Below are positions 1 to 59,730 of a DNA stretch of 59,730 nucleotides, piece after piece (the first letter of the stretch is position 1; every line of letters begins with the position of its first letter). Below the pieces are notes generated by a model. It was not told the origin of the DNA and made no database searches. It saw nothing but the letters and a program-made list of their open reading frames with translations. The stretch is from positions 1 to 59,730 of IMG/VR virus record IMGVR_UViG_3300024520_000076, one strand, 5' to 3'. The position numbers were made by a program, and so were the translations under genes. The stretch comes from a virus (taxonomy: Duplodnaviria > Caudoviricetes).

Positions 1-2
1 AT

Positions 3-398
3 TCACTTGGGAACGTATTCTCCATTGAGCTCCCATCGGGGCGCTCACTTAATTACGGAAAAATAAAATCCGCTATCCAGTATGGTAGAAGAAACTACCT
101 AGCGTTAATTGCTAAAGGAATGAAAAAAGTCCCCGTAAAACTTTACGGAGGATTACTTACTGAGAATGCCTCACAAGCTTTGGCTAGAGATATCTTTGCC
201 GATATCTTAATAAGGTTGGAAGCAAAAGGACTCCAAACAATTTTCCATGTCCATGATGAAGTGGTCATAGAAACTTCTGCTAGTGAAGCAGATGATGTAC
301 TAGAAGCAGTAGCAGAAGAAATGAGGATACCACCTAAATGGATTCCTGATATCCCTCTTGATGCCGAAGGAAAAGTAGTAGATCGATACGAGAAATAA
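3..398 (+). CDS. Family A DNA polymerase, C-terminal fragment (5' end outside window)
   Basis: Frame is open from nt 3 (SLGNVFSIELPSGRSLNY...). Contains ENASQALARD and motif C FHVHDEVV. Confidence 0.9.
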   Translation, partial: SLGNVFSIELPSGRSLNYGKIKSAIQYGRRNYLALIAKGMKKVPVKLYGGLLTENASQALARDIFADILIRLEAKGLQTIFHVHDEVVIETSASEADDVLEAVAEEMRIPPKWIPDIPLDAEGKVVDRYEK

Positions 399-421
399 CA
401 AAGAAAACAAAATAAAATAAT

Positions 422-2587
422 ATGAGATACAGATATCTAAAAAACCTATCAGAACATAACACATTCACATGTGACGACTTGAGTGCGCTTACACAGAAAA
501 TACCTGACCTCCCTAATAAGGATGCCAGAAGAGCGTGGAGTTCTAACCCGAGCACAGACCATGTATTCTATTCAATGAATGAAGGGCTCCTCCCATCAGT
601 TAGGTTAAGTGTTAACGGGGAAAATAAAGTATGTGCTGTGTGGGGGATAGTAGCAGAATACGATAAGTACGATGTTCCTTGGGCTATAATAGATGACCTC
701 ATTAAAACACAAAGTAGTATACTGCCAACATGGAGATCGAGAACGGGTTCAGGAGGACTTAGATTAGTATGGGAGTTTGAATCAAAGCTCCTTATGGATC
801 ACGGTATGTTTCGTGCGTTTATGAACGCCATGTCTAAACTACTGAAGTTGGAAAGACTATTCCAAGATTTTGATTCCAGCTCTTTAAAGTTTAGCCAATA
901 CTTCGAACTAGGTGTGGACTGGACAAAAGTAGGGGAGCCTATACCTAATGATACATTCAAAGGAGTGTTCCTCAAAGTAGCTATAGATAACCCCCCACAA
1001 GCGCAAGGGAACATATCGGTTCCTATTTCCATAGTGGCGGAAGAAGTCCATACAAACCCTAAATACAAGGGGAGATGGGGAGAGGATTTTAGCGTCGGTA
1101 CTAGAGGCCCGTTGTTTTGGCTTGATGATGGTATTGAAAGAGACGGTTGTCAGGTAGTTGAAGATGGCATGGTATGCTATAGCGATAGAGCTGGTAAGGG
1201 ATTCTTAACTTGGAAAGAGATCTTTGGTGCTAAGTTTGTTGAGGCGTATGAATCGAAAAAGCTATTGGCTTTAACTGACCAGTACTGGTTTAACGGAACT
1301 AAATACTACAAAGATATTAAAGGAATCCCGTCTCAAGTCCCAGAGAAGCAGGTTCTATTGGAACTTAAAAGAGCTGGGTTCTCTTATAGAGCCAGAAGAG
1401 GACAACCATTATCGGAAATGGAAGCCGCTATTCTGACTATACAAAATGAAAGTAGAATAGATGAGGTAGCTCCTGTAATATTCAGTAAGGATAAAGTAGT
1501 ACTTTGTAACTCACATAGGATACTAAATAGTGCCAACTTACACCCAGTAGAACCAGCCGTTGATGGAGATCCAAAGCTATGGCCCTTTATACATGAGTGG
1601 TTAAGTCAACTATTCAATACTGAGGAAGCATTAAACTATTTCTATTCTTGGATGCAACGCTTCTACATCGCTGTTTATAACAAAGAAGAGGCGCAAGGAC
1701 AGGCTCTATTGCTGGTTGGCCCCACTAACAAAGGTAAATCGCTACTCTCTAATAGAGTTATCGCGGCTTTGGTAGGCGGGTTCGCAGACGCATCGGAGTA
1801 CTTGTCAGGGCAAACGAACTTTAATAAGGACTTAGCCAGAGTTGCCGCGTGGGTTATTGATGATACTACTTCTGCGGCCTCATTCCAAGAGCAAAGAAAA
1901 GCAACAGAGCTTATTAAGAAAAGTGCTGCTAACCCAAGGATAGAATATCATGCAAAGTATGCAGATGCTGTGACACTACCGTGGACAGGGAGGGTTATAC
2001 TATCATTAAACATGGACCCAAATAGCTTGTCTGTTATCCCAACGCTAGACTCTAGTAATAGAGACAAGCTAATGGCCCTTAAAGTAGCTAAAAAAGCGAC
2101 TAGTGAATTCCCACCGAACATAGAAGTAGAGGCAACAATTAAGGAGGAGCTTCCACACCTCGCCAGATGGCTGATGGATATTTTCGTAATGCCGAAAGAA
2201 ATGAAGGGCCAAGCCAGATTTGGAGTTAAATCTTTCATCGACAAGGAAATAGAAGCCGCCGCATATGATAATTCAAGTAGAGCCCTTGTAGCGGAACTAG
2301 TAGAATTCTTTGTAACTAAAGCCAGAGAGTACGGGAAAGAAGGAAAATGGACGGGGACACTTACCACTTTCCTTGCGGAACTACACGACTACAACGGAGG
2401 ACGCGCTATAGGTTTATCAGGTAATACTGAGTTTATGCGAAGGAGTATGCAGATCATGGAGGAGTCTTCTAAAGCAAGTAAGAATGTTAGACCAGTATGG
2501 TCGAAATCTACGGGCGGAGGGAAGATCTTGTATATTGATTTAAACCCAAAATGGGATATAAGTAATGAAGCAGACGACAATGACTAG
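422..2587 (+). CDS. Primase-helicase-like protein with C-terminal P-loop NTPase
   Basis: 721 aa. Walker A GPTNKGKS, Walker B WVIDD. N-terminal prim-pol-like segment (AEYD...SRTGSGGLRLVW). Directly follows the polymerase. Confidence 0.8.
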   Translation: MRYRYLKNLSEHNTFTCDDLSALTQKIPDLPNKDARRAWSSNPSTDHVFYSMNEGLLPSVRLSVNGENKVCAVWGIVAEYDKYDVPWAIIDDLIKTQSSILPTWRSRTGSGGLRLVWEFESKLLMDHGMFRAFMNAMSKLLKLERLFQDFDSSSLKFSQYFELGVDWTKVGEPIPNDTFKGVFLKVAIDNPPQAQGNISVPISIVAEEVHTNPKYKGRWGEDFSVGTRGPLFWLDDGIERDGCQVVEDGMVCYSDRAGKGFLTWKEIFGAKFVEAYESKKLLALTDQYWFNGTKYYKDIKGIPSQVPEKQVLLELKRAGFSYRARRGQPLSEMEAAILTIQNESRIDEVAPVIFSKDKVVLCNSHRILNSANLHPVEPAVDGDPKLWPFIHEWLSQLFNTEEALNYFYSWMQRFYIAVYNKEEAQGQALLLVGPTNKGKSLLSNRVIAALVGGFADASEYLSGQTNFNKDLARVAAWVIDDTTSAASFQEQRKATELIKKSAANPRIEYHAKYADAVTLPWTGRVILSLNMDPNSLSVIPTLDSSNRDKLMALKVAKKATSEFPPNIEVEATIKEELPHLARWLMDIFVMPKEMKGQARFGVKSFIDKEIEAAAYDNSSRALVAELVEFFVTKAREYGKEGKWTGTLTTFLAELHDYNGGRAIGLSGNTEFMRRSMQIMEESSKASKNVRPVWSKSTGGGKILYIDLNPKWDISNEADDND

Positions 2588-2846
2588 AGAAGAGATAGAT
2601 GAATTTTGTGATATAGCTTCACCTAACGATTCTATCATAGTCCCTGACGGTTTAGACGGGGCGTTTATAGGGATAGCGACGGAAGCAGAACCACCTCAAG
2701 CTGTGTACTCAATAGAGAGGTGCGTTCAAATCTTAGCTAAGGATATGAGTCGGGAGGAAGCAGAAGAATATTTCTGGTTTAACGTAGCGGGATCACAGGG
2801 GGAAGGATTCCCCCTGTACATCTCGACACCAGAAGAAATTTATTGA
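2565..2846 (+). CDS. Conserved phage hypothetical protein (DGLDxAFIG type)
   Basis: DGLDGAFIG...AVYS...EEAEEYFWFNVAGS. Paralog at 54096-54368. Confidence 0.7.
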   Translation: MKQTTMTREEIDEFCDIASPNDSIIVPDGLDGAFIGIATEAEPPQAVYSIERCVQILAKDMSREEAEEYFWFNVAGSQGEGFPLYISTPEEIY

Positions 2847-3370
2847 TAATCAATAGGATTATTTAAATCTTCAATAGGTAGGTGGAAACCTGAGCTTTTA
2901 AATACGAAGCCGTCATCATCTGATTCTCCTCTTTGTTTGAACACTGACTTCTGCATGAACTTAGTGGAAGGCATCCAACCTAAAACCCAAACAAACATGA
3001 AGTCTTTCCTAACCCGAGTAAAAAAATAAACATCGTTGTCGGGCACAAATTCTCTTTTCCCATTTATAGAAGCTATATAGTTCTTCTTCGGGATAGACGC
3101 ACATGATTTGGACTTAACTTCTACCCGCCGTTTTTTATGTTCTATGTCGTGAGTGTAAACATTATCTCCTACGTACTTGCTCCTCTTGATGAATTTATGA
3201 ACAGCAATTTCTCCTAAACAACCAGCCATTCTCCCCATGCCTCTGGTAAATGAATTAGGTAGAACACCCATAGCACAAGACCGTTTATGAGCTACAACTA
3301 AATCGTCGCTTATAGGTTTGTAGACTGCGAAGTCATCCGTAAACGTGAACTTATTTTTTGGGTAAGCCAA
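2840..3370 (-). CDS. Putative PD-(D/E)xK-fold nuclease
   Basis: GCLGEIAV...HDI...VEVKSK pattern. Confidence 0.55.
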   Translation of the reverse strand: MAYPKNKFTFTDDFAVYKPISDDLVVAHKRSCAMGVLPNSFTRGMGRMAGCLGEIAVHKFIKRSKYVGDNVYTHDIEHKKRRVEVKSKSCASIPKKNYIASINGKREFVPDNDVYFFTRVRKDFMFVWVLGWMPSTKFMQKSVFKQRGESDDDGFVFKSSGFHLPIEDLNNPIDYQ

Positions 3371-3372
3371 AC

Positions 3373-3681
3373 TTATATATCTTTAAATTTAATACGCTTC
3401 AAGAACTGAGCCCAAGCAGGAAAGAAGATTTCTTCCATGCAACGGACAACCGCTTCTTGCTCGTATGATTCAAGGAAACCAACACCACTTAGGAGTAGAC
3501 TAGCCTCCATCATCTCATGACGGACGGTAGCTAATAGCTCCCTGTCACGGATACCTGCATTAATTTGTATGGTTTTCTTATCGTGGAAATAAAGGCCATA
3601 GGGTGGGTCTTCCCCGCTCAACGGGACCACCTCAAGCTTTACTCTGTGCCCTGCAATGGAAACTGTCTTGGGGAGTTCCAC
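3373..3681 (-). CDS. Small zincin-like (ImmA/IrrE-type) protein with HEMME in place of HExxH
   Basis: YGLY...IQIN...TVRHEMMEA...EQEAVV. GTG start at 3681 preferred over TTG at 3699. Confidence 0.55.
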   Translation of the reverse strand: MELPKTVSIAGHRVKLEVVPLSGEDPPYGLYFHDKKTIQINAGIRDRELLATVRHEMMEASLLLSGVGFLESYEQEAVVRCMEEIFFPAWAQFLKRIKFKDI

Positions 3682-3682
3682 T

Positions 3683-4237
3683 CTACCACCTTTCTGCAAG
3701 CTCTTTGTAAAGGGTTATCCCTCCTGCGATAGCATCAGCTACTCCCTCTTTATGCTTTAAGGCAAGCTCCCAGTCCTCTTCGTTGCTCCCGAAGAATGGT
3801 TCTGCAATACAGGCTGGCATACAAGTAGCTCTGAGGAACATAGCTCCTCTACTTCCCTTCTGTCGGGCTTTAATGCCCCTACTAGCTAATAAAGGAAAAG
3901 AATCTTCAAATGAGTCGCGTAAGGAACGGGCTAGTAACCTGCCTTTTTCTGAGGTATTCCAGTACAGCCACTCGTGTCCTGTGGCTTTAGGCGTGGCGGA
4001 ATTAAAGTGAAGCTCGACTGCTACATCTACGCGATCATCGTGGAGCTTCTTAGCTAACCAGCGCATAGCACTAACATACCCATTGCCTTGGTATGTAGAG
4101 TATACCTTATATGGCTGGCGGAGTTTATCCCCAATCATCTCAGCGAGTTCGGAATTATAATCCCACTCGCTGACTCCTGTTACAGAGGAGGCTCCTGAAT
4201 CATTTGGTCGGCTGTGACCTACGCAGAGTGCTATCAT
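3683..4237 (-). CDS. Endolysin, N-acetylmuramoyl-L-alanine amidase (Amidase_3)
   Basis: Zn ligand and catalytic motifs VGH, SEWDYN, ELHFNS, IAEPFF. Confidence 0.9.
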   Translation of the reverse strand: MIALCVGHSRPNDSGASSVTGVSEWDYNSELAEMIGDKLRQPYKVYSTYQGNGYVSAMRWLAKKLHDDRVDVAVELHFNSATPKATGHEWLYWNTSEKGRLLARSLRDSFEDSFPLLASRGIKARQKGSRGAMFLRATCMPACIAEPFFGSNEEDWELALKHKEGVADAIAGGITLYKELAERW

Positions 4238-4239
4238 TT

Positions 4240-4719
4240 TTAATGGTCTTCTAATAGAGGTGTTTTTTCTGACTTATACCTTTTAGTTTCGGGGTCTTGG
4301 TATATACGATACCCAGCATCAGCTTCTCCCTTCACCAGTTTATCCCACGTATCATGTTTCCTACCTTTAAGGAGAAGCCCTGTATTTGGATCTCTACTAG
4401 GCCAGTGTATTCCCCAATCTTGCTCATCCTCATGCCACTGCCAAGCCTGAAAAGCCCCTTTGTTTCTTTGCGGGGCTACTCCAGTTACATAGCGTTCCCC
4501 ATAACTAGGTATGGGTGGTTTAGGCATTGTTAAGGGGGAGGCGGCTATTAGCTTATCAGCCGTTTCATAGTCATACCCATCACCGTCTGGCTTAAATTTA
4601 GGATAACTCCCCCGCTCTATGCGACGAAGCCGTTGCTCCTCTCCTACATATTCGGGTCTTACGGCTCCTAAGATCCCGTCCTCAACTGAGCTTAAAAATG
4701 TATCTTTTTCGTCTGCCAC
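4240..4719 (-). CDS. Hypothetical protein inside lysis cassette
   Basis: 159-aa ORF tightly coupled to both neighbours. C-terminal HWPSRDPNTGLLLKGRKHDTW. Confidence 0.65.
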   Translation of the reverse strand: MADEKDTFLSSVEDGILGAVRPEYVGEEQRLRRIERGSYPKFKPDGDGYDYETADKLIAASPLTMPKPPIPSYGERYVTGVAPQRNKGAFQAWQWHEDEQDWGIHWPSRDPNTGLLLKGRKHDTWDKLVKGEADAGYRIYQDPETKRYKSEKTPLLEDH

Positions 4720-4952
4720 TATTTATTGTTGTTACCAATAATTATAGCACGTCTGTAAGAAAAATCACTGTGGAACTTCTGCCCACGCCCCATAAGATTG
4801 CCTTCTGTAAAGGGATAATCGTACCCTTTTATGAGGGTAATCGTGGGTGGGTCATATATGGCGCTTTCGTTCAAGGCCGAGTCGCCCACTAAGTCGTTCA
4901 AGGCGCAGCTTGGCAGCAGGGCTACCATCAGCAGCAAGCCTATCCATTTCAT
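4719..4952 (-). CDS. Putative o-spanin (Rz1-like lipoprotein)
   Basis: MKWIGLLLMVALLPSC lipobox. Start is embedded in the upstream gene in another frame. Confidence 0.65.
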   Translation of the reverse strand: MKWIGLLLMVALLPSCALNDLVGDSALNESAIYDPPTITLIKGYDYPFTEGNLMGRGQKFHSDFSYRRAIIIGNNNK

Positions 4953-5046
4953 CTTCAAGGTCATATATGTATCTCCTTTGTTTAAGCTTCGTGTAGTTAA
5001 CGAAGGCTTCGAGGGATAATACTATTATCCTAAAGAAGTACCTCAC
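4852..5046 (-). CDS. Putative i-spanin (Rz-like)
   Basis: Hydrophobic N-terminus then charged helical region. Overlaps the lipoprotein gene and follows the holin. Confidence 0.55.
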   Translation of the reverse strand: MRYFFRIIVLSLEAFVNYTKLKQRRYIYDLEDEMDRLAADGSPAAKLRLERLSGRLGLERKRHI

Positions 5047-5207
5047 TTCTTCTTAGAGCGTACAGACCAGATGAGTCCAATAAGGGTAACTATGGCAGAT
5101 ATGCCTGTAGTAACTTCCTCGCCAGAGGCCAATCCGTTCTGAGTCATAAACCCACCACCGAAGGTGAGGAAGTGACGAACGATTCCTAAAATAGCTTGTT
5201 TGTTCAT
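5043..5207 (-). CDS. Putative holin (54 aa, not in ORF track)
   Basis: MNKQAILGIVRHFLTFGGGFMTQNGLASGEEVTTGISAIVTLIGLIWSVRSKKK: two hydrophobic segments and a basic tail. 4-nt overlaps with both neighbours. Confidence 0.75.
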   Translation of the reverse strand: MNKQAILGIVRHFLTFGGGFMTQNGLASGEEVTTGISAIVTLIGLIWSVRSKKK

Positions 5208-5383
5208 TTCTTTTTATTCTTACGGGTTAAGTTCCAAAGAGTTATAATAGCTACGGTAATACCTAAAAGCCCTCCAAGCAACTGAATCACCCACTGAATA
5301 TACTCTTGGTACGGGGCGATAACAGCGATGAACGAGCCCGTCATTCCTGTGGCTCCTTTTACAATCAGTTCATTATTGCTCAT
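5204..5383 (-). CDS. Small membrane protein, holin/antiholin-like
   Basis: MSNNELIV...WVIQLLGGLLGITVAIITLWNLTRKNKKK. Confidence 0.6.
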   Translation of the reverse strand: MSNNELIVKGATGMTGSFIAVIAPYQEYIQWVIQLLGGLLGITVAIITLWNLTRKNKKK

Positions 5384-5391
5384 AAAGGAGC

Positions 5392-5420
5392 AATATAGCA
5401 CAGGTCCAGTATATGATCTA
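5392..5420 (-). promoter_or_regulatory. Putative promoter for lysis cassette
   Basis: TG-C-TATATT extended -10 lies 8 nt before ATG 5383. Weak -35 TAGATC. Confidence 0.45.
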
Positions 5421-5434
5421 CTCTGGATCAGCTA

Positions 5435-5896
5435 CTATAAAAATACCCTGTTGGGTGCGTTATCGGGTCGGGGGACAGGCACATCTTCCCAAGCCTCATC
5501 GTTAGTTGTGTCGGGGTCATCACCAAGGAACTGCCCATCCTCATCCCTGCGTCTTACACGCTCAGTCTGGTCTGATGCCCACTCTATAAAATCTTCTGCG
5601 GGTTCTGGATCCATGTCTCCTTTGACATCCCTGAAAAGAACCCAATGCTTACCATCTGATACAGTTATGGGGGACTGCCATTCCATTCCTGTCTCATCTA
5701 TAATTGTTTCAGTCTCACCTGTAGGCATGATGTGTTCCCCGATCACTGTGAATACGTGAGTGTCACTCTGGGTCATCGGGATGGTTACTTCGATCCCATT
5801 TCCATCATCTTGGGTCGTGGTGAATCCCATCTGCTCTGCAAATGTCAGGGCTTGCTCTTTTGTCTCAAACTTTAAAAGGTAATCAATCATTTCCAT
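5435..5896 (-). CDS. Acidic fibre-associated/assembly protein
   Basis: 153 aa, DYLLKFETKEQA start and PNRVFL end, downstream of the fibre gene. Confidence 0.55.
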   Translation of the reverse strand: MEMIDYLLKFETKEQALTFAEQMGFTTTQDDGNGIEVTIPMTQSDTHVFTVIGEHIMPTGETETIIDETGMEWQSPITVSDGKHWVLFRDVKGDMDPEPAEDFIEWASDQTERVRRRDEDGQFLGDDPDTTNDEAWEDVPVPRPDNAPNRVFL

Positions 5897-6224
5897 CAGG
5901 GTTTTCAGAGGTTGTTACCCAATCTTCGGGTAATGAATCAACCAACTCATCCTCGTCAGTTAAGAGGTTCTGGTCAGGGATAGTAATAGTTTCCTCTTCC
6001 GTCTCAGGATCTACAGAGATGTTCTTAGCAATCTCGATGTAGGCTCTTGGAACCACTACGGGTGCTTCAGGATCTTCAGGAGGTTCTTCAGTTGCCTCCT
6101 TGCTCCAACCCCACCAGTATCGGGAACCCTTGCCTGTCTTATGGTAGCTAAGTCCTTTAGCAATTCCTGCCTGTTCGCTGCGATCTTCTGCTTCCTGTTC
6201 TGTGTCGAATATTATATATGACAT
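5883..6224 (-). CDS. Acidic fibre-associated protein
   Basis: 113 aa, YIIFDTEQEAEDRS...LVDSLPEDW, directly after the fibre gene. Confidence 0.55.
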   Translation of the reverse strand: MSYIIFDTEQEAEDRSEQAGIAKGLSYHKTGKGSRYWWGWSKEATEEPPEDPEAPVVVPRAYIEIAKNISVDPETEEETITIPDQNLLTDEDELVDSLPEDWVTTSENPDGND

Positions 6225-6235
6225 AAATTTTTTTT

Positions 6236-9200
6236 CTAATAAATTGAGTAGTATGAATTGATTGCGCTGTCTATTGCAGTCCTGTTAGAACTTTGGTCTG
6301 AGTCGTACCAGATCATCTCGCTCATCTTGCCTTCGTAGCTCCAAGGGATGTGTCCACCTACAACTGGCCCTTCCCCGTACCAACCAACTTCAATCGTTGA
6401 CCAATCCTCTGTATCTGCATCTTGGTGATGAACTAGTTTTCGTCCGTTAAGACCTGTATGAACTGCATCTCTTGTGATGTCATAACCGCCAACTAGTGTT
6501 CCGTTAGCATATAACCTTACAGGCTCTCCTCCATAATCGAGGTGAGCGTTAATATTGGAATCACCATCTTCGGTAATCCAACCATGTTTACCCCCATTAT
6601 TGTAGGCGGATGGATAGATGTATTGAGTGCTTGAAGTATCCGCAACAAACCAAGCATCGAGTCTAGCTGCATTTATTCCATTCATTTCAAGGTTGGAATA
6701 GCTAGGACTTGTTTGTGTAAATTCAAAAGCAGGTTTACCACCACTCGTAATTACGTCCCCACCAGAAACTAACTGGGGCTGGTATGACGCAGTATCTTGC
6801 GTTGCATGACAGTTATTGCCCGTTTGGTCGTAGAGAGTTGTGAGGTAGCCATCGGTTCCGTACTCTTTGATGGATACGTTGTCTATAGACCCTACAAAGC
6901 TATTACTTTTAACATAAAAATATCCATTGGGTGATGATGCTGATGGTACAGTAAAAGAATGTGTGCTAGTTCCTAATGCTAATCCTGATGTAATTGTTTG
7001 AAAACTACCATCATAAAATTGTAAATCAACAGTACCACTTGTTATGCTGATTACCTCAATATCAACTTTGTAAGTTTTACCAGCAGTAATACCAGCGTGT
7101 TGGTATACTCTACCAACTCCACTACCATCAGAATTTGCAGTACCGCCACTTATAGTCCAGTCTGCATTTTTAGTCCAAAGAGTGTCCGTATCAAACCCAC
7201 CATTACCCACAAAATTCACACCAAAGTGATTCAACATATTCTGCTCGATGGGGAAACGCTTGGGCGAGGAATCCATGTTCGGGAAGAATACCAACTCTGA
7301 TACTTTTCCTACGAGTACTAGTCCTTGCCAATTGCCACCTATAGATATCTCACCCCATGTTGCCGTTGTTGCGTTGTCAGTTGTAACCAAACTATGGCCT
7401 GTTGAATCCTCATACAGAGCATCTCTGCTAGTCCCACTTACAGCCGTTCCATTTACATAAATGTTAGGCGTTCCGTAAGATGCATGAATAGCTGGGTTGA
7501 CTGTATCACCATCCTCTACGTTATAAGCGGCACGAGAGCCTGTGGAATCAGACAAAAGTACATAATGATCGTCAGTGATGTCCGTCACAAAATATCCATC
7601 AAGTCGCTGTTGCCCCCCTAGAGATTTGTTATCCAAGTGATCCGATGCGTCAAAGTAAAGACTAGCCTTACCACCGCTATCAGTAACGAGTTCACTCCCC
7701 ATCACGATACGAGGCTGGTCTGCCGCAACGCTTTGCACAAAGTCTTCCCCACCATTCTGATCGTACCAGTTAACCACCATACAGTCAGCGGTTTTTGCCG
7801 TGCCTGATGTGGGTTCGTAATATAACTGTGAAAGGTCAGAAACAGCTTTTGAATTGAGTTGGCAACCCCAAACATACATACCCGAACTGCCTGACGCTGT
7901 GGATGTTTCAGTGCCATTGGCATCTGCGGTCTGAATATATAGATAGTCTCCTGCTCCAGTACCACTTGCGGTTATTGTGAAACTACACCGCCACCAGTTA
8001 TTCCCTGCCCATGATATCGAAGTTTGCGTTATGCCACCACCAGCTACAGAACTTACTACGCCATTTTCTAAATCAAACCAAGCTGAACTCCCGACATTAT
8101 TTAATAACCCTTGAAACTTCGCATGAGAATAACCATCTTTTTTAAGGTATGCCGAAAGTGTATATTCTTTTCCTGCCTCTAGAGTTGTGCCTAAATTCTT
8201 AACCAAACCTCGCCCTGACCCTGTCGATGCTGGGTAAACCAGATCGGCTGTTGCACTCACTCCGTCAGGAGCAAAGGTGACATCCGCTGTACGATATGCG
8301 CTCTGTAATCCCCAATAGTTTGTAATGTCTTCTGAGTGAGTTACAAGGTTCTCATTTCCAGCGAACCCACCAAGAGTAGTCGCAGTCGTGCTTGAATCAT
8401 CATCCGCAATCGCTGGAGTCTGGGAATAACTGGAAAGTTCTGGGTCGTATTCGAGGACTTCAATGTCCGAAAGTTTTAAAGTAGTTGCTCCGTTAGATTG
8501 GAAATATAAATCATCGGAATCTGCTACACCCTCAACTATATAAGTTCCATTTGCGCTTTTAAAATTACCAAGGAAGGGATGTCTAACTTTAACTCCTCCG
8601 CTTACATAATCGCTTATTGTAAAAGTAACTTTGTATTTTTTACCTAAAGTTAATCTGTTGCTTTGTTGAACGCCTTGAGTTGAATCTGTTGCGTAATTAG
8701 CAAAATTATTAGCTATAGAAACAAGGATGGCATTTGTACTCGCCCAATTACTATATCCATTAGAAAATGTACCATCTAATGTTACATCAGTTCCCGTAGA
8801 CTCATAGAGCGTATCCTCAACTTGCGCTCCGTAAACATAGACTCCTCCGACTAGTGTCCCGTTGTAAGCACCTGTTGCTCTCGCAGAAAATTGAATGTAG
8901 TTTCCTGTAGCGACCCTTACTGAGCATCTATACCAACCATTTCCCTCGTCAGAAACTTGAGGGTTTGATGCCCCCACTGTTTGTGCCACCGTCCCATCTG
9001 TCAGATCAAAAGTTGCGCTAAGAGCCGTAGGGTTACCCCCCGACAATGTTAAAAAGTCGGTGGTGTTCTTTTTTGCGTAGATCGAAATAGTAATGTTAGA
9101 AAGTGTTCCTCCCAAACTATCGTAAATCGCACTAGTGCCATTAATTTCCGAAGCATTCATTGCACCTGTAGGAGATACAGCCGCATTAGATGTCATGTGA

Positions 9201-12175
9201 GCGTGGGTGTCCCAATCAGTATGATTGAAATTATTAGAGTGAGCCAACAAATTCTGGGATGTGTTCGTGATCGGTGATAAAAGACTTATTTGATCGTTGT
9301 CATCAAAGCCAACCTCGACCTCCACGTTACTTTGATTCCTGCAACGCATTGCCTTTCCAGTGTAGCTCGAATTGATCTTACGGGTGCTGAAGCCTGTTGC
9401 AAGGGGGCTGACTTCTTTGATAGAGATGTTGTCTATCGACATTGTAGTACCACTACCTGCACTAATTCTTAGTGTTGTGTGATCATCGTTGTCCGTGTAG
9501 CTAAAGGTATTAGCTCCTAATGCGAGTTGAAACGAAACAGTGCTTCCGCTCCCTCTCGCTTCAATAAATGCTGACCCACCCGAAAGGGCAAGAACATCGC
9601 ACGTTATGTCATAAGTTTTACCATTTTGGAAAACAAACGCTTGATCCAAATTAGAAGAAGTTCCAGCAGCATGGGTAGCTATTCCATTTCCTGTAGTCCA
9701 ACCAGTACCCAGCGTCCAACCCCCTTCAACTACGGATACGTTGTCTACTACGCCCGTTGTGTCATTAGATGTAGCTGTAAAGATAAGACCAGTAGTAGTT
9801 GTGGCTGTAACTGTATGACTAAAAGTACCTGCCGAAGTTATGTAAGATCCTTCCACAACTCCTCCCAATGTACTCCTGATGCCTGATCCAGAAACAGAGT
9901 TGATCGTGTAGGTTACTGTGTACGTCTTCCCAACTTCGACAGTCATTCCAGTTGACGTTAACATTGTAGCTCCTGCCGTTGATGAATCAACAGAAGCGAC
10001 CCCACTCCCAATAGACCATCCAGATTGCTTAGTCCAATTGCTATCCGCATCGAATCCTCCATTAGTAACAAGCTCCGTAAAATCTCCACCAACTACCATC
10101 TCAACCGCATCGCATGAAACATCGAGGGGTAAGGTTGTTTGTTTGGAGGACGTATGGTAATCGCTTAAAGTTCCATCAGAAATTTCATTAGCTGTAAACG
10201 AACGCTCCGCAGAATCATAATCACGCCTCACGGTGCAGACGGGCGAGGCATCTCTACCCCCTCTCAAGGATCGAAGGCTGTGTGCGGCTTTGGCTCCCTT
10301 GTACTTGTCGAGAAGGAACGAGGAGTCTGTGAGTGATTGTAGCTTGGTGTTTGGTTGGCGTTTGTTGTAGTAGCGGAACCTTCTTATCCAACCCGTCCAA
10401 GGTGTTGATCCGTCCAGTGATCCTAAACGAATACGATCCGCATCTACAGGAAGATCCACGGATGTATCCGTTCTGATCGTATTCCCATCGAATGAATATG
10501 CAAAATCATCCTGCTTAATACCAAGTCCAGTTCTAAAAATTTCACCTCCACTTATAATATCACCAGAAGTTGAAGGTATATCCAAATCGCCTCCACTTAA
10601 ATCACTACTACTATATCCGTAAAAGAACTCATTCCCTGCGGAAGAGGTAAGTCGTATTGAGTTGCCAGTACTCCCATCATCCACTTGATACAAGCGATCC
10701 CAAGTACCTGACTTCCAGCCCTTTTGAACTTGGGCATCCATGACAATGGTTCCCTGAGACTGCTTATACCACCTACTGAAATTCGTGCCTGTTACAGAAA
10801 CAAGGTCGGCTGCTCTAGTGGCTGCTGCTCCGTATGTGGGGATTAAACTACTAGGAAAACTAGCAGCCTCTTCCTGTATTCCCCACAAACTAACATAAGC
10901 TGAAATATCTCCAGTGTAGTCGATATCGTCATCAGCGTCAGCAATTCCTATTCGTCCTGCTGCATATCCAGCAGTTGATCTATAGACCCAACAGCGATAC
11001 CAACCATTCCCTACGTCTTCCATTCCTGTTGCCCCAACACCATCCGTTGTGCCTACCTGTCCTGTTGCTAAATTAAAGAAGGCTTTTTCGGCTATTGCGC
11101 TTCCAGTCCAGATGTATGAATAAACCCAATCACGCAAGGCTCCCTTTTTAGCGTAGAATGACAAAGTGTTTGCGCTCGTTGACGCTGTATAATTAATTCG
11201 ATTGCCGTTAGGACTAGTGCCTTCATACAACCTATCCGCGTCCTTTAATCCTGAAGGTGAGACTGTTGCGTCAGCAACCCATGAAGAAGAATCTATGAGT
11301 GTATAGTTACCACTTAAATTAATTGCTTGTGTTTGTAAATTAACCCTCTGCTCCTCCACCAGAAGCCCCTTGCTGTTGCCGTCTTTGTCGTAGTCGAAGC
11401 GAGGTGCTTGGTAGGCTGATCCAGTAGTTATGTTGTATGTGGTTGGAGAATCATCCGTATTAATGGTTTTCTCTCCTTGCGCTCCGAAAATAAAAATACC
11501 ATCTGTTCCGTTCCCTGCATAAGCTCCATCTCTCGCTGCTGTACCACTATTCTGGAGTCCGATTCTGGGACAAGTTTCTCCAGATGCGGAAGTAGTGTCG
11601 GTCATTGAACATCTGTACCACCCATCAGTTCCAACGGCCTCGATCTTCGCTGTTGCTCCGCCCCCTGTCGCTGTAACTGCACCATTCGTTAGATCGAAGT
11701 TTGCGTGGTTGTCACCCCCTGCATAAGTAACATTTGTTAGAATCAACTGTAGAATATCTAATTCCGCTTTCTTAGCATACACGCTCCATGTGTAAATCGT
11801 CCCACTTCCACTTGTTGCAAAGCAGTCGAGCATGAGTTTAGAATTTGAGGCTGTGGATGCTTCAGCAAATTTGTAAGCTCCAGTGCCTCCAAATGGATCT
11901 ATTTCGCTACTAGCTGCTGCAGAAGCGTTATATTTAACCCAATCCGTATGGGCAAAATTTTCAGAGTAGGGAATTAAGTTATGAGGAGCATAAGCCACCA
12001 GCCCCGAACTGTTAGTCTGCGTGGCCCCTCCCGTTCCCGCCCCTCTGCTGAATTCTATATCTTGGTGAACATCCGCAATAGATGAACCCCCCGCCTTGAG
12101 AAATTTATAATCCCGTATAAGCGCATCAGTCCCCGCCTTGTTCGGAGACGTTAGAGAATGATTTACTCCTAACAT
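6236..12175 (-). CDS. Large fibre/adhesin with repeated carbohydrate-binding and LamG/ConA-like beta domains
   Basis: 1979 aa, G/S/T-rich. Repeated NLxxxSExF...GWYRCS...GAQxE, NGGF...DNVSIKE and WYDQxG...QP modules. Confidence 0.85.
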   Translation of the reverse strand: MLGVNHSLTSPNKAGTDALIRDYKFLKAGGSSIADVHQDIEFSRGAGTGGATQTNSSGLVAYAPHNLIPYSENFAHTDWVKYNASAAASSEIDPFGGTGAYKFAEASTASNSKLMLDCFATSGSGTIYTWSVYAKKAELDILQLILTNVTYAGGDNHANFDLTNGAVTATGGGATAKIEAVGTDGWYRCSMTDTTSASGETCPRIGLQNSGTAARDGAYAGNGTDGIFIFGAQGEKTINTDDSPTTYNITTGSAYQAPRFDYDKDGNSKGLLVEEQRVNLQTQAINLSGNYTLIDSSSWVADATVSPSGLKDADRLYEGTSPNGNRINYTASTSANTLSFYAKKGALRDWVYSYIWTGSAIAEKAFFNLATGQVGTTDGVGATGMEDVGNGWYRCWVYRSTAGYAAGRIGIADADDDIDYTGDISAYVSLWGIQEEAASFPSSLIPTYGAAATRAADLVSVTGTNFSRWYKQSQGTIVMDAQVQKGWKSGTWDRLYQVDDGSTGNSIRLTSSAGNEFFYGYSSSDLSGGDLDIPSTSGDIISGGEIFRTGLGIKQDDFAYSFDGNTIRTDTSVDLPVDADRIRLGSLDGSTPWTGWIRRFRYYNKRQPNTKLQSLTDSSFLLDKYKGAKAAHSLRSLRGGRDASPVCTVRRDYDSAERSFTANEISDGTLSDYHTSSKQTTLPLDVSCDAVEMVVGGDFTELVTNGGFDADSNWTKQSGWSIGSGVASVDSSTAGATMLTSTGMTVEVGKTYTVTYTINSVSGSGIRSTLGGVVEGSYITSAGTFSHTVTATTTTGLIFTATSNDTTGVVDNVSVVEGGWTLGTGWTTGNGIATHAAGTSSNLDQAFVFQNGKTYDITCDVLALSGGSAFIEARGSGSTVSFQLALGANTFSYTDNDDHTTLRISAGSGTTMSIDNISIKEVSPLATGFSTRKINSSYTGKAMRCRNQSNVEVEVGFDDNDQISLLSPITNTSQNLLAHSNNFNHTDWDTHAHMTSNAAVSPTGAMNASEINGTSAIYDSLGGTLSNITISIYAKKNTTDFLTLSGGNPTALSATFDLTDGTVAQTVGASNPQVSDEGNGWYRCSVRVATGNYIQFSARATGAYNGTLVGGVYVYGAQVEDTLYESTGTDVTLDGTFSNGYSNWASTNAILVSIANNFANYATDSTQGVQQSNRLTLGKKYKVTFTISDYVSGGVKVRHPFLGNFKSANGTYIVEGVADSDDLYFQSNGATTLKLSDIEVLEYDPELSSYSQTPAIADDDSSTTATTLGGFAGNENLVTHSEDITNYWGLQSAYRTADVTFAPDGVSATADLVYPASTGSGRGLVKNLGTTLEAGKEYTLSAYLKKDGYSHAKFQGLLNNVGSSAWFDLENGVVSSVAGGGITQTSISWAGNNWWRCSFTITASGTGAGDYLYIQTADANGTETSTASGSSGMYVWGCQLNSKAVSDLSQLYYEPTSGTAKTADCMVVNWYDQNGGEDFVQSVAADQPRIVMGSELVTDSGGKASLYFDASDHLDNKSLGGQQRLDGYFVTDITDDHYVLLSDSTGSRAAYNVEDGDTVNPAIHASYGTPNIYVNGTAVSGTSRDALYEDSTGHSLVTTDNATTATWGEISIGGNWQGLVLVGKVSELVFFPNMDSSPKRFPIEQNMLNHFGVNFVGNGGFDTDTLWTKNADWTISGGTANSDGSGVGRVYQHAGITAGKTYKVDIEVISITSGTVDLQFYDGSFQTITSGLALGTSTHSFTVPSASSPNGYFYVKSNSFVGSIDNVSIKEYGTDGYLTTLYDQTGNNCHATQDTASYQPQLVSGGDVITSGGKPAFEFTQTSPSYSNLEMNGINAARLDAWFVADTSSTQYIYPSAYNNGGKHGWITEDGDSNINAHLDYGGEPVRLYANGTLVGGYDITRDAVHTGLNGRKLVHHQDADTEDWSTIEVGWYGEGPVVGGHIPWSYEGKMSEMIWYDSDQSSNRTAIDSAINSYYSIY

Positions 12176-12457
12176 TTATGCTGCGTGGTAGCAAAGAGCG
12201 GACCCACTAGTTAAAGTAACTTTAGAAAATTGACCGTAAATAGTAACCCCCGCAGGGAATACGTCAGAATCAAATAAGCCACCATTATCGGTAAGCTCAG
12301 GCCAGATAGTATCAGTTCCTTCAGCACTAAAGACGGTATCACTTATAAAAGTAATGGCGCATATATCTTTAGTTATAGTCAATTCACTCCCAGACCCAGA
12401 TAGGTAAGTAGCTCCCGCTTGCCCGAAGGATTGTTTATCAATATTGTTTGTTGCCAT
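12176..12457 (-). CDS. Small virion protein
   Basis: 93 aa, FPAGVTIYGQFSKVTLTSGSALCY, immediately upstream of the fibre gene. Confidence 0.6.
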   Translation of the reverse strand: MATNNIDKQSFGQAGATYLSGSGSELTITKDICAITFISDTVFSAEGTDTIWPELTDNGGLFDSDVFPAGVTIYGQFSKVTLTSGSALCYHAA

Positions 12458-12482
12458 GTTTATTTAGTTTATTGTTAAATTG

Positions 12483-13523
12483 TTAGTACATTCCTGACAT
12501 ACCCGCACCCACACCATCGGGAGCAATATGTAAAGTTGGTTTTGCAGCACCTCTGTATGAATCCATGTCTGCTTCTAAAAGTTCTTTGACCACACCCCAA
12601 TGGTACATGGCCCGTTGTGCGTCTGCGTTGTCTTCCGACAGCTTGCCCAATAAGGCATGTTTTAAAATTGAGTTAGATGGTATATACACTAAGTCAGAAG
12701 TGCTATCCACATCAACCCATCGTTTCTTTAAAAGCATATGGGCTGAAGAAGAAGAGTTAGTACCACCTATGCGGTATCTCCTGTATCTCGATACCCCGTT
12801 GTTTGTATTTATATCGGCTAAAATTAAATCTTTTGTGGAATCTGTGGCAGCATCTCCTCCTGCTGTCCCTTTATAAATAGCTTGTATCCGAACAGGGTGG
12901 TCTGCCGTCATATCTTTCCACCGCAGAGATAAAACTTTAGTTACATCATGGTGTGCTCCAGTAAAATCAGCGGCAAATACAATAGATGCCATACTAAGAG
13001 AAGCCTCTGTATATGAATCACTCTCTAAAACAGTTTCCCCTCCTGTCAAAGCCCCTGACCCAGTAGTAGCATCTGAATACCTGCGATAACGTGCAGTTAG
13101 TGTTCCAGCAGCAGGTCCAGCGGAATATGGAGCTTTTAAGGTATTAAAACGGATTGTATACTCACTAGAGGAATCAAGATCCCTGTAAGTAGGGGCGTAC
13201 CCATCATCAATGAAAGAGGATAAAATTGTAGTGTCTTGGGCATTAGTACCAAAAAGTTTGTAGTCATGCCATATAGAGCGTGTTGGAGTGGGGTTATTAT
13301 CAATAATAGCGGCTACTATCGAATCCGTATCCTGTGGTAAGGACACATAACCAGCAGAGGCATCCTGTGTATGCTCTACAAGCATCTCCCGCCAATACCC
13401 CATTTTGTATATACGGGGCATGACCTCGTTTAAGGCAGCTCTAAAGTCAGATTCCGTTGAATCAGAGGCATCTAGATACTGCCCATGAGTTGAGAATAAT
13501 TGGTTTGTAGTCTTGGCTGGCAC
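12483..13523 (-). CDS. Putative tail/adaptor structural protein
   Basis: 346 aa in structural block. Helical termini (ALNEVMPRIY; AMYHWGVVKELL) around a beta core. Confidence 0.55.
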   Translation of the reverse strand: MPAKTTNQLFSTHGQYLDASDSTESDFRAALNEVMPRIYKMGYWREMLVEHTQDASAGYVSLPQDTDSIVAAIIDNNPTPTRSIWHDYKLFGTNAQDTTILSSFIDDGYAPTYRDLDSSSEYTIRFNTLKAPYSAGPAAGTLTARYRRYSDATTGSGALTGGETVLESDSYTEASLSMASIVFAADFTGAHHDVTKVLSLRWKDMTADHPVRIQAIYKGTAGGDAATDSTKDLILADINTNNGVSRYRRYRIGGTNSSSSAHMLLKKRWVDVDSTSDLVYIPSNSILKHALLGKLSEDNADAQRAMYHWGVVKELLEADMDSYRGAAKPTLHIAPDGVGAGMSGMY

Positions 13524-13531
13524 GGTCTGTA

Positions 13532-13559
13532 AATATAGATGGTTTTTAGCTTAATTCAA
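13532..13559 (-). promoter_or_regulatory. Putative promoter, near-leaderless
   Basis: TTGAAT-N16-TATATT-N8-GTG(13523). Confidence 0.55.
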
Positions 13560-13574
13560 CACCCTGAAATCAAG

Positions 13575-13835
13575 TTAATCGTCAGTGTAAAATACCACAG
13601 GGACCATGTAATCAGGGCGGTTTGTATTCACGAAATAGGACGATCTGTGCCTCCCTTCCAATAGTTCAGAAGAACGGCCTCTCGCTATGTAAACTTTAGC
13701 GGGATTATCTGCCTCCCATCCACAATCCAAGCTATCTCTGGTTTCCTTGGGTAAATAATCGATTTTAATCTCTTTCAAGGAGTGAAGAGAATTTAATACA
13801 CCAGCCGATAATATCCCAGTTCCCACTTGTCGCAT
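13575..13835 (-). CDS. Hypothetical protein
   Basis: 86 aa, abuts the upstream stop codon. Confidence 0.55.
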   Translation of the reverse strand: MRQVGTGILSAGVLNSLHSLKEIKIDYLPKETRDSLDCGWEADNPAKVYIARGRSSELLEGRHRSSYFVNTNRPDYMVPVVFYTDD

Positions 13836-14999
13836 CTACACAGTAACGTCTAAACCGTCATTAGGGGCATTCAAGTCTGCCACATTAACATCCTCATCAA
13901 CCCCGTGGTCAGCGGGGTATGCCCTAGTTGGGTCAGACCCATTATCAATAGTATGGGAATTTAGGTTATATGTAGGACAATCAAAGCGCCACCACTCCAC
14001 CCTAGCAAAAGGTGTCGAAGTAGAATCATCTATGTAAATTGACCCCCAAGGGAATACACGCACTGTGTCTGTGTTCCTCCAATCATCATGGCGTACAGAA
14101 ATAGGCAGCGCTGCTGGGTCATCATCGTCAGCAGCTTTAACCACTAATATCTCAGGAGCTGTTGTTACATGGTAATTCCTTTCTGCTAGGGGGACATAAG
14201 CTGCGGGGTCAGTTATCCCTTGGCTCCCTGTCCCAAAGGGAGTGCCTTCGTTATGTTTAAGCTTTATATTTAAATTAATGTCGTGTGTATGTGTAGTAAT
14301 TGAATGGAGATGTGAACGGAAATCATTATCATCACCCCCTGAAACATCCCCCGTAGACCCAGTATTAACTGTCCCGTTAATACCATCAGTAATTAGTTGA
14401 TCGTTGCTATTGTCGGCCTTAACAGCTTGTAAAGGAGGGAATTCTACTTTAACTCCTGAAAAAGCACCACTCCCGTCTGCTCGTCTTGCTATTATATTAT
14501 CATCTGCGACACAAGTCACTTTAAGGTAAATAATGTTATACTCCCCCTCCGCTAAAAGCAGTCTGGGTTTTCTTTCAACATACCCCCCAAACTTATCCAC
14601 ATCATTTATAGCTTTAAGGGTCGAAGTATGATCAGTTATAGTAGGGCGAAAGGGCCACGCTTCATTCCAGTGATTATGCCAAATAGTTGCTTGAGTCCCT
14701 GTGGCTACAGGCAAAAACACAACACCTGAAGTTTCAAAATCAAAATACCACTGCCCATCTTCTGCATCTTGGAAGACGTTAGGCTGGAAGGGCATAATCG
14801 GAGCCGTAGCAGGCTCTTCAGGAATATTAGGTGACTCAGAAGAAGAAGAACCCCCATACTGGTTGTTTACTTGTGTGCCAACATGAGGAGGAAAACGAGG
14901 GTAGTCGAAATCTGGTAGCCCTTGGTCTGGAGTAGCGCCGAATGGCCCAGTACCTAAAAAAGATTTATCTGCGGGAGTATTATCATTTGGGTTAGCCAT
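13836..14999 (-). CDS. Putative tail structural protein
   Basis: Start MANPND preferred. Contains HLHSITTHTH, a His motif typical of needle/fibre tips. Confidence 0.55.
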   Translation of the reverse strand: MANPNDNTPADKSFLGTGPFGATPDQGLPDFDYPRFPPHVGTQVNNQYGGSSSSESPNIPEEPATAPIMPFQPNVFQDAEDGQWYFDFETSGVVFLPVATGTQATIWHNHWNEAWPFRPTITDHTSTLKAINDVDKFGGYVERKPRLLLAEGEYNIIYLKVTCVADDNIIARRADGSGAFSGVKVEFPPLQAVKADNSNDQLITDGINGTVNTGSTGDVSGGDDNDFRSHLHSITTHTHDINLNIKLKHNEGTPFGTGSQGITDPAAYVPLAERNYHVTTAPEILVVKAADDDDPAALPISVRHDDWRNTDTVRVFPWGSIYIDDSTSTPFARVEWWRFDCPTYNLNSHTIDNGSDPTRAYPADHGVDEDVNVADLNAPNDGLDVTV

Positions 15000-15003
15000 A
15001 ACT

Positions 15004-16515
15004 CTATGATGTATTAAAAGGAGCATGTGCTGTTAAGCGCTCCCTTAAATAGCCTCCCCTAAAAGGTTTTTGTGAATCTGAAATAACAATACCATCAGTA
15101 GGCCAGTCAGTATAATCCCCCGTAGACATGAAAATTCTTTGTGTCCCTGTGTATTCATATATAGGATGGTTAGTCCCCGAAGTAGCTGTGAAAAATACAT
15201 CTGGGTGTAACGTGGGCTTAATTTGAAGCTTTACAATGGGGGTCGTAAACTCGATGGGGCGGGGTAACATTGGCTTTAGTTTTTGTAAACTCGTAGCCGA
15301 AAAAGTGGTCGATGTAGGTTCAGTGAAAGCAGAATCTTTCCAATAAAGCTCAACAAGCATTTTAGTTGGCCCTCTATAGTCATCACGCTTAAACACAGGG
15401 TATACAACAGTGTCCGTTCCTTTGTTATTTTTTCTGGCCCAATGCTCGGCATCAACTGGACCTCCATTGTCAGTATCTAAAACTGCGGGCCATGAATAAT
15501 CTTGGGAGGTATAATAAAAATTAACACGGCCCTCAACTGAAGGATTATCCCCCGCCTCGCTATTATCCCGCTGCGTCTTAATGATTTCCCTCTCTGCAAC
15601 AGCGTACCAATTATTCGATAGCTGCCTCACTTCACGGAAGATGCCAAAGTACGAGTCAGCGGTAGTCGTCGAGCTCCCGTCAGTAGGGTATGCTTCTCTA
15701 AAAGTACCCCACATGTCACTTTGATCTTTTCCTTTCTTAGCTGCTACATCAACAGTCGGAGTTCCGCTAAGTGCCGCCATAACATCGGAATCAGCAGTTC
15801 CATCGGCATCGCTATCATTCTGATGAAAACGAACAGTTTTTTGTAAGGTTTCTCCCGTGTAGTACAAAGTCTCTTTAGAGCGTAGAGGAACGGAAAACTC
15901 AGGGTCTATGTCAATACTTCTAATAGGGACTTTCTTTACATATACACGTTGCTCAACAACGTACAAAGAATCTAAGGTAGTGTCCCCAGAGCGAACTTGT
16001 TTCTTTTCAAATAGTATATACCCCGTATCTGGGGTTGTTGAACTACCCAACCCACCACCAAAAGGATCGTGTATTGTTGAGGGCATAGTTGAATTTAAAA
16101 CAGGTAGATTTTCATCAAAAACATCAGTACCTCCTGTTTGAGAACCTCCTAAAGCCCCATCAGTACCTGAACCATATCGGGGCATAACATAAGTACGGAC
16201 TACGGAATCATAACGCATCGACCCAACACCAGCAGCTTGGAACTCCCAGTTGTACTTATCCTGCTCGGCTCTGTCCGTAACATAGTACCAATACTGAAGC
16301 TGCCCCTGTTTGTCATCGGCATTTTTAATATGCGCGAGTTTAAAATTAGGGAATTTATCTGTGTTAGGATGAGCAGTACCATACGCAGTGTTATCAGCAG
16401 CCCCCGCAGACCCGACATTCTTGCTAGCATCAACTACCTCAACTATAACTAAATCCGCAACCTTCGGGGTCGCAAATTCAATTACCCGCTGCCTTCTGTT
16501 TGATGATACAGGCAT
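15004..16515 (-). CDS. Putative tail structural protein
   Basis: 503 aa, beta-rich, YGTAHP motif, in structural operon. Confidence 0.55.
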   Translation of the reverse strand: MPVSSNRRQRVIEFATPKVADLVIVEVVDASKNVGSAGAADNTAYGTAHPNTDKFPNFKLAHIKNADDKQGQLQYWYYVTDRAEQDKYNWEFQAAGVGSMRYDSVVRTYVMPRYGSGTDGALGGSQTGGTDVFDENLPVLNSTMPSTIHDPFGGGLGSSTTPDTGYILFEKKQVRSGDTTLDSLYVVEQRVYVKKVPIRSIDIDPEFSVPLRSKETLYYTGETLQKTVRFHQNDSDADGTADSDVMAALSGTPTVDVAAKKGKDQSDMWGTFREAYPTDGSSTTTADSYFGIFREVRQLSNNWYAVAEREIIKTQRDNSEAGDNPSVEGRVNFYYTSQDYSWPAVLDTDNGGPVDAEHWARKNNKGTDTVVYPVFKRDDYRGPTKMLVELYWKDSAFTEPTSTTFSATSLQKLKPMLPRPIEFTTPIVKLQIKPTLHPDVFFTATSGTNHPIYEYTGTQRIFMSTGDYTDWPTDGIVISDSQKPFRGGYLRERLTAHAPFNTS

Positions 16516-16521
16516 TATGTA

Positions 16522-17064
16522 TTATGAAGAATTACCAAGGGCAACTACCTTAACTACATCACTTACAGTTGTGAAAGTGAAGTTCGTTGTTAAAGAAGTT
16601 GTGTTTGTTAACCTAGGTACTAATAAAGCAGAAGCTCCTGAGCTTCCTAGAATAATATCTCCTAAAGCATTAGTGTTACTTGCAATAGTTATTGTGCCTG
16701 TATTGGTTGAAGGTGCTTCATAATAAACAGCTACTATTTTAACAATCACAGGAACATCCGTCATCGAGGGGTCTTGTAACACCGAAGCCGTAGCTTTAGC
16801 TCCCCCGTATGCCTGACTGCAATTTAGATTCCCATCAGAATTGCTGGCAAATAAACAAGGCTTATTTGAAAACCCTGCCTCGTCATTTTTCCACTGGATA
16901 GTAACATTATTGTCTGTGTCAGTACACTTTATAGCTATGTCAAAACCAATGTCACACGCATCAGTTACCGTGTTCCTCCCCCCAATAGGTATACTTTTTA
17001 CAATACCCTGAGCTGTTAGGTCAGCAGATACTTGCTGGTTTATATTTACAGAAGTAAGAGCCAT
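16522..17064 (-). CDS. Putative virion protein
   Basis: 180 aa, T/S/V-rich. Confidence 0.55.
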   Translation of the reverse strand: MALTSVNINQQVSADLTAQGIVKSIPIGGRNTVTDACDIGFDIAIKCTDTDNNVTIQWKNDEAGFSNKPCLFASNSDGNLNCSQAYGGAKATASVLQDPSMTDVPVIVKIVAVYYEAPSTNTGTITIASNTNALGDIILGSSGASALLVPRLTNTTSLTTNFTFTTVSDVVKVVALGNSS

Positions 17065-17069
17065 AATAG

Positions 17070-17471
17070 TTAAGCTGTATTAGCAGCCTCCCTGAATATC
17101 ATAATAGCTGCTTCAGAAGGACTGATCTCACCAGCAGCAATCGCCGCAGCAAGCTCAGGCATCTCAGCCAATAACTCTTTTAAATCCTGAAACTGTTCCT
17201 GCGCCTGTTCCGATTCATCCATCTCCTCACCGTAAATCGACTCAAAAAGATCAACGATCATTTCATCGCTGGGCATCTGTACGTCTTCAGGCTGTTCTGG
17301 TTCTGGTTCCTGCACTGCCTCCTCCACAGAAAGGTCATCCCCTTCTTCTGGTAATACGCTGACAAGCTCATCGAGCATTGCGTCAGCACTTAGCTCCCCT
17401 TCGGCAGCCACTTCAGCCGCCGCTATCCCTTCGGGAGTATAATTAAATTTTTGTCCTGCTACTTCTGGCAT
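17070..17471 (-). CDS. Highly acidic hypothetical protein
   Basis: 133 aa, MPEVAGQKFNYTPEG start, E/D-rich. Confidence 0.6.
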   Translation of the reverse strand: MPEVAGQKFNYTPEGIAAAEVAAEGELSADAMLDELVSVLPEEGDDLSVEEAVQEPEPEQPEDVQMPSDEMIVDLFESIYGEEMDESEQAQEQFQDLKELLAEMPELAAAIAAGEISPSEAAIMIFREAANTA

Positions 17472-17493
17472 AATAATTAATTGGTTATAAATA

Positions 17494-17537
17494 AATAACC
17501 CCGATCCCCTGCTTTATCAAGAGGATCAGGGATTATT
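17494..17537 (-). terminator. Possible intrinsic terminator
   Basis: Imperfect hairpin AATAACCCCGATCC...GGATCAGGGATTATT, followed by a T-rich run on the minus strand. Confidence 0.4.
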
Positions 17538-17557
17538 GTGAATTGTGTTGGTGCTAA

Positions 17558-17731
17558 TTAATTATCACCAAGTTGTCCAGCATCAAGGGCATCAAGAGCA
17601 ACAATTAACTCAGCAATGGTAATAGACTTAGGTTTTTGTTCTGAGTCATCATAAATCTGAACAATATCAGAAAGTGTGACACTAGTCCCAGCCATCGTTT
17701 CAATTGTAGGCGCATCATCTAAAGTAGGCAT
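17558..17731 (-). CDS. Small acidic protein, possible capsid accessory (57 aa, not in ORF track)
   Basis: MPTLDDAPTIETMAGTSVTLSDIVQIYDDSEQKPKSITIAELIVALDALDAGQLGDN, with an A-rich leader, between two hairpins after the capsid gene. Confidence 0.65.
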   Translation of the reverse strand: MPTLDDAPTIETMAGTSVTLSDIVQIYDDSEQKPKSITIAELIVALDALDAGQLGDN

Positions 17732-17744
17732 AATTTTTTTCTAT

Positions 17745-17793
17745 TTAAATTAAAATTAAAGTTATGCGGGGCTCCGTTTTACGGGAACCCCGC
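17745..17793 (-). terminator. Intrinsic terminator after major capsid gene
   Basis: GC-rich hairpin 17766-17793 (GCGGGGCTCCGT-TTT-ACGGGAACCCCGC), then AT-rich tract. Confidence 0.6.
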
Positions 17794-17802
17794 CTTAGAT
17801 AA

Positions 17803-19182
17803 TTAAGCAGCAGGTGCGCTTGAATCCCTCTTAAAGAGGATAACAAACCCGAAGTCAGTCTTGATCGGCTTGGAAGCAGAAGAAAGAATTCCACGGAAGT
17901 ATCCAATAGTTCCATCTGGGTTATTCGTAGCATCTGGAATGTTGGTCCACTTGAAGTCACCCTTGTAGTTAACAGGGTCAAAGCTAATACCGCCACTTGC
18001 ACCACTAAGAGGTGAAGGGATAAGAGCTTCATAAACTTCTGGGTGGATTACATAAGCGGCCTCATATCCAGCAGTATCATAATCACCGTTCATGGAAACG
18101 ATCCCAGCAGCAACATTATATGGAGGTACTGCGGTAGGAATACCACTAGAGTCAATAGTGAAGCGAGGAGCCATATCATCAACCAAGTGGTAGAAACCAC
18201 GGAAGGACTTTTCAACTCCAAGAGGAGCGATCAAGTCACTGACAGCAGCATTGTTGTAACGAACGTCATCACGGAAACCTGCCTCAGTCTGAAGCTGGTA
18301 AGAAGCCTCAGAAGAAAGAACAATCCCGAAAATCGGACGGCCATTCTCACGACCATAAGCATTGTTTCCTCCTCCTTTACGTACAAGATTAAAATAAATC
18401 TTATCCAGTATTGCGTTGGAGACATTAGCCATGTTGGTAGCAACATTAGCAACTGTCGAAGACGAATTCTCGACGTTAGTTGTGTCATCTGTTGTAGATC
18501 CAACAATGTACATTCCCTCGAACGTATTATCTACAGTTGTGTTATCCGCATTTGTGCTATCAACAAGTGTCTTAATTGTAGAACCTGCTGTCTCGCAAAT
18601 AACAAGATTAGCGGCAAGTCTTTCAAATTCATCACGGTAACGTGTTTCCCAAGTATGCTTGGCTGATCTTGAAAGAAGATCAATTATAGACCTGAGCTGC
18701 TCTGATCTATGAGCAGCGAAACGTAAGTCCTCAAGGGAAACACGAGGCGACTCAATTGAGAGCTTCTTTAAAGAATACTGCTTCAACTGCCTACTTACAG
18801 AAGCGTAAGAGGTGTGGTTAATAGGAGTATTCTCCTGATTCATTGCATAATCAACAAGGTCTTCCTGACCTTGCCTTTTGGATGTACCAAAAGTGGTTGT
18901 CCCACGATCATCCAGCGCAATAGATTTCCAACTAGCTGCGTCAATTAATGCAGCTCCATCCGCAGCCTTAGTGGGAAGTGCTCTGTCGTAAATCAACGTA
19001 GTGAGATTATATCCCATCTGATCAGGAAAAGTTGTTTTCTTTACCAGATCAATCCACGGTGACGTGTGTAATAAGTTTTTATGAATATCAGAACCAATTC
19101 GGTTAGCTTCTTCGGCAAGAACCGTGTTTAAAGCGTTTGCTGAACTGGGACTGAAGGAATTTGCGATTGCTCCATCGGCCAT
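17803..19182 (-). CDS. Major capsid protein
   Basis: 459 aa downstream of portal and scaffold, with its own promoter, long leader and terminator. Confidence 0.8.
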   Translation of the reverse strand: MADGAIANSFSPSSANALNTVLAEEANRIGSDIHKNLLHTSPWIDLVKKTTFPDQMGYNLTTLIYDRALPTKAADGAALIDAASWKSIALDDRGTTTFGTSKRQGQEDLVDYAMNQENTPINHTSYASVSRQLKQYSLKKLSIESPRVSLEDLRFAAHRSEQLRSIIDLLSRSAKHTWETRYRDEFERLAANLVICETAGSTIKTLVDSTNADNTTVDNTFEGMYIVGSTTDDTTNVENSSSTVANVATNMANVSNAILDKIYFNLVRKGGGNNAYGRENGRPIFGIVLSSEASYQLQTEAGFRDDVRYNNAAVSDLIAPLGVEKSFRGFYHLVDDMAPRFTIDSSGIPTAVPPYNVAAGIVSMNGDYDTAGYEAAYVIHPEVYEALIPSPLSGASGGISFDPVNYKGDFKWTNIPDATNNPDGTIGYFRGILSSASKPIKTDFGFVILFKRDSSAPAA

Positions 19183-19282
19183 TTTATTTATTTTCTATTT
19201 GTTTGTTAATTAAGTACAGACCGCTCCCCTTTATGGGCGTAAAGCGGCCTAGTTATAAAATAAGTCTGCGAGTCCTGCGAAT

Positions 19283-19385
19283 TAGAACTAGTTTATGGCG
19301 AGAGCAGCCAAAGCAGGAATCAAGGTAAATGGAACACAGCCCATTGTTTAGGATTTACTAGAACTATTTAGGGCTAGAGCAACCA
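19283..19385 (-). repeat. Two copies of a 27-28 nt motif in the capsid 5' leader
   Basis: TAGAACTAGTTTATGGCGAGAGCAGCCA (19283-19310) and TAGAACTATTTAGGGCTAGAGCAACCA (19359-19385). Confidence 0.8.
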
Positions 19386-19405
19386 CGCAATCCTATAACG
19401 TCTGA

Positions 19406-19434
19406 AATATAATACTAATAATTTAGATATGCAA
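19406..19434 (-). promoter_or_regulatory. Putative capsid promoter
   Basis: TTGCAT-N17-TATATT, implying a ~220-nt leader. Confidence 0.55.
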
Positions 19435-19442
19435 CAGGGTAT

Positions 19443-19748
19443 TTAGCGAGATGGTTTAAACCCCGCTCGCACCATAGCGGCCCTTTTTGCGCCCGCATCT
19501 TGCCCTTTAAACCCATCGTACTTAGATTGCTCTTTCTTGCGCTTATCCTCTTTTTTGAGCTGATACGTTTTTTCCTCTCTCTTGGTTGGGGATGCATCAA
19601 GAGCATAATTCCGATTATCCTCTATCATCTCCCTAGCAACCTGAGACGTACCAACAGAAACTTTATCATCGGGAGCTGTACGGCGGGCTTTGCGCCTTTT
19701 TACTTGTGAGCTTGCTTTGCGTAGCGCTTGTTGCTTTGGACTAGGCAT
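19443..19748 (-). CDS. Small basic protein
   Basis: 101 aa, K/R-rich. Confidence 0.6.
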   Translation of the reverse strand: MPSPKQQALRKASSQVKRRKARRTAPDDKVSVGTSQVAREMIEDNRNYALDASPTKREEKTYQLKKEDKRKKEQSKYDGFKGQDAGAKRAAMVRAGFKPSR

Positions 19749-19753
19749 ATCTA

Positions 19754-19945
19754 TTAAGGAGTCTCAGTTATATCTAAACCAATACAGAACTTAGGTGGGA
19801 GTGGTGTAGCCTGAATGTCTAAACTGACACTCGCAGAAGGGTTAGTGAATGGTATAGGAAGGCTGGCTCCTGTGTTAAGCGACTCACAGGAAACCCCACA
19901 AGCTAAAATTGATACGGCTCCAAGTATAATAAAGAATTTCTTCAT
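19754..19945 (-). CDS. Small predicted lipoprotein
   Basis: MKKFFIILGAVSILACGVSC signal/lipobox. Likely start is 19945, not 20131. Confidence 0.6.
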   Translation of the reverse strand: MKKFFIILGAVSILACGVSCESLNTGASLPIPFTNPSASVSLDIQATPLPPKFCIGLDITETP

Positions 19946-19979
19946 AAAGGAAATAAACACCACTTGTAAGTAATTGCAA

Positions 19980-20336
19980 CTAAACACCCCACAGCACACG
20001 AATTCGTACCATCTCGGACTTAAACCAAGCATAAACCTGTCCTGCCGCGTCACGGTAGGATAAATTAAGCGAAACGCGCTGATTAAAACTTGTGCCTTGT
20101 AATGGTTGGAAAGGGCGAAACCAGTCAGCATTTGGATCTCCTTCTTGTTTTACCTCAAGAATATACCAGATAGGTCGATCCCACGTAGAGTCAGATAAGA
20201 AACTGACCTCGATCACGCCCATCGCGGGGAAATGAGCAATACTTAGTTCGGGTACTGGTGGCGTTGTGCCCCAGTGACCATCTGATTTTAGTGTTACAGG
20301 GGTTAAACACAGTATGGCTATTATTAGCCTTAACAC
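19980..20336 (-). CDS. Predicted secreted beta-rich protein
   Basis: Signal-peptide-like LRLIIAILCLTPV followed by alternating beta pattern. Confidence 0.55.
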   Translation of the reverse strand: MLRLIIAILCLTPVTLKSDGHWGTTPPVPELSIAHFPAMGVIEVSFLSDSTWDRPIWYILEVKQEGDPNADWFRPFQPLQGTSFNQRVSLNLSYRDAAGQVYAWFKSEMVRIRVLWGV

Positions 20337-20337
20337 T

Positions 20338-20631
20338 TTAATCTCCCTTGCTGTGTCCGTTATAAAGTTTGGAGAGAACCTTAGCCATGTCGTTCTCCAA
20401 CATCCCGATTTTTAAGTTCTGTTTTACGTCATCGGGTAAAGAGCCGCTACCCCACTTGCCGGCGGGCCAATCACGGACAAAAACTGTGTGCTTCTCCACA
20501 TCCTTCGCCATCATCTGGATCTGGAAATTGTTGTGTTGTACATCTGACTGTAATTTGCTTGCCCACCATACAATACCACCCGCTTGTATTACTAAGCCTA
20601 CACCAATAGATATGAGGAACTTAGAGTCCAT
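20338..20631 (-). CDS. Single-TM coiled-coil protein
   Basis: FLISIGVGLVIQAGGIVWWAS then heptad-like region. Confidence 0.6.
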   Translation of the reverse strand: MDSKFLISIGVGLVIQAGGIVWWASKLQSDVQHNNFQIQMMAKDVEKHTVFVRDWPAGKWGSGSLPDDVKQNLKIGMLENDMAKVLSKLYNGHSKGD

Positions 20632-20632
20632 G

Positions 20633-21853
20633 CTAACCTCCTAAAGCAGCACTGATGGCCTCCTCAAAAGATAAATCCCCCGAAACAGTACTAGCAGAAT
20701 CAGAGGCGGGAGCCCCCGCCATAGTAGGCTCGGCTCCTTCGTACTCAGATAACTTAGACATAAGTACATCAGCTTCAGCGCGGGAAGACAAATACTCTCG
20801 GACAAGAGTAGGTAATAACTGAGCAGCTACAGAATTATAAGCAAAATCAACAGGGTGTACTGCCGAAGGATCTAGATCAGCCGCCTTTTCCTGTACCGAT
20901 GACATATCCAAACCCTCAACACCAGCTAAGAAAGGAAGCTTCTCCCCTACACGTTTAACTACATTACGAGTTATACTCTGACGTAACTCTGCCCTTTCAG
21001 CTAATTCAACTTGCTGCTTCTGCTCCTCCATATAATGAGCCTCTTTTAATGCAGCGTCAGCATTTTCATACAGGTTATTCCTACGCTCCATGATAGGATT
21101 TATATCTTCTATAATACGGTAAATAGAAGACTTGTCTCTGTCAGTAGCATCAGGGAGCAACTCCGCTAAAGCAGCATCCTGCCCTTCTGTGTCATCCAGC
21201 GCAATAGCATCTACCAAAGAATCATACTTAACATCGTACTTTTCAGCTATAACAGATGCCTTGTCCATTAAACGAGATAGCGGGTCCGATACCGCTTCTC
21301 TATACTGAGCCGTGTTCTCAAGATCATTAAACGATTTCTGTACTTCATACTCAGACAACTGATTCTTTAACGCATCAACATCGCGGCTCTCCGCAATAGC
21401 ACTAAGCTCCCCCATCTTAGACTCTTGCTCCCTAACAGTTTGCCTGAGAGTATCAAGTTCTGACTTATTGTCTTTTATCTCATCCTTTAGTTTCTTAAAC
21501 CTACTCGCCGCTTTAGGTGTCCAATCATCCCCAATGTCCTCAGATAAATCTTCTATGGGCTCCCCAACATTTAATTTTTCTTTTTCCTCCGTAGCCTCTT
21601 CCGTCTTCGCTTCAGTAGCCTCTTCCGTAGCCTCTTCCGTCTTCGCTTCAGTAGACTCTTCCGTCTTCGCTTCAGCGGGTTCCTCTACATGCACACCATC
21701 GAGAGGAGACTCAGTAATATTACTGAGTGCTTGGTCTAACGCATCAATAAAACTATCTTGCGATGTCTCTTGTGGTAATTCACTTACTGGGTCAGTTGCT
21801 TCCGCTTCAGCAGCGGGTGCTTCTAATGTTGCGGTGTCTGTATGTGCGTCCAT
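20633..21853 (-). CDS. Putative capsid scaffolding protein
   Basis: 406 aa, acidic and coiled-coil, with EAKTEE repeats, between portal and capsid genes. Confidence 0.7.
   Translation of the reverse strand: MDAHTDTATLEAPAAEAEATDPVSELPQETSQDSFIDALDQALSNITESPLDGVHVEEPAEAKTEESTEAKTEEATEEATEAKTEEATEEKEKLNVGEPIEDLSEDIGDDWTPKAASRFKKLKDEIKDNKSELDTLRQTVREQESKMGELSAIAESRDVDALKNQLSEYEVQKSFNDLENTAQYREAVSDPLSRLMDKASVIAEKYDVKYDSLVDAIALDDTEGQDAALAELLPDATDRDKSSIYRIIEDINPIMERRNNLYENADAALKEAHYMEEQKQQVELAERAELRQSITRNVVKRVGEKLPFLAGVEGLDMSSVQEKAADLDPSAVHPVDFAYNSVAAQLLPTLVREYLSSRAEADVLMSKLSEYEGAEPTMAGAPASDSASTVSGDLSFEEAISAALGG
21586..21675 (-). repeat. Imperfect coding tandem repeats (EAKTEEAT)
   Basis: CTCTTCCGTCTTCGCTTCAG occurs three times. 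Confidence 0.85.
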
Positions 21854-22128
21854 TCTTCAGGTGTTACGGTTGGTTTGTTCCCTTGTGTTTTTGTTAGTTT
21901 ATGTAAATCACTGAAAGCATCACGATATCCAGCGTACCATGCATGACGGTGGCTGTTAGTTCCTGCATCTCCCGCGATGTCTCCGTAGGAGGGTCCAGCG
22001 GTGTCTTTAAGGATCGCAACCGCCGTCTGGAAAGCCTCAGAACCCAAGACAGTTCGCAGTTCCTCAATTTTTTTGACATCTTTAAACCACCTATCTATCG
22101 GAATAGGTAAAACAACATTTTTTGGCAT
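21823..22128 (-). CDS. Small protein following portal
   Basis: 101 aa, AWYAGYRDAFSDL helix, between portal and scaffold. Confidence 0.6.
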   Translation of the reverse strand: MPKNVVLPIPIDRWFKDVKKIEELRTVLGSEAFQTAVAILKDTAGPSYGDIAGDAGTNSHRHAWYAGYRDAFSDLHKLTKTQGNKPTVTPEEWTHIQTPQH

Positions 22129-22134
22129 TCTTTA

Positions 22135-24369
22135 TTATAATTCTTGGATCTCCATTGCGGTCTTTGCATCCCGTAACGATTGCTCCTGCTCAAACTTGGC
22201 TTGTTTGATTTGCATGTCAAGCTCAGCTTTTTGTTGTGCTATCTGCATTTTCATCTGGTGCTCCTGCATTTTAGCTTCCGCAGCAGGGTCAGGCCCTTCT
22301 TCAGTAGCCATATCTCCTTCAGCCGCACCCGCCTCCGTAGATTCACGCTGTAGTTTTTGAATATGCTTAGATGTGTTATTTATCATCTCTTCCGCATACT
22401 GTAACGCCTGTTTAGCTTGCCCGACTAACCCTTCCTGTAAAGGATCTCCCACAAGCTGCTCAGTAGTTGCCGCAATATGCTCATAAAATGCCTGTAGCGC
22501 AGGTAAAACAGCCGTAGGATCTGCTTGCCCAGCATCTAGCTGCTCAATAAGACCCATCAAGGCAGGAATGTGCTCCGCAAGATGCACTGCATGTAGCTCA
22601 GTCGTGACTACAGGAACTGGATTGCCCGCAGATAATTGTTGGTTTTCTAAGAACGCTATCTTTCCGTCTATCGTTGGCCTCGCTCCCTCGGCCACAGGGG
22701 CATACCTGTCAGCTAAATCATGACCCACACGAGTGGAAACTATGTCACGGGTAAGGTTCTTGCGCCCTACATCATCAAATGATCCCGCTATGCCTTGTAG
22801 CTCCCGTAACGCAACCAACCTGTTAGCATAAGATCCATTTCCAATAGACCTAACCGCTTTAGTCCTAGCTGTATCAAGACTCTTGATAAATGATTCCTGT
22901 ACCCCGCGCTCTGCACAACGACTATAAAATTCTTTCAACTCAGGATTGCCCTTCTTGCCCGACACAATCCTTCGGACTATTTCTTTAAGAAGCCTACCCC
23001 ATGATACATAGAACAGGTTTAAGGATGCACCAGATAAGCGGGTGCTAACATCTATGTCAGCTACCACCTGCATCTGATTCCTGTAAGGTGAACTCTGTTG
23101 AGGCCCGTATGTACTAACAGTATCAGTATTCTGAGCTAACTGGTTTGTAATATCCTCAAGAGCAGGTTGTACCCCAGTGCTCAAGTTAGGTGCAGCTTTT
23201 GTAATGATATTTACGTTGGGGGATAGGACAGCGTATGCTCCATAATAAGTGAACCCTAATTCATCTAGCGCCCTCTGGTTCTCTGGCTGAATCATAACCG
23301 CTGATCCTAACATCGCACCATCAATCATCTGGCAACGTAATCGGTTGCTCGTCTGAACGTGGTTAAAGATGCGATGCCCCAACCCGCGTATCGAATGGTA
23401 TGTGCCATTTGAACCCACACCATATGCGAACATCACGTACGCATGTTCTGGTTTTTCGTAACGGGAAATTTTTTCGTATAAGAATTTTTTAGGTTCCATC
23501 TCAGCGGAGATGTAATGAGATATACTTCCATCCAATTCCCTAACCCAAAAATGTAACACGGATATTGTAGGATTTTGATGCCCTCCATATATATCGTTGT
23601 TCTTCATCTCGGCTTGTAATGACTCCCAATCAGAATAATTATTTTTGGAGCTGCTCCTACCATCAGTAGTTACATTTTTAAGTAGCACTCTTTTTACCTC
23701 GTCCACATTCCATCCAACCTTTGCTGCCGCTTCAGGATTTTTGATAAAATTAAATAGCTCGTGCATGTGGTACTGCCTCCTACCAACAGCTACATCAATA
23801 GCCGCCTCAGAAGCAGGAGTCTGCCTCGGAATTAAAATATCAGCAAAACTCCCTACCCGAAATTTCCAGTCGTCTGGTGTATCAAAGTAGGTGATCCCTG
23901 TACCATGTTTTATGAACGTCGTACAAAGGCGCAAGTAGTGGGAATGGAATTCAGGCCAACTGCGTAGTAAATGAGTTATCTCTTCAGATACAATATCTTC
24001 CTGCTGGGTGATCTCACTGGGCTCTCCCTCCGTGCCCTTTACCTCCACTAGCTTTTCTAGTGAAGAGTAAAGGTCTACGTAGGCGGATAGCGAAATATCC
24101 AATAGCCGTTGAGCTTCACCAAAATTCAAATTAGTTTTAAGTCCCTGCCCACTTACGTTAAGCTGTGCTTGGTTGTATGGACTCGCCCCATCAAACATCG
24201 CATCCACCCTAGCTCGATTCACGGACGACTGCTCATCAGCTTTGCGAAGAGCTTGAAATAGACTCAGGGCGCTCTTTACATCTTTAATACGGCTTTTTAA
24301 AGGCTTACCTTTTTCGTCAAAAGTAGATAGTCCATCGAGTTCGTTCAGGGCATATGGGTCATGAGACAT
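22135..24369 (-). CDS. Portal protein
   Basis: 744 aa, helical, Q/E-rich C-terminal coiled-coil barrel, first gene of the head module. Confidence 0.8.
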   Translation of the reverse strand: MSHDPYALNELDGLSTFDEKGKPLKSRIKDVKSALSLFQALRKADEQSSVNRARVDAMFDGASPYNQAQLNVSGQGLKTNLNFGEAQRLLDISLSAYVDLYSSLEKLVEVKGTEGEPSEITQQEDIVSEEITHLLRSWPEFHSHYLRLCTTFIKHGTGITYFDTPDDWKFRVGSFADILIPRQTPASEAAIDVAVGRRQYHMHELFNFIKNPEAAAKVGWNVDEVKRVLLKNVTTDGRSSSKNNYSDWESLQAEMKNNDIYGGHQNPTISVLHFWVRELDGSISHYISAEMEPKKFLYEKISRYEKPEHAYVMFAYGVGSNGTYHSIRGLGHRIFNHVQTSNRLRCQMIDGAMLGSAVMIQPENQRALDELGFTYYGAYAVLSPNVNIITKAAPNLSTGVQPALEDITNQLAQNTDTVSTYGPQQSSPYRNQMQVVADIDVSTRLSGASLNLFYVSWGRLLKEIVRRIVSGKKGNPELKEFYSRCAERGVQESFIKSLDTARTKAVRSIGNGSYANRLVALRELQGIAGSFDDVGRKNLTRDIVSTRVGHDLADRYAPVAEGARPTIDGKIAFLENQQLSAGNPVPVVTTELHAVHLAEHIPALMGLIEQLDAGQADPTAVLPALQAFYEHIAATTEQLVGDPLQEGLVGQAKQALQYAEEMINNTSKHIQKLQRESTEAGAAEGDMATEEGPDPAAEAKMQEHQMKMQIAQQKAELDMQIKQAKFEQEQSLRDAKTAMEIQEL

Positions 24370-24378
24370 TAATATATA

Positions 24379-24406
24379 AATTTAAGTCTTTTTCACTCAT
24401 CATCAA
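24379..24406 (-). promoter_or_regulatory. Putative portal promoter
   Basis: TTGATG-N16-TAAATT-N9-ATG(24369). Confidence 0.45.
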
Positions 24407-24893
24407 GAGGGAATGTCTTAGTACTGCCCCAAGCGGAATGAACCACTTTTTCAACCTGAACATTGCGCCTCGTGCCTTCGTAGTCGTATAACAAAACGTA
24501 AGGCTTTTTATTAGATTTGGATACGGACTCTTTAAGCAAATACCGTTTTCCCGCGTATTGTCCTCGGCGGGGAGGGTCCATGCAATAGATTGCCCCGTGC
24601 TGGGCCACAGCATAGCGAGGAAAGTCAGGGACGGTGATAGCCTTCAAGTGTACCTCGATATCCTCCCTAGTGAGCTCTGGGGGCTTTCTTTTGAAAATGG
24701 CTTCGGCTAATCGTTTGGTATCGACAATAACTTGGTTATTATAATTATTATATATTACAGAGTACCACCGACCACTCTTGAGCTGGGAAGAGACACGCTT
24801 GCCCTTCCTATATATAAATCCGTTAGTGTCTATTTCATACTTACTGAATTGCGGGATGGGGCGGCGCTCATTTGTTTCGAGGAGGGTGTGCAT
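24393..24893 (-). CDS. Tandem NUMOD4-like DNA-binding protein lacking an HNH domain
   Basis: Two units: RPIPQFSKYEIDTNGFIY...KRLAEAIF and ITVPDFPRYAVAQHGAIY...EKVVHSAW. Start 24893 fits the promoter. Confidence 0.6.
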   Translation of the reverse strand: MHTLLETNERRPIPQFSKYEIDTNGFIYRKGKRVSSQLKSGRWYSVIYNNYNNQVIVDTKRLAEAIFKRKPPELTREDIEVHLKAITVPDFPRYAVAQHGAIYCMDPPRRGQYAGKRYLLKESVSKSNKKPYVLLYDYEGTRRNVQVEKVVHSAWGSTKTFPLDDE

Positions 24894-24898
24894 ATCGG

Positions 24899-24926
24899 AG
24901 GTTAGCATAGAAAAGAATTGATTCAA
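24899..24926 (-). promoter_or_regulatory. Putative promoter, near-leaderless
   Basis: TTGAAT-N16-(TGC)TAACCT-N5-ATG(24893). Confidence 0.55.
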
Positions 24927-24953
24927 ATTAAATACATAAAGTTTTTATATATA

Positions 24954-24995
24954 CTCAATACAGTTTATAACCTTTACATTATAAATTGTATTGAG
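24954..24995. repeat. 17-bp AT-rich inverted repeat
   Basis: CTCAATACAGTTTATAA-N8-TTATAAATTGTATTGAG. Confidence 0.85.
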
Positions 24996-25142
24996 GTCTT
25001 AAAGAAAGTTTTCAATTTGTGTTTACACGTAAAACAGCTTGTTTTTATAATTACCATAAAAATGTATATACAATGGCATTACGCTCATTTTAATCTTGTT
25101 CAATTCTTTGTTAGCGCTCATTCCTGATTCTTGCGCTCTAAA

Positions 25143-25385
25143 TTATGAGCGGTTAGTCGTAAGCCCTTTTCGAGCCCTCCTCTTTGCCATAATACGCTCC
25201 TTATTTTTGGTGTAGTACTCTTCATTATAACTCCGCTGCTCTTTCGTCCACTTGGGGTTCTCAGCCCTCTTCCGATCCCTCATAGCTGCTATGCGGTCTT
25301 TATTCTTTTCGTAGTACTTACGCTGGTATTCGAGGCGTTTCTTCTTGTTATTCCTATAATATTCTTGCTTCTTTTCATCAGGCAT
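25143..25385 (-). CDS. Small basic protein with YYxxNK repeats
   Basis: EYYRNNK, KYYEKNK, EYYTKNK. Start MPDEKK at 25385. Confidence 0.65.
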   Translation of the reverse strand: MPDEKKQEYYRNNKKKRLEYQRKYYEKNKDRIAAMRDRKRAENPKWTKEQRSYNEEYYTKNKERIMAKRRARKGLTTNRS

Positions 25386-25390
25386 ACTGA

Positions 25391-25418
25391 ATCTTATAAG
25401 CGGGCCAAAAGAAGTCAA
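25391..25418 (-). promoter_or_regulatory. Putative promoter, near-leaderless
   Basis: TTGACT-N16-TAAGAT-N5-ATG(25385). Confidence 0.65.
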
Positions 25419-25606
25419 ATTTTTTCTTATAACCCCCTATATATACAGATCAACACGCACAAAAACTCGTACACACAGGGGTGGCGTACCCCACAGAAGA
25501 ACCAAATCCACACGACTCATGGCTCATTGTACCCTGCACCGTTTACACGCCTATGGAATCCTGATTCATGCTTCTTGCTTCACGTTACCAGCTCCCACAA
25601 AAAAGT

Positions 25607-25782
25607 CAGGCTTCGCATTGTTTTTCGAGCGCAAGCGGTTAATAAGTTTAATGTTTTATCATGCGGCGCTTCGCCTCGCTTTTTGCAAAAGCATCAGCGC
25701 ATCACCTTAGTTTACGTTTAAAGTGTAACCAATGTTAAATCAAAAGACAGACAGGCTTCGCATTGTTTTTCGAACGCAAGCG
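25607..25782 (+). repeat. 31-bp direct repeat, 145-bp period
   Basis: CAGGCTTCGCATTGTTTTTCGARCGCAAGCG at 25607-25637 and 25752-25782 (1 mismatch). Confidence 0.9.
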
Positions 25783-25854
25783 AGTATTAAGCTCAATGTG
25801 TTGCGAAAGCGATTACGTTTAATGAGCACTTATATCGCCCACGCTTTCGTCCAC

Positions 25855-27008
25855 TTAAAGAGCACTAGCTTGGATCAGCCCCATCTCTTTCCGTGCTCTT
25901 TAAATTAAAAGGATGGGGCTGATCATTGATCCCTGAATCTTGAATCCTGACTCATAGTCTAATAAGTATTCATGCAGGTCATTTGTCTTTTCATCATGCT
26001 CCCCAAGCATGAGGAAAAGCCAAATAGGGGTTATCATTTTTCAAGTCAGTGAAAAGACAAAGCGGGCTCTTAATCTCTTGAGGAGGGCATATATCCCGAT
26101 AGTTTTATTCTAGTGCCACGTCTAATAGATTATATATCCTCCTCAAGACCCGCTTTGTTTTTTCTAATTATAAGTTCATGTAGCTACGTCTTGGCTAAAG
26201 CCCCCCTGCTTCGCCGTTGTAAAAACAGGACAAGAATCACTATTCCACTCCCCCCTAATCAGGGGAAGTAAAACAGCTCCCTGTGTCCAGTTTTTTTAAA
26301 CAGCATACACCGTTCATTCGCACGAAGATTTTGTGCTCTAATCGACCTGCAAATTGTCGATAAGAGCAAAATCTTCAGCACTCAATCCCCGAAAATCACG
26401 TGTTTTTTATGTGTCGTGGAGACACAAAAAACATGTGCCCAAGCCCTTCGGGCCGAATTCCCTCTTCTCCTAGTCATCATAGATGACGAAGATTTTATGA
26501 CTGGTTCCAAAACCAAACGAGTTTGGTTTTGCTGAATTCACAAAATTTCATGGCTCCTCTCGAGCCGAAATTTTATGTTCTTTCAGATCAAAATCTTCCG
26601 TCGGGCGAGAAAATCCCTTGGTTTTTGGGGCTGTTGTCTATTCCTTTAAACGCTAGGGTAGTTCGTTACAACAAGGCAGGAATAGCCATTAGCAGCACTA
26701 AGGCTCCGCCCTTAGCACTGGAACTGAACGCCCCTTAACAAATTTTCTCTCACTCAACCATTTTTACAAGGGCTAACCGCCCCAGTAAAAATACGGCCTC
26801 GTTTCTTCGGGATTAATGAACTCGCTAAAGGGGGAGATTCCCCCGACTGCGGCGTGTCCTCCGTCGTTCTTGCGTTTGTTCCTGAGCCCCTTCTTTTCCA
26901 TTTTTCTGTCCTCCACGGAGTTATGGACAAAAAAAGTGAAAAAGAAGACAAACGCAATCGCTCCCTCGGCCAGTCCTCATCGGCTAAATCTCAGCAGGAT
27001 TCTCGCTT
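25855..27008 (+). ncRNA. Candidate large structured non-coding RNA (or folded ssDNA element) of unknown family
   Basis: More than 12 adjacent or nested stems, a pseudoknot and no credible ORF. A G-U pair at 26400/26434 weakly favours the + strand. Confidence 0.55.
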
Positions 27009-27096
27009 GAAAGAAAATTTAAATACTTTAGTTGAAGCAAGTTTAGATTCAACTTCTACAAATAATAACAACAATACTAAACATAAAATAAAATAT

Positions 27097-27567
27097 ATGG
27101 CTACACAAAATAGCAACAACCTATCTGGTAAGAACTTCAAAACTGAACTAGATCTTACCTTATTAACCGCAATAGCACACACTATTGTTAACCACGAAAC
27201 AGCCTGTCTTGAAAATATGGTAAGAATATCTAAAGGACACATATGGCTAACTGTTTTTAACTTCTTCAAAAGAGATAAAAGCGGAGTCGCAACTGTTGAT
27301 GAATATGAGAACACTCATTCAACTAGTTTCAATACAACCCAAGAACAAAGAGAAAACTTTGGTGACATCGTTATCAAAGACAAAAAAGGCAACCCTATGT
27401 GCAACAACAAAGGTGAACCTTGGACTATTGCCTCTGTATTCTGTGGTAATACTCAGGAACTTGGACTCGTAAGAACAGCAGAAGAAGACGTACCTGACTC
27501 TGATGATCTTATTAACAAACTCGAAGCCATAGCTAAAGCTAAAGAAGAACTTGCTTCAAAAGCATAA
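27097..27567 (+). CDS. Early hypothetical protein, first gene of A-rich operon
   Basis: ATG 27097 (MATQNS) after an A-rich leader. The upstream in-frame extension lies in the hairpin region. Confidence 0.75.
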   Translation: MATQNSNNLSGKNFKTELDLTLLTAIAHTIVNHETACLENMVRISKGHIWLTVFNFFKRDKSGVATVDEYENTHSTSFNTTQEQRENFGDIVIKDKKGNPMCNNKGEPWTIASVFCGNTQELGLVRTAEEDVPDSDDLINKLEAIAKAKEELASKA

Positions 27568-27579
27568 ACTAACACCAAC

Positions 27580-27613
27580 AAGGGGCTCACTGTTTAATTG
27601 CAGTGAGTCCCTT
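27580..27613 (+). other. Intergenic stem-loop, copy 1
   Basis: AAGGGGCTCACTG-N8-CAGTGAGTCCCTT, no U-tract. Confidence 0.75.
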
Positions 27614-27640
27614 AACTTAAACATTCAAAATATAACTACC

Positions 27641-27982
27641 ATGTACATTGACCAAACATCCAGCCTACTCATCGCACTTATCATAACAATAGGTGCTTCA
27701 CTATTAATAATAGAGCTCTTATGCGCAAAGAAAGCGCTAGCTCGTAGAGAAAAGGATTACAGTTCACTTCGAAAAGTCCACGAAAGGAATGATAAAACAA
27801 TCAGAAATCAAAGGAAAAAAGCACTAAGAAAATGGATTACTGAAGTAGAATTCATAGCTCCCACAAATAAATACATTCAATTTCTTGAATCAGGATCAAA
27901 AAATTCCTTAACCAAATGGCAAAAAGATGTATTCACAGAAGCACTCAACGAGGTTGAACAATGGGGTCATGATTGCAATTAA
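27641..27982 (+). CDS. Early single-TM protein
   Basis: MYIDQTSSLLIALIITIGASLLIIELLC, then a basic region. Confidence 0.65.
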   Translation: MYIDQTSSLLIALIITIGASLLIIELLCAKKALARREKDYSSLRKVHERNDKTIRNQRKKALRKWITEVEFIAPTNKYIQFLESGSKNSLTKWQKDVFTEALNEVEQWGHDCN

Positions 27983-27993
27983 CGAAAAATAAT

Positions 27994-28494
27994 ATGAGCC
28001 ATATTATTAAACCACTACTAACTGAATCATCTTGGCATAAAGCAACCATCAAATCAAAAAACAAAACTATGAAAAAAGAACTACCGCACTTCGAATTCAG
28101 ACACGAACAATACGGTCATGTTAACACGCCATTTACAATCTGGGCTGACCCCCACAATTTCATTGGCGCAACATGGGCAACCATAAAAGATACTGAGAAA
28201 CAAATCGCTTACAATGTACAGGAAGAAAGCTTTGTATATAATATAGCAGATCTCTACTTATCTTTACGCAGTATTACAAGATCAATACTACTTAAATATA
28301 AAGCACAAGGAGGAGCCCCATCACTACGATTAAGTACTAGTCACCTACTCAGAAAGCTACTAGCAAAACCAATCAAAGAAAGAATGGGCGATATATCAAG
28401 AGACATATATACACTCCGTAAATTCCACCATGTATATGAAGTACTTCAAATCTTAACAGAAGACGAACCTATTAAAGTTTCAACAAAGAAATAA
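27994..28494 (+). CDS. Early hypothetical protein
   Basis: ORF in operon. Alternative start at 28069 has the AAAACTATG context. Confidence 0.6.
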   Translation: MSHIIKPLLTESSWHKATIKSKNKTMKKELPHFEFRHEQYGHVNTPFTIWADPHNFIGATWATIKDTEKQIAYNVQEESFVYNIADLYLSLRSITRSILLKYKAQGGAPSLRLSTSHLLRKLLAKPIKERMGDISRDIYTLRKFHHVYEVLQILTEDEPIKVSTKK

Positions 28495-28499
28495 AAACT

Positions 28500-28844
28500 A
28501 TGACAAATCCAACTATTAAAAGACACTGGACTACAGAGCACTACCCAAACGCAGTACCCATTGATCTATGGGAACTGATACGGGCATTAACATATCAGAT
28601 GAATCTTATGAATGGAGTGCCGCCTGAAAAAAGGCTCACTCCAGAATCATTCCAAGAAAAAGTAGCTTACTACACACAAGCTGGAACTAAGCTGGATGCT
28701 TATCGATCATACTCAGATAAACAAGGCAGATATTGCATGACAGTAGGCATCCGTTGCAGCAATGAAGACTCTGACTACTACAGTCCCCATCTCACATCGG
28801 AAGTCGCATCAAAATTTGACCTCGATCCACTCAACAAAGACTAA
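28500..28844 (+). CDS. Early hypothetical protein
   Basis: 114 aa, ATAAAAACTATG start context. Confidence 0.7.
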   Translation: MTNPTIKRHWTTEHYPNAVPIDLWELIRALTYQMNLMNGVPPEKRLTPESFQEKVAYYTQAGTKLDAYRSYSDKQGRYCMTVGIRCSNEDSDYYSPHLTSEVASKFDLDPLNKD

Positions 28845-28874
28845 GAATGGAACATTCAAATAAACCCTTAACTG

Positions 28875-28908
28875 GAGGGACTCACTGTAATAACACAGTG
28901 AGTTCCTC
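28875..28908 (+). other. Intergenic stem-loop, copy 2
   Basis: GAGGGACTCACTGT-N6-ACAGTGAGTTCCTC. Confidence 0.75.
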
Positions 28909-29098
28909 ACATTCTCACTTAACCACGCCAAGAAAAAGAAATAGTGTATTTTCCTATCAGAAAATACAATTACAAATAAAAAACATAGAAGAATCAACAC
29001 CTCATTTGTATATGAATACTACATATGAGACTTTCCAAAACAAAACAAACAAAAAAAACAACCCCCCATACCAAAACTAAATAAAAACTAAAAAAACT

Positions 29099-30001
29099 AT
29101 GAAAAAAATAATACATATACTATTCGCTCCATTCAGAGCAATCAAAAACAGACTCCTTGGTTCAATCATCAAGCGAGCAAACATCACAAATAAAACTATA
29201 AGTAACACATTAGTAAATGATCTACCTAATTTTCAATACGACCTAGTACAAGAGGTAGCAGAGAAAATAGATATGGATGATATTATAGGTGGCCTTGATT
29301 ACTCAGCACTTGGCTATGAAGTAGACGAATGTGAACTAGCATCACACCTACACACCAGTGACATCGCCTATGAAATAACTAATAACCATCTATCAACATC
29401 AGAAGTTGCAGATGAAATAGATCTAGATCGACTTGCCTCTATTGTTAAAAAAGAAGTAGGAACAGATCTCGAAGCACTCGATTCAAGACTTGATGAAATA
29501 GATGCTAAGCAAGTTGATGACTCAAAATACAATGACCTTGTTAAAACAATCAAAAACCTCGAAGCATTCACACTTGCCATGCAAGACGAACATAAAGAAA
29601 ATTATGTCCGTCATACTAATAGATTCCATCATCAAGACGACGATCTAAATAGAATTGAAACGGAAATGGAAGAGAATCTTATCCGCTTAAACAAAGACAT
29701 GCATCAAGCACACCTTGAGCGCGGCAAACTGTATGAGAAAACAAATAAGTTTGTAAGCCGTCAATGGGTACTGGATGCCATTGAAGCAAGAGCAATCGAA
29801 ACAGATGAACGGATAGATACAACAATAGCTAACACAGATGCACTATATCAACCAGAGCTAAAAGGATACAGAGTTACATTCATGGATGACTTCGAAGCCA
29901 TCAATGAAGAAGAAGCATATGAAAAACTAATTCATTATTGTGAAGAGGTATGTAGGAACCAAGACGTAACAGCATTTAACTTCGAAGAAATAAATGAGTA
30001 A
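29099..30001 (+). CDS. Early acidic repeat/coiled-coil protein
   Basis: 300 aa with ~9-aa acidic repeats (IDMDDIIGG, LDYSALGYE, VDECELASH, LHTSDIAYE, LSTSEVADE, IDLDRLASI). Confidence 0.75.
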   Translation: MKKIIHILFAPFRAIKNRLLGSIIKRANITNKTISNTLVNDLPNFQYDLVQEVAEKIDMDDIIGGLDYSALGYEVDECELASHLHTSDIAYEITNNHLSTSEVADEIDLDRLASIVKKEVGTDLEALDSRLDEIDAKQVDDSKYNDLVKTIKNLEAFTLAMQDEHKENYVRHTNRFHHQDDDLNRIETEMEENLIRLNKDMHQAHLERGKLYEKTNKFVSRQWVLDAIEARAIETDERIDTTIANTDALYQPELKGYRVTFMDDFEAINEEEAYEKLIHYCEEVCRNQDVTAFNFEEINE

Positions 30002-30122
30002 TCAAACAAACAAAATTAAATGGAAAGTAAAGAACAACAGGAAAGAACAAGAGCAAGATTAGCCCGTAGAGGAATAATCTACTACACTAATTAACATATA
30101 AACCAAACAAGAAAGAAACCAA

Positions 30123-30608
30123 ATGAGTAAACTAAAACATCTAAACCTATGGACACATCCTCAGAATTATATGGGGACAACATGGGAAGACTACTATGTA
30201 TTCCTATCACAGACTAGAGACAGTGACGCACTGGAACGATCCAACTTTATCAAAGGATTGGAAGCAATAGGAGGTGAAGACCCTGAAATGGTAGTCACAG
30301 CAGGAGCAAACCATTGGGCTTATGGATGGTTGGATACTATCTACATCCATAAAGATGCCCATGCTACCCTACAAAAAGCAGATGAAATAATGGAGGAATT
30401 AAATAACTATCCTGTAGTAGACGAAGAACATTACTGCGAACTGGAGCACGAAGAAGCAACAGGAGTATGGAAAGACTGCTATGATCCGAAAGAAAGGATA
30501 GAGTTCTACCGAAAGCACGAGCCTCAGTGGTATTCATATAAAGATCTACTCCAAAGTGTGCGAATAGGTGACACATTCTGGGGTTGTGCAAGTGACCTAC
30601 TCACCTAA
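30123..30608 (+). CDS. Conserved early phage protein
   Basis: RDSDALERSNF...HWAYGW...YPVVDEEHY. Confidence 0.75.
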   Translation: MSKLKHLNLWTHPQNYMGTTWEDYYVFLSQTRDSDALERSNFIKGLEAIGGEDPEMVVTAGANHWAYGWLDTIYIHKDAHATLQKADEIMEELNNYPVVDEEHYCELEHEEATGVWKDCYDPKERIEFYRKHEPQWYSYKDLLQSVRIGDTFWGCASDLLT

Positions 30609-30629
30609 TAAACTAAACAAATAAAAACT

Positions 30630-30893
30630 ATGATAGATATCAATACATTATTCCAAGAGTTATCACCAGAACAAGAGCAATCATTCCGCAAATGGGCACG
30701 AGAAAACTACAAAGCTCTCGAACACATTAAAGATATATGGCATCCATCAGTACGTGATGAATGTAATAAGATAAACAATGAGTTACTAGCTAACTACGAA
30801 CAGAGACTTGCTGACAGTGGAGATGATCTAACTGAACCAACACGCCAGCAACTAGAGGATAAAATAGAATATATAAAAGACCAATTAGTATAA
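30630..30893 (+). CDS. Early hypothetical protein
   Basis: LSPEQEQSFRKWARENY...WHPSVRDEC, with A-rich leader. Confidence 0.7.
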   Translation: MIDINTLFQELSPEQEQSFRKWARENYKALEHIKDIWHPSVRDECNKINNELLANYEQRLADSGDDLTEPTRQQLEDKIEYIKDQLV

Positions 30894-30911
30894 TCCAAAC
30901 AAATAAAGACT

Positions 30912-31193
30912 ATGATAACAGAACTAAATAAATATAAAACAAGCGTTGCTATACAGATGAGCCCTAAAGATGATCAAAATAACAGATCATGGATGGCATC
31001 AGCATACGATAATAAATACAGCCACATGGGAGACGTAGCTACTATCTCATTAAGTACAATCCCAGAGCATCCATCGCCAAGGGAACGAGAAGAGATATTC
31101 AACTACCTATATGAATCCTGTTGTGAAGAGCATCCAACAGCAGACCATATAATCATTGAACAAGTACAGGAAACACAAGAGAAAGGAGAATAA
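30912..31193 (+). CDS. Early hypothetical protein
   Basis: 93 aa, AAAGACTATG context. Confidence 0.65.
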   Translation: MITELNKYKTSVAIQMSPKDDQNNRSWMASAYDNKYSHMGDVATISLSTIPEHPSPREREEIFNYLYESCCEEHPTADHIIIEQVQETQEKGE

Positions 31194-31194
31194 A

Positions 31195-31566
31195 ATGGGA
31201 CTCGACCAATACGCATACAAAGTAAAACGTGAATACAACAGGCATTCGAAAACTGAAACAATAACCAAAGTAGAAATTGCATACTGGAGAAAACACAATG
31301 CACTCGAAGGATACATGTGTGATCTCTTCCATAGCAAAGGAGGAGACGGAGAGTTTAATTGTAGAACACTACCATTAAACAACGACGACCTCGAAAATCT
31401 AGATAAAGCAATAAACAATAAAGGGCTACCAGAAACAGATGGATGCTTCTTCGGAGAAGACACAAGTAAAGATGAAGAATGTAAAGCACTGGATAAGTTA
31501 TTCATCGACGATGCAAAGAAAGCATTAGGAGATGGATGGGAAATTGAATACACCTCATGGTGGTAA
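31195..31566 (+). CDS. Conserved early phage protein (MGLD...YWRK...SWW type)
   Basis: MGLDQYAY...EIAYWRKHNALEGYM...GCFFG...YTSWW. Confidence 0.8.
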   Translation: MGLDQYAYKVKREYNRHSKTETITKVEIAYWRKHNALEGYMCDLFHSKGGDGEFNCRTLPLNNDDLENLDKAINNKGLPETDGCFFGEDTSKDEECKALDKLFIDDAKKALGDGWEIEYTSWW

Positions 31567-31570
31567 CATA

Positions 31571-31798
31571 ATGAAAATAAAACAAAGACAAAACAAATTA
31601 AAAGACTTCTACCGAGATGCAATCCTAAATGAAAGTAACAAAAAAGAACGGATAATAGCACTCGACTTCCTCATTAATGACTACATTGAAAGCAACCTAG
31701 CGTTAGAAGAATTCGGAGGAGATGATGACTCAGCATTAGAAGAACTAGAAATCCTAGCTGAAGATTTTCTAGGATACAAAAGAAATAAATCAGAATGA
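31571..31798 (+). CDS. Early hypothetical protein
   Basis: Acidic helical ORF, start at 31571. Confidence 0.6.
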   Translation: MKIKQRQNKLKDFYRDAILNESNKKERIIALDFLINDYIESNLALEEFGGDDDSALEELEILAEDFLGYKRNKSE

Positions 31799-32229
31799 AA
31801 ACAGAACAACAAACTATGACCGACCCAAAAATGATAAGCCTCTATTCAAATAAAGTATTATTAAGTAGACTTAAACTAGAAATAAAAGGTATGACTCCAT
31901 CAGGAACAACAGCCTACGCTAGAATTAAAAAACAATTCGGGCTCAAAGGAAACAAAGAAAAAGTACATCAAAAATTAAAAGAGATACTTGATCAAACAGA
32001 AGATGACCTACTGAATAAAAAAGAAGTACTAGCAAGAGATCTCAAAGTAGGAGATCTAGCTATCTTCAACGGCATCATACCAGAAAAAATATTAGAGATA
32101 CATCCTTACGGAACATCCTTCCACTCACTAATATTCGTAACAGACCAAACAGATTCTCGTAACGGCCAACCTTGGCAAGCAGTCAAGCTGGATAAAATAA
32201 CAACCATTACGAAAAACCAAACTAAATAA
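31795..32229 (+). CDS. Early hypothetical protein
   Basis: LKLEIKGM...AYARIKKQFGLKGNK, then an SH3-like ARDLKVGD segment. Confidence 0.7.
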   Translation: MKTEQQTMTDPKMISLYSNKVLLSRLKLEIKGMTPSGTTAYARIKKQFGLKGNKEKVHQKLKEILDQTEDDLLNKKEVLARDLKVGDLAIFNGIIPEKILEIHPYGTSFHSLIFVTDQTDSRNGQPWQAVKLDKITTITKNQTK

Positions 32230-32250
32230 ACTAAACTAAAAATAAATACT

Positions 32251-33402
32251 ATGTCACACGAAATTGAACACACAGATACAGTCATCTCGACTAAGAAAGA
32301 ATGGCACGGACTAGAAATAATCAAAGAGGAACTCCATCCTACGATTGTAGATAGTGACCACCGCAATGTATACTTTGATATACATGAAGGCACTGCGTAT
32401 GCAGATGTTGATACAGATAAACGACAAGAGCTAGTTGATCTATCATCTACACAAGATGGTCTATCACACAGCGGAGTCATGGAACTACTAGGCACATGGT
32501 CTGAATGTCCTCATAATAAAATACTCACAAGAGAGTATGAGGGATTCAGATATGGCTTAGGTATTCCAACATCTAAATACAAATCCATTGAGAACATGAA
32601 GCTTGTCCAAGCAGTATGTAACTCACTGGATGATGAAGGTATCAAGTACACAATACAAACATTGGGTACACTGAAACAAGGTAAACTATTCTTCGCATCA
32701 ATAGAAATAGCTGATGATGCAGAGAGAGTTATCAATGGAGATAACTTCCAGTTCTATCTTAACCTACTACAATCACATGATGGTTCATATGCAATGACCA
32801 TGTTTGATTCAAACATGAGAGTCGTATGCTCCAACACATTCAAAGCATCATTAAATCAACAAGGTGATCTAGCTATCAAGATAAAGAAAACATCTAATGC
32901 AGAACTTCGATTAGAAGAAGCAGGTAGGACAGTTGCTAATATCTATAAAGGTAGAGATCAATTTGTATATATGATGAAACGCTTCGCTGAAGTTGCATGT
33001 GATACAAAGAAAGCAGAACAACTTATCTCTGCATACAAAGGTATTGATATGGATACTAATACTATATTATCAACAAGGGCATTCAACCAAGTTGTAGATA
33101 TATCACACCTCCACGAAAATGGTATAGGTAACAAAGGAGAAACATTATATGATCTCTTCAATGCAGTTACTGAGTACTACACCAGTGGAAATGGAACAGG
33201 CCATGACAATGGCACAGCCGACCGATCATGGAAGAAATACACATCAAGTGAATTCGGTGGAGGCGCAGATGCCAAAGCAGGATTCGCTACATGGTTAGTT
33301 AAAGTAATAGACGACACCTCACTCCATGCAGAAGCAGAGAAAGGTAGACAACTACTCGAAACTAAAAAAGTAACTACACTAAATAAGCTTATTAAAGCCT
33401 AA
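32251..33402 (+). CDS. DUF932/DUF945-like protein
   Basis: WHGL, YLNLLQSHDGS, RVVCSNT, TLYDLFNAVTEYYT. Confidence 0.85.
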   Translation: MSHEIEHTDTVISTKKEWHGLEIIKEELHPTIVDSDHRNVYFDIHEGTAYADVDTDKRQELVDLSSTQDGLSHSGVMELLGTWSECPHNKILTREYEGFRYGLGIPTSKYKSIENMKLVQAVCNSLDDEGIKYTIQTLGTLKQGKLFFASIEIADDAERVINGDNFQFYLNLLQSHDGSYAMTMFDSNMRVVCSNTFKASLNQQGDLAIKIKKTSNAELRLEEAGRTVANIYKGRDQFVYMMKRFAEVACDTKKAEQLISAYKGIDMDTNTILSTRAFNQVVDISHLHENGIGNKGETLYDLFNAVTEYYTSGNGTGHDNGTADRSWKKYTSSEFGGGADAKAGFATWLVKVIDDTSLHAEAEKGRQLLETKKVTTLNKLIKA

Positions 33403-33482
33403 TGATAGCAGTTATAACATGGGCAATAGTATGGATACTCATAGCCTTAGTAGTATATATTATAACTGAAGAAACAAAATAA
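33402..33482 (+). CDS. 26-aa membrane peptide (not in ORF track)
   Basis: MIAVITWAIVWILIALVVYIITEETK, coupled by TAATG. Confidence 0.5.
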   Translation: MIAVITWAIVWILIALVVYIITEETK

Positions 33483-33521
33483 AAACAAGGGGGTGAAAGT
33501 CCCCCACATCTTAAATATAAC

Positions 33522-33836
33522 ATGTTAGTAGATATATCAGCAAATGAAGGGTACAAACTCATCAAAGATTGTGACGTAGCAAAAGGGTGGAAACAATACG
33601 CTATTGAATTCCTTTTCAATCATCTATACGACCAAACATCAAATGATTGTATAGATTTAATAGGAGCATTAGTTACTTGGAGTCACTACACATCAACAAT
33701 GGAAATCATGCAGAACTATAAAAAATGGGAAGATGTAATAGATAGATCTGTATCATTTAAAACATGGGCTGATCATGATGATCCAGAAATTGATAAAGAC
33801 GGATACAAAATAGAATACCTTGTACCAGATTATTAA
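33522..33836 (+). CDS. Early hypothetical protein, last gene of A-rich operon
   Basis: 104 aa, acidic, followed by a terminator. Confidence 0.65.
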   Translation: MLVDISANEGYKLIKDCDVAKGWKQYAIEFLFNHLYDQTSNDCIDLIGALVTWSHYTSTMEIMQNYKKWEDVIDRSVSFKTWADHDDPEIDKDGYKIEYLVPDY

Positions 33837-33855
33837 AACTAAAGCGTACAAAAGG

Positions 33856-33889
33856 ATACCTACTAGAATAAAAACTAGTAGGTATTTTT
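33856..33889 (+). terminator. Intrinsic terminator ending the A-rich operon
   Basis: ATACCTACTAG-N7-CTAGTAGGTAT followed by TTTTT. Confidence 0.75.
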
Positions 33890-33950
33890 ATGCTAACCTA
33901 AAGAGAAGTCAGGCTCGCAAGCTCGCTTTGGTTTTGGAGGGCGGGCAACA

Positions 33951-34047
33951 GCCATCTGAGATTTAAATCCAAGCATCTGTCTAATTTTTGGACCCCCCGC
34001 CTTTCAGGCATCTGAGATTTGGGCGGCGCTTTCAGGCATCTGAGACT
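33951..34047 (+). repeat. Iteron-like CATCTG(AGA) repeats
   Basis: CTTTCAGGCATCTGAGA at 34001-34017 and 34029-34045. Partial copies at 33951 and 33973. Confidence 0.8.
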
Positions 34048-34186
34048 TGCGCCCTGATCCCTGACTCCTGACTCCTCTCCCATAGGAGTTGCCGAAGTGC
34101 GCCTAAAAAAACACACTCTATAAAAATAGGGTTTTGGTACTCTAACGAGGCATGAATCGCGAAAAAACTTGCATTCCTGAACCATA

Positions 34187-34272
34187 GCACATGTCTTGTG
34201 AATAGGGGGTGCACTGGATTACAAACTATCTGAGTTTTAGTATGCACACTTCTTGTGAATAGGGGGTGCACT
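34187..34272 (+). repeat. 22-bp perfect direct repeat, 57-bp period
   Basis: TCTTGTGAATAGGGGGTGCACT at 34194-34215 and 34251-34272, each preceded by GCACA. Confidence 0.9.
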
Positions 34273-34312
34273 AAAACACTCCTAATTAATTCAAAAGAAT
34301 TAAAGAAAAGTC

Positions 34313-34341
34313 TTGACCATTAATCGTGCATGATGTACCCT
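34313..34341 (+). promoter_or_regulatory. Sigma70-like promoter of second early operon
   Basis: TTGACC-N17-TACCCT with an A-rich upstream tract. Confidence 0.6.
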
Positions 34342-34440
34342 TGATTGTTGTTATACGGCAACACAATGAAGCGCCCCTCTCAGAAGGCTTTGTGTATGTC
34401 CTTCTGGGAGGGGTAATTTAAAACTAAACAAAAACAAACT

Positions 34441-34623
34441 ATGAAAACAGAATACGCGCCAGATATAAAACAAGCTGTCAAAGATGCCAGCCTTAATGTT
34501 GCCTGTCTGCTGGATCAGAACTATGACAGCCCAGATGAATTAGAAAGTGAATTGTACAGGCTACAGGAATACATAACTCTTTTAGAGAATCACATATTAA
34601 ACAAAGACGAACCAGTAATATAA
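34441..34623 (+). CDS. Small hypothetical protein
   Basis: AAACAAACTATG context. Confidence 0.65.
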   Translation: MKTEYAPDIKQAVKDASLNVACLLDQNYDSPDELESELYRLQEYITLLENHILNKDEPVI

Positions 34624-34631
34624 AACAAACT

Positions 34632-34841
34632 ATGAAAACAGAACCCACAGTATATAAGTTTACTTTCTACGGATGTGCCCACCCTTGGGTAGCTACAGAG
34701 AGTCTCCCTGAACAAGTAGACGAGGCGCTTTGTTACATCGATGGCCTCCAGCAAATGACCAAGCTGGAAGTTACAGAACTCTCCCTTAAAGAGAAGCCAA
34801 AGCCAAGACGCAAGGCGGTAAAGAAAGGGGAAACAAAATGA
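34632..34841 (+). CDS. Small hypothetical protein
   Basis: Same AAAACAAACTATGAAAACAGAA start as the previous gene. Confidence 0.65.
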   Translation: MKTEPTVYKFTFYGCAHPWVATESLPEQVDEALCYIDGLQQMTKLEVTELSLKEKPKPRRKAVKKGETK

Positions 34842-35044
34842 CATCACAAGACCTACTAGATTTGTACGACATCAAAAGGTTTCTTCAAATGAGGAAACTT
34901 CTTGATGAGCCAAAAGACAATGAAGGCACTGAGGAGACTATAGGTTTCCTGATCAGTGCCTTCATTGATCGGGCAGAGGAGGAGACTCAAGGTTTCATAA
35001 TCACTTCCTTAATTGATCAAACAACGAAGGAAACACAAACATAA
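34838..35044 (+). CDS. Small hypothetical protein
   Basis: ATGA-coupled. Confidence 0.6.
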   Translation: MTSQDLLDLYDIKRFLQMRKLLDEPKDNEGTEETIGFLISAFIDRAEEETQGFIITSLIDQTTKETQT

Positions 35045-35064
35045 ACCAACAAAGAAAAAACAAA

Positions 35065-35406
35065 ATGAAAATAAAAGAAGTAATTCAATTTTTTAACGAG
35101 ACTGTAAATTTCCCTAGTCGCCGTGGGGATGCTGATGATTATATTATCTGGGAGCATTGGGCTATAGAGGATTTGTTTTCCGAAGATGAGCGCAAACAAA
35201 TAACAGACAAGGAATGGGAATATGCGTGTGGTTATAGTATGACAGAGTTTGATTGGGAACAAACAAAGGATGCTATAGCGTCTCTTATACGCCGTGATCT
35301 AGTCGACTTCAGAAAATTTAACGGGGAACAGGAAGAAGATCTGGGTGATACTTGGATTAAGATTGAGAAGGACAAATCTATTCATGGAAGAAAACACCCA
35401 AGATAA
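35065..35406 (+). CDS. Acidic hypothetical protein
   Basis: 113 aa, A-rich leader. Confidence 0.65.
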   Translation: MKIKEVIQFFNETVNFPSRRGDADDYIIWEHWAIEDLFSEDERKQITDKEWEYACGYSMTEFDWEQTKDAIASLIRRDLVDFRKFNGEQEEDLGDTWIKIEKDKSIHGRKHPR

Positions 35407-35819
35407 TGGCTACAGAATTAAACAAAGCAATCCACCGCGCTGTCGAGATAGATGGCGCAGACTATATTGTTTCGCTCCAGCCTGACCCGCCACGGGTCAC
35501 GCTGAGAAAGAAACGGCATAAGAATACAGCAAGTGAAATCACCCTTGCAGAATTACTGGAACCAGACACCATAGTAGCAGACACACGAGAGGAGGAAGTA
35601 GCGCTTATGTCTGATAAAGATTGGGAATCATTAGGTAATTACAAACCATCTGACGCAGACTACATACATCCAAGTGACTTAAAGCTATGGGCAAAGTACA
35701 GCTACCCTAAGTTTAAGGTAGCATGGGAGCAGTACAAGTCAGCTACTAGAGGGAACAAACAAGCCGATATAATCTGGAACACAGACGGCTCAATAGAAAT
35801 CGCTAACCACCCAGAGTAA
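35406..35819 (+). CDS. Hypothetical protein
   Basis: 137 aa, TAATG-coupled. Confidence 0.65.
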   Translation: MATELNKAIHRAVEIDGADYIVSLQPDPPRVTLRKKRHKNTASEITLAELLEPDTIVADTREEEVALMSDKDWESLGNYKPSDADYIHPSDLKLWAKYSYPKFKVAWEQYKSATRGNKQADIIWNTDGSIEIANHPE

Positions 35820-35820
35820 T

Positions 35821-35952
35821 ATGAATAAGTCACAATGGAAAAAGAAAGCAAGAGGGAAAGTAATCCGTAAAAATAAACATAAAAAGAAACTGGATAAGCT
35901 AAAGTTTAAAAAAAGAATAGCGAAAGGAAATGACTACCCCGAAACAAAATAG
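35821..35952 (+). CDS. 43-aa extremely basic peptide (not in ORF track)
   Basis: MNKSQWKKKARGKVIRKNKHKKKLDKLKFKKRIAKGNDYPETK. Confidence 0.5.
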   Translation: MNKSQWKKKARGKVIRKNKHKKKLDKLKFKKRIAKGNDYPETK

Positions 35953-36157
35953 GCGAGCAAGAAAGAAAGGGCTTAAAAAAGCGAGCCGTAAAAAGCGGAG
36001 AGTTAGTATTAAGAATTCGAGTACTGAGGATCTCACGCGCAACAAAGCAGGGAATAAATATATATTCGATGGGAAGCAAAAGTTTATGCGCGGGGTAATG
36101 GCTTCCTCGGATGGAAGTAACCAAAGAGCAAAAAATAAAAAACAATGCAACAGATGA
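35930..36157 (+). CDS. Small basic protein
   Basis: RRARKKGLKKASRKKRR. Confidence 0.55.
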   Translation: MTTPKQNRRARKKGLKKASRKKRRVSIKNSSTEDLTRNKAGNKYIFDGKQKFMRGVMASSDGSNQRAKNKKQCNR

Positions 36158-36351
36158 TATACGCAATATTAATAATAGGAGTCTACCTAAGTATAGTTTA
36201 CTTTTGTTTCTATCTTCTACGGAAGCTGAAGGAACAGGCAGAGTATATACAAAGGCATAACGAACGAACCCTCACATACAAACGGAGGATACAAGCAATG
36301 ACAGAAACATTAGAAAGGGAGCGAGATGCCCAGCAATCACATATCAAATAA
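36145..36351 (+). CDS. Small single-TM protein
   Basis: MIYAILIIGVYLSIVYFCFYLL plus coiled coil. Confidence 0.6.
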   Translation: MQQMIYAILIIGVYLSIVYFCFYLLRKLKEQAEYIQRHNERTLTYKRRIQAMTETLERERDAQQSHIK

Positions 36352-36577
36352 GCCATACCATGATTGGTTAAGGGAGCAAGGCAAGAAGCCGAAGGTCTTA
36401 TTCACCCATGACTTCAACATACCATTCAGCGTGGACTCATTCGAGAGTGACCCTTGGGAGGTGGACGCTGAGACAGTGGCGTTGACTTTACTTAAACGGG
36501 TACAGAACTGTAGGGATTCTGACACTATCATGGATGCCATTGAGCACACCCAAACTATATCGGAGCAAATTAAATGA
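36326..36577 (+). CDS. Hypothetical protein
   Basis: 83 aa, overlaps both neighbours. Confidence 0.6.
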   Translation: MPSNHISNKPYHDWLREQGKKPKVLFTHDFNIPFSVDSFESDPWEVDAETVALTLLKRVQNCRDSDTIMDAIEHTQTISEQIK

Positions 36578-36687
36578 TAATAACAATAGGATTAATTGTA
36601 TGGCTACTAGCTATCGTATGTGTTTTGCGGTTCTTTACTGTATCCGCTAACAATCAACATAGGAAAAGAGGAGGAAAGAAACCGTGA
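36574..36687 (+). CDS. 37-aa membrane peptide (not in ORF track)
   Basis: MIITIGLIVWLLAIVCVLRFFTVSANNQHRKRGGKKP, with 4-nt overlaps on both sides. Confidence 0.5.
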   Translation: MIITIGLIVWLLAIVCVLRFFTVSANNQHRKRGGKKP

Positions 36688-36983
36688 TACGTTATCGTTC
36701 AGCGGATTGGTACTCTTGTGACCCAGCGCCTCTTGATCCTAGGGTGCGCCCTCATGAAATGGTCGAGCGCATAACGACCAAGGAAACGCCAAGCAAATTA
36801 ATTATGATAGACGAAGAAACCGATGAGGAATTTCTTTCTCGGTTTGGGTTAGGGTGCGGCGACCTGCCCTCAGATTATCCCGAACGAATAAAGCGAGCTA
36901 CCCACCACCCACGTACAATGAGTATTGTAATGGACAGGCAGTATGTTGCTTGCCATTCAGATGCCATCCACCCTGCATCCTGA
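36684..36983 (+). CDS. Hypothetical protein
   Basis: 99 aa, GTGA-coupled. Confidence 0.5.
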   Translation: MIRYRSADWYSCDPAPLDPRVRPHEMVERITTKETPSKLIMIDEETDEEFLSRFGLGCGDLPSDYPERIKRATHHPRTMSIVMDRQYVACHSDAIHPAS

Positions 36984-36984
36984 A

Positions 36985-37096
36985 CCCTGACCCCTTGATT
37001 CTGAGCTAGGAATAAAGCTAGAGGAGAACTCTGGATGAGGCGTTTTTCATAGTAACGTCTTTGATGAACACCTAGTTTAGAATCAAGGGGTTAGGG
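36985..37096 (+). ncRNA. Candidate structured RNA: 26-bp stem closing a three-way junction
   Basis: 36985-37010 pairs with 37071-37096 with three G-U pairs and no mismatch. Two internal hairpins. Confidence 0.55.
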
Positions 37097-37105
37097 AATC
37101 CCCTA

Positions 37106-37133
37106 TTGTTTATTACTTATTTGATGTTATTTT
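37106..37133 (+). promoter_or_regulatory. Putative promoter, near-leaderless
   Basis: TTGTTT-N16-(TGT)TATTTT-N7-ATG(37141). Confidence 0.5.
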
Positions 37134-37140
37134 AATAAGT

Positions 37141-37341
37141 ATGAACATCTTGCGCATCTATTATGAACAGTATGAACTACTGTTAAACATGCAGATTGTG
37201 GATGGTCATATACTGCCAGAGACATTCAAAGTTTTCCCTGTATTTAGGGACGTTGATGGTAGCAATCCTAAACTGGGGGAGGCAATAGTCCTCTCATTAA
37301 CTGAAGCAAAAATAATCTTACCTATTAAATACCTAACATGA
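37141..37341 (+). CDS. Small hypothetical protein
   Basis: 66 aa after promoter, coupled to the next gene. Confidence 0.6.
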   Translation: MNILRIYYEQYELLLNMQIVDGHILPETFKVFPVFRDVDGSNPKLGEAIVLSLTEAKIILPIKYLT

Positions 37342-37628
37342 ATCTATCTACCAAATGCCATCCCGAATCTGTTTTGAAAGCTGTCTCCGAAATCTCTGGT
37401 TATAGTCCAGATGAGATAGTTAGTAGTAAACGTGGCAACTCCATCACAGCTTGGAGGCACATAGGAATGTTTGTTGCGAGACAACGTGGGATGACATTGG
37501 ATCAAGTAGGAAAACTATTTGGTAAGCACTATACATCTGTGAGTTTTGCAGAGCGTAAGGTGGAGAAGAAGATGAATGACACAGTTCGTAGGGCTATAGA
37601 TGCTGTAAACAATATAGTAGATAAATGA
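37338..37628 (+). CDS. Stand-alone DnaA C-terminal (domain IV)-like HTH protein
   Basis: VSEISGYSPDEIVSSKR...AWRHIGMFVAR...TLDQVGKLFGKHYTSV. Confidence 0.85.
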   Translation: MNLSTKCHPESVLKAVSEISGYSPDEIVSSKRGNSITAWRHIGMFVARQRGMTLDQVGKLFGKHYTSVSFAERKVEKKMNDTVRRAIDAVNNIVDK

Positions 37629-37629
37629 T

Positions 37630-37860
37630 ATGAGTCTTAAACGATATCTTAAAATTGATGGCGGGGGTGACTACTCATGGCTTGCTCTTAAATCTATCTA
37701 CGGGAGATATGAAATAACAGGGGATCGTAAAGGATCTCGTGTCCTTCTATTCCGTGGACTGAGCGAAGACAATGCCATAGCGCACTTTAAGAACTTGGCA
37801 AACAAGCACGGGGCTTATTCGTTAAGCCGCCCTCTTACAAACTATCTGGTACGTACTTAG
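37630..37860 (+). CDS. Small hypothetical protein
   Basis: 76 aa, converges on the giant gene. Confidence 0.55.
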   Translation: MSLKRYLKIDGGGDYSWLALKSIYGRYEITGDRKGSRVLLFRGLSEDNAIAHFKNLANKHGAYSLSRPLTNYLVRT

Positions 37861-40800
37861 TTCTCGTCGTGCCTGTAGAAGCGTGGGATGTTCTTGAAGT
37901 AAGCGTCTAGTAGGCGCTCTCTTCGAAGGAAAAGGGCGATCCCTGTGCTCTCGTATTTATCCCGCAGTTTCTTTTTCAACCCCTTGTGTGTTTCCCTTGG
38001 GGTTTCAGTTAAACCATTAAGCATAAATTTGTACCTACGTTTTCCGAACTGCGCTCCATGAACTATGTTCCGCACTTCTTCCTCAGTCATGCCCGCCAAT
38101 GAGCCTAGGTGTTTTAGCGTATGTGCCACCTCTTTATCCAAACGAACTCTGTGGTCTATTTCATCTAGCACTAAACCCTTTATATCGTTATCAGAAAGAG
38201 GGGATTCACTAAGAACTTTATTCTTTCTAAGGGATATACTTTGTGTTTCTCTTCTTACGTCAAATAGGTATCTCCTCATGTTTTTTTGGATGTCTACTTT
38301 GTAGGGCTTTACAGGTAGGAATTCCTTTCCTATTCGTTTCATTACATCTTCTACAGGGTTAGTCCCCATCATCGTTATTGCTTCTCTACCCGCTTTCATA
38401 GTCCTTGGCTGGAATGCTTCTTCGAATAAATATTTTGCCCCCTTTAAAAATGCATCTTCAGCAGTATCTCTTTCTTCCCATATCTTTTTGTTTGTTTGCG
38501 GATCTCTATTAGCTTTTAAATTTAAGGCTGCTCCTGCAAATATCTGATCATCTAGGTACTCATCGACGATCATAGATTTAACAAAAGCAATCCCCATTTC
38601 TGCGGCGCTCCCTCCTGTAGCTCCTATTTCAAAACTACGTAAGAACGGGTCTACTATTAAAGAGAACGGATTCAGGTATGTTAAGTCTGTTGTCCATAGG
38701 TTCCCTTCATCATCTTTGGTTATATAGAAGGTATGGTTTTTGAGGTACTCTACTAAAGTCCTTCTTAATGCCGCATCTTCCTCATCGTCAACTCCTTCTC
38801 CTAACCTCATCAGTAGTGGAGCAACTGCGGATAATCCTACAGTTACAGAAGTCAATCCAAATAACCGCCTCAAACCTCTCCTTTTAATGACAGGGTTTTT
38901 ATCTTTTATTTCACTGAAGCTCCGCCGTAAAGTATTAATTGGTATTCTAATTAATTCGGTTTTGAATCGTATAAAAGGAGCGAACATCACACCAGCAGTA
39001 GATTTAGTCCATCCCTGTACAAATGGGGAAGACCTACTGTATGACTGGGCGGTATCTAAAACTATATCTGCCGCCGCTCTCTCAAGTTGGTTCTCTGTCA
39101 TATGGAAATACTTATCATCTCTGCCTTTTGCTACCGAATTTGCTTTAGCTTTCTTTAAAACACCAAGCTCATGTTCAAAATAGTATATCTTATAGAAGGT
39201 ATCCATCGTCGCTGACATCTCTTTGAGATTAGTGTACGCCTTGTGTAATGCGGTTCCTACTTTCTTTAAGTCTTCTGGCGTTGTACTCTCATCGGACAGT
39301 TCGTTGATGTCCTTCGTTGTCTCATATATGCGTTTCATCAAATCATTTGGGTCTGTATCCCCAGCGAATAATTCTTCCAACATCTTAGGACGGATCTCGT
39401 CGCCAATAATATCTAAAGCATCCAGCTTAGAATAGTAGGCATTAAGTTTTTCTGGCCCTAGTACGCCTTTAAAAAAGAATCCTTTTTTGCGTCCAATCTC
39501 TTTAATCATACTCCCTGTCAACGCCACAGGAGCTAGTATTCCTTGGGCGGGGCCGAAGAACAGTACGTTACTTAATGAGTTCCTTAAATAGAATCCTATG
39601 GAGCCTAATGTTTTAGCTGCCATTGATGACCCCGTTAACACCTGAGCTGCTTTTGTAATGCCTCTAGCTACTTGTTGCCCCTCATTCATTGAAAGAATAA
39701 CGCTGTCCCTTATTTCTTTCAAAGATTCCACCATTTCTGTGGGGGCAAAATATGATTCGTTCTTCCCTATGATTACGAAAGGATCATAGCGGGCATCCCC
39801 ATCTGCCATAAGAGTCCCCCATTTTTTTTGTTCTTCTAGCTCAAGACCCTCATGCTCGGCTCCAGTAATAATCCATCTGTTCTTTGCTTGTACCCCAAAA
39901 TCCAAAAGGTTTTTGAGGAACGCCTGATGAGATGCCATTATACCTACATGCATATAGGTACGCATAATCGCATCATATCCAGTAGAGTCTCCTTCTTCTC
40001 CCATTAGTTGCCTTAACGCATCTGGGATATTTTTCCTCCCCTTTAATTTTTCTTTTAATATAGCGGAAAACCCTATCCTGTTGTTTTTATCCTTTACCAT
40101 TTTGTTGGGGTCGATAAGTAATGCGTCTCCTGTACTATATGAGTTGAGAAACTCAATCATCATATTGTGTATCTTAGGGGGCATCTCAGTAGATGTTTTT
40201 CCTTGCCCTTCTGATAGCTCTGCCCTTGCTATAACTTCTGCGTCCCCCAAGCGGGTTACTACTTCGCCCGCTTTAACGTCGTCTGTAACATCAAGATCTG
40301 CGCTCTCCTCGGTAAACTTCTCGCTATTCCTGAGAATTTGAGCCGACCTTGCATTTATATATTCCTGCGTAAAAAACTTAGCTGCTTCTTCTCTTGCTGT
40401 TGCATACTTCTTCTCATGTAAAACTTTTCCAGCAAAGAACGGGTCTGAAAACAATTTGTATGATCTTGTTAAGTATATTTCCAAGTTACCGTCTATGGTC
40501 CCCTTCAAGGACTTCTGCATGTCCTCATCATTAGGGAACAGGACGGCTATCTTTTTAGAAAAAGCATCTGTCTTTTTCCTTAGCTCTAATAAGTGTAGCG
40601 CTATAGCTCCTTTGGGGGTTCCATCTTCTTCGTACCCTCCTAGTCGCATGATAGCATTATGTCTTCTATGAGCGATTAATGCTTTTTTATTTTGGTACGC
40701 CCTTTTGTAAGCCAGCTCTTTGTTATTCTCTAATTGTTTTATTTCTTCCAGTACTTCTTCCAACTCCCCGTTCCTTTTCTCACTCTCCTTCTCCTCTATG

Positions 40801-43800
40801 AGAGCTAATCGTTTATTATTTAAGACTACCTTTCTTTCCCTATACTTCTGCTCTATAAAATCATGTATCTCTGGTTCCAGTTTCAATGTCTCCCCGTCAC
40901 CTGTAATATCTTTAAACAATCCAACAGGGGCATCTCCATCTGGGTACTCTTTAGCAACCAAATAATCCAACCTACCTTTATACTTTTGTATCTCATTAAA
41001 GACTGCATTACGTAATGCCGTAGCTTGTTGATTTAATCTTTGAAGTCTTGGGTCAGCGCCTCCGACCAACCACTTCATAATTCCTTTAGGCTGTCCTTTA
41101 TACTTCCCTGTCTTGAACATAGGAAGGGTCAGCATAGCGGTTAAGTCTCCGTGTTTAAATATAGTGGGAGTCTCCCCATCTCCAGCAATTTGTGACTCTG
41201 TTATTTCTACCTCTTGGGTAGTAGTCGTGTCTGGCCCTGCTTCCAAGATGCTCGGGTCAAAAACAACAACTTCTCTTACATTCTTATCTGTGCCTTGCAT
41301 GTACTCAACAACACCTTTAATGTCCACAGAGGATAAAAGTAACCGTGTGACATTCCTTATTTGGTTGGGTGTCCAGTGAGATGTGGGCTCTTGTGGGTTG
41401 ATCCCTGCGTCCTCTACGATCTCGTAAGGGACTACTGTCCTTTCTTGCATCACCTTACCGCCCTCTATGTCGGCTGTGCCCATCCTTCTATTAAGAGCCC
41501 CTATAAAATCGTTCCCTGCTCCTTCTCTATGCGGCCAATAAACCTTACCTTTTTCAGTAAACTCACTCCAATCTTTATATGGAACTTCTTCCCTCACAAC
41601 ACCGCTACTGTCTGCCTCGGGGTGTCCCTCGCCTACGTATTTTTCTACTACGTAGCTTAACTTTTGTGCGAGCTTATCTAGTTTACCTTGCAGCTCTGAG
41701 GACCATTTCGATCCTATTCTATAGATATCCCCCTCGTGCCTTTTTTTAACTCTGAGTCTAAAAAGGTTTCCTCTGGCTTCGTAGGTACTGAGGCGGCTTC
41801 TTGCGTTATCAGTTGCCCCTTCATTAGAAGCTAAGAAATAAATACCAGCACCATTGATAGCGGCTGTTCCCTTAAAGTCTGATTCGGACCACCCAATACG
41901 AGCCCAGTCGAATCTTTTAATGTCGTCTACCTTTTGATATGTGAAGAGATCCTTATTTGTAAAGCTCTCGGGTATTTTGGATGATTCTACAATACCTATA
42001 CCTACTGCTGGTGTAGGTATTGTAGCCGTGAACAGTTTTTGTATTTCCTCTTTCCCTCTAGCCGTGATATCTCTTGAGCCTATTCCAGCAAATTTATCTG
42101 ACAAAGTAGGGGGTCTGCTTGTTACCCAGCTACCTTCTCTGTCCAAGTGGGGAGCCCACTTGTGCCACTGATTGGACACCATGTCGAAGACATGAACTTC
42201 TTTCCCCTGATCTATCCCCATTTGGGTGGCCCACGCAGTACCACCTTTCACTTGACCCCCCACAAAGCGGCTTACAGCTATTACTTGGTCAGAGTCCCTG
42301 ACCTGAAACCAATTTCTTCTGAGGAGGTTGTTCACAAACTTCCCCTTGGTAGGCCATGCTCTATCAAGAGTTTCATTGGCCTTAGCTAGATGTTCGTTAG
42401 CTTCCTTTAGTTCCTCTGCGGTATGTGGGGTGCGGTGCTTATTGCCCTTAGCATGTCCTTCAAATGAGTGAGCCTCTACCTTGAACCCTGCTTCCAGAGC
42501 TGCGAACTCGAACGCTGTATCTGCTCCAGACGCTCCTCCAGAATGGAGAACCCTCTCTACTGCTGGAGTCCCCCCGTCCCCCAAATAGTTTAAAGTCATA
42601 GGGTCACGCAACCCGAGATCAACGAGAATCTCATGTATAGCTCTGGCTTGTGTATTTACATTATCTCCATCCCCTCCAAATTTATCTGTTAATACTTTAC
42701 CTGAACTAGCCCTTCCTATTTCAGCTAACGCTTTTGGGTTAGCAATAAAATATTCTGCCCACAACCCCTTATAAGTTGCCCAGTACCAGCTATCTTCTCT
42801 GTCCAAGTGGGGAGCCGCTGGTAACCCCTTTCCTGATTGTTTAGCCTCTTTTTGCCACACATATTCTATTGTTTTTCCAGAAGGGAGCTTTGCTTTCTTA
42901 GCGGAGAACTTTACTCCTATTCCTTCTTCATCCTTCCCTGCTGTTGACACCTCAAACCCTTCAAATCCTTTACGAGCAACTTTACCAAATCCTCTCGGTG
43001 AGGCTGTATCTACTGGTGGTGCTGTATCTCTGAGTAGCTTATGGAACCCTTCTTCAAACACAATATTGGAGGGTATCTCCCCTGCGTCTAAATACATTTT
43101 AGCCATCTGCGCCCCTGTCCAGCCACTCAATCCCCCTTTCGTTTTCTGAGCTACTAAGAATTCTTTATCTGGCTTAGAACGAGCTGTATCATATAGCTTA
43201 CGAATATTTTTAGTTATCTCTTCTGGTGATAATGATTTTTTATCTGTTGCTGTTTTCTTAGTAGGGAGCGCATAGGAAGTTCCATCCTTTCCATCCTGAA
43301 GTCCTTCAGCTTGCCCTTTTACATTCCACTTACCTTCTTCCCCTTTCTCCTGCTTATTATAATTACTGTCTGCTCTAAGTTTCTTAAACTCATCTACACT
43401 TTTCCCCTCACCAAAAGTTGCGTACCCTGCTGCCCCTGCTCCGTGGAAACCCTGTAGGTTGGACCCGAACACAAATACTTGGTTTTTGTCTAGGGAGGTT
43501 ACTTCTCCTTTGTATGTTTTCGAAGGAACAACCTTTGATGCTGCTCTTCTTTTAATAACAAACGTCTTTAAAGCTTCAGCGTGATTAGGCTTGATATTTT
43601 CATCATAATATAAAAGACTTTTTCCATCTAAAGCACCACTATCAATCTGTCCCAGAATCCATTCCCTACGGTTCTGATATTTATCTTTATGCTCAAAGTC
43701 TTCATCACCTTCCAACCATTTACGATAATATTCTACAGTCTGATCTAGGTTTTTAGTTGGTATAGTATTTTTGAAACCTCGATGACTAAATGGATTACCA

Positions 43801-46800
43801 AAATGTTTTTCCCCAACATCCCATTTTCTAAGTACGTTTATACCATCTCCAGCATCTTCTGCATCTTGAACTAATTCAGTAACCTTTCTCCCTTTTTTTC
43901 GTTTAACATAAACAACATTTGGTTCGGCTACAGGCGCTGGTGGTCCTTTCTCAATTCGATCTACGACGGAAGAAAAGTTTGCTATTTTAGCCTCGTCAGT
44001 AGCGTCTACATCCAAAGGCACTATCCCTAAATTCTTTTCGATAGCCTCGCTGAGTTTATCTAGTCCTTGTACACTAGAGTTCTGTATAATGGGGGGTATT
44101 TCTATTTCTGTATTAGGTATAAATTCAGGAAGAACTTGGGGGCCGCTCCCATCTGAATTAAGTGGTTCTCTAATGTCTCCGAACTCTTCATCAAGGCTTT
44201 CGGCTACTCTCTTTAAAGTAGGGCTTCCATAGAAATCATCTACGTCTTTCTGTGTTGGTCCTTTATTGAACCAACCTTTTTTCTTACTTAACCCGAAAAT
44301 AGGATACCATTTCCCCGCATTCGGCTTTCCTCCTAAGCCTGTTGAAAGATAGAAAGGAACAACCACACCATTTACATTCCTAAAAACAATAGCCCTCTTA
44401 GCAAAATTAACCATAGGTGCTGAGTTTGTCTCATCATAAGGAACATCTACTGCGGTAACTTGTGGCTCTCCAACATAAACATCAACGGGGTCCATACCCC
44501 TATCCGCTTCTGATACCTTTGTCTGCCCTTCGAAAGTATGTATGACTTGTAATGGATTATCAGGGTCAAATGCTGGGACATGCTCTGTTGCATACCCCGA
44601 TTTCATATCATTATACGCGGCGACGACTCGATATGCCATCTTCCGAAGTACAGGATTATCTCCAGATTTACTATTTAGGATTTCCAGAAGTTTCCCACTT
44701 AGTTTTTTCAAGTGGCGTACGAATATCTTCAGTAAACTAGGGTTCCCTTTAAAGAAATCTGCATCCTGCTCTGTGGTGGTTCCACTTAATATACGCTGGG
44801 CGTGCATACGTAAAATTTCTTTTGCTAGGGTTCGTTGCTCCGCTTGCCATCCAAACCCCTCCTGCACTTCAACATCAGTTTGTTGCAGCCTTGCCCGCGC
44901 TGCTTCCCTGTCCTCCTCCTTCGTGTAATAAGCTTCTATAACAAAATCAATATCTTCTTGTGACAAAGATTGATATACTTCAGTGAGTTCCTCAGTTGTC
45001 AGGTCTGCTAAAGTAGCATGATGTATTACTTCCTCTATAAGACCAGCCCCTGCTAAGTTCCGAGCGTTAAAATTTGATAAATTTTTAAGTGCATCTCCTA
45101 ACGCTCTAGGCTCTATGCGTATGTAAGCCTCTGTTTCAGTTACTACATGGGAGAAAGCTTTGATGGGCTTCCCACTATCATCCGCATACTTCCTCTGTTC
45201 ATCTGACACAAACTTCACATCGACTCCAAAAGCACGGCCTAATAAAACCAATTCATTTAGAGTGCCCTGAAGGTTAGCAAGTGCGTCCTGTTCTTGTGGT
45301 GTATGGTCTTCATTTATAGTTGTAAATATCTCTATTTGTTTTGCGTGTTTAGGATCAACAGGGGCTTCTGCCTCTGCTGCGTCTTCATCCTTTGTCTCCT
45401 CCTTTGTCTCCTCCTTTGTCTCCTCCTTTGTCTCCTCCTTTGTCTCCTCCACAATAACTTCAGCCTCTGTATTTTCTATTACTGCTTTATCCCCATTCGC
45501 TATGGTGTTTATCAGGTCTTCTTTTTCTTTTGCTTGTTGCTCTGGAGTCTTCTCTGTAGCTAGTTCACCTTCAACTTTTTGTACGTCTTTCCATTTTATA
45601 CCAACAGCTTCGGCTGCTTTTTCGTTGGCTTCCATCTCCATAGCAATGGCAGCAGGGTCCATTAAGTCATCAGGATAACTTTCTTGGTGTCGTAACTGGG
45701 CGTGTGCCCTCTCATGTTCCTCAATAAATTTAATGTACCCGTTAACTCCACCCTCACTCCCCCTTAGTTTCTTTTTTAACTTTGCTAAGTCTACATCTTT
45801 GAAAACTTCTTTCTTCTGTTGTGAAGTCTTGCTGTCCACATCACCTGCCAAATAAGGGAGAGGCTCATCGGCATTAAAATCTTCTGCTATGTCCTGAGTA
45901 TATAAAGTTATCTCCCCCGTTTCTCTATTCAGCCCAGCTAACTGACCTGCTTTTTTAGATGAATCTTTTACTATCGATATCCCTAATTCCTCATCTGAAA
46001 CTTTCTGGCTAGCGTCTGCGAGCTTCTGGGATTGCTCAATGGCAGTCCCTATCATAGTACTATAATCCTTTGGCATCTCCCGCATTTCTGTCGCACGTAG
46101 CTGTTGCCTCGTGATTCCTTCCATTACAACATTAGCAGTCAGTGGAGAGTTGGTTTCTTTTAGGTGTGCTATTAATTTAGTTTCTTCGCTCTGCCTCAAC
46201 ATCTCCACCTCTCCTCGGGCAAAAGCCCCTTTCTTTTCCGCTATCGCCCTGACTCCAGCAGCCCCCTGACCAATTACACCCCCTATTGCTCCTGCGTATA
46301 GCGCAGCAGATACCCTTTCAATCATAGGGGTATTCTCATTTAGCGCCGCATCTACAATAAACGAATTAATAAACTCATCTATACCCTCCTCAAAAAATTC
46401 TTCAGTTCCACTTTTCAGATACCTTCTGTATATATCAGGGAATACTTTAGGTACAACTTCTTTAATCCTTCCCGATAACCATGTACGCATCGCCTCGCCG
46501 TGTTCGGACTTAGTTATCTTAGACCTACGCATTCTTTCCAAAACAGATCTGTGTTGCTTGTAAGTGATCCCCCTAAGAAATGCATCTTCAAAACCACCCG
46601 CACCAACACTACTGAACCCTGCTGTTATAATACCTGTTGCCATACCTGCCGTTAGCGCAGCGCCTAAAGCGGCATCATGTTTCTCTTCATGCGTACCTTC
46701 CATGTTACCATAGACCGTGGCATAAGTAGCCCCTGATGATCTATTAGCAGCGGTCAGGAATAAGGCAGAAGTCTGTACCCCCGTTACTAAGTTGCTCCTT

Positions 46801-48551
46801 ACTTCTTTTTCTACTTGTTTTCCTACTCCCTTTTTGGTTACTGTTTTGGTTACCGTTTTAGTAAGTAGTCCATTATAGGCATTAATAGCCCCTATAACAT
46901 CCGACCTCTTGGCTGACTTCGTTATATATCCCTTTACCCTAAGTCTAGCTGCTGTCCTTCCCGCATCTTCACCAAACTTTTTAGCAAATACACTGCCCGT
47001 TAAACTTTTTGTAAGTCCTTTAGCGGTAACTCTGGTTCCTTGTTTTAGTCCTACGTAAGCAGCCCCGCCTATACCAAATGTACCTGAACTCAACAGGACT
47101 GTAGCACTAATATCAACCACCATTGGTGCTATTGCAGTAGCAACATCAGTAGCGAACCCAAATTTATCCCCAAATATTTTAGCTACTTCTCTTCTGTTCT
47201 GCCTATCTTCTTCTTGCTCTACCAAGAAATCAATCGCCCCTTTATTTTCCATTAAGGCAGGTACTATAAAAAGCAGCCCCGTAAAAGAATCTGCGATAGA
47301 GGCCCCTAATGCGCCTACTCTGTTTTTTACCCCACTATAATTCTTAGGGTTTATAAGGAACTCCTCCAATACCTCCCCGTTAGAATCGCCATCTTGTTTT
47401 CCTTTTATTTTAGCAGCCGCCCATTTGTTTTCTACCGTGGAGTCTTTGAATAGCTCATCATACCTAGGGAATTGACGAGTAAAGAAATCTTTCCTGAAAT
47501 TAATAAGTGAGCTTCTTTGTCCTTTTGTTAGGTCTGAACGTATTTCCAGAGCAGAATCAAACTTCCCTCTGTCTAACAATAACTCAATATGAGGTATGAC
47601 AGCGCCATTCTTAGTTACTTTTATATTGTCCCCAATTTTATCTATATTAGATTCATACTTAGCTTCTCCTGTTTGGTACGCTTCAAAGATAGCCACCTGT
47701 TCCAGAGCGTCCATGATATCTGAATCCTGAAACCTGTTCCGTGAAACATTTTCCTTGATGTCTTTACCACGAGAGTACTGGTTAGCAAGAAGGGTTCGTG
47801 CTTTAGTGATCAGGGCAGAGGGGTCACCTTCTTCTTTATTATCTATAAAATAATTTTTAGATTCTTTTAATATCTCCCTATAGAGATCTTTATCTTCTTC
47901 GGATTGTGAGGCAGAAGAAAACTCAGTCCTGACTTGGTTATCACGGATAGCTTTAAAGGCGTTAACTCCTTTATATACATCGTTCATTCCCGTGGCTACT
48001 TGCCACATATCTCTGTGGCGAATAGCTCCCCTCCGTATAGAATCAGCTATGGCTTTTTTACTATCTAATATATTAGACCCCCCAATCAATTCATAACTGA
48101 TAGCGCCATCAGCTCCTTGTCTTCTAAGGGAGGCGAGGCTTAATCTGTCATGCTCAACTAAATGCTGTTTAGCTTCATTGACTTCATCCACAAAGTCTTC
48201 TCTAGCTCCTCCATTATTAATAGAGTCGTAGTAATTATCCCGTGCTTGTTGTCCGAAAGCGTCATAGATGAGAGCGGCATCTGTCTCTGTAGTGCCAGCG
48301 TCAAGTTGTTGTGTGTGCTCAGGATCTATTTGAGTGACTCTGGGGAGTATATTATTTCTTATGGCTTCTTCTGCATCCCGATCTAGCGTCCCTCTTTCAA
48401 ATTCGAATTCCCGTAGATAATTACCGTACCCAATCAGCTTGTCCTTTTCGTCGGTTACACCAGTTCCCGCAGAACCTGTCCATTGGTTAAAATTTAAGGG
48501 GTTAGTATATGCGTCATTACCTGACGAATCAGTTATAAGTTCTCCTGTCAC
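37857..48551 (-). CDS. Giant polyvalent internal virion/ejection-like protein
   Basis: 3564 aa. N-terminal G/A-rich helices and EEFFEEG; zincin motifs HERAH and EEVIHH; DUF4326-like, macro-like, SLOG and ART-like domains; long helical C-terminal region. Confidence 0.8.
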   Translation of the reverse strand: MTGELITDSSGNDAYTNPLNFNQWTGSAGTGVTDEKDKLIGYGNYLREFEFERGTLDRDAEEAIRNNILPRVTQIDPEHTQQLDAGTTETDAALIYDAFGQQARDNYYDSINNGGAREDFVDEVNEAKQHLVEHDRLSLASLRRQGADGAISYELIGGSNILDSKKAIADSIRRGAIRHRDMWQVATGMNDVYKGVNAFKAIRDNQVRTEFSSASQSEEDKDLYREILKESKNYFIDNKEEGDPSALITKARTLLANQYSRGKDIKENVSRNRFQDSDIMDALEQVAIFEAYQTGEAKYESNIDKIGDNIKVTKNGAVIPHIELLLDRGKFDSALEIRSDLTKGQRSSLINFRKDFFTRQFPRYDELFKDSTVENKWAAAKIKGKQDGDSNGEVLEEFLINPKNYSGVKNRVGALGASIADSFTGLLFIVPALMENKGAIDFLVEQEEDRQNRREVAKIFGDKFGFATDVATAIAPMVVDISATVLLSSGTFGIGGAAYVGLKQGTRVTAKGLTKSLTGSVFAKKFGEDAGRTAARLRVKGYITKSAKRSDVIGAINAYNGLLTKTVTKTVTKKGVGKQVEKEVRSNLVTGVQTSALFLTAANRSSGATYATVYGNMEGTHEEKHDAALGAALTAGMATGIITAGFSSVGAGGFEDAFLRGITYKQHRSVLERMRRSKITKSEHGEAMRTWLSGRIKEVVPKVFPDIYRRYLKSGTEEFFEEGIDEFINSFIVDAALNENTPMIERVSAALYAGAIGGVIGQGAAGVRAIAEKKGAFARGEVEMLRQSEETKLIAHLKETNSPLTANVVMEGITRQQLRATEMREMPKDYSTMIGTAIEQSQKLADASQKVSDEELGISIVKDSSKKAGQLAGLNRETGEITLYTQDIAEDFNADEPLPYLAGDVDSKTSQQKKEVFKDVDLAKLKKKLRGSEGGVNGYIKFIEEHERAHAQLRHQESYPDDLMDPAAIAMEMEANEKAAEAVGIKWKDVQKVEGELATEKTPEQQAKEKEDLINTIANGDKAVIENTEAEVIVEETKEETKEETKEETKEETKDEDAAEAEAPVDPKHAKQIEIFTTINEDHTPQEQDALANLQGTLNELVLLGRAFGVDVKFVSDEQRKYADDSGKPIKAFSHVVTETEAYIRIEPRALGDALKNLSNFNARNLAGAGLIEEVIHHATLADLTTEELTEVYQSLSQEDIDFVIEAYYTKEEDREAARARLQQTDVEVQEGFGWQAEQRTLAKEILRMHAQRILSGTTTEQDADFFKGNPSLLKIFVRHLKKLSGKLLEILNSKSGDNPVLRKMAYRVVAAYNDMKSGYATEHVPAFDPDNPLQVIHTFEGQTKVSEADRGMDPVDVYVGEPQVTAVDVPYDETNSAPMVNFAKRAIVFRNVNGVVVPFYLSTGLGGKPNAGKWYPIFGLSKKKGWFNKGPTQKDVDDFYGSPTLKRVAESLDEEFGDIREPLNSDGSGPQVLPEFIPNTEIEIPPIIQNSSVQGLDKLSEAIEKNLGIVPLDVDATDEAKIANFSSVVDRIEKGPPAPVAEPNVVYVKRKKGRKVTELVQDAEDAGDGINVLRKWDVGEKHFGNPFSHRGFKNTIPTKNLDQTVEYYRKWLEGDEDFEHKDKYQNRREWILGQIDSGALDGKSLLYYDENIKPNHAEALKTFVIKRRAASKVVPSKTYKGEVTSLDKNQVFVFGSNLQGFHGAGAAGYATFGEGKSVDEFKKLRADSNYNKQEKGEEGKWNVKGQAEGLQDGKDGTSYALPTKKTATDKKSLSPEEITKNIRKLYDTARSKPDKEFLVAQKTKGGLSGWTGAQMAKMYLDAGEIPSNIVFEEGFHKLLRDTAPPVDTASPRGFGKVARKGFEGFEVSTAGKDEEGIGVKFSAKKAKLPSGKTIEYVWQKEAKQSGKGLPAAPHLDREDSWYWATYKGLWAEYFIANPKALAEIGRASSGKVLTDKFGGDGDNVNTQARAIHEILVDLGLRDPMTLNYLGDGGTPAVERVLHSGGASGADTAFEFAALEAGFKVEAHSFEGHAKGNKHRTPHTAEELKEANEHLAKANETLDRAWPTKGKFVNNLLRRNWFQVRDSDQVIAVSRFVGGQVKGGTAWATQMGIDQGKEVHVFDMVSNQWHKWAPHLDREGSWVTSRPPTLSDKFAGIGSRDITARGKEEIQKLFTATIPTPAVGIGIVESSKIPESFTNKDLFTYQKVDDIKRFDWARIGWSESDFKGTAAINGAGIYFLASNEGATDNARSRLSTYEARGNLFRLRVKKRHEGDIYRIGSKWSSELQGKLDKLAQKLSYVVEKYVGEGHPEADSSGVVREEVPYKDWSEFTEKGKVYWPHREGAGNDFIGALNRRMGTADIEGGKVMQERTVVPYEIVEDAGINPQEPTSHWTPNQIRNVTRLLLSSVDIKGVVEYMQGTDKNVREVVVFDPSILEAGPDTTTTQEVEITESQIAGDGETPTIFKHGDLTAMLTLPMFKTGKYKGQPKGIMKWLVGGADPRLQRLNQQATALRNAVFNEIQKYKGRLDYLVAKEYPDGDAPVGLFKDITGDGETLKLEPEIHDFIEQKYRERKVVLNNKRLALIEEKESEKRNGELEEVLEEIKQLENNKELAYKRAYQNKKALIAHRRHNAIMRLGGYEEDGTPKGAIALHLLELRKKTDAFSKKIAVLFPNDEDMQKSLKGTIDGNLEIYLTRSYKLFSDPFFAGKVLHEKKYATAREEAAKFFTQEYINARSAQILRNSEKFTEESADLDVTDDVKAGEVVTRLGDAEVIARAELSEGQGKTSTEMPPKIHNMMIEFLNSYSTGDALLIDPNKMVKDKNNRIGFSAILKEKLKGRKNIPDALRQLMGEEGDSTGYDAIMRTYMHVGIMASHQAFLKNLLDFGVQAKNRWIITGAEHEGLELEEQKKWGTLMADGDARYDPFVIIGKNESYFAPTEMVESLKEIRDSVILSMNEGQQVARGITKAAQVLTGSSMAAKTLGSIGFYLRNSLSNVLFFGPAQGILAPVALTGSMIKEIGRKKGFFFKGVLGPEKLNAYYSKLDALDIIGDEIRPKMLEELFAGDTDPNDLMKRIYETTKDINELSDESTTPEDLKKVGTALHKAYTNLKEMSATMDTFYKIYYFEHELGVLKKAKANSVAKGRDDKYFHMTENQLERAAADIVLDTAQSYSRSSPFVQGWTKSTAGVMFAPFIRFKTELIRIPINTLRRSFSEIKDKNPVIKRRGLRRLFGLTSVTVGLSAVAPLLMRLGEGVDDEEDAALRRTLVEYLKNHTFYITKDDEGNLWTTDLTYLNPFSLIVDPFLRSFEIGATGGSAAEMGIAFVKSMIVDEYLDDQIFAGAALNLKANRDPQTNKKIWEERDTAEDAFLKGAKYLFEEAFQPRTMKAGREAITMMGTNPVEDVMKRIGKEFLPVKPYKVDIQKNMRRYLFDVRRETQSISLRKNKVLSESPLSDNDIKGLVLDEIDHRVRLDKEVAHTLKHLGSLAGMTEEEVRNIVHGAQFGKRRYKFMLNGLTETPRETHKGLKKKLRDKYESTGIALFLRRERLLDAYFKNIPRFYRHDEN
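42126..42816 (-). repeat. 31-bp direct repeat 660 bp apart, in frame, inside the giant gene
   Basis: CCAGCTAYCTTCTCTGTCCAAGTGGGGAGCC at 42126-42156 and 42786-42816, encoding APHLDRE(G/D)SW. Confidence 0.9.
45391..45450 (-). repeat. 12-bp coding tandem repeat x5 (EETK)
   Basis: TTTGTCTCCTCC, five perfect copies. Confidence 0.95.
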
Positions 48552-48569
48552 AGCAGTTCGGGTTATGTA

Positions 48570-49853
48570 TTATGTGGCGTTTAATAAACTATTTATCTCG
48601 GCTGTTTTTTCAGCCGCCATATCTGGTCGGTTTCCTTGTAAATCTGTTTGTGCGGCAGCGGCCTGTAGAATGGTAAGCAACTCACCCAAAGAAGATATGT
48701 CATCTAGTTTAGTAATGTCCTTCCCTAAGAGTTTTTCGAGGTCTTCATCTTTAAGGACAACTGTCTTTAACAACTGAACTATAGCTTCTATCTTATCAGT
48801 TTCTTCATCGTCATTTGTAGAATACTCATCTAAAGATGACTGAGCTCCTTTAGCCATTATTATAAACCTATCCAAAGCAGCTACTGTTTTAGAAACTTCC
48901 TCCCCTGCTTGTTTACTAGCATGTACGCTTGTTAATACATCTAACTCTAATTGTTGTAATGTAGTTCTCGGCCTCAGGCGTGGAGCTAATGCATTAAAGG
49001 TATCTCGATCTGCTCCTTTCAGTGTGGATATCTCATCTTCCCATCGTTTATTACTCTTGATAGTTTCTTTCGCTTGGGCAGTTACCCCTGCCAATTTAGC
49101 CGCATTTTCAAGTACACCTTTGCCTCTCTTACCCTTCATTAAAGACGTAATGACAGCGGGGTTCCCTGAGGCTACTGCTTGTGAAATCAGATTAGCTCTC
49201 ATGGCAGCATCCCTCCCCTTTTTCTTTTCCTTCTTATCTAACTTTGCGCCTACATTATTAAACGCTGTCTCGTATAAAGAGGCGGTTATGGGGTTCCCTA
49301 ACGCTTGTGGGTTTGCGAAAAGTGATTTCTGTATCTCAGAAAACTGTGTCTTGGCATTAGCTCCTGACCCCATTATTTCCTCCAGCCTCTGTGATACAGG
49401 AGCTTGAAGAGCGTCACCAGCTTGTGCGAACCTTGCTTTACGCTGTGCTTCTTTTAATTGCAGATAACTCTTTTGTTCCTGTTGATATAATAAGTTCTGC
49501 TTCCTCATCTCTGGGGCATACCGATTATATAAAGCCGTTTGTTGATGTAAAGGAAGGGAGGAAGTGGCCCCAAAAAAGTCCTGCCTCATGGGGGATACCA
49601 CATTGTCGGGATTGAAATCCCCTTGTAGTGCCGTTTGTTGCGCAGCTATAATAGCACTTTTCGCTGACTCCTCGGCCCCTTTCGTTAGTTGGTTACGAGT
49701 TCCAGTACCAGCTTCATACATAGCGGCGGTGGCGGCAGCTCCTTGTATTTTAGCTTTAGCTGCCCCAGTAAATCTTTCTGACTCCCTGAGTAACCTACTG
49801 GACTCAGGGGTAACCTGCTTTACCCCCTGAAGGGATCGTGTATTATAGGCCAT
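48570..49853 (-). CDS. Putative internal virion/ejection protein
   Basis: 427 aa, A/Q/K-rich helical, upstream of the giant gene. Confidence 0.6.
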   Translation of the reverse strand: MAYNTRSLQGVKQVTPESSRLLRESERFTGAAKAKIQGAAATAAMYEAGTGTRNQLTKGAEESAKSAIIAAQQTALQGDFNPDNVVSPMRQDFFGATSSLPLHQQTALYNRYAPEMRKQNLLYQQEQKSYLQLKEAQRKARFAQAGDALQAPVSQRLEEIMGSGANAKTQFSEIQKSLFANPQALGNPITASLYETAFNNVGAKLDKKEKKKGRDAAMRANLISQAVASGNPAVITSLMKGKRGKGVLENAAKLAGVTAQAKETIKSNKRWEDEISTLKGADRDTFNALAPRLRPRTTLQQLELDVLTSVHASKQAGEEVSKTVAALDRFIIMAKGAQSSLDEYSTNDDEETDKIEAIVQLLKTVVLKDEDLEKLLGKDITKLDDISSLGELLTILQAAAAQTDLQGNRPDMAAEKTAEINSLLNAT

Positions 49854-49871
49854 ATATTTAAATTTTTGGCA

Positions 49872-51632
49872 TTAAGAGCGACGGCTTCTCCCTGAGCGAG
49901 CCCAGTCTATTACTTTTTTTGTAGCTTTTGTTCGCTTATCCCGTTCTTTATCATACGCCAAGCCAAGGTCGGGAAGCTTTAATTGTTTATTCCTGAAGTC
50001 CTTTTCTTTCCTCTCTCCCTCTTCTCGTTGTAGCCTACTACCAACACTTTCTACCTCACGTGGCTTGGCTTGGGGTATCATTGGATCTTCCCTACCTATG
50101 TTCGGCATATTTTGTGGCTTCGGGGAAAGCTCCATCTTGGGAGCCTTAGCGACTTCGTCCGATGTGTGGAATCCCTCGTTTACTGTGGCATCTATATCTA
50201 ACTTAGTTTTTCCTGCTCCCTCAAAAGGCTGAATCTTATCTGGGTCTACACCTAACCCCTCTCTAAGCGGAGCTATTTGTTTCCGTTGTTCAGAGCTGGC
50301 TCCTTTAGACCAAAGATCCATTACTTGTTGCTGCTTAGAACCCATCCTTTGCTTTGCAGCATCCCGCATATCAAGTTCGGCATAAGATTCTGCGGGCTTA
50401 TCAAAGTCCATAGCTCCTCCTTTTACGCCCTTATAGGGGTCGCCTAAAGCTCTTCTACCTGCGGAGGTAGTAGAATGACCGATGACCTTACCACTTTTAT
50501 CTCGGATAACTCTCCCTAAAAGTTCTTCTTTCCCCCCTGCCCCCTCAATGGCAATCTTATTTGCGTCGCTCTTTTCTTTTGTGATCCTATCTCTTTCCGC
50601 TTGTTGCGCTAAGATCTCGCGCTTCATCCCGCTAAATCTTCCTTCTGCTCTTGCTCTACCTGCTATTTGCTCTTCTGCTATATCAGCCTTCCCTGCTTTA
50701 TCTCTTTGTTTCCTTTCCTCTCTTGAGCGCAGATAATCTAAACCAGTCCCCGAACCCGATGAACCTCCCGTAGCTGCTGGTGTTGCTGGTGCTGCTGCTT
50801 TAAGTGTTTTAGCTAACTCTCTTGTAGGTCCAAGCTGTTTCCCCGTTGTTTCCTTTGTTTCTGTTGTGGGGGCAAAAGGGTCTGTTGCGTCTTTTTGGTA
50901 TGGTGCTTTTCCTCCATGTATAATATTTAAAACACTTTGTGGTAGTCCTCCTCTTGGGGGAGTTGCGGTGGGAGCAAAACCACCGCCCCCTCCCATTGCC
51001 TCTCCTAACATGGTGCTGGAAGAAGCATCTATTGGGGCAGGGAGTTTAGATACGGGTTGATTTTTGGTTGGTTGAGCTTTGGCTGGGGTTGGTGTGCTTT
51101 CTGGTGCTGGTGTGCTTTCTGTAGCTTTAGGGGTTTTCCCCGCACCCTTTATATATTTCTGTACTCCTGAACCTAGTTTAACTTTCCGCTTAGAGAGGGC
51201 TACTTTCTTACCATCCTCTTCAAGATCAGGTATGGTAACACGATCTTTGTCGATTAGTTCAAAACTAGATTCTTCTGGATCTTTATCGGCTAATATTAGC
51301 CTATCCTTGTCTAAATTTTCCAACTGAAGCATTGAGTCTCCTGCTCTATCAATAGCGAACCCCAGAGAGTTAAGCATTCGATCCTCTTTTTTAAATGAGT
51401 AGTCTCCTATAATAGCTTCACGTAAAGTTTTTCCGTGTTGCTCGTCATACTCACGATTAATATCGTTGACTAAATCAGAAGAGCCTACCTCTCTTAGTTG
51501 TTTAACCAAACGAGCAGCTAGTTCTTCATTCGTACCCCAACCTTTAAACGCTGATCTAAACTGTTTAACGTATTTGTTTCTAAGATTCTTTTTTTCTGTG
51601 TCAGAAAGATTAGTGTAGTCTGCGTTAGCCAT
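49872..51632 (-). CDS. Putative internal virion protein with annexin-like N-terminal repeat
   Basis: FRSAFKGWGTNEE...EYDEQHGKTLREAIIGDYS resembles an annexin repeat. The rest is low-complexity. Confidence 0.55.
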   Translation of the reverse strand: MANADYTNLSDTEKKNLRNKYVKQFRSAFKGWGTNEELAARLVKQLREVGSSDLVNDINREYDEQHGKTLREAIIGDYSFKKEDRMLNSLGFAIDRAGDSMLQLENLDKDRLILADKDPEESSFELIDKDRVTIPDLEEDGKKVALSKRKVKLGSGVQKYIKGAGKTPKATESTPAPESTPTPAKAQPTKNQPVSKLPAPIDASSSTMLGEAMGGGGGFAPTATPPRGGLPQSVLNIIHGGKAPYQKDATDPFAPTTETKETTGKQLGPTRELAKTLKAAAPATPAATGGSSGSGTGLDYLRSREERKQRDKAGKADIAEEQIAGRARAEGRFSGMKREILAQQAERDRITKEKSDANKIAIEGAGGKEELLGRVIRDKSGKVIGHSTTSAGRRALGDPYKGVKGGAMDFDKPAESYAELDMRDAAKQRMGSKQQQVMDLWSKGASSEQRKQIAPLREGLGVDPDKIQPFEGAGKTKLDIDATVNEGFHTSDEVAKAPKMELSPKPQNMPNIGREDPMIPQAKPREVESVGSRLQREEGERKEKDFRNKQLKLPDLGLAYDKERDKRTKATKKVIDWARSGRSRRS

Positions 51633-51640
51633 ATACTACA

Positions 51641-51668
51641 AATTTACTACTATTTCAGGTAAAGGCAA
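51641..51668 (-). promoter_or_regulatory. Putative promoter, near-leaderless
   Basis: TTGCCT-N16-TAAATT(TG)-N8-ATG(51632). Confidence 0.55.
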
Positions 51669-51678
51669 CCGCTCAAAT

Positions 51679-53448
51679 CTAAGAGAGCGGCTGATTGCCT
51701 AACACATTTGATAGCTGTTTGATAGACCTCCTGCGCCTTGATCCCTGTACCTTGCCTCCTGTATCAAGAGGGGCTACAGCTACCAGTCCGTGACGTTGTC
51801 TTGCGACATCCAAACAGATGAAGGCAGCATCAGCTAAGTCAGGTGATTTTCCTAGTCTAGCTTTATAATCTGGCTTAGCTTCCAGCTTCATCCTAAGAGT
51901 AGATCCCTTAACCATATCATACTGACGGCCTACAACTTCCTGCGCTAACTCATTATCAATACCATATAGCTGTTTTGTCCTACAGAGTTCCTTGCCCACG
52001 AACCAGAGTTCAGTGACCCTGTTGACGTAGAGTTCATGTCCGACAAGTTTACTATTAGAGCTAACTCTTTTATCAGAAGCCTTACCACCAAATGAAACAC
52101 GAAGTATCTCATCCCCAAACTCAGCCGCAAGTATATCAGCCAAAGGGCTACCAGCGCCTGTTGAGTCTATTCCTAAATCTACGGGCTCTATTTTCCTTTT
52201 CTCGCACTCCTCCTTTATCTGCCGAACAATCTGGTACGAGCGGGGGATCGCTTTGTTGGTGGCATCGTCAGTGAGGGATATGGCTTCATCCAGTTGGCAA
52301 ACAAACTGACCAGAAGTATCATAACCAACAAAGCCAGTATAAAGAATAGTTCTATCTCCTCCGTTGGTAAAGGCGGGGTCACAACCAGCGATGGCTTTAG
52401 GCGTTCCCTGCCACTCAATCTTGCCCATAGCTCCTGACTTAACCAGTTCTGCGTCTGTATAAACACCGTCAGCCTCATCCGCATCAAAGAATACGGCGCG
52501 TACCATTCGGTAATAACCACGGCTTTCCTGCCCTAAAAGGGCTTTATCCTCATCAAGCTTCTCCTGTGTTGGTAACCAAGGGTATATAGTCCTCCCTGCT
52601 AAGATATTAGGTGAGTACTCACCATCATATTTTTTATAAAGACCACCCCACTTCGTCTTCCAGCTATCTTCTGTGTTAGGATCGATGGAGTCCCATCCTT
52701 GGGCGGGTTCGCTCCATTCACCAAACGCATCCCATCTGGAAGCTGGATTAGATAACCCGACTAGACTGAAGGAAGGGTTCTTAGATAGGTTGGAAAGACC
52801 CGCCTGTAAGATAGCGGTAGACAATTCAGATAGCTCGTCTGCAATTAAGATGACGTTCTTCTGTTTGATACCTATAAACTTTCCTATAGCTTCTCTTGTC
52901 TTGCTGCGCTCTGCTGCAATCAAACTAAGGCCAGCTTTTTCTATGAGTGTTCCGTTCTCATTTATATAAGCGACATTACCAATTGAATCCCGAATCTTGA
53001 ACGGCGCTCCATCCAAGACAGTAAGCAAACTGATCACTGAACCCCATATTCTTTTTCGTGCTTCGCGTAACGTGGTTGATGTAAGCAGAACTAAAGTGTC
53101 TTTCGGAGCAGCCAACCAATTCAGGATTCCCCATGCGGCCATCGTATGTGATTTACCTGATGAGGCAGCTCCTCCTATGGAAACATATTTGTTTTTTATT
53201 ACTGCCTGAATCATACTCTCTGCCCAAGGATGTTTTACCATTAAGGGTTCAGGGAGGTCAGCGTTATTCCAAAGCTCGTCGCACAACCTCCAGAAATAAT
53301 ATTCTCTGGCTTGGTCGCTTTCATGGTTAGATAAACCGTATAGCAACCCCGTTATAGTGTTAGTTGCCTTTATTGTTTGTCCTCCTACGTCCATCTTAGA
53401 TGTGTTAGCATCTATTCGTGGTTCATAAATACGTAATGTTTGAGTCAT
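51679..53448 (-). CDS. terL: Terminase large subunit
   Basis: Walker A GAASSGKS, Walker B LIADE, LSNP, nuclease motifs GCDPA, IDSTGAG and SPDLADA. Confidence 0.92.
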   Translation of the reverse strand: MTQTLRIYEPRIDANTSKMDVGGQTIKATNTITGLLYGLSNHESDQAREYYFWRLCDELWNNADLPEPLMVKHPWAESMIQAVIKNKYVSIGGAASSGKSHTMAAWGILNWLAAPKDTLVLLTSTTLREARKRIWGSVISLLTVLDGAPFKIRDSIGNVAYINENGTLIEKAGLSLIAAERSKTREAIGKFIGIKQKNVILIADELSELSTAILQAGLSNLSKNPSFSLVGLSNPASRWDAFGEWSEPAQGWDSIDPNTEDSWKTKWGGLYKKYDGEYSPNILAGRTIYPWLPTQEKLDEDKALLGQESRGYYRMVRAVFFDADEADGVYTDAELVKSGAMGKIEWQGTPKAIAGCDPAFTNGGDRTILYTGFVGYDTSGQFVCQLDEAISLTDDATNKAIPRSYQIVRQIKEECEKRKIEPVDLGIDSTGAGSPLADILAAEFGDEILRVSFGGKASDKRVSSNSKLVGHELYVNRVTELWFVGKELCRTKQLYGIDNELAQEVVGRQYDMVKGSTLRMKLEAKPDYKARLGKSPDLADAAFICLDVARQRHGLVAVAPLDTGGKVQGSRRRRSIKQLSNVLGNQPLS

Positions 53449-53479
53449 TTTATTTGAAATCTATATAATATTATAGTAT

Positions 53480-54121
53480 ATGTTAGTTGCTTTGGCACAA
53501 AAATCTAAAAAATCTAAGTTGCTTAAACATGCACTTGAAATGTATGAGCAGCAATACAAGCTTGTTACTATAGCTAAGGAGCTTGGGATTAATACATCTA
53601 CACTTCGTAGATGGTTAAGGGATGCAGGGGCTCAACCTAAGATAGACCCGCACGGAAGTAATCCTTCTTTGGACGACGACGAACCTGAAGAAGAGGAGTC
53701 CAAAGACCCGTTACAAAAAACTCTGGATGATAACCTTGAGGGTAAAACCGACGAAGCTATTAGGGTTGCTAGGATGGAAGCAAGAGTAGAAGAGGATAAA
53801 AACCTGATGGACGTGGCTCAATCACAATCGACCCCGTCAGATAAGTACCAGTCTTACATGGCTGCTTCTGCTATAAAAATACTACGGGACAGTATAAAGA
53901 ATTTACGTGGGCCGCGTACGGTGAGAGAACTTTCTGAGCTAGACCAGTTAATAAGGAGGAATTTAGGTTTAAATGCTAAGACAGCAGGGGGCTCAGGGAA
54001 ACTACAGATTGATATAAGTATCTTAAACAACGCAAAGGCAGACCGTGGTAATGGGGCGGTTAAAATTGAAAAAGTAGATGAGGATAAAATAATCGATGTT
54101 GACCCAACCGAAGATGCCTGA
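53480..54121 (+). CDS. HTH protein, probable terminase small subunit
   Basis: IAKELGINTSTLRRWL HTH, central helices, C-terminal LQIDISIL strand, adjacent to terL. Confidence 0.6.
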   Translation: MLVALAQKSKKSKLLKHALEMYEQQYKLVTIAKELGINTSTLRRWLRDAGAQPKIDPHGSNPSLDDDEPEEEESKDPLQKTLDDNLEGKTDEAIRVARMEARVEEDKNLMDVAQSQSTPSDKYQSYMAASAIKILRDSIKNLRGPRTVRELSELDQLIRRNLGLNAKTAGGSGKLQIDISILNNAKADRGNGAVKIEKVDEDKIIDVDPTEDA

Positions 54122-54368
54122 GACTAAAGAAGACCCCGAACACCCAATCCTCCTATTCAATGGATTGGAAGATGCCTACATAGGCACAGCGGAACAATAT
54201 GGCAGACCCCCTGTCGCTTGCTACTCTAAACGGATGACGGTAGACATCCTACAAAAGAATTACGACCTAACAAAACAACAAGCTTTCGAGAGATATGAAT
54301 ATGAATACCTACAAACTACTTTTGGGGAAGGGACACCATGTTTCTTAGACGATCTCTTCCAAGAGTGA
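54096..54368 (+). CDS. Conserved phage hypothetical protein, paralog of 2565-2846
   Basis: NGLEDAYIG...VACYS...GEGTPCFL. Confidence 0.7.
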   Translation: MLTQPKMPETKEDPEHPILLFNGLEDAYIGTAEQYGRPPVACYSKRMTVDILQKNYDLTKQQAFERYEYEYLQTTFGEGTPCFLDDLFQE

Positions 54369-54613
54369 TGTTCGAAGACAGGGAGGAGATTAATAATCCT
54401 ACTGTTATGATTCGAAAAGAGCTAGACGTGAAGGAGTTTATTTATATCTCCGAAAAACGTGTTGGGAAATTCTATCGAGTAGTCCCCAACTCAGCTAGAG
54501 AAGTTTTCTACATACAAATGTTACTTAAAAATGTGGATATGTTAGTTCCTCAAGAGGGGGACGGAATGTTAATATCAGCAAGGGCAGTCGAGAGTTGTGA
54601 TTATAGGAGTTGA
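54368..54613 (+). CDS. Hypothetical protein
   Basis: TGATG-coupled start MFEDRE. Confidence 0.6.
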   Translation: MFEDREEINNPTVMIRKELDVKEFIYISEKRVGKFYRVVPNSAREVFYIQMLLKNVDMLVPQEGDGMLISARAVESCDYRS

Positions 54614-55103
54614 TAACGGACTTAACGGAGGGTTGGTCGCCATCTCAAAAGAGACGGGAGCAGTTATTGAAAAGACTGTGATGCCCACACTGCATCGATG
54701 TAAGAAGAACGAAGTGGACACTAGGGCGGTATACGAATGGGTTACGTCTTTAGAATCTGAGTTTATCTTTGCCGTCGAAGAACCCTTGCGCCATGCGAAG
54801 TCTTCCCAAGCTGTGCGTTCAATGGGGATATCATTTGGTAAACTGTTAGGGTTGGCTGAAAGTAGGCAATGGGAGTCCCGTTGTGTTCAAGTCAGGAACT
54901 GGCAACGCTCGATGTTAGGAAGCCTACTGCAATCTCACGACACAAAAAAAGCGGCGTTGATCAAAGCTACCGTACTTGTTCCAGAAGAATGCTGGCAAAA
55001 GAGCAAAAGAGCATCTAAACCCCATGACGGGATGATTGACGCTTTCCTAATAGCCCGCTATATACGCAGGGAATTTACCTTCGTAAAGGGTTTTTCAGAG
55101 TAA
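54597..55103 (+). CDS. RuvC-like Holliday junction resolvase
   Basis: IIGVDNGLNG, AVEEP, SFGKL, HDGMIDAFLIA. Confidence 0.85.
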   Translation: MIIGVDNGLNGGLVAISKETGAVIEKTVMPTLHRCKKNEVDTRAVYEWVTSLESEFIFAVEEPLRHAKSSQAVRSMGISFGKLLGLAESRQWESRCVQVRNWQRSMLGSLLQSHDTKKAALIKATVLVPEECWQKSKRASKPHDGMIDAFLIARYIRREFTFVKGFSE

Positions 55104-55116
55104 GTTAAAATTTTTA

Positions 55117-55144
55117 TTGACCTTTGGTCAAGGTCTTTTACTTT
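55117..55144 (+). promoter_or_regulatory. Putative promoter overlapping a palindrome
   Basis: TTGACC-N16-TACTTT-N6-ATG(55151). TTGACC-TTT-GGTCAA palindrome covers the -35. Confidence 0.6.
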
Positions 55145-55150
55145 GGAGGA

Positions 55151-56446
55151 ATGAAAGAATTATTCCCCGCACAAGCTGATGTGTGTGACTTTTTTGAAGC
55201 GAAGCTAAAGAACAATATATGTACACTGGACTCTAGCTCTGTTGGTACAGGTAAAACTGTAGTCGCCTCCCACCTAGCACTACGTCTTAAAAGACCTGTT
55301 GCCGTCCTTTGCCCCAAATCCGTTATCCCTGCATGGGAACGTGAGCTGGAAGAGGTCGGGATAACTCCTGTGTTTGTCCTCAACTACGAGAAGATAAGAA
55401 CAGGTAACACTCCACACATGACTAAAAGGGGAAAGAAAATTATGAATTGGCATGTGCCAAAGAATACCCTTTTCTTTATTGACGAGATCCATAAATGCAA
55501 AGGGCCGTACACGCAGAATGCACAGCTTATAATAAGCTTAATTAAACAGAAATTTTGCATACATGGCATGTCGGCAACAGCTTCGGAAGACCCTACAGAG
55601 ATGAGGGCGCTTGGGTATATGCTAAATCTACACAGCCTAGCAAAATCCGAAGGTGAATTACATAACTGGTTCCGTTGGATGAAGGCTCACGGTTGCTATC
55701 AGGACGAATGGAATGGTTGGCATTTACGGAAGAAGAATAAACTAGAAAAGATCAAAGAAAGAATCTACGGAGTGGTGGGGGCGAAGCTAACTGTAACTGA
55801 CTTTCCAGAATCTTTTAGGAACAATAGAGTGTTCACCGAACCAATGCAGTTTGGTGACTCCGCAAAGATCATAGCTATTTATAAAAAGTTAGGGCTTACT
55901 CCACAGATTATAAAAGACTTAATAGAAAATGGGACTGTCGATGGGAGTGACCATGTGATTGTTAACATTCTAAGGGCGCGGCAACTAACGGAAGCCTTGA
56001 AAGTTCCTGACTTAGTCACGTATGCGCAAGACCTAGAAGAACAGGGTAACTCTGTAGTGCTGTTCGTTAACTTCAGGGATACAGTTGACGCTCTATGTAA
56101 GCAGTTGGAGTGCCAACCCATTGAAGGGGGGCAGACGATTGAGGAAAGGCAGAAGGTGGTCGATGACTTCCAGAGTGACAAGACACACATAGTCGTTGCC
56201 AACATTGCGGCGGGTGGCACTGGGCTCTCATTACATGATTGTAATGGAGACAGGCCAAGAGTTAGTTTGATATGCCCTTCGTTCAATGCTAAAGACTACC
56301 TCCAAACTTTAGGGCGCATCCACAGAAACGGAGCTAAGTCCGATGCGCTTCAAAAAGTTTTGGTCACATCAGGGTCTATCGAAGAGAACGTCATAGACTC
56401 AATTGAAAGGAAAGTTAACAACATGATAGAATTACATGGAGCGTGA
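55151..56446 (+). CDS. SF2 (SNF2-like) helicase
   Basis: VGTGKT, DEIH, SAT, AGGTGLSL, QTLGRIHR. Confidence 0.9.
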   Translation: MKELFPAQADVCDFFEAKLKNNICTLDSSSVGTGKTVVASHLALRLKRPVAVLCPKSVIPAWERELEEVGITPVFVLNYEKIRTGNTPHMTKRGKKIMNWHVPKNTLFFIDEIHKCKGPYTQNAQLIISLIKQKFCIHGMSATASEDPTEMRALGYMLNLHSLAKSEGELHNWFRWMKAHGCYQDEWNGWHLRKKNKLEKIKERIYGVVGAKLTVTDFPESFRNNRVFTEPMQFGDSAKIIAIYKKLGLTPQIIKDLIENGTVDGSDHVIVNILRARQLTEALKVPDLVTYAQDLEEQGNSVVLFVNFRDTVDALCKQLECQPIEGGQTIEERQKVVDDFQSDKTHIVVANIAAGGTGLSLHDCNGDRPRVSLICPSFNAKDYLQTLGRIHRNGAKSDALQKVLVTSGSIEENVIDSIERKVNNMIELHGA

Positions 56447-57002
56447 AAATAAAATAATTGCAAAGCATATCCCCCAAGATCTTTTAGCTATTGTTAGATA
56501 TGAAAATGGTGTCTTGTTTTACACCGTGAATAGAGGCCCGAAGAAAGCAGGAGACGTTGCGGGTGGTCTATATAGCCCCTCAAAAGGTAGTACTAAAAGG
56601 GGAAGGAGAACAAGATGGAGATTAAAATTTAAAGGTAAGGAGTACTATAGAGCAAGAGTTGTGTGGTCTTTATTCAACGGAGACGCAGAAAAAATGCTCG
56701 ATCATATAAATAATAATACTTTAGATGATAGAATAGAAAATTTAAGGGAGTGTACCAACGGCCAAAACCAAGCAAATCGTAAGGAGACAAAAAGCAAAAC
56801 AGGAGTAAAAGGACTACGGCGGCAAAAGTTTAAAAGGAGGGACGGCTCCTACCATGTAGTATATGTTGGAGTAGTGGACCATAACGGTAGACGACACTGT
56901 ACGCCTAGATCTCCTGATACAGAAGAAGGAAAAGCAAAAGCTGTGGCCGCACTCAGAATGTTAAGGGCCTCATTGCACAAAGAATTTACACATCATGGAT
57001 AA
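56436..57002 (+). CDS. HNH homing endonuclease
   Basis: LDHINNNTLDDRIENLRECTNGQNQAN, then TGVKG and an AP2-like tail. Confidence 0.85.
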   Translation: MERENKIIAKHIPQDLLAIVRYENGVLFYTVNRGPKKAGDVAGGLYSPSKGSTKRGRRTRWRLKFKGKEYYRARVVWSLFNGDAEKMLDHINNNTLDDRIENLRECTNGQNQANRKETKSKTGVKGLRRQKFKRRDGSYHVVYVGVVDHNGRRHCTPRSPDTEEGKAKAVAALRMLRASLHKEFTHHG

Positions 57003-58113
57003 TCAACCCGATCACGGAAGTAGAGGACACGCAGACTTTAGTCCATCAAGTCTTAAATATGTAGCTGGCTGTTCTGGCTACGAAGGTAGGTCAGGCACAA
57101 ACGCCGCCGCTGAGAAAGGAACACGGATACACGAAGCCCTAGAGGTACGTGACCCCTCTGCCCTGCACGATGAAGACGAAGTACTGATTTATGAAGCAAT
57201 AGTCGAGCAGGAGGAAAAATACATAAAGGACTTTGCCAAAGGAGAATCCTACGTAGAGGAGAATGAGATCCTTTTGGATGTAGACTTAGACAATACAGCT
57301 ACGTGGGGAACTTGTGACAGGCTTATAACTTTTGGTAATAGAGCCATACTAGCTGATTATAAAACAGGGGTCAGTGTAATTGACGAACCAAAAAAGAATT
57401 GGCAAGCTAAAGCCTACACAGTAGGGGCGTTCCAGAGATATCCTGAACTAGAGGAGATTACATTTGTGTTTTATATCCCTGTGAGGAAAGAAGTGTTGGA
57501 AGGAACTTTCTCAAGGGATGAGCTACCTATCTTAATTAAACAACTTGCTGACGTTATCCGTAACGGAGAGAAGATCCGACCGCAGTGGGATGGAGGTTCC
57601 CCCGAGCCAGAGAGCCTTTCTCCTACAGTTAACTGTAGGTTCTGCAAGCACGAAGGATACTGCCCATCATTGGGAGGACTAGCCGAAGAGATTGTTCAAA
57701 GGATATCAGGGGACTCACTACCTAAAGAAGACTTAAACGACCCACAAGACCCTAAAACTGTAGAGCATCTATATGTGGTAGCGAAGGTAATGGAGAACTG
57801 GGCGAAGAGGATAAAGGAGAAGGCGGTAACGATGGCTAAAGAAGGGGTCGAATTCGATACACTGAAGCTGAAGTCTATGGGAGCTACCCGTAAGTGCACG
57901 GATAATTTGAAACTCGTGGAAATAGCTAAAGAGCATGACCTCAGTGAAGAGGACTTAATTAATTTGATTACTATACCCCTGAAGAAAGTAGCTAATGCTG
58001 TGGGGGATATGGCTCCTAAAGGAGAAAAAGGAGAAAGATCAAGATCTTTTCTTGACGCTGTTGAAATCAATGGCATCATAGAAACGTCAGAAGAGAGGTT
58101 TACCCTTTCTTAA
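56995..58113 (+). CDS. Cas4-like/DUF2800 PD-(D/E)xK exonuclease
   Basis: HADFSPSS...C, GTRIHE, GTCD, ADYKTG, CRFC...C. Confidence 0.85.
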   Translation: MDNQPDHGSRGHADFSPSSLKYVAGCSGYEGRSGTNAAAEKGTRIHEALEVRDPSALHDEDEVLIYEAIVEQEEKYIKDFAKGESYVEENEILLDVDLDNTATWGTCDRLITFGNRAILADYKTGVSVIDEPKKNWQAKAYTVGAFQRYPELEEITFVFYIPVRKEVLEGTFSRDELPILIKQLADVIRNGEKIRPQWDGGSPEPESLSPTVNCRFCKHEGYCPSLGGLAEEIVQRISGDSLPKEDLNDPQDPKTVEHLYVVAKVMENWAKRIKEKAVTMAKEGVEFDTLKLKSMGATRKCTDNLKLVEIAKEHDLSEEDLINLITIPLKKVANAVGDMAPKGEKGERSRSFLDAVEINGIIETSEERFTLS

Positions 58114-58149
58114 ACTAAAATAATAAAAATAAAAATAAAAATAAGACTA

Positions 58150-58806
58150 ATGCCAAAGACAAAAATAGTAGAAGTAAATAAAGAAGAACTAGCGGCCCCA
58201 AGTGCGCCGCCAAGACTAGCGATATCCGCAGAGGACATCGAAATTCCAAGACTCAATGTAATTCAAGGGTCATCGGAAATTGAAGGAGATGAGGGAGCCC
58301 TTGTCATTAATAGAACACACACCATTATGCCGACAGGAGGGTCACTAGTTGTTATCCCCATAACGGCACAAAAAGGATGGGCTGAAAATGTCCCGTTTGG
58401 TTCTAACGATATAGCTAGAATAGCTAATACACCCGAAGAGAAGTTATCAATCGAAGAGGATTCCCAATATGGGACAATCGAGTTTGCTGATATCACGGTG
58501 CTGATTCCCGAACCAGAAGGTGTCGGAGAAGATGTAGCGGATGCATTCCCATTTCCTATTGGGGAGACTACTTATGCGATGGGCAAACTGCACGTAAGGA
58601 AAGCCGCTTACAGGAATACATTCAAAAGACTTGGACTCTTCCAAGCTATGAATCCTGACTCTCCTTTGTGTAAGAACCACTGGAAGTTCCAAGCTGACCA
58701 AGTGACAGCTAATAGGAATAGCTGGTACATCCCACAGATAACTCCAACAAAAGCGGAGACTGATCAGGATGTTATCGACTTCGTATCAAGAATCTTACCT
58801 TCATAA
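58150..58806 (+). CDS. Putative ssDNA-binding/replication accessory protein
   Basis: DIEIPRLNVIQG...NRNSWYIP, between exonuclease and polymerase. Confidence 0.55.
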   Translation: MPKTKIVEVNKEELAAPSAPPRLAISAEDIEIPRLNVIQGSSEIEGDEGALVINRTHTIMPTGGSLVVIPITAQKGWAENVPFGSNDIARIANTPEEKLSIEEDSQYGTIEFADITVLIPEPEGVGEDVADAFPFPIGETTYAMGKLHVRKAAYRNTFKRLGLFQAMNPDSPLCKNHWKFQADQVTANRNSWYIPQITPTKAETDQDVIDFVSRILPS

Positions 58807-58808
58807 TT

Positions 58809-59012
58809 ATGAGCGAAGAAATAAGCATAGAAGATAAGATAGCGATTCTCCAAAAAGAATTGCTAGAAGTAGACAAAATCAGAGATGAAATTGGAACTAA
58901 GATAGAAGAACTCCAAGGAGCTGACGCTAAAATGGGAACACTAACTGAGGCGTTCATAACGCATATACATGCACTGGAAAAACATCAGGAAGCCCAACCT
59001 GAACTTATATAA
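58809..59012 (+). CDS. Small coiled-coil protein
   Basis: 67 aa with heptad pattern. Confidence 0.6.
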   Translation: MSEEISIEDKIAILQKELLEVDKIRDEIGTKIEELQGADAKMGTLTEAFITHIHALEKHQEAQPELI

Positions 59013-59017
59013 AAATT

Positions 59018-59116
59018 GTAGGTTGTGCTTCGTTTCACAGCCTACCTGATCCCGTGGGGGGATCAGAGAGGGAATGGCCCGTCTATGTGTTCTATCTTTC
59101 TACACGTAGGCGGGCC
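59018..59116 (+). promoter_or_regulatory. Three consecutive hairpins upstream of the polymerase
   Basis: Stems at 59018-59045, 59046-59066 and 59076-59116 (15 bp, two G-U). Confidence 0.6.
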
Positions 59117-59132
59117 GACTCACGATTAAATT

Positions 59133-59730
59133 ATGGATACAATTGCAATAGACTTTGAAAGTTACTACGACAGAGAATGCTCAATAAAAGTATTAGGGCT
59201 CCTTGGTTATTTTTCTCATCACGCCTTTGATGCTTATAGAGTAAGTGCCGTAGGTGACGAAGGGACTAACTTTGTAGGTTGTCCTAAGACTGAGTTCGAC
59301 TGGTCAACCATAGAAGGTAAACTGGTAGTAGCTCATAACGCACAATTTGATGAGACGCTTTACCTGTATGGCGTAGATAAAAAGTGGTGGCCTTATTATA
59401 AGTACGACCAATGGATGTGTACAGCGGATCTAGCCGCTTTTTGTGGGCTACCTAGGTCACTAAAAGGGGCTACAACCACTTTGTACGACTTAGAAGTGGA
59501 TAAATCCACACGGGATAATATGTCGGGTAAGCGCTGGGAGGATATGTCCAAAGAGTTTCAAAAAGAAGTAGACGAGTACGCGCTGAAAGATTCCGAATTA
59601 TGTTTAAAGCTGTGGCAGGATCTAGAAGGAGACTGGCCCGAGCATGAAAGGCAGATCAGTTTAACAAACAGAAGGTGTGTCCAACGTGGAATCCCCATAG
59701 ATACGAAACTCCTCCTCGAACAACAGAAAG
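59133..59730 (+). CDS. Family A DNA polymerase, N-terminal 3'-5' exonuclease part (runs off window)
   Basis: MDTIAIDFESYY (ExoI), AHNAQFD (ExoII), EYALKDS (ExoIII), RGIPID. Confidence 0.9.
   Translation, partial: MDTIAIDFESYYDRECSIKVLGLLGYFSHHAFDAYRVSAVGDEGTNFVGCPKTEFDWSTIEGKLVVAHNAQFDETLYLYGVDKKWWPYYKYDQWMCTADLAAFCGLPRSLKGATTTLYDLEVDKSTRDNMSGKRWEDMSKEFQKEVDEYALKDSELCLKLWQDLEGDWPEHERQISLTNRRCVQRGIPIDTKLLLEQQK

Follow-up and report, generated by a model that had tools for sequence, protein, structure and literature searches.

The window (the whole stretch of DNA analysed, 59,730 nucleotides) is almost the entire ~60-kb genome of an uncultured marine tailed phage, and it contains a variable accessory-gene arm with a coding-free, hairpin-filled region upstream. 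The reading that we favour, to which we give about an even chance, is that of a hyperplastic, probably early, accessory gene module whose junctions and control elements are stem-loops, in its logic similar to the PeSL (promoter-early stem-loop) cassettes. The evidence comprises repeats, hairpin density, hypervariability, conserved nodes, promoter- and terminator-like sites and, in relatives, a coincidence of palindromes with breakpoints. The arm includes three rightward transcription units (U1, U2 and U3; Table 1), is flanked on both sides by leftward blocks of virion and packaging genes, and is probably expressed early. An earlier note had proposed a single ~8.4-kb unit bracketed by a 31-nt motif. 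Of this proposal, the discrete rightward module at 26.9-33.8 kb stands, together with the structured coding-free stretch before it, the conserved terminator-like hairpin after it and repeat-bearing control regions on both flanks, but the motif finds no support as the bracket. What related genomes retain are the two control nodes on the flanks; motif, folded sequence and gene set are not kept.

Table 1. Features of the accessory arm and its flanks (positions in the window)
Feature	Position	Strand	Description
Leftward promoter	25391-25418	-	sigma-70-like, TTGACT-16-TAAGAT, A tract before; fronts conserved 80-aa basic protein gene (25385-25143)
Control box	25405-25500	.	family-conserved; GTCAAATTTTTTC, 15-19 nt, TATATA, A run, G/C-rich GTGGCGT box
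Repeat unit, copy 1	25596-25657	+	31-nt hairpin core 25607-25637; repeat family D4
Repeat unit, copy 2	25741-25802	+	31-nt hairpin core 25752-25782; repeat family D4
Coding-free stem-loop stretch	25857-26870	.	at least 13 separate stem-loops
Interleaved hairpin pair	25857-25925		
Heptamers	25932-25953		CCTGAHTC
114-nt hairpin	26051-26164		
17-pair hairpin	26236-26280	-	this strand only; 6 G-U, T-rich tail after
Second terminator-like hairpin	26435-26456	-	
Candidate U1 promoter	26763-26792	+	weak; TTTACA-17/18-TAAAAAT, 9/12; stem-loop in spacer (inverted repeat I11, 26760-26792)
U1	26923-33836	+	first rightward unit; 13 small A-rich ORFs, low GC
U1 intergenic hairpins	27580-27613, 28875-28908, 33487-33507		
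DUF932 ORF	32251-33402	+	sole U1 ORF with a Pfam family
Terminator-like hairpin	33849-33893	+	then TTTTAT; closes U1
Third "copy" of motif	33906-33922	+	AAGTCAGGCT directly followed by CGCAAGC; motif ends without the central 14 nt
Second control node	33913-34076	+	GCTCGC-AA-GCTCGC, TTTGGTTTTGGAGGG, 3x CAGSCATCTGAGAYTT (33949, 34005, 34033; family D18), CCTGAYYC heptamers 34053-34076
29-nt repeat, two copies	34187-34272	+	GCACAnnTCTTGTGAATAGGGGGTGCACT; family D5
Promoter of next unit and leader hairpin	34313-34415	+	sigma-70-like, TTGACC-17-TACCCT; 5' leader hairpin 34372-34415
U2	34.4-37.0 kb		rightward unit
U3	37.1-37.9 kb		rightward unit

The A-rich operon is real: over 27-34 kb, GC content is 0.35-0.37 and AT skew is +0.23 to +0.39, and the GC content of the remaining 1-kb bins of the window is 0.40-0.48. 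Pfam and PHROG searches with 10 U1 ORFs yielded no family of known function and no A1, A2 or dmp family, and these searches of U1 ORFs detected no SSB, PsiB or Ard family either. An in-frame insertion of 120 nt in the first U1 ORF of a 99%-identical contig (L064) supports this ORF as coding. All five hairpins located within the rightward units have the better fold on the + strand, which fits an RNA-level function there. Early expression of the block is plausible, but no good-quality promoter was found for U1 (the best candidate scores 9/12), so that early timing and use of the host polymerase are no more than presumed for this unit; none of the RNA runs contains the sequence.

The left control node (25.39-25.6 kb) combines a sigma-70-like leftward promoter for the 80-aa basic protein, the GTGGCGT box and CCTGAHTC heptamers, and is conserved in the family. 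The TTGAC(T) box of this promoter is invariant in the aligned relatives, and the control box, which also lies close to the ends of some relatives' contigs, is invariant in five. The pattern TTGAC-N16-19-TAnnnT is depleted in the window (4 found vs 10.06 expected), and the four include one match at 25418-25391 (- strand) and another at 34313-34341 (+ strand). In the right node (33.85-34.42 kb), also family-conserved, a terminator-like hairpin is accompanied by short repeats and heptamers as well as by a sigma-70-like promoter with its leader hairpin. The order seen previously, a terminator and then a repeat region, is borne out by the hairpin and T tract at 33849-33893 with repeats after it; this hairpin is conserved in the nearest relatives, L001 and L002, with the stem there extended by one base pair on both arms, and so is the second control node. 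At the place homologous to the right-hand promoter, L001 has TTGACT-17-TATAAT. In the leader hairpin, G-U pairs occur only on the + strand and, as judged by eye, the window and L001 differ at two positions of the stem, in both arms.

The two left-hand copies of the 31-nt motif are authentic: CAGGCTTCGCATTGTTTTTCGARCGCAAGCG has two exact + strand matches, 25607-25637 and 25752-25782, vs 0.00 expected in 100 shuffles. The cores differ at only 1 of 31 positions, whereas the units that contain them, spaced by 145, are 82% identical across 62 nt. Because of this similarity and of an additional TTACGTTTAA common to both units at shifted offsets (read by eye), we interpret the units as a diverged ~145-nt tandem duplication in which the hairpin core would have stayed nearly unchanged. 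The predicted fold of each core has a U5 loop on an interrupted stem of ~10 bp; the + strand energies of the two cores are -9.3 and -5.4 kcal/mol, the - strand energies -7.3 and -7.5 kcal/mol, and no T run follows either core. These are the only full copies in the window, and both lie outside the gene block. The motif, with up to 6 substitutions allowed, was found in 0 of 61 IMG/VR loci, an exact search of viral_contigs gave 0 matches, and outside the window it was found only in the 99%-identical metagenome contig. In comparison with L001 and L002, nucleotide similarity breaks off at 25592, 4 nt ahead of the first repeat unit. The proposed bracketing role is thus unsupported, with the motif absent from relatives and its right-hand copy unconserved in L001 and L002.

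That right-hand copy was only partly upheld. The combination of AAGTCAGGCT and CGCAAGC is non-random compared to shuffled sequence, but it represents only the ends of the motif. The 10-mer alone, with at most one mismatch, is not unusual (4 found vs 4.74 expected), whereas CAGGCT-N0-20-CGCAAGC has 3 matches vs 0.02 expected and AAGTCAGGCT-N0-20-CGCAAGC has 2 vs 0.00, both patterns having been designed post hoc, after the site was seen. The site is therefore significant against shuffles, contrary to one part of the outcome that the earlier note had named as refuting its proposal; as to another part, a terminal position of the block found no support. Nothing in copies 1 and 2 corresponds to the remainder of the claimed 41-nt copy (TCGCTTTGGTTTTGGAGGGCGGGC). 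Given that the aligned segment of L001 and L002 reads GCTCGC-TATC-GCTCGC-ATTGGTTTTGGAGGGG, without AAGTCAGG, the third site is a different conserved element which, in this genome, also resembles the two ends of the motif.

The region between 25.42 and 26.85 kb contains no coding sequence and is extremely rich in hairpins. For the 1000 nt from 25590, the folding energy is -300.3 kcal/mol on the + strand (z -13.3 vs shuffles) and -343.9 kcal/mol on the - strand (z -11.0), so that the folded element is real. In our reading of the hairpin table, raw energies are better by at least 1 kcal/mol on the - strand in 7 of 15 hairpins and on the + strand in 3, a difference that, according to shuffled controls, is mostly compositional. 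In folding tests of 700 nt (600 nt for L001), the window gave a z of -6.0 and six relatives gave -10.1, -4.9, -4.0, -3.8, -2.9 and -1.6, compared to -1.4 to +1.8 for seven coding controls; the hairpin excess thus recurs in relatives without sequence conservation. As a counterpoint, the long run of unique near-perfect palindromes exceeds the needs of transcript punctuation; an origin, an entry pause, a packaging site or a similar site acting at the DNA level would fit it too.

The content between the nodes is highly variable. No tblastn match (E 1e-4) was found in 54 related loci for 9 of the 13 U1 proteins, matches to the remaining ones are patchy and gene-sized, and the two flanking leftward genes match in 41 and 46 of these loci. 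A close strain in sequencing run X4 diverges at 25455, has zero cover in two bins (25671-27004) and shows cassette-sized skips within U1. Across the relatives, the length and sequence of the coding-free region vary along with the gene set and, in three relatives, its orientation; one genome (G001) carries a repeated TTGACA-17-TATCAT ahead of genes. At least three dispersed copies of an exact 14-mer are present in the accessory arm of 25 of 44 loci, compared to 5 of 44 for a size-matched structural control; by script placement, the 14-mer lies inside a stem-loop in 10 of the 25, and seven loci have 8-13 copies. In L014, L054 and L056, a 19-nt palindrome, mostly located between genes, reaches 14-17 copies per locus (16 in L053), and, in these four loci, 57 of 119 internal homology-block ends fall within 30 nt of a palindrome, vs 13.7% of random positions. 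Lineage-specific intergenic palindromes thus coincide with mosaic breakpoints in some relatives. The hairpins of relatives (8-bp stem, 3-nt loop) are perfectly conserved, precede nearly every accessory gene and can lie in either orientation (loops TGA and TCA).

Among known systems, the PeSL cassettes, which belong to hyperplastic regions of T4-type phages and are described by Arbiol et al. (2010, PMC2839356), share with the present arm the repeated intergenic stem-loops that accompany orphan genes where the genome varies most, the gene-sized insertions, deletions and replacements that distinguish close relatives and break at repeats (here, L014, L053, L054 and L056), and stem-loops that are plausibly terminators or attenuators insulating cassettes. 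PeSLs, however, carry a strong sigma-70-like promoter, whereas the window motif and the relatives' palindromes have, by eye, no recognisable -35/-10 pair; moreover, the repeats here are lineage-specific, with only two copies in the window, upstream of the gene block, and the phage group is unrelated. In T7-like early regions and the SPO1 host-takeover module, the host polymerase transcribes a block of small early genes, starting from promoters close to one of its ends; hairpins separate the genes (RNase III sites in T7), and a terminator closes the block. The small-gene block, intergenic hairpins and final terminator are similar here, but no tandem strong promoters, RNase III-type double-stem sites or protein homology could be identified. 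Leading regions of conjugative plasmids, which enter single-stranded, place first-acting accessory genes behind structured DNA with single-strand promoters. The accessory genes here are also grouped behind structured DNA and include a DUF932 gene; such genes lie at or near the genome end in several actinophages, and a literature search linking DUF932 with "leading region" found nothing. Single-strand promoters, as previously suggested for this DNA, are not supported, as a tailed phage delivers duplex DNA and no long stem holds a -35/-10 pair; no SSB, PsiB or Ard family was found among the ORFs searched.

A possible, although unlikely, alternative is that the coding-free region is a replication origin or packaging site, with the two 62-nt repeats and the CCTGnnn arrays putatively bound by an initiator, a small terminase or some other DNA-binding protein of the phage, for which the 80-aa basic protein and the DnaA-domain-IV protein (37338-37628) would be candidates. 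CCTGAHTC is enriched (14 found vs 5.76 expected; 0 of 100 shuffles reach 14), 6 of the 14, each of them on the + strand, fall in the non-coding nodes, and + strand CCTGnnn arrays, sometimes as inverted pairs and with up to ~17 units, occur family-wide in the non-coding accessory arm; in T7, 7-bp repeat arrays adjoin the terminal repeats. Palindrome half-sites are also present as direct repeats in the leader of relatives, which points to a DNA-binding protein rather than RNA, a Bac_DnaA_C protein is encoded nearby (E 2.1e-12), and an HNH-like gene and the conserved basic protein gene flank the region. However, arrays of heptamers are found ahead of U2 and U3 as well, as would be expected of promoter-region operators more than of a single origin or packaging site, the repeats and hairpins are unconserved in relatives whereas an essential cis site is usually conserved, and GC skew in the window tracks gene direction, without an origin signal.

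Rather improbable, in our estimate, is a new structured non-coding RNA or small-RNA cluster from 25.6-26.8 kb, which may be a leader controlling read-through into the neighbouring operon by attenuation or antitermination, or an anti-host-defence RNA. The very strong folding excess on both strands and the two - strand hairpins at 26236-26280 and 26435-26456 would agree with this. Furthermore, of 13 differences from the 99%-identical relative, 8 fall in predicted pairs and two, at 25792 and 25852, are C-to-T changes opposite G that would retain pairing as G-U. On the other side, Rfam searches found no family at the gathering score and only chance miRNA-type matches at E up to 1, the fold is a row of independent, near-perfect hairpins rather than multi-branched, neither sequence nor structural homologues of the region were found in relatives, and no good promoter was found inside it on either strand.

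We consider staged entry of the T5 type, as envisaged in the earlier note, to be very unlikely. Under this scenario, the block would be the first-entering DNA, maybe a long terminal repeat, the hairpins or the repeat array an injection stop, and the A-rich genes pre-early functions that allow entry of the remaining genome. As described in a preprint (Davison 2020, 10.1101/866236), the first-step-transfer region of T5 lies inside a ~10-kb terminal repeat, with repeats conserved in order among relatives and eight paired DnaA boxes. The layout here is T5-like, the giant polyvalent protein packed by the phage suggests a contested entry phase, and contigs of relatives end here more often than elsewhere (10 of 54 mapped contigs, 1.16-2.84 kb beyond the anchor gene). 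Nevertheless, a doubled 8-kb block is expected to give ~1.35-1.6x the neighbours' depth, and the contig carrying 26-34 kb has a mean word depth of 17.8 in run X1 (neighbour, 19.2) and 11.2 in run X2 (neighbours, 12.1 and 12.7), in the two likely source runs, which argues against an 8-kb terminal repeat. The contig ends are scattered across 1.7 kb, and those inspected lie in tandem arrays (G001) or, in the case of the 99-nt "direct terminal repeat" of G006, in an AAAACC array. The injection-stop analogy is also unsupported: hairpin sequence and order are unconserved past 25592, neither non-coding region contains a DnaA box (the window has 2, both elsewhere, vs 5.6 expected), and the searched operon ORFs include no family of known function, A1, A2 and dmp among them.

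An N4-like system, in which the repeated hairpins would be single-strand-form promoters for a virion-carried polymerase, is largely refuted and retains hardly any probability: the hairpins before the accessory genes of relatives may resemble N4 promoters, and the phage encodes a 3564-aa virion-type protein, its only very large ORF, but PHROG, Pfam and PDB sequence searches found no polymerase family in this protein and no phage RNA polymerase was found, the D.D.D / D.DGD pattern is absent, the C-terminal 1414 aa resemble polyvalent-protein clusters (ART-PolyVal/LPD38, score 0.96), the protein has DprA-like and other PHROG matches, the hairpins occur in both orientations, and sigma-70-like promoters are present.

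Under the favoured reading, an accessory module with stem-loop junctions, two family-conserved control nodes would frame U1 while the content between them remains fluid, and the motifs, the other stem-loops and the repeated A-rich gene leaders would act as junction or punctuation elements. We infer early timing, transcription by the host polymerase and the following roles of the hairpins. At the RNA level, stem-loops may terminate, attenuate or protect transcripts and insulate divergent units. A cassette-junction role is argued by analogy with the relatives because the genes in the window are not separated by its 31-nt motif; at the DNA level, stem-loops would provide short patches of identity for the gain, loss and swap of gene-sized cassettes.

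The single 59,730-bp contig that makes up the entire record has the gene content of a tailed phage, including a helicase, an exonuclease and a family-A DNA polymerase, with an arm of small rightward genes lying between leftward ones. The polymerase ORF overruns both contig ends (1-398 and 59133-59730), and the frames match across the join to give 330 aa, compared to open frames of 589-615 aa in five relatives. A closed circle was accordingly rejected; because about 270 codons are missing, the contig is a near-complete linear fragment that lacks about 0.8 kb. The region of interest had no match among 50,697 phage records (megablast and blastn), and the large terminase had a single match among the phages searched, at 24.8% identity; judged by sequence, no cultured phage is close. 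Using the 744-aa protein (22135-24369) as the anchor query, we collected 61 related IMG/VR loci, with many of the contigs 57-64 kb long and 7 of the 10 records checked rated at least 98% complete. The window sequence is present in assembled contigs of 24 runs from sea-water and marine metagenomes, with no RNA run listed among them.

Features of the window, ordered by position
Feature	Position	Strand or direction	Remark
Primase	422-2587
Virion genes	25385 down to 2840	leftward
Tail protein	6236-12175	-	1979 aa
Inverted repeat	24938-25011		33-nt arms; downstream of the 80-aa basic protein gene
80-aa very basic protein	25143-25385	-	repeated YYxxNK motifs; own sigma-70-like promoter
Sigma-70-like promoter	25418-25391	leftward	ahead of the conserved 80-aa basic protein
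Coding-free stretch	25420-26850
Interleaved inverted repeats	25857-25925		ttaaagagcac...gtgctctttaa and gatcagccccatc...gatggggctgatc
CCTGnnn tandem arrays	25930-25953, 34053-34076, 36972-36989	+	also in many related loci
Hairpin	26236-26280	- only	17 pairs
Weak candidate promoter	26763-26792		sole candidate for the A-rich unit; stem-loop in spacer
Small genes	26923-37860	rightward
Sigma-70-like promoter	34313-34341	rightward	ahead of the next unit
Large leader hairpin	36983-37098		ahead of the third rightward unit; + strand -62.1 kcal/mol with 6 G-U pairs, - strand -43.9
96-aa protein	37338-37628	+	DnaA C-terminal DNA-binding domain alone (Bac_DnaA_C, E 2.1e-12); last-but-one gene of the rightward arm
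3564-aa ORF	37857-48551	-	predicted membrane-like segments, HExxH motif
Leftward genes	53448 down to 37857	leftward	last is the 3564-aa protein
Large terminase	51679-53448	-

The first rightward unit, the A-rich block at 26.9-33.8 kb, comprises 13 ORFs with a GC content of 0.35-0.37 and a strong A excess. The only ORF in this block assigned to a Pfam family is DUF932, the function of which, judging by titles and abstract openings, is addressed in none of the papers listed for this domain, and for the 10 operon ORFs searched, neither Pfam nor PHROG yielded a family with a known function. For nine of the 13 ORFs, a search of 54 related loci gave no homologue, and the two flanking leftward genes were found in 41 and 46 of these loci. 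The few genes with homologues occur as gene-sized blocks scattered over distant relatives, and in three loci (L003, L004 and L012) such genes (in L003, DUF932 among them) are encoded by the other strand, with the same two control nodes (25.39-25.6 kb and 33.85-34.42 kb in the window) around them; the module can be inverted. In X4, the run of a close strain, divergence begins at 25455, the two bins spanning 25671-27004 have zero cover, and there are cassette-sized skips. These comparisons mark the A-rich block as a hyperplastic accessory region. The block ends with a hairpin of -18.5 kcal/mol on the + strand and the tail TTTTAT, the stem of which is kept in the two nearest related loci (L001 and L002) with one added pair on both arms. 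The operon terminator proposed in the earlier note thus has the features expected of an intrinsic terminator, namely a stable hairpin, T residues directly behind it and retention in relatives.

The genes bordering the rightward arm have features of their own. The 80-aa basic protein on the left is kept in 46 of the 54 related loci and matched no family. The 3564-aa protein on the right contains DprA-like and other PHROG domains (residues 1741-2132), and its C-terminal 1414 aa resemble the ART-PolyVal/LPD38 “polyvalent protein” clusters (score 0.96); by sequence likeness, this is probably a virion-delivered multi-domain protein. In the related genome G001 (L036 and L062), an element of about 230 nt with a long inverted repeat is present in two copies, one between the HNH-like and small basic-protein genes and the other where the accessory genes begin.

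The earlier note held that a motif of about 31 nt brackets the folded element and the A-rich operon. The two copies ahead of the operon (25607 and 25752) differ at one R position, with 2 matches compared to 0 expected in shuffled sequence, and each lies inside a 62-nt unit; the units are 82% alike and spaced by 145 nt, and the copies are read as conserved hairpin cores within a diverged tandem duplication. Related hairpins occur within the A-rich block as well, at 27580 and 28875, together with repeated A-rich leaders. The proposed third copy, beyond the operon, joins AAGTCAGGCT to CGCAAGC without a gap, retaining both ends of the motif but not its centre. In this genome, the pattern is non-random against shuffles, with the caveat that the patterns were designed post hoc, once the site was known, and alignment of the right node shows that the AAGTCAGG part of this copy is not kept in L001 and L002. 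What the right node shares with both loci is the terminator hairpin, GCTCGC-N-GCTCGC, TTGGTTTTGGAGGG, the repeated CAGGCATCTGAGAYTT and the CCTGAYYC heptamers. The motif is absent from all 61 related loci, even with up to 6 substitutions allowed, and from the viral_contigs collection; in no relative does it bracket the block, and the observation in the earlier note is confirmed in part. The sole other occurrence is in a 2274-nt metagenome contig (L064) that is 99% identical across 25509-27662, too similar for covariation counts, and has 120 nt inserted in frame into the opening ORF of the A-rich block (L064 1509-1620 versus window 27010-27017). Similarity to L001 and L002 stops at 25592, 4 nt ahead of the first repeat unit, and past this point the region has no similarity in any of the 61 loci and is shared only with the 99%-identical contig.

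Repeated elements also occur in the accessory arms of relatives. At least three dispersed copies of an exact 14-mer were found in the accessory arm of 25 of 44 loci, compared to 5 of 44 for the structural control; in 10 of the 25, a script placed the 14-mer inside a stem-loop, and seven loci carry 8-13 copies. L014, L054 and L056 share a perfect 19-nt palindrome, TTAACAACTGAGTTGTTAA, mostly intergenic and in both orientations, with 14-17 copies per locus (16 in L053), and related lineages have versions of their own (TTTAACAAGCTCTTGTTAAA in L041, GCAGGGTATAACCAACTATACCCTGC in L020 and L021). At three junctions in L054, the palindrome supplies the stop codon of the upstream gene, according to our reading of the ORF map and motif positions, and a cassette present in L054 and missing from L014 is bounded by two palindromes. 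In the four loci L014, L053, L054 and L056, 57 of 119 ends of homology blocks fall within 30 nt of a palindrome, versus 13.7% of random positions.

This arrangement resembles the promoter-early stem-loop (PeSL) cassettes of T4-type phages in that a repeated intergenic stem-loop element is tied to orphan genes of a hyperplastic region and that breakpoints coincide with the elements in the four relatives, similarity of the window likewise being lost just short of its first repeat unit. The difference is that PeSLs carry a strong sigma-70-like early promoter, whereas the 31-nt motif units of the window contain no good -35/-10 pair and, by eye, no promoter was seen in the 19-nt palindrome contexts of the relatives. 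By analogy, the breakpoints at palindromes would match the logic of PeSL-mediated shuffling, as described in PMC2839356, minus the visible promoter. The reading we favor, with about even confidence, is a probably early module of hyperplastic accessory genes that is framed by two conserved control nodes and in which stem-loops would both punctuate transcripts and provide junctions for recombination.

The main rival, which appears unlikely, is a DNA-level cis site, either an origin or a platform for packaging or protein binding; candidate sequences for such binding would be the 62-nt repeat units, the arrays of CCTGAHTC and the repeated CAGSCATCTGAGAYTT. The CCTGAHTC heptamer is found 14 times, an enrichment over the 5.8 expected, with 6 of the 14 located in non-coding nodes on the + strand, and CCTGnnn arrays recur family-wide where the accessory arm is non-coding. 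These arrays reach about 17 units (L033), with inverted pairs among some.

The folded element described in the earlier note is real, with folding of the 1 kb from 25590 far beyond that of shuffles (z -13.3 and -11.0 on the two strands), but its form is not a branched fold; the field is a row of 13 or more individual stem-loops, most of them near-perfect. The covariance models of Rfam 15 produced no match at gathering score anywhere in the window, and a relaxed search yielded only four miRNA-type matches (E 0.14-0.73), far under that score. A new structured RNA is thus doubtful, given that no Rfam family matches and that the stem-loops are independent and unbranched. The raw fold energy is better by at least 1 kcal/mol on the - strand in 7 of 15 hairpins and on the + strand in 3 of 15, a gap that is mostly compositional because shuffled controls show an equal margin; within the rightward units, the + strand folds better in 5 of 5 hairpins. 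Stable tetraloops in accessory arms (58 on the + strand versus 20 on the - strand) are confounded by A-rich composition, and the 60-nt local folding profile is driven by GC content and uninformative. The interleaved repeats within the field (see the table) give hairpins that are alternatives to each other or else an arrangement resembling a pseudoknot. The leaders of six relatives have z from -1.6 to -10.1, compared to -1.4 to +1.8 for coding controls, and their sequences are unrelated; hence, hairpin richness recurs without sequence likeness, with the leader of the five relatives aligned to one another (z -1.6 in L053) not being hairpin-rich. A field with z of about -13 over 1 kb and no known RNA family is unusual.

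Staged entry of the T5 type, with the block entering first up to an injection stop, is very unlikely. Relatives' contigs often end in this area (10 of 54 mapped, 1.16-2.84 kb beyond the anchor gene), which would favor it. Scatter among these ends, and the tandem arrays in which the inspected ones lie, led us to reject them as genome termini. In G001, one end is a long tandem run of TGTCACGC units and the other a tandem array of 25-mers, and the “direct terminal repeat” of G006 amounts to an overlap of 99 nt within an array of AAAACC. Nor did the doubled coverage anticipated over the block materialize. By contig-mean word depth, computed from assembled contigs of the runs rather than raw reads, a duplicated 8-kb block should raise the mean 1.35- to 1.6-fold, whereas in the two likely source runs the contig carrying it was equal to or lower than its neighbours (X2, 26057 to about 39794, 11.2 versus 12.1 and 12.7; X1, 21625 to about 45417, 17.8 versus 19.2). 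The T5 stop region keeps its order among relatives and has paired DnaA boxes, according to 10.1101/866236. In the region studied here, order is not kept and DnaA boxes (TTWTNCACA) are absent, the only two in the window (14593 and 15187, versus 5.6 expected) lying elsewhere; because both hallmarks are missing, staged entry is left unsupported.

Hairpin promoters of the N4 type, hardly credible here, would call for a virion-packaged RNA polymerase, and no RNA polymerase family or motif was found in the window; the 3564-aa protein is similar to polyvalent virion proteins. Single-strand promoters of plasmid leading regions would instead have a long stem with -35 and -10 boxes rebuilt by its paired arms. 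Two hairpins were viewed by eye in this respect, the 114-nt one at 26051-26164 and that at 26760-26792, and at the latter, TTTACA and TAAAAAT flank the stem in an ordinary duplex arrangement. TTGAC-N16-19-TAnnnT is depleted in the genome (4 versus 10 expected), two of the four being the sigma-70-like promoters at 25418-25391 and 34313-34341, and Bacteroidota-type promoters are not enriched (1 match versus 1.49 expected). Consensus sigma-70-type promoters occur in relatives at places corresponding to those in the window.

A bolder reading, which we consider a long shot, is that the family runs a dedicated cassette-exchange platform for first-acting genes, with the 1.4-kb hairpin field as the place of entry to the platform or as a pause site in DNA entry. 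The lineage-specific palindromes, hairpins and CCTGnnn arrays would be recognised by a phage protein for DNA binding or recombination that co-evolves with them, and would mark the points of cassette insertion, excision and inversion; a pause site would first hold the accessory genes inside the cell. The hairpin field alone opens no long-standing question. If the favored module reading holds, it would mean that an abundant uncultured group of marine phages arranges its fast-evolving accessory genes, the likely host-takeover and counter-defence set, as cassettes open to exchange and punctuated by lineage-specific stem-loops, extending a mechanism of T4-type phages to an unrelated group, and would provide a rule for locating novel early genes in viromes, namely, as the variable block between two conserved control nodes.

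Follow-up and report, generated by a model that had tools for sequence, protein, structure and literature searches.

A dense chain of stem-loops in a strain-specific cassette at the start of the early region in an uncultured marine phage

In the early operon leader of phage T7, tandem strong promoters are followed by RNase III hairpins. Folded DNA can also serve as a signal upstream of first-expressed genes, as in the hairpin promoters of the phage N4 virion RNA polymerase and the single-strand promoters of plasmid leading regions. The untranslated repeat region 3/injection stop signal (iss) of phage T5 is more than 1 kb of non-coding DNA, crowded with inverted repeats and palindromes, that lies by the first-expressed genes and next to poorly conserved ORFs (bioRxiv 10.1101/866236). 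In that report, the region is placed in the terminal repeat and carries eight DnaA boxes, and its order and sequence are highly conserved in 25 T5-like phages (10.1101/866236). The PeSL (promoter-early stem-loop) cassettes of T4-type phages consist of a repeated conserved promoter plus stem-loop motif, one per ORFan; the stem-loops are terminators or attenuators, the early regions that hold them are hyperplastic and rich in ORFans, and recombination breakpoints fall at the stem-loops (PMC2839356).

We analyzed a 1154-nt interval (25855-27008) in the genome of an uncultured marine phage. All coordinates refer to the window, that is, the whole 59.7-kb stretch of DNA analyzed, of which the interval makes up 1.9%. 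As in the T7 early leader, direct repeats 145 nt apart are followed by long, slightly imperfect hairpins before the first early gene, with more hairpins between the early genes; the putative leader is here ~1.2 kb long with at least 12 hairpins, several times longer than that of T7. Hairpins upstream of the first-expressed genes also recall the N4 and plasmid leading-region promoters, from which the locus differs in that no virion RNA polymerase was recognized, its stems, at 16-32 bp, are not short, and a repeated consensus is lacking. With T5 region 3/iss the interval shares a scale of more than 1 kb, a richness in palindromes and a place beside the first early genes; unlike that region, it is absent from 61 relatives and holds no DnaA box. 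The resemblance to PeSL cassettes lies in the hyperplastic location, in strain breakpoints (27594-27626) that fall on a hairpin whose stem is repeated at 28875-28908, and in a relative, L009, with a hairpin module ahead of each small early ORF. Unlike those cassettes, the interval lines up a dozen unrelated hairpins without intervening ORFs or a recognizable promoter, and the only motif they share is a duplicated GAAGATTTT stem. Size range, phage association and non-coding status are features in common with large ornate RNAs such as GOLLD and ROOL (PMC12286853). The interval has no Rfam match and no homolog family, and it folds as a local hairpin chain in place of their conserved multi-junction architecture.

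The spacer and its strain-specific cassette

The interval forms the core of an ORF-free spacer of ~1.45 kb (about 25460-26922) with the start of m2 on its left and the first rightward early ORF on its right (Table 1). The m2 gene, the first of the leftward structural operon, has tblastn matches in most of the 61 related loci, and a GTATATATA motif lies upstream of it at 25438-25446 on the minus strand. The genome as a whole is without Shine-Dalgarno sites. Between m2 and the interval lie two direct repeats, which we regard as candidate tandem early promoters or iterons; among 114 loci this 62-nt repeat was found only in the window's own locus and in one other contig, L086. The motif GCTTCGC, present in each repeat, has eight copies in the window, four of which are at 25610-26214, all on the plus strand. 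Read by eye, repeat copy 1 also contains TTG, then 21 nt, then TAAGTTTA, a near-match to a promoter.

An earlier note, made from the sequence alone, had taken the entire interval to be non-coding. This stands up to position 26922, where we found no ORF, and fails for the last 86 nt (26923-27008) because an ORF opens at ATG 26923. In L086 a separate 71-aa ORF begins at the equivalent ATG; the window has 121 nt fewer than L086 after 27015, so that its ORF reads into e1. In the standard code no frame exceeded 124 codons, and the one of that length belongs to e1; reading through TGA, TAG or TAA singly, as in alternative codes, gave no convincing ORF.

The earlier note recognized no RNA family in the interval, and the Rfam search it called for bears this out. 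Across the whole window, no model of Rfam 15 (GOLLD, ROOL, OLE, HEARO, raiA, group I and II introns and tmRNA included) matched at its gathering threshold, and the relatives L006, L008, L009, L014, L042 and L086 likewise gave no matches. When 25300-27200 was searched by E-value, 10 sub-threshold matches were obtained (8 miRNA-precursor models, 1 snoRNA and 1 group II-D5), scoring 16-22 bits against gathering scores of 40-230, with E-values of 0.15-3.7. Searches for homologs gave a similar picture. Comparison of 25600-27100 with the 61 related loci by blastn, tblastx and nhmmer yielded no match and no trace of the relatives' genes, and blastn of 24300-27200 against the phage collection also found none. 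By tblastn, the terminase had a single match at 25% identity and a 744-aa protein had none; scans of IMG/VR with the early proteins e1 and e3 revealed no relatives. A pattern scan of IMG/VR for hairpin 26051-26164 returned 22 stretches, none with extended similarity, and in a single-hairpin pattern scan of one JGI metagenome 9 of 10 stretches were unrelated hairpins.

The sole homolog found, L086, is 99% identical and differs by five substitutions in the interval. These fall within 1068 nt of non-coding sequence; the 346 nt immediately left of it hold 8 differences (Fisher p 0.005). Contigs from sister strains leave the sequence at 25447-25753 and rejoin it at 27594-27626, on the hairpin past the e1 stop codon. 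The interval is part of a strain-specific cassette (about 25455-27600) within the hypervariable head of the early region. Among the 24 sequencing runs listed for 24000-29000 none was of RNA; in runs X4-X6 contigs left some bins of the interval uncovered, an observation on which we base no conclusion. In the closest relatives, which share 85% amino acid identity in a neighboring gene, the corresponding gap is 830-850 nt of little structure or, as in L045, almost none. These results indicate that the element is dispensable for the family.

Folding of the interval

We scanned both strands in 200-nt segments, comparing each with 25 dinucleotide shuffles; ten single elements were compared with 200 shuffles each as plus-strand RNA, minus-strand RNA and DNA. 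A coarse z-score from composition regression understates the signal relative to true shuffles and was used for ranking only. The folding excess is real: most 200-nt segments in 25801-26700 have z of -3.0 to -5.4 on the plus strand and -3.0 to -9.1 on the minus strand, against a background over the first 16.7 kb with means of -0.24 and -0.30, respectively, and sd 1.36. The exceptions are 25901-26100 (z -0.6 on plus, -1.2 on minus) and, on the plus strand, 26101-26300 (z +0.1), and 26601-27000 is weakly structured (z -1.2 to -2.1). Among 41 windows compared on both strands, span-limited MFE is each time lowest for the 1.1 kb that begins at 25821, the most stably folding kilobase of the genome. 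Six of the 25 longest local inverted repeats (the best 25 of 29 in the window) fall in the interval. Nine of the ten single elements are significant, with z of -2.4 to -6.8 as plus-strand RNA, -3.8 to -7.3 as minus-strand RNA and -3.6 to -7.4 as DNA (Table 1).

Table 1. Landmarks of the spacer and stem-loops of the interval; z-scores from dinucleotide shuffles are given as plus-strand RNA, minus-strand RNA and DNA
Feature	Position	Strand	Description	z (+ RNA)	z (- RNA)	z (DNA)
m2	25143-25418	-	91-aa conserved ORF, gene 1 of leftward (structural) operon; left landmark of gap
Direct repeats (two, 62 nt)	25596-25657, 25741-25802	+	82% identical, 145 nt apart; GCTTCGC in each
Hairpin	25873-25924		18-nt arms (25873-90/25907-24)	-6.8	-7.3	-7.1
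Hairpin	25981-26025		20-nt arms (25981-26000/26006-25), 90% complementarity, 5-nt loop	-5.9	-5.0	-7.4
Two-tier hairpin	26051-26164		114 nt (26051-66/26149-64 and 26076-93/26131-48)	-6.8	-6.2	-6.7
Hairpin	26221-26295	-	32 bp with 8 G-U; forms well on minus only	-2.4	-7.0
Hairpin	26320-26379		26320-46/26356-79, closed by GAAGATTTT/AAAATCTTC	-6.3	-5.6	-6.0
Hairpin	26397-26437		19-nt arms (26397-26415/26419-37); slightly better on plus	-5.5	-3.9
Mini-hairpin	26442-26456	+	GCCC-TTCG-GGC; C(UUCG)G loop on early-sense strand
Three-way domain	26488-26598		second GAAGATTTT/AAAATCTTC helix (26488-96/26590-98) around hairpins 26508-26531 and 26539-26577	-4.6	-6.4	-5.6
Predicted multibranch domain	26600-26749		only inner hairpin 26693-26720 neat	-0.27	-1.64	-1.18
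Hairpin	26758-26796			-3.4	-3.8	-3.9
Mini-hairpin	26830-26844		GGGGGA-GAT-TCCCCC, seen in fold
Hairpin	26870-26957	+	88 nt (26870-79/26948-57; 26890-905/26932-47)	-4.3	-4.9	-5.3
First early ORF	26923-27567	+	opens at ATG 26923; runs in frame into e1 (own ATG 27097)
Hairpin past e1 stop codon	27580-27613	+	14 bp; right edge of strain-specific cassette; stem recurs at 28875-28908

Every helix listed in the earlier note was recovered, including the one it described as used twice, since GAAGATTTT/AAAATCTTC closes both hairpin 26320-26379 and the three-way domain; four of the seven occurrences of GAAGATTTT in the window are within the interval, in the order +,-,+,-. Its statement that almost the whole interval is paired was too strong, as expected pairs number 359 on the plus and 391 on the minus strand, or 62-68% of bases. 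The multibranch domain that it placed at about 26607-26749 is indistinguishable from shuffled sequence. Pairing is mostly local: pairs spanning 170 nt or less account for 88% (plus) and 91% (minus) of those expected, and among high-confidence pairs none of 162 on the plus strand and 5 of 232 on the minus strand span more than 170 nt. The fold looks like some 12-15 independent stem-loops in tandem, together with a small three-way domain, without overall closure. The proposed likeness to a single large ornate RNA of the GOLLD or ROOL kind is not supported, given this local architecture, a multibranch domain at chance level, and a sequence that is missing from 61 of 61 loci and swapped in near-identical strains.

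Hairpin 26051-26164 has a GC-rich base (GCGGG/CCCGC) flanked by an A-tract and a T-tract and is therefore terminator-like in both directions. A GC-rich stem followed by a T-run, as in intrinsic terminators, is also present at 26221-26302, and at each of the two sites T-runs follow on both strands (at 26164 and at 26295-26302). A terminator scan of 24300-27600 found 7 sites versus 2.9 ± 2.2 in shuffles, four of them inside the interval: 26277-26239 and 26453-26437 on the minus strand, 26551-26567 and 26849-26867 on the plus strand. Early genes of this phage are likewise followed by hairpins, at 27580-27613 and 28875-28908. At the right end of the interval, ATG 26923 sits in the loop and 3' arm of hairpin 26870-26957, a candidate start-codon occluder. 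The exact Bacteroidota-type -7 promoter motif is TAnnTTTG. It is absent from 25455-27000, and a scan for sigma-70-type promoters was at chance (8 found, 5.9 ± 2.7 expected), in agreement with the earlier note, which had seen no convincing promoter.

The evidence on molecule and strand is mixed. Overall the minus strand folds better (-429.8 versus -371.1 kcal/mol), and all three L086 substitutions at paired positions keep a wobble pair on the minus strand and break the pair on the plus strand (p 0.125). The plus strand is favored by hairpin 26397-26437 and by the UUCG loop at 26442-26456; loops of the C(UUCG)G type are especially stable in RNA. This loop on the plus strand and the 8 G-U pairs of hairpin 26221-26295, with their minus-strand bias, are signs of structure at the RNA level. 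For the hairpins of the interval, z-scores with DNA parameters are as significant as those with RNA parameters. We also considered the G-U asymmetry of the whole interval (19 on plus, 44 on minus) as proof of a minus-strand RNA and rejected it, the same ratio being found at 10501 (29 versus 60) and 46501 (22 versus 66).

A proposed leader RNA and its rivals

Our preferred explanation, which we hold tentatively, is that the interval, in the hypervariable head of the early region, is transcribed as non-coding leader or spacer RNA, some of its stem-loops being terminator-like, others serving in processing or in occlusion of a start codon. Transcription of the interval, the strand or strands involved and every functional role are inferred. 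The spacer RNA would act in cis as punctuation of the early region. The A/T-tract-flanked hairpins 26051-26164 and 26221-26302 might halt or weaken transcription that enters from the left or the right, the stems of 16-32 bp, long and slightly imperfect, could be processing or stability elements, and hairpin 26870-26957, the last in the series, would hide the ATG at which the first early ORF begins. The location immediately before the early genes makes a structured leader plausible. It is supported by the folding excess, the local architecture and the lack of ORFs between conserved m2 and the early ORFs, by the T-runs after GC-rich stems, and by the hairpin around ATG 26923, which opens a real-looking ORF in L086. 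The signs of RNA-level structure, the low density of substitutions relative to L086, the hairpins after other early genes and compensatory changes in the counterpart of two relatives (L006 and L008) point the same way. Against it stand the conflicting strand signals, the equal significance of DNA parameters, promoter scans at chance and a family that manages without the element; in addition, terminator-like hairpins within a leader would need read-through.

Equal significance with DNA parameters, found for 9 of 10 hairpins, and the folding of both strands would also suit a signal at the DNA level, in which the inverted repeats form extruded hairpins, cruciforms or folded single strands. They could then work as structure-dependent promoters, as a signal for entry or for a pause in injection like T5 iss, as priming sites or as an origin. 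A place just ahead of the early genes and next to direct repeats resembles the repeat- and palindrome-rich untranslated region of T5 (10.1101/866236), and the L006/L008 counterpart lacks a wobble bias between strands (45 versus 41). We nevertheless think such a signal unlikely. Unlike T5 iss the interval is not conserved in relatives, as plus-strand DNA hairpin 26221-26295 would hold 8 A-C mismatches, and no virion or single-subunit RNA polymerase was recognized in the genome. Neither a Pfam family nor a PDB chain matched a giant 3564-aa ORF that we considered as a virion RNA polymerase, and in PHROG it matched a DprA-like segment and families without a known function; a very divergent polymerase is conceivable. 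An origin within the interval was rejected, as the two DnaA boxes (TTWTNCACA) of the window are at 14.6 and 15.2 kb and cumulative GC skew, with extremes near 3 kb and 53 kb, does not turn at 25-27 kb; genes for replication and terminase lie at least 25 kb away. Genome ends in the gap were also considered and set aside as less likely. Of the 61 related contigs, about 10 stop in the 2.4 kb upstream of m2, no clear enrichment in the tabulated ends; five of these ends fall in the neighboring 2.2-kb gene, and full-length contigs end elsewhere. The record has no end repeats.

The headline of the earlier note was a large ornate RNA, and one or two free RNAs, large, structured and non-coding, that belong to a new family and act in trans would fit the strong folding excess without a known family. 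Convergent transcripts could stop at the two central hairpins, which are terminator-like in both directions; the G-U-rich hairpin 26221-26295, specific to the minus strand, the few changes relative to L086, wobble-compatible on that strand at all three paired sites, and the L006/L008 positional counterparts with compensatory changes are further points in its favor. We consider it quite improbable, given long near-perfect local stems in place of conserved junctions (88-91% of pairs local), a sole multibranch domain at chance, no promoter in the scans, replacement of the region in sister strains and no homolog beyond the 99% identical one in IMG/VR relatives or in the single-hairpin scan of one JGI metagenome. 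That same replacement, where the genome is most open to exchange and with strain contigs rejoining at a hairpin, raises the equally doubtful prospect that the stem-loops are a functionless by-product, either orphans of repeated cassette exchange at hairpin junctions (compare PeSL) or what is left of decayed small early genes rich in hairpins, such as L009 has; that relative shows that hairpin-saturated early coding DNA occurs in the family. The lack of IMG/VR relatives for e1 and e3 and the duplicated GAAGATTTT/AAAATCTTC stems, which suggest local duplication, agree with such an origin. However, tblastx and nhmmer show no remnant of the relatives' genes, the hairpins all differ, as copies of a repeated cassette motif would not, stems with z as low as -7 would erode quickly if selection did not maintain them, and substitutions are less dense than in the neighboring non-coding stretch.

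Structured counterparts in relatives

Some relatives have unrelated structured stretches at the same genomic position. In L006 and L008 the counterpart is 830-900 nt long and contains four copies of a hairpin with a conserved loop; the pair shows 16 compensatory double changes, significantly more than the 3.4 ± 1.7 expected. L009 has at least 4 kb of hairpin-saturated early DNA, coding genes included, with a sharp end at the late operon and a repeated hairpin module before each small early ORF. In this lineage the interval may represent a rapidly evolving class of large, structured elements without coding function, kept at a fixed position upstream of m2 at the head of the early region in a family of uncultured marine phages, with position and dense folding conserved and sequence fully replaced. 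Such early RNAs or folded DNA might be decoys or shields against host nucleases or structure-sensing defense, a role that would explain both selection for structure and rapid replacement; we put this whole picture, the class of elements and its role, forward as a speculation that is rather unlikely to hold.

To our knowledge, no described mechanism can be assigned to selected structure that, in a dsDNA phage, pervades the early region only. By itself, the interval is a cluster of stem-loops, particular to one lineage, in the control region of a phage, a familiar feature that is here unusually long and dense. Its greater value is as a pointer, since one position in this family repeatedly holds unrelated, strongly folding and often ORF-poor DNA. 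A defense system triggered by palindromic phage DNA has been reported (PMC11707656). If palindromic DNA does trigger defense, such a hairpin load may be costly to the phage, and its persistence would need explaining.

Setting and limits of the interval

The window, 59,730 nt in length, is a complete linear virus record of IMG/VR for which CheckV estimated a completeness of 98%; genes identified by Pfam and PHROGs are listed in the Table. No cultured phage relatives were found, a weak terminase match being the only one obtained. The 3564-aa ORF had no Pfam or PDB match, and its PHROG matches were confined to a DprA-like segment and families of unknown function. The genes have A-rich leaders without Shine-Dalgarno sites, which presumably points to a Bacteroidota host, and the sequence is present in sequencing runs whose labels read seawater or marine metagenome.

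The hairpin-dense interval sits in a divergent gap, with the leftward operon on its left and low-GC, A-rich, rightward early genes on its right. The two small genes m1 and m2 of the leftward operon gave tblastn matches in most of 61 related loci. The ORF-free stretch reaches leftward to about 25460, including two direct repeats, and reassignment of stop codons opened no convincing ORF in it. The earlier note took 25855-27008 to be non-coding throughout; this holds up to 26922 and fails beyond it. The JGI metagenome contig L086, the sole homolog of the interval found, is 99% identical across 25509-27662 and carries 121 additional nt after window position 27015 that are absent from the window. 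The counterpart of ATG 26923 in L086 starts a separate protein-like 71-aa ORF that ends before the early gene e1 (L086:1414-1630 region), whereas in the window this ATG is in frame with e1 and the first 31 codons of the 71-aa ORF are fused to the e1 frame. Because this ATG opens an ORF in L086 and reads into e1 in the window, the non-coding part stops at 26922, and the hairpin around it straddles the start codon.

Features of the window (z, folding z-score)
Feature	Position	Strand	Remarks
m1	24393-24926		small conserved gene, leftward operon
m2	25143-25418	-	small conserved gene, starts leftward operon
Small hairpin with motif TACGCCACCC	25470-25495		motif shared with related phage locus L009 (L009:8978-9004); in both, it closely precedes the conserved promoter region of m2, TATATAT...TATAAGAAAAAAT-TTG; last conserved sequence ahead of the variable region
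Direct repeats	25596-25802		two of 62 nt, 145 nt apart
Hairpin at start codon	26870-26957		coding begins at ATG 26923
Stem CTCACTG...CAGTGAG, copy 1	27580-27613		directly 3' of e1 stop codon
Stem, copy 2	28875-28908		3' of stop codon of ORF 28500-28844
Hairpin at convergent junction	36985-37096		26-bp arms enclosing two small hairpins; very strong, z -6.6; between early/middle genes and 3564-aa ORF; probably a bidirectional terminator
3564-aa ORF	37857-48551	-	DprA-like segment at residues 2001-2132 (PHROG)
Large terminase	51679-53448	-	Pfam/PHROGs
1979-aa tail protein			Pfam/PHROGs
Primase, helicase, exonuclease, Holliday-junction resolvase			Pfam/PHROGs

Folding and architecture

All helices listed in the earlier note are present in the interval sequence. 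In 200-nt windows, folding exceeded that of dinucleotide shuffles across most of 25801-26700 on both strands (z -3 to -9; genome background -0.24 +/- 1.36), while 26601-27000 gave z of just -1.2 to -2.1. Nine of ten elements were individually significant whether taken as plus-strand RNA, minus-strand RNA or DNA; the exception was the proposed multibranch domain at 26600-26749 (z -0.27, -1.64 and -1.18, respectively). Six entries in the list of the genome's 25 longest local inverted repeats fall within the interval, and on both strands its span-limited MFE is the lowest in a set of 41 windows, each 1.1 kb long. Furthermore, the eight lowest 1-kb averages of the composition-regressed score all came from it (-1.60 versus -0.96 for the next region). 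With these corrections, the observed hairpin density is real.

The partition function over 1154 nt placed 88% (plus) and 91% (minus) of expected pairs within spans of <=170 nt; among pairs with p > 0.9, 0 of 162 and 5 of 232, respectively, spanned >170 nt. The stems are 16-32 bp long and near-perfect, with small loops, and are arranged head to tail. GOLLD/ROOL-type RNAs are expected to be junction-rich, whereas the interval is a chain of local stems. Two stems have GC-rich bases between A- and T-tracts and, judged by sequence, look like bidirectional terminators. An Rfam search of the interval gave no family match at gathering scores, and six related loci likewise gave nothing in Rfam. The label of a new large ornate RNA is not earned, and the one homolog found, L086, is 99% identical.

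Promoter scans found no promoter for the interval, nor had the earlier note found a convincing one. By eye, copy 1 of the direct repeats contains TTG, 21 nt and then TAAGTTTA, which we take to be near the Bacteroidota promoter consensus; the repeats are possible tandem early promoters. GCTTCGC occurs in four plus-strand copies between 25610 and 26214.

Cassette exchange and structured relatives

Similarity to the 61 related loci ended at about 25592, and 25600-27100 had none (blastn, tblastx, nhmmer); the neighbouring 744-aa protein shares 50-85% amino-acid identity with those loci. The adjacent early proteins e1 and e3 are orphans too. Contigs from other seawater runs were 90-99% identical on the m1/m2 side. 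The match of these sister-strain contigs breaks off at 25447-25455 and at 25753, where their sequence becomes unlike, and it returns from 27594-27626; identical pieces were present in one run. Since contigs depart left of the interval and resume past e1, the interval and e1 form a strain-specific cassette. Its right edge is a hairpin whose stem recurs downstream (Table), and the switch of sister contigs at the first stem copy suggests cassette exchange at these stem-loops. L086 differs by 5 substitutions in the 1068-nt non-coding interval versus 8 differences in 346 nt on the left (Fisher p 0.005), which is compatible with constraint or mosaic ancestry.

The scan for structured stretches covered the 3.2 kb preceding m2 on its early side in the 39 loci with sufficient flank; a locus counted as structured when its best 1-kb score was <= -1.5. 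Eleven of the 39 were structured, and the window ranked 9 of 40. The structured stretch was ORF-poor in L006, L014, L042 and L015 and coding in some others; none resembled the interval in sequence. The loci L006 (3040-3870) and L008 (5076-5983) are 81-90% identical over this ORF-poor stretch, which is more conserved than the adjacent ORF (67-69%). A structure predicted from L006 only showed 16 compensatory double changes in L008 versus 3.4 +/- 1.7 expected (maximum 9 in 500 re-deals), and 26 pairs were broken versus 41.7 +/- 2.6 expected. RNAalifold found 17 compensatory pairs. A conserved-loop hairpin with a covarying stem occurs four times in each of the two; no other IMG/VR contig has more than a single copy. 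Wobble changes showed no strand bias (45 versus 41), and the stretch had no Rfam match. As a candidate new structured element, this stretch is stronger than the interval of the window.

Between about 4800 and 9000 of L009, z against dinucleotide shuffles was about -2 to -14 in every 200-nt window on both strands, and the signal ends abruptly at the m2 promoter. Short perfect hairpins saturate the whole early side of this locus, tiled small ORFs included. At least three early ORFs have a repeated two-hairpin module ahead of them, in which one hairpin has a C(UUCG)G loop on the sense strand. A conserved 376-aa gene also lies in the structured DNA; its homolog in locus L024 (46% amino-acid identity) is not structured. 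An element of about 85 nt, roughly 97% identical and weakly structured, lies inside the otherwise variable ORF-free gap of three other loci (L042:7615-7700, L054:8053-8140, L055:8028-8115).

A possible regulatory hairpin cluster in the early region

The best fit, which we hold tentatively, is that the interval is transcribed as a non-coding leader or spacer of the early region and acts in cis. It would consist of stem-loops, each folding independently, at the head of that region, which is exchangeable; these may serve termination or attenuation, or processing or stability, and one would occlude the start codon of the first early ORF. Arguments for RNA are that plus-strand occlusion, a plus-strand C(UUCG)G loop and the G-U-rich hairpin 26221-26295, which needs eight G-U pairs and is strong on the minus strand alone (z -7.0 versus -2.4); arguments for DNA are equally strong z-scores with DNA parameters and the folding of both strands. 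The overall 2:1 minus-strand G-U excess was rejected as a distinctive signal and is compositional, because other genome windows match it. All three L086 substitutions at paired positions of the predicted structures turn the pair into G-U when the minus strand is folded and into a mismatch when the plus strand is (n=3, p 0.125).

Signals acting as DNA hairpins are a less likely alternative; the interval contains no DnaA boxes and GC skew does not turn there. Still less probable, and about equally so, are one or two free novel ncRNAs, set against the local architecture described here, and relics, devoid of function, that cassette exchange or hairpin-rich genes would have left behind.

For such a leader or spacer, further comparisons are the T7 early leader, N4 hairpin promoters and plasmid single-strand promoters. 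Among the closest described systems is the untranslated iss region of T5, which is conserved and has many DnaA boxes, the interval differing in both respects (10.1101/866236). Another is the PeSL cassettes of T4-type phages, from which the interval differs in that these are a repeated promoter-plus-stem-loop, one per ORFan (PMC2839356). On this reading the interval is a cluster of regulatory hairpins in the early control region of a phage, a known kind of feature. The more interesting lead is at the level of the family: a candidate structured element conserved in position and divergent in sequence, with compensatory evolution in a sister pair.
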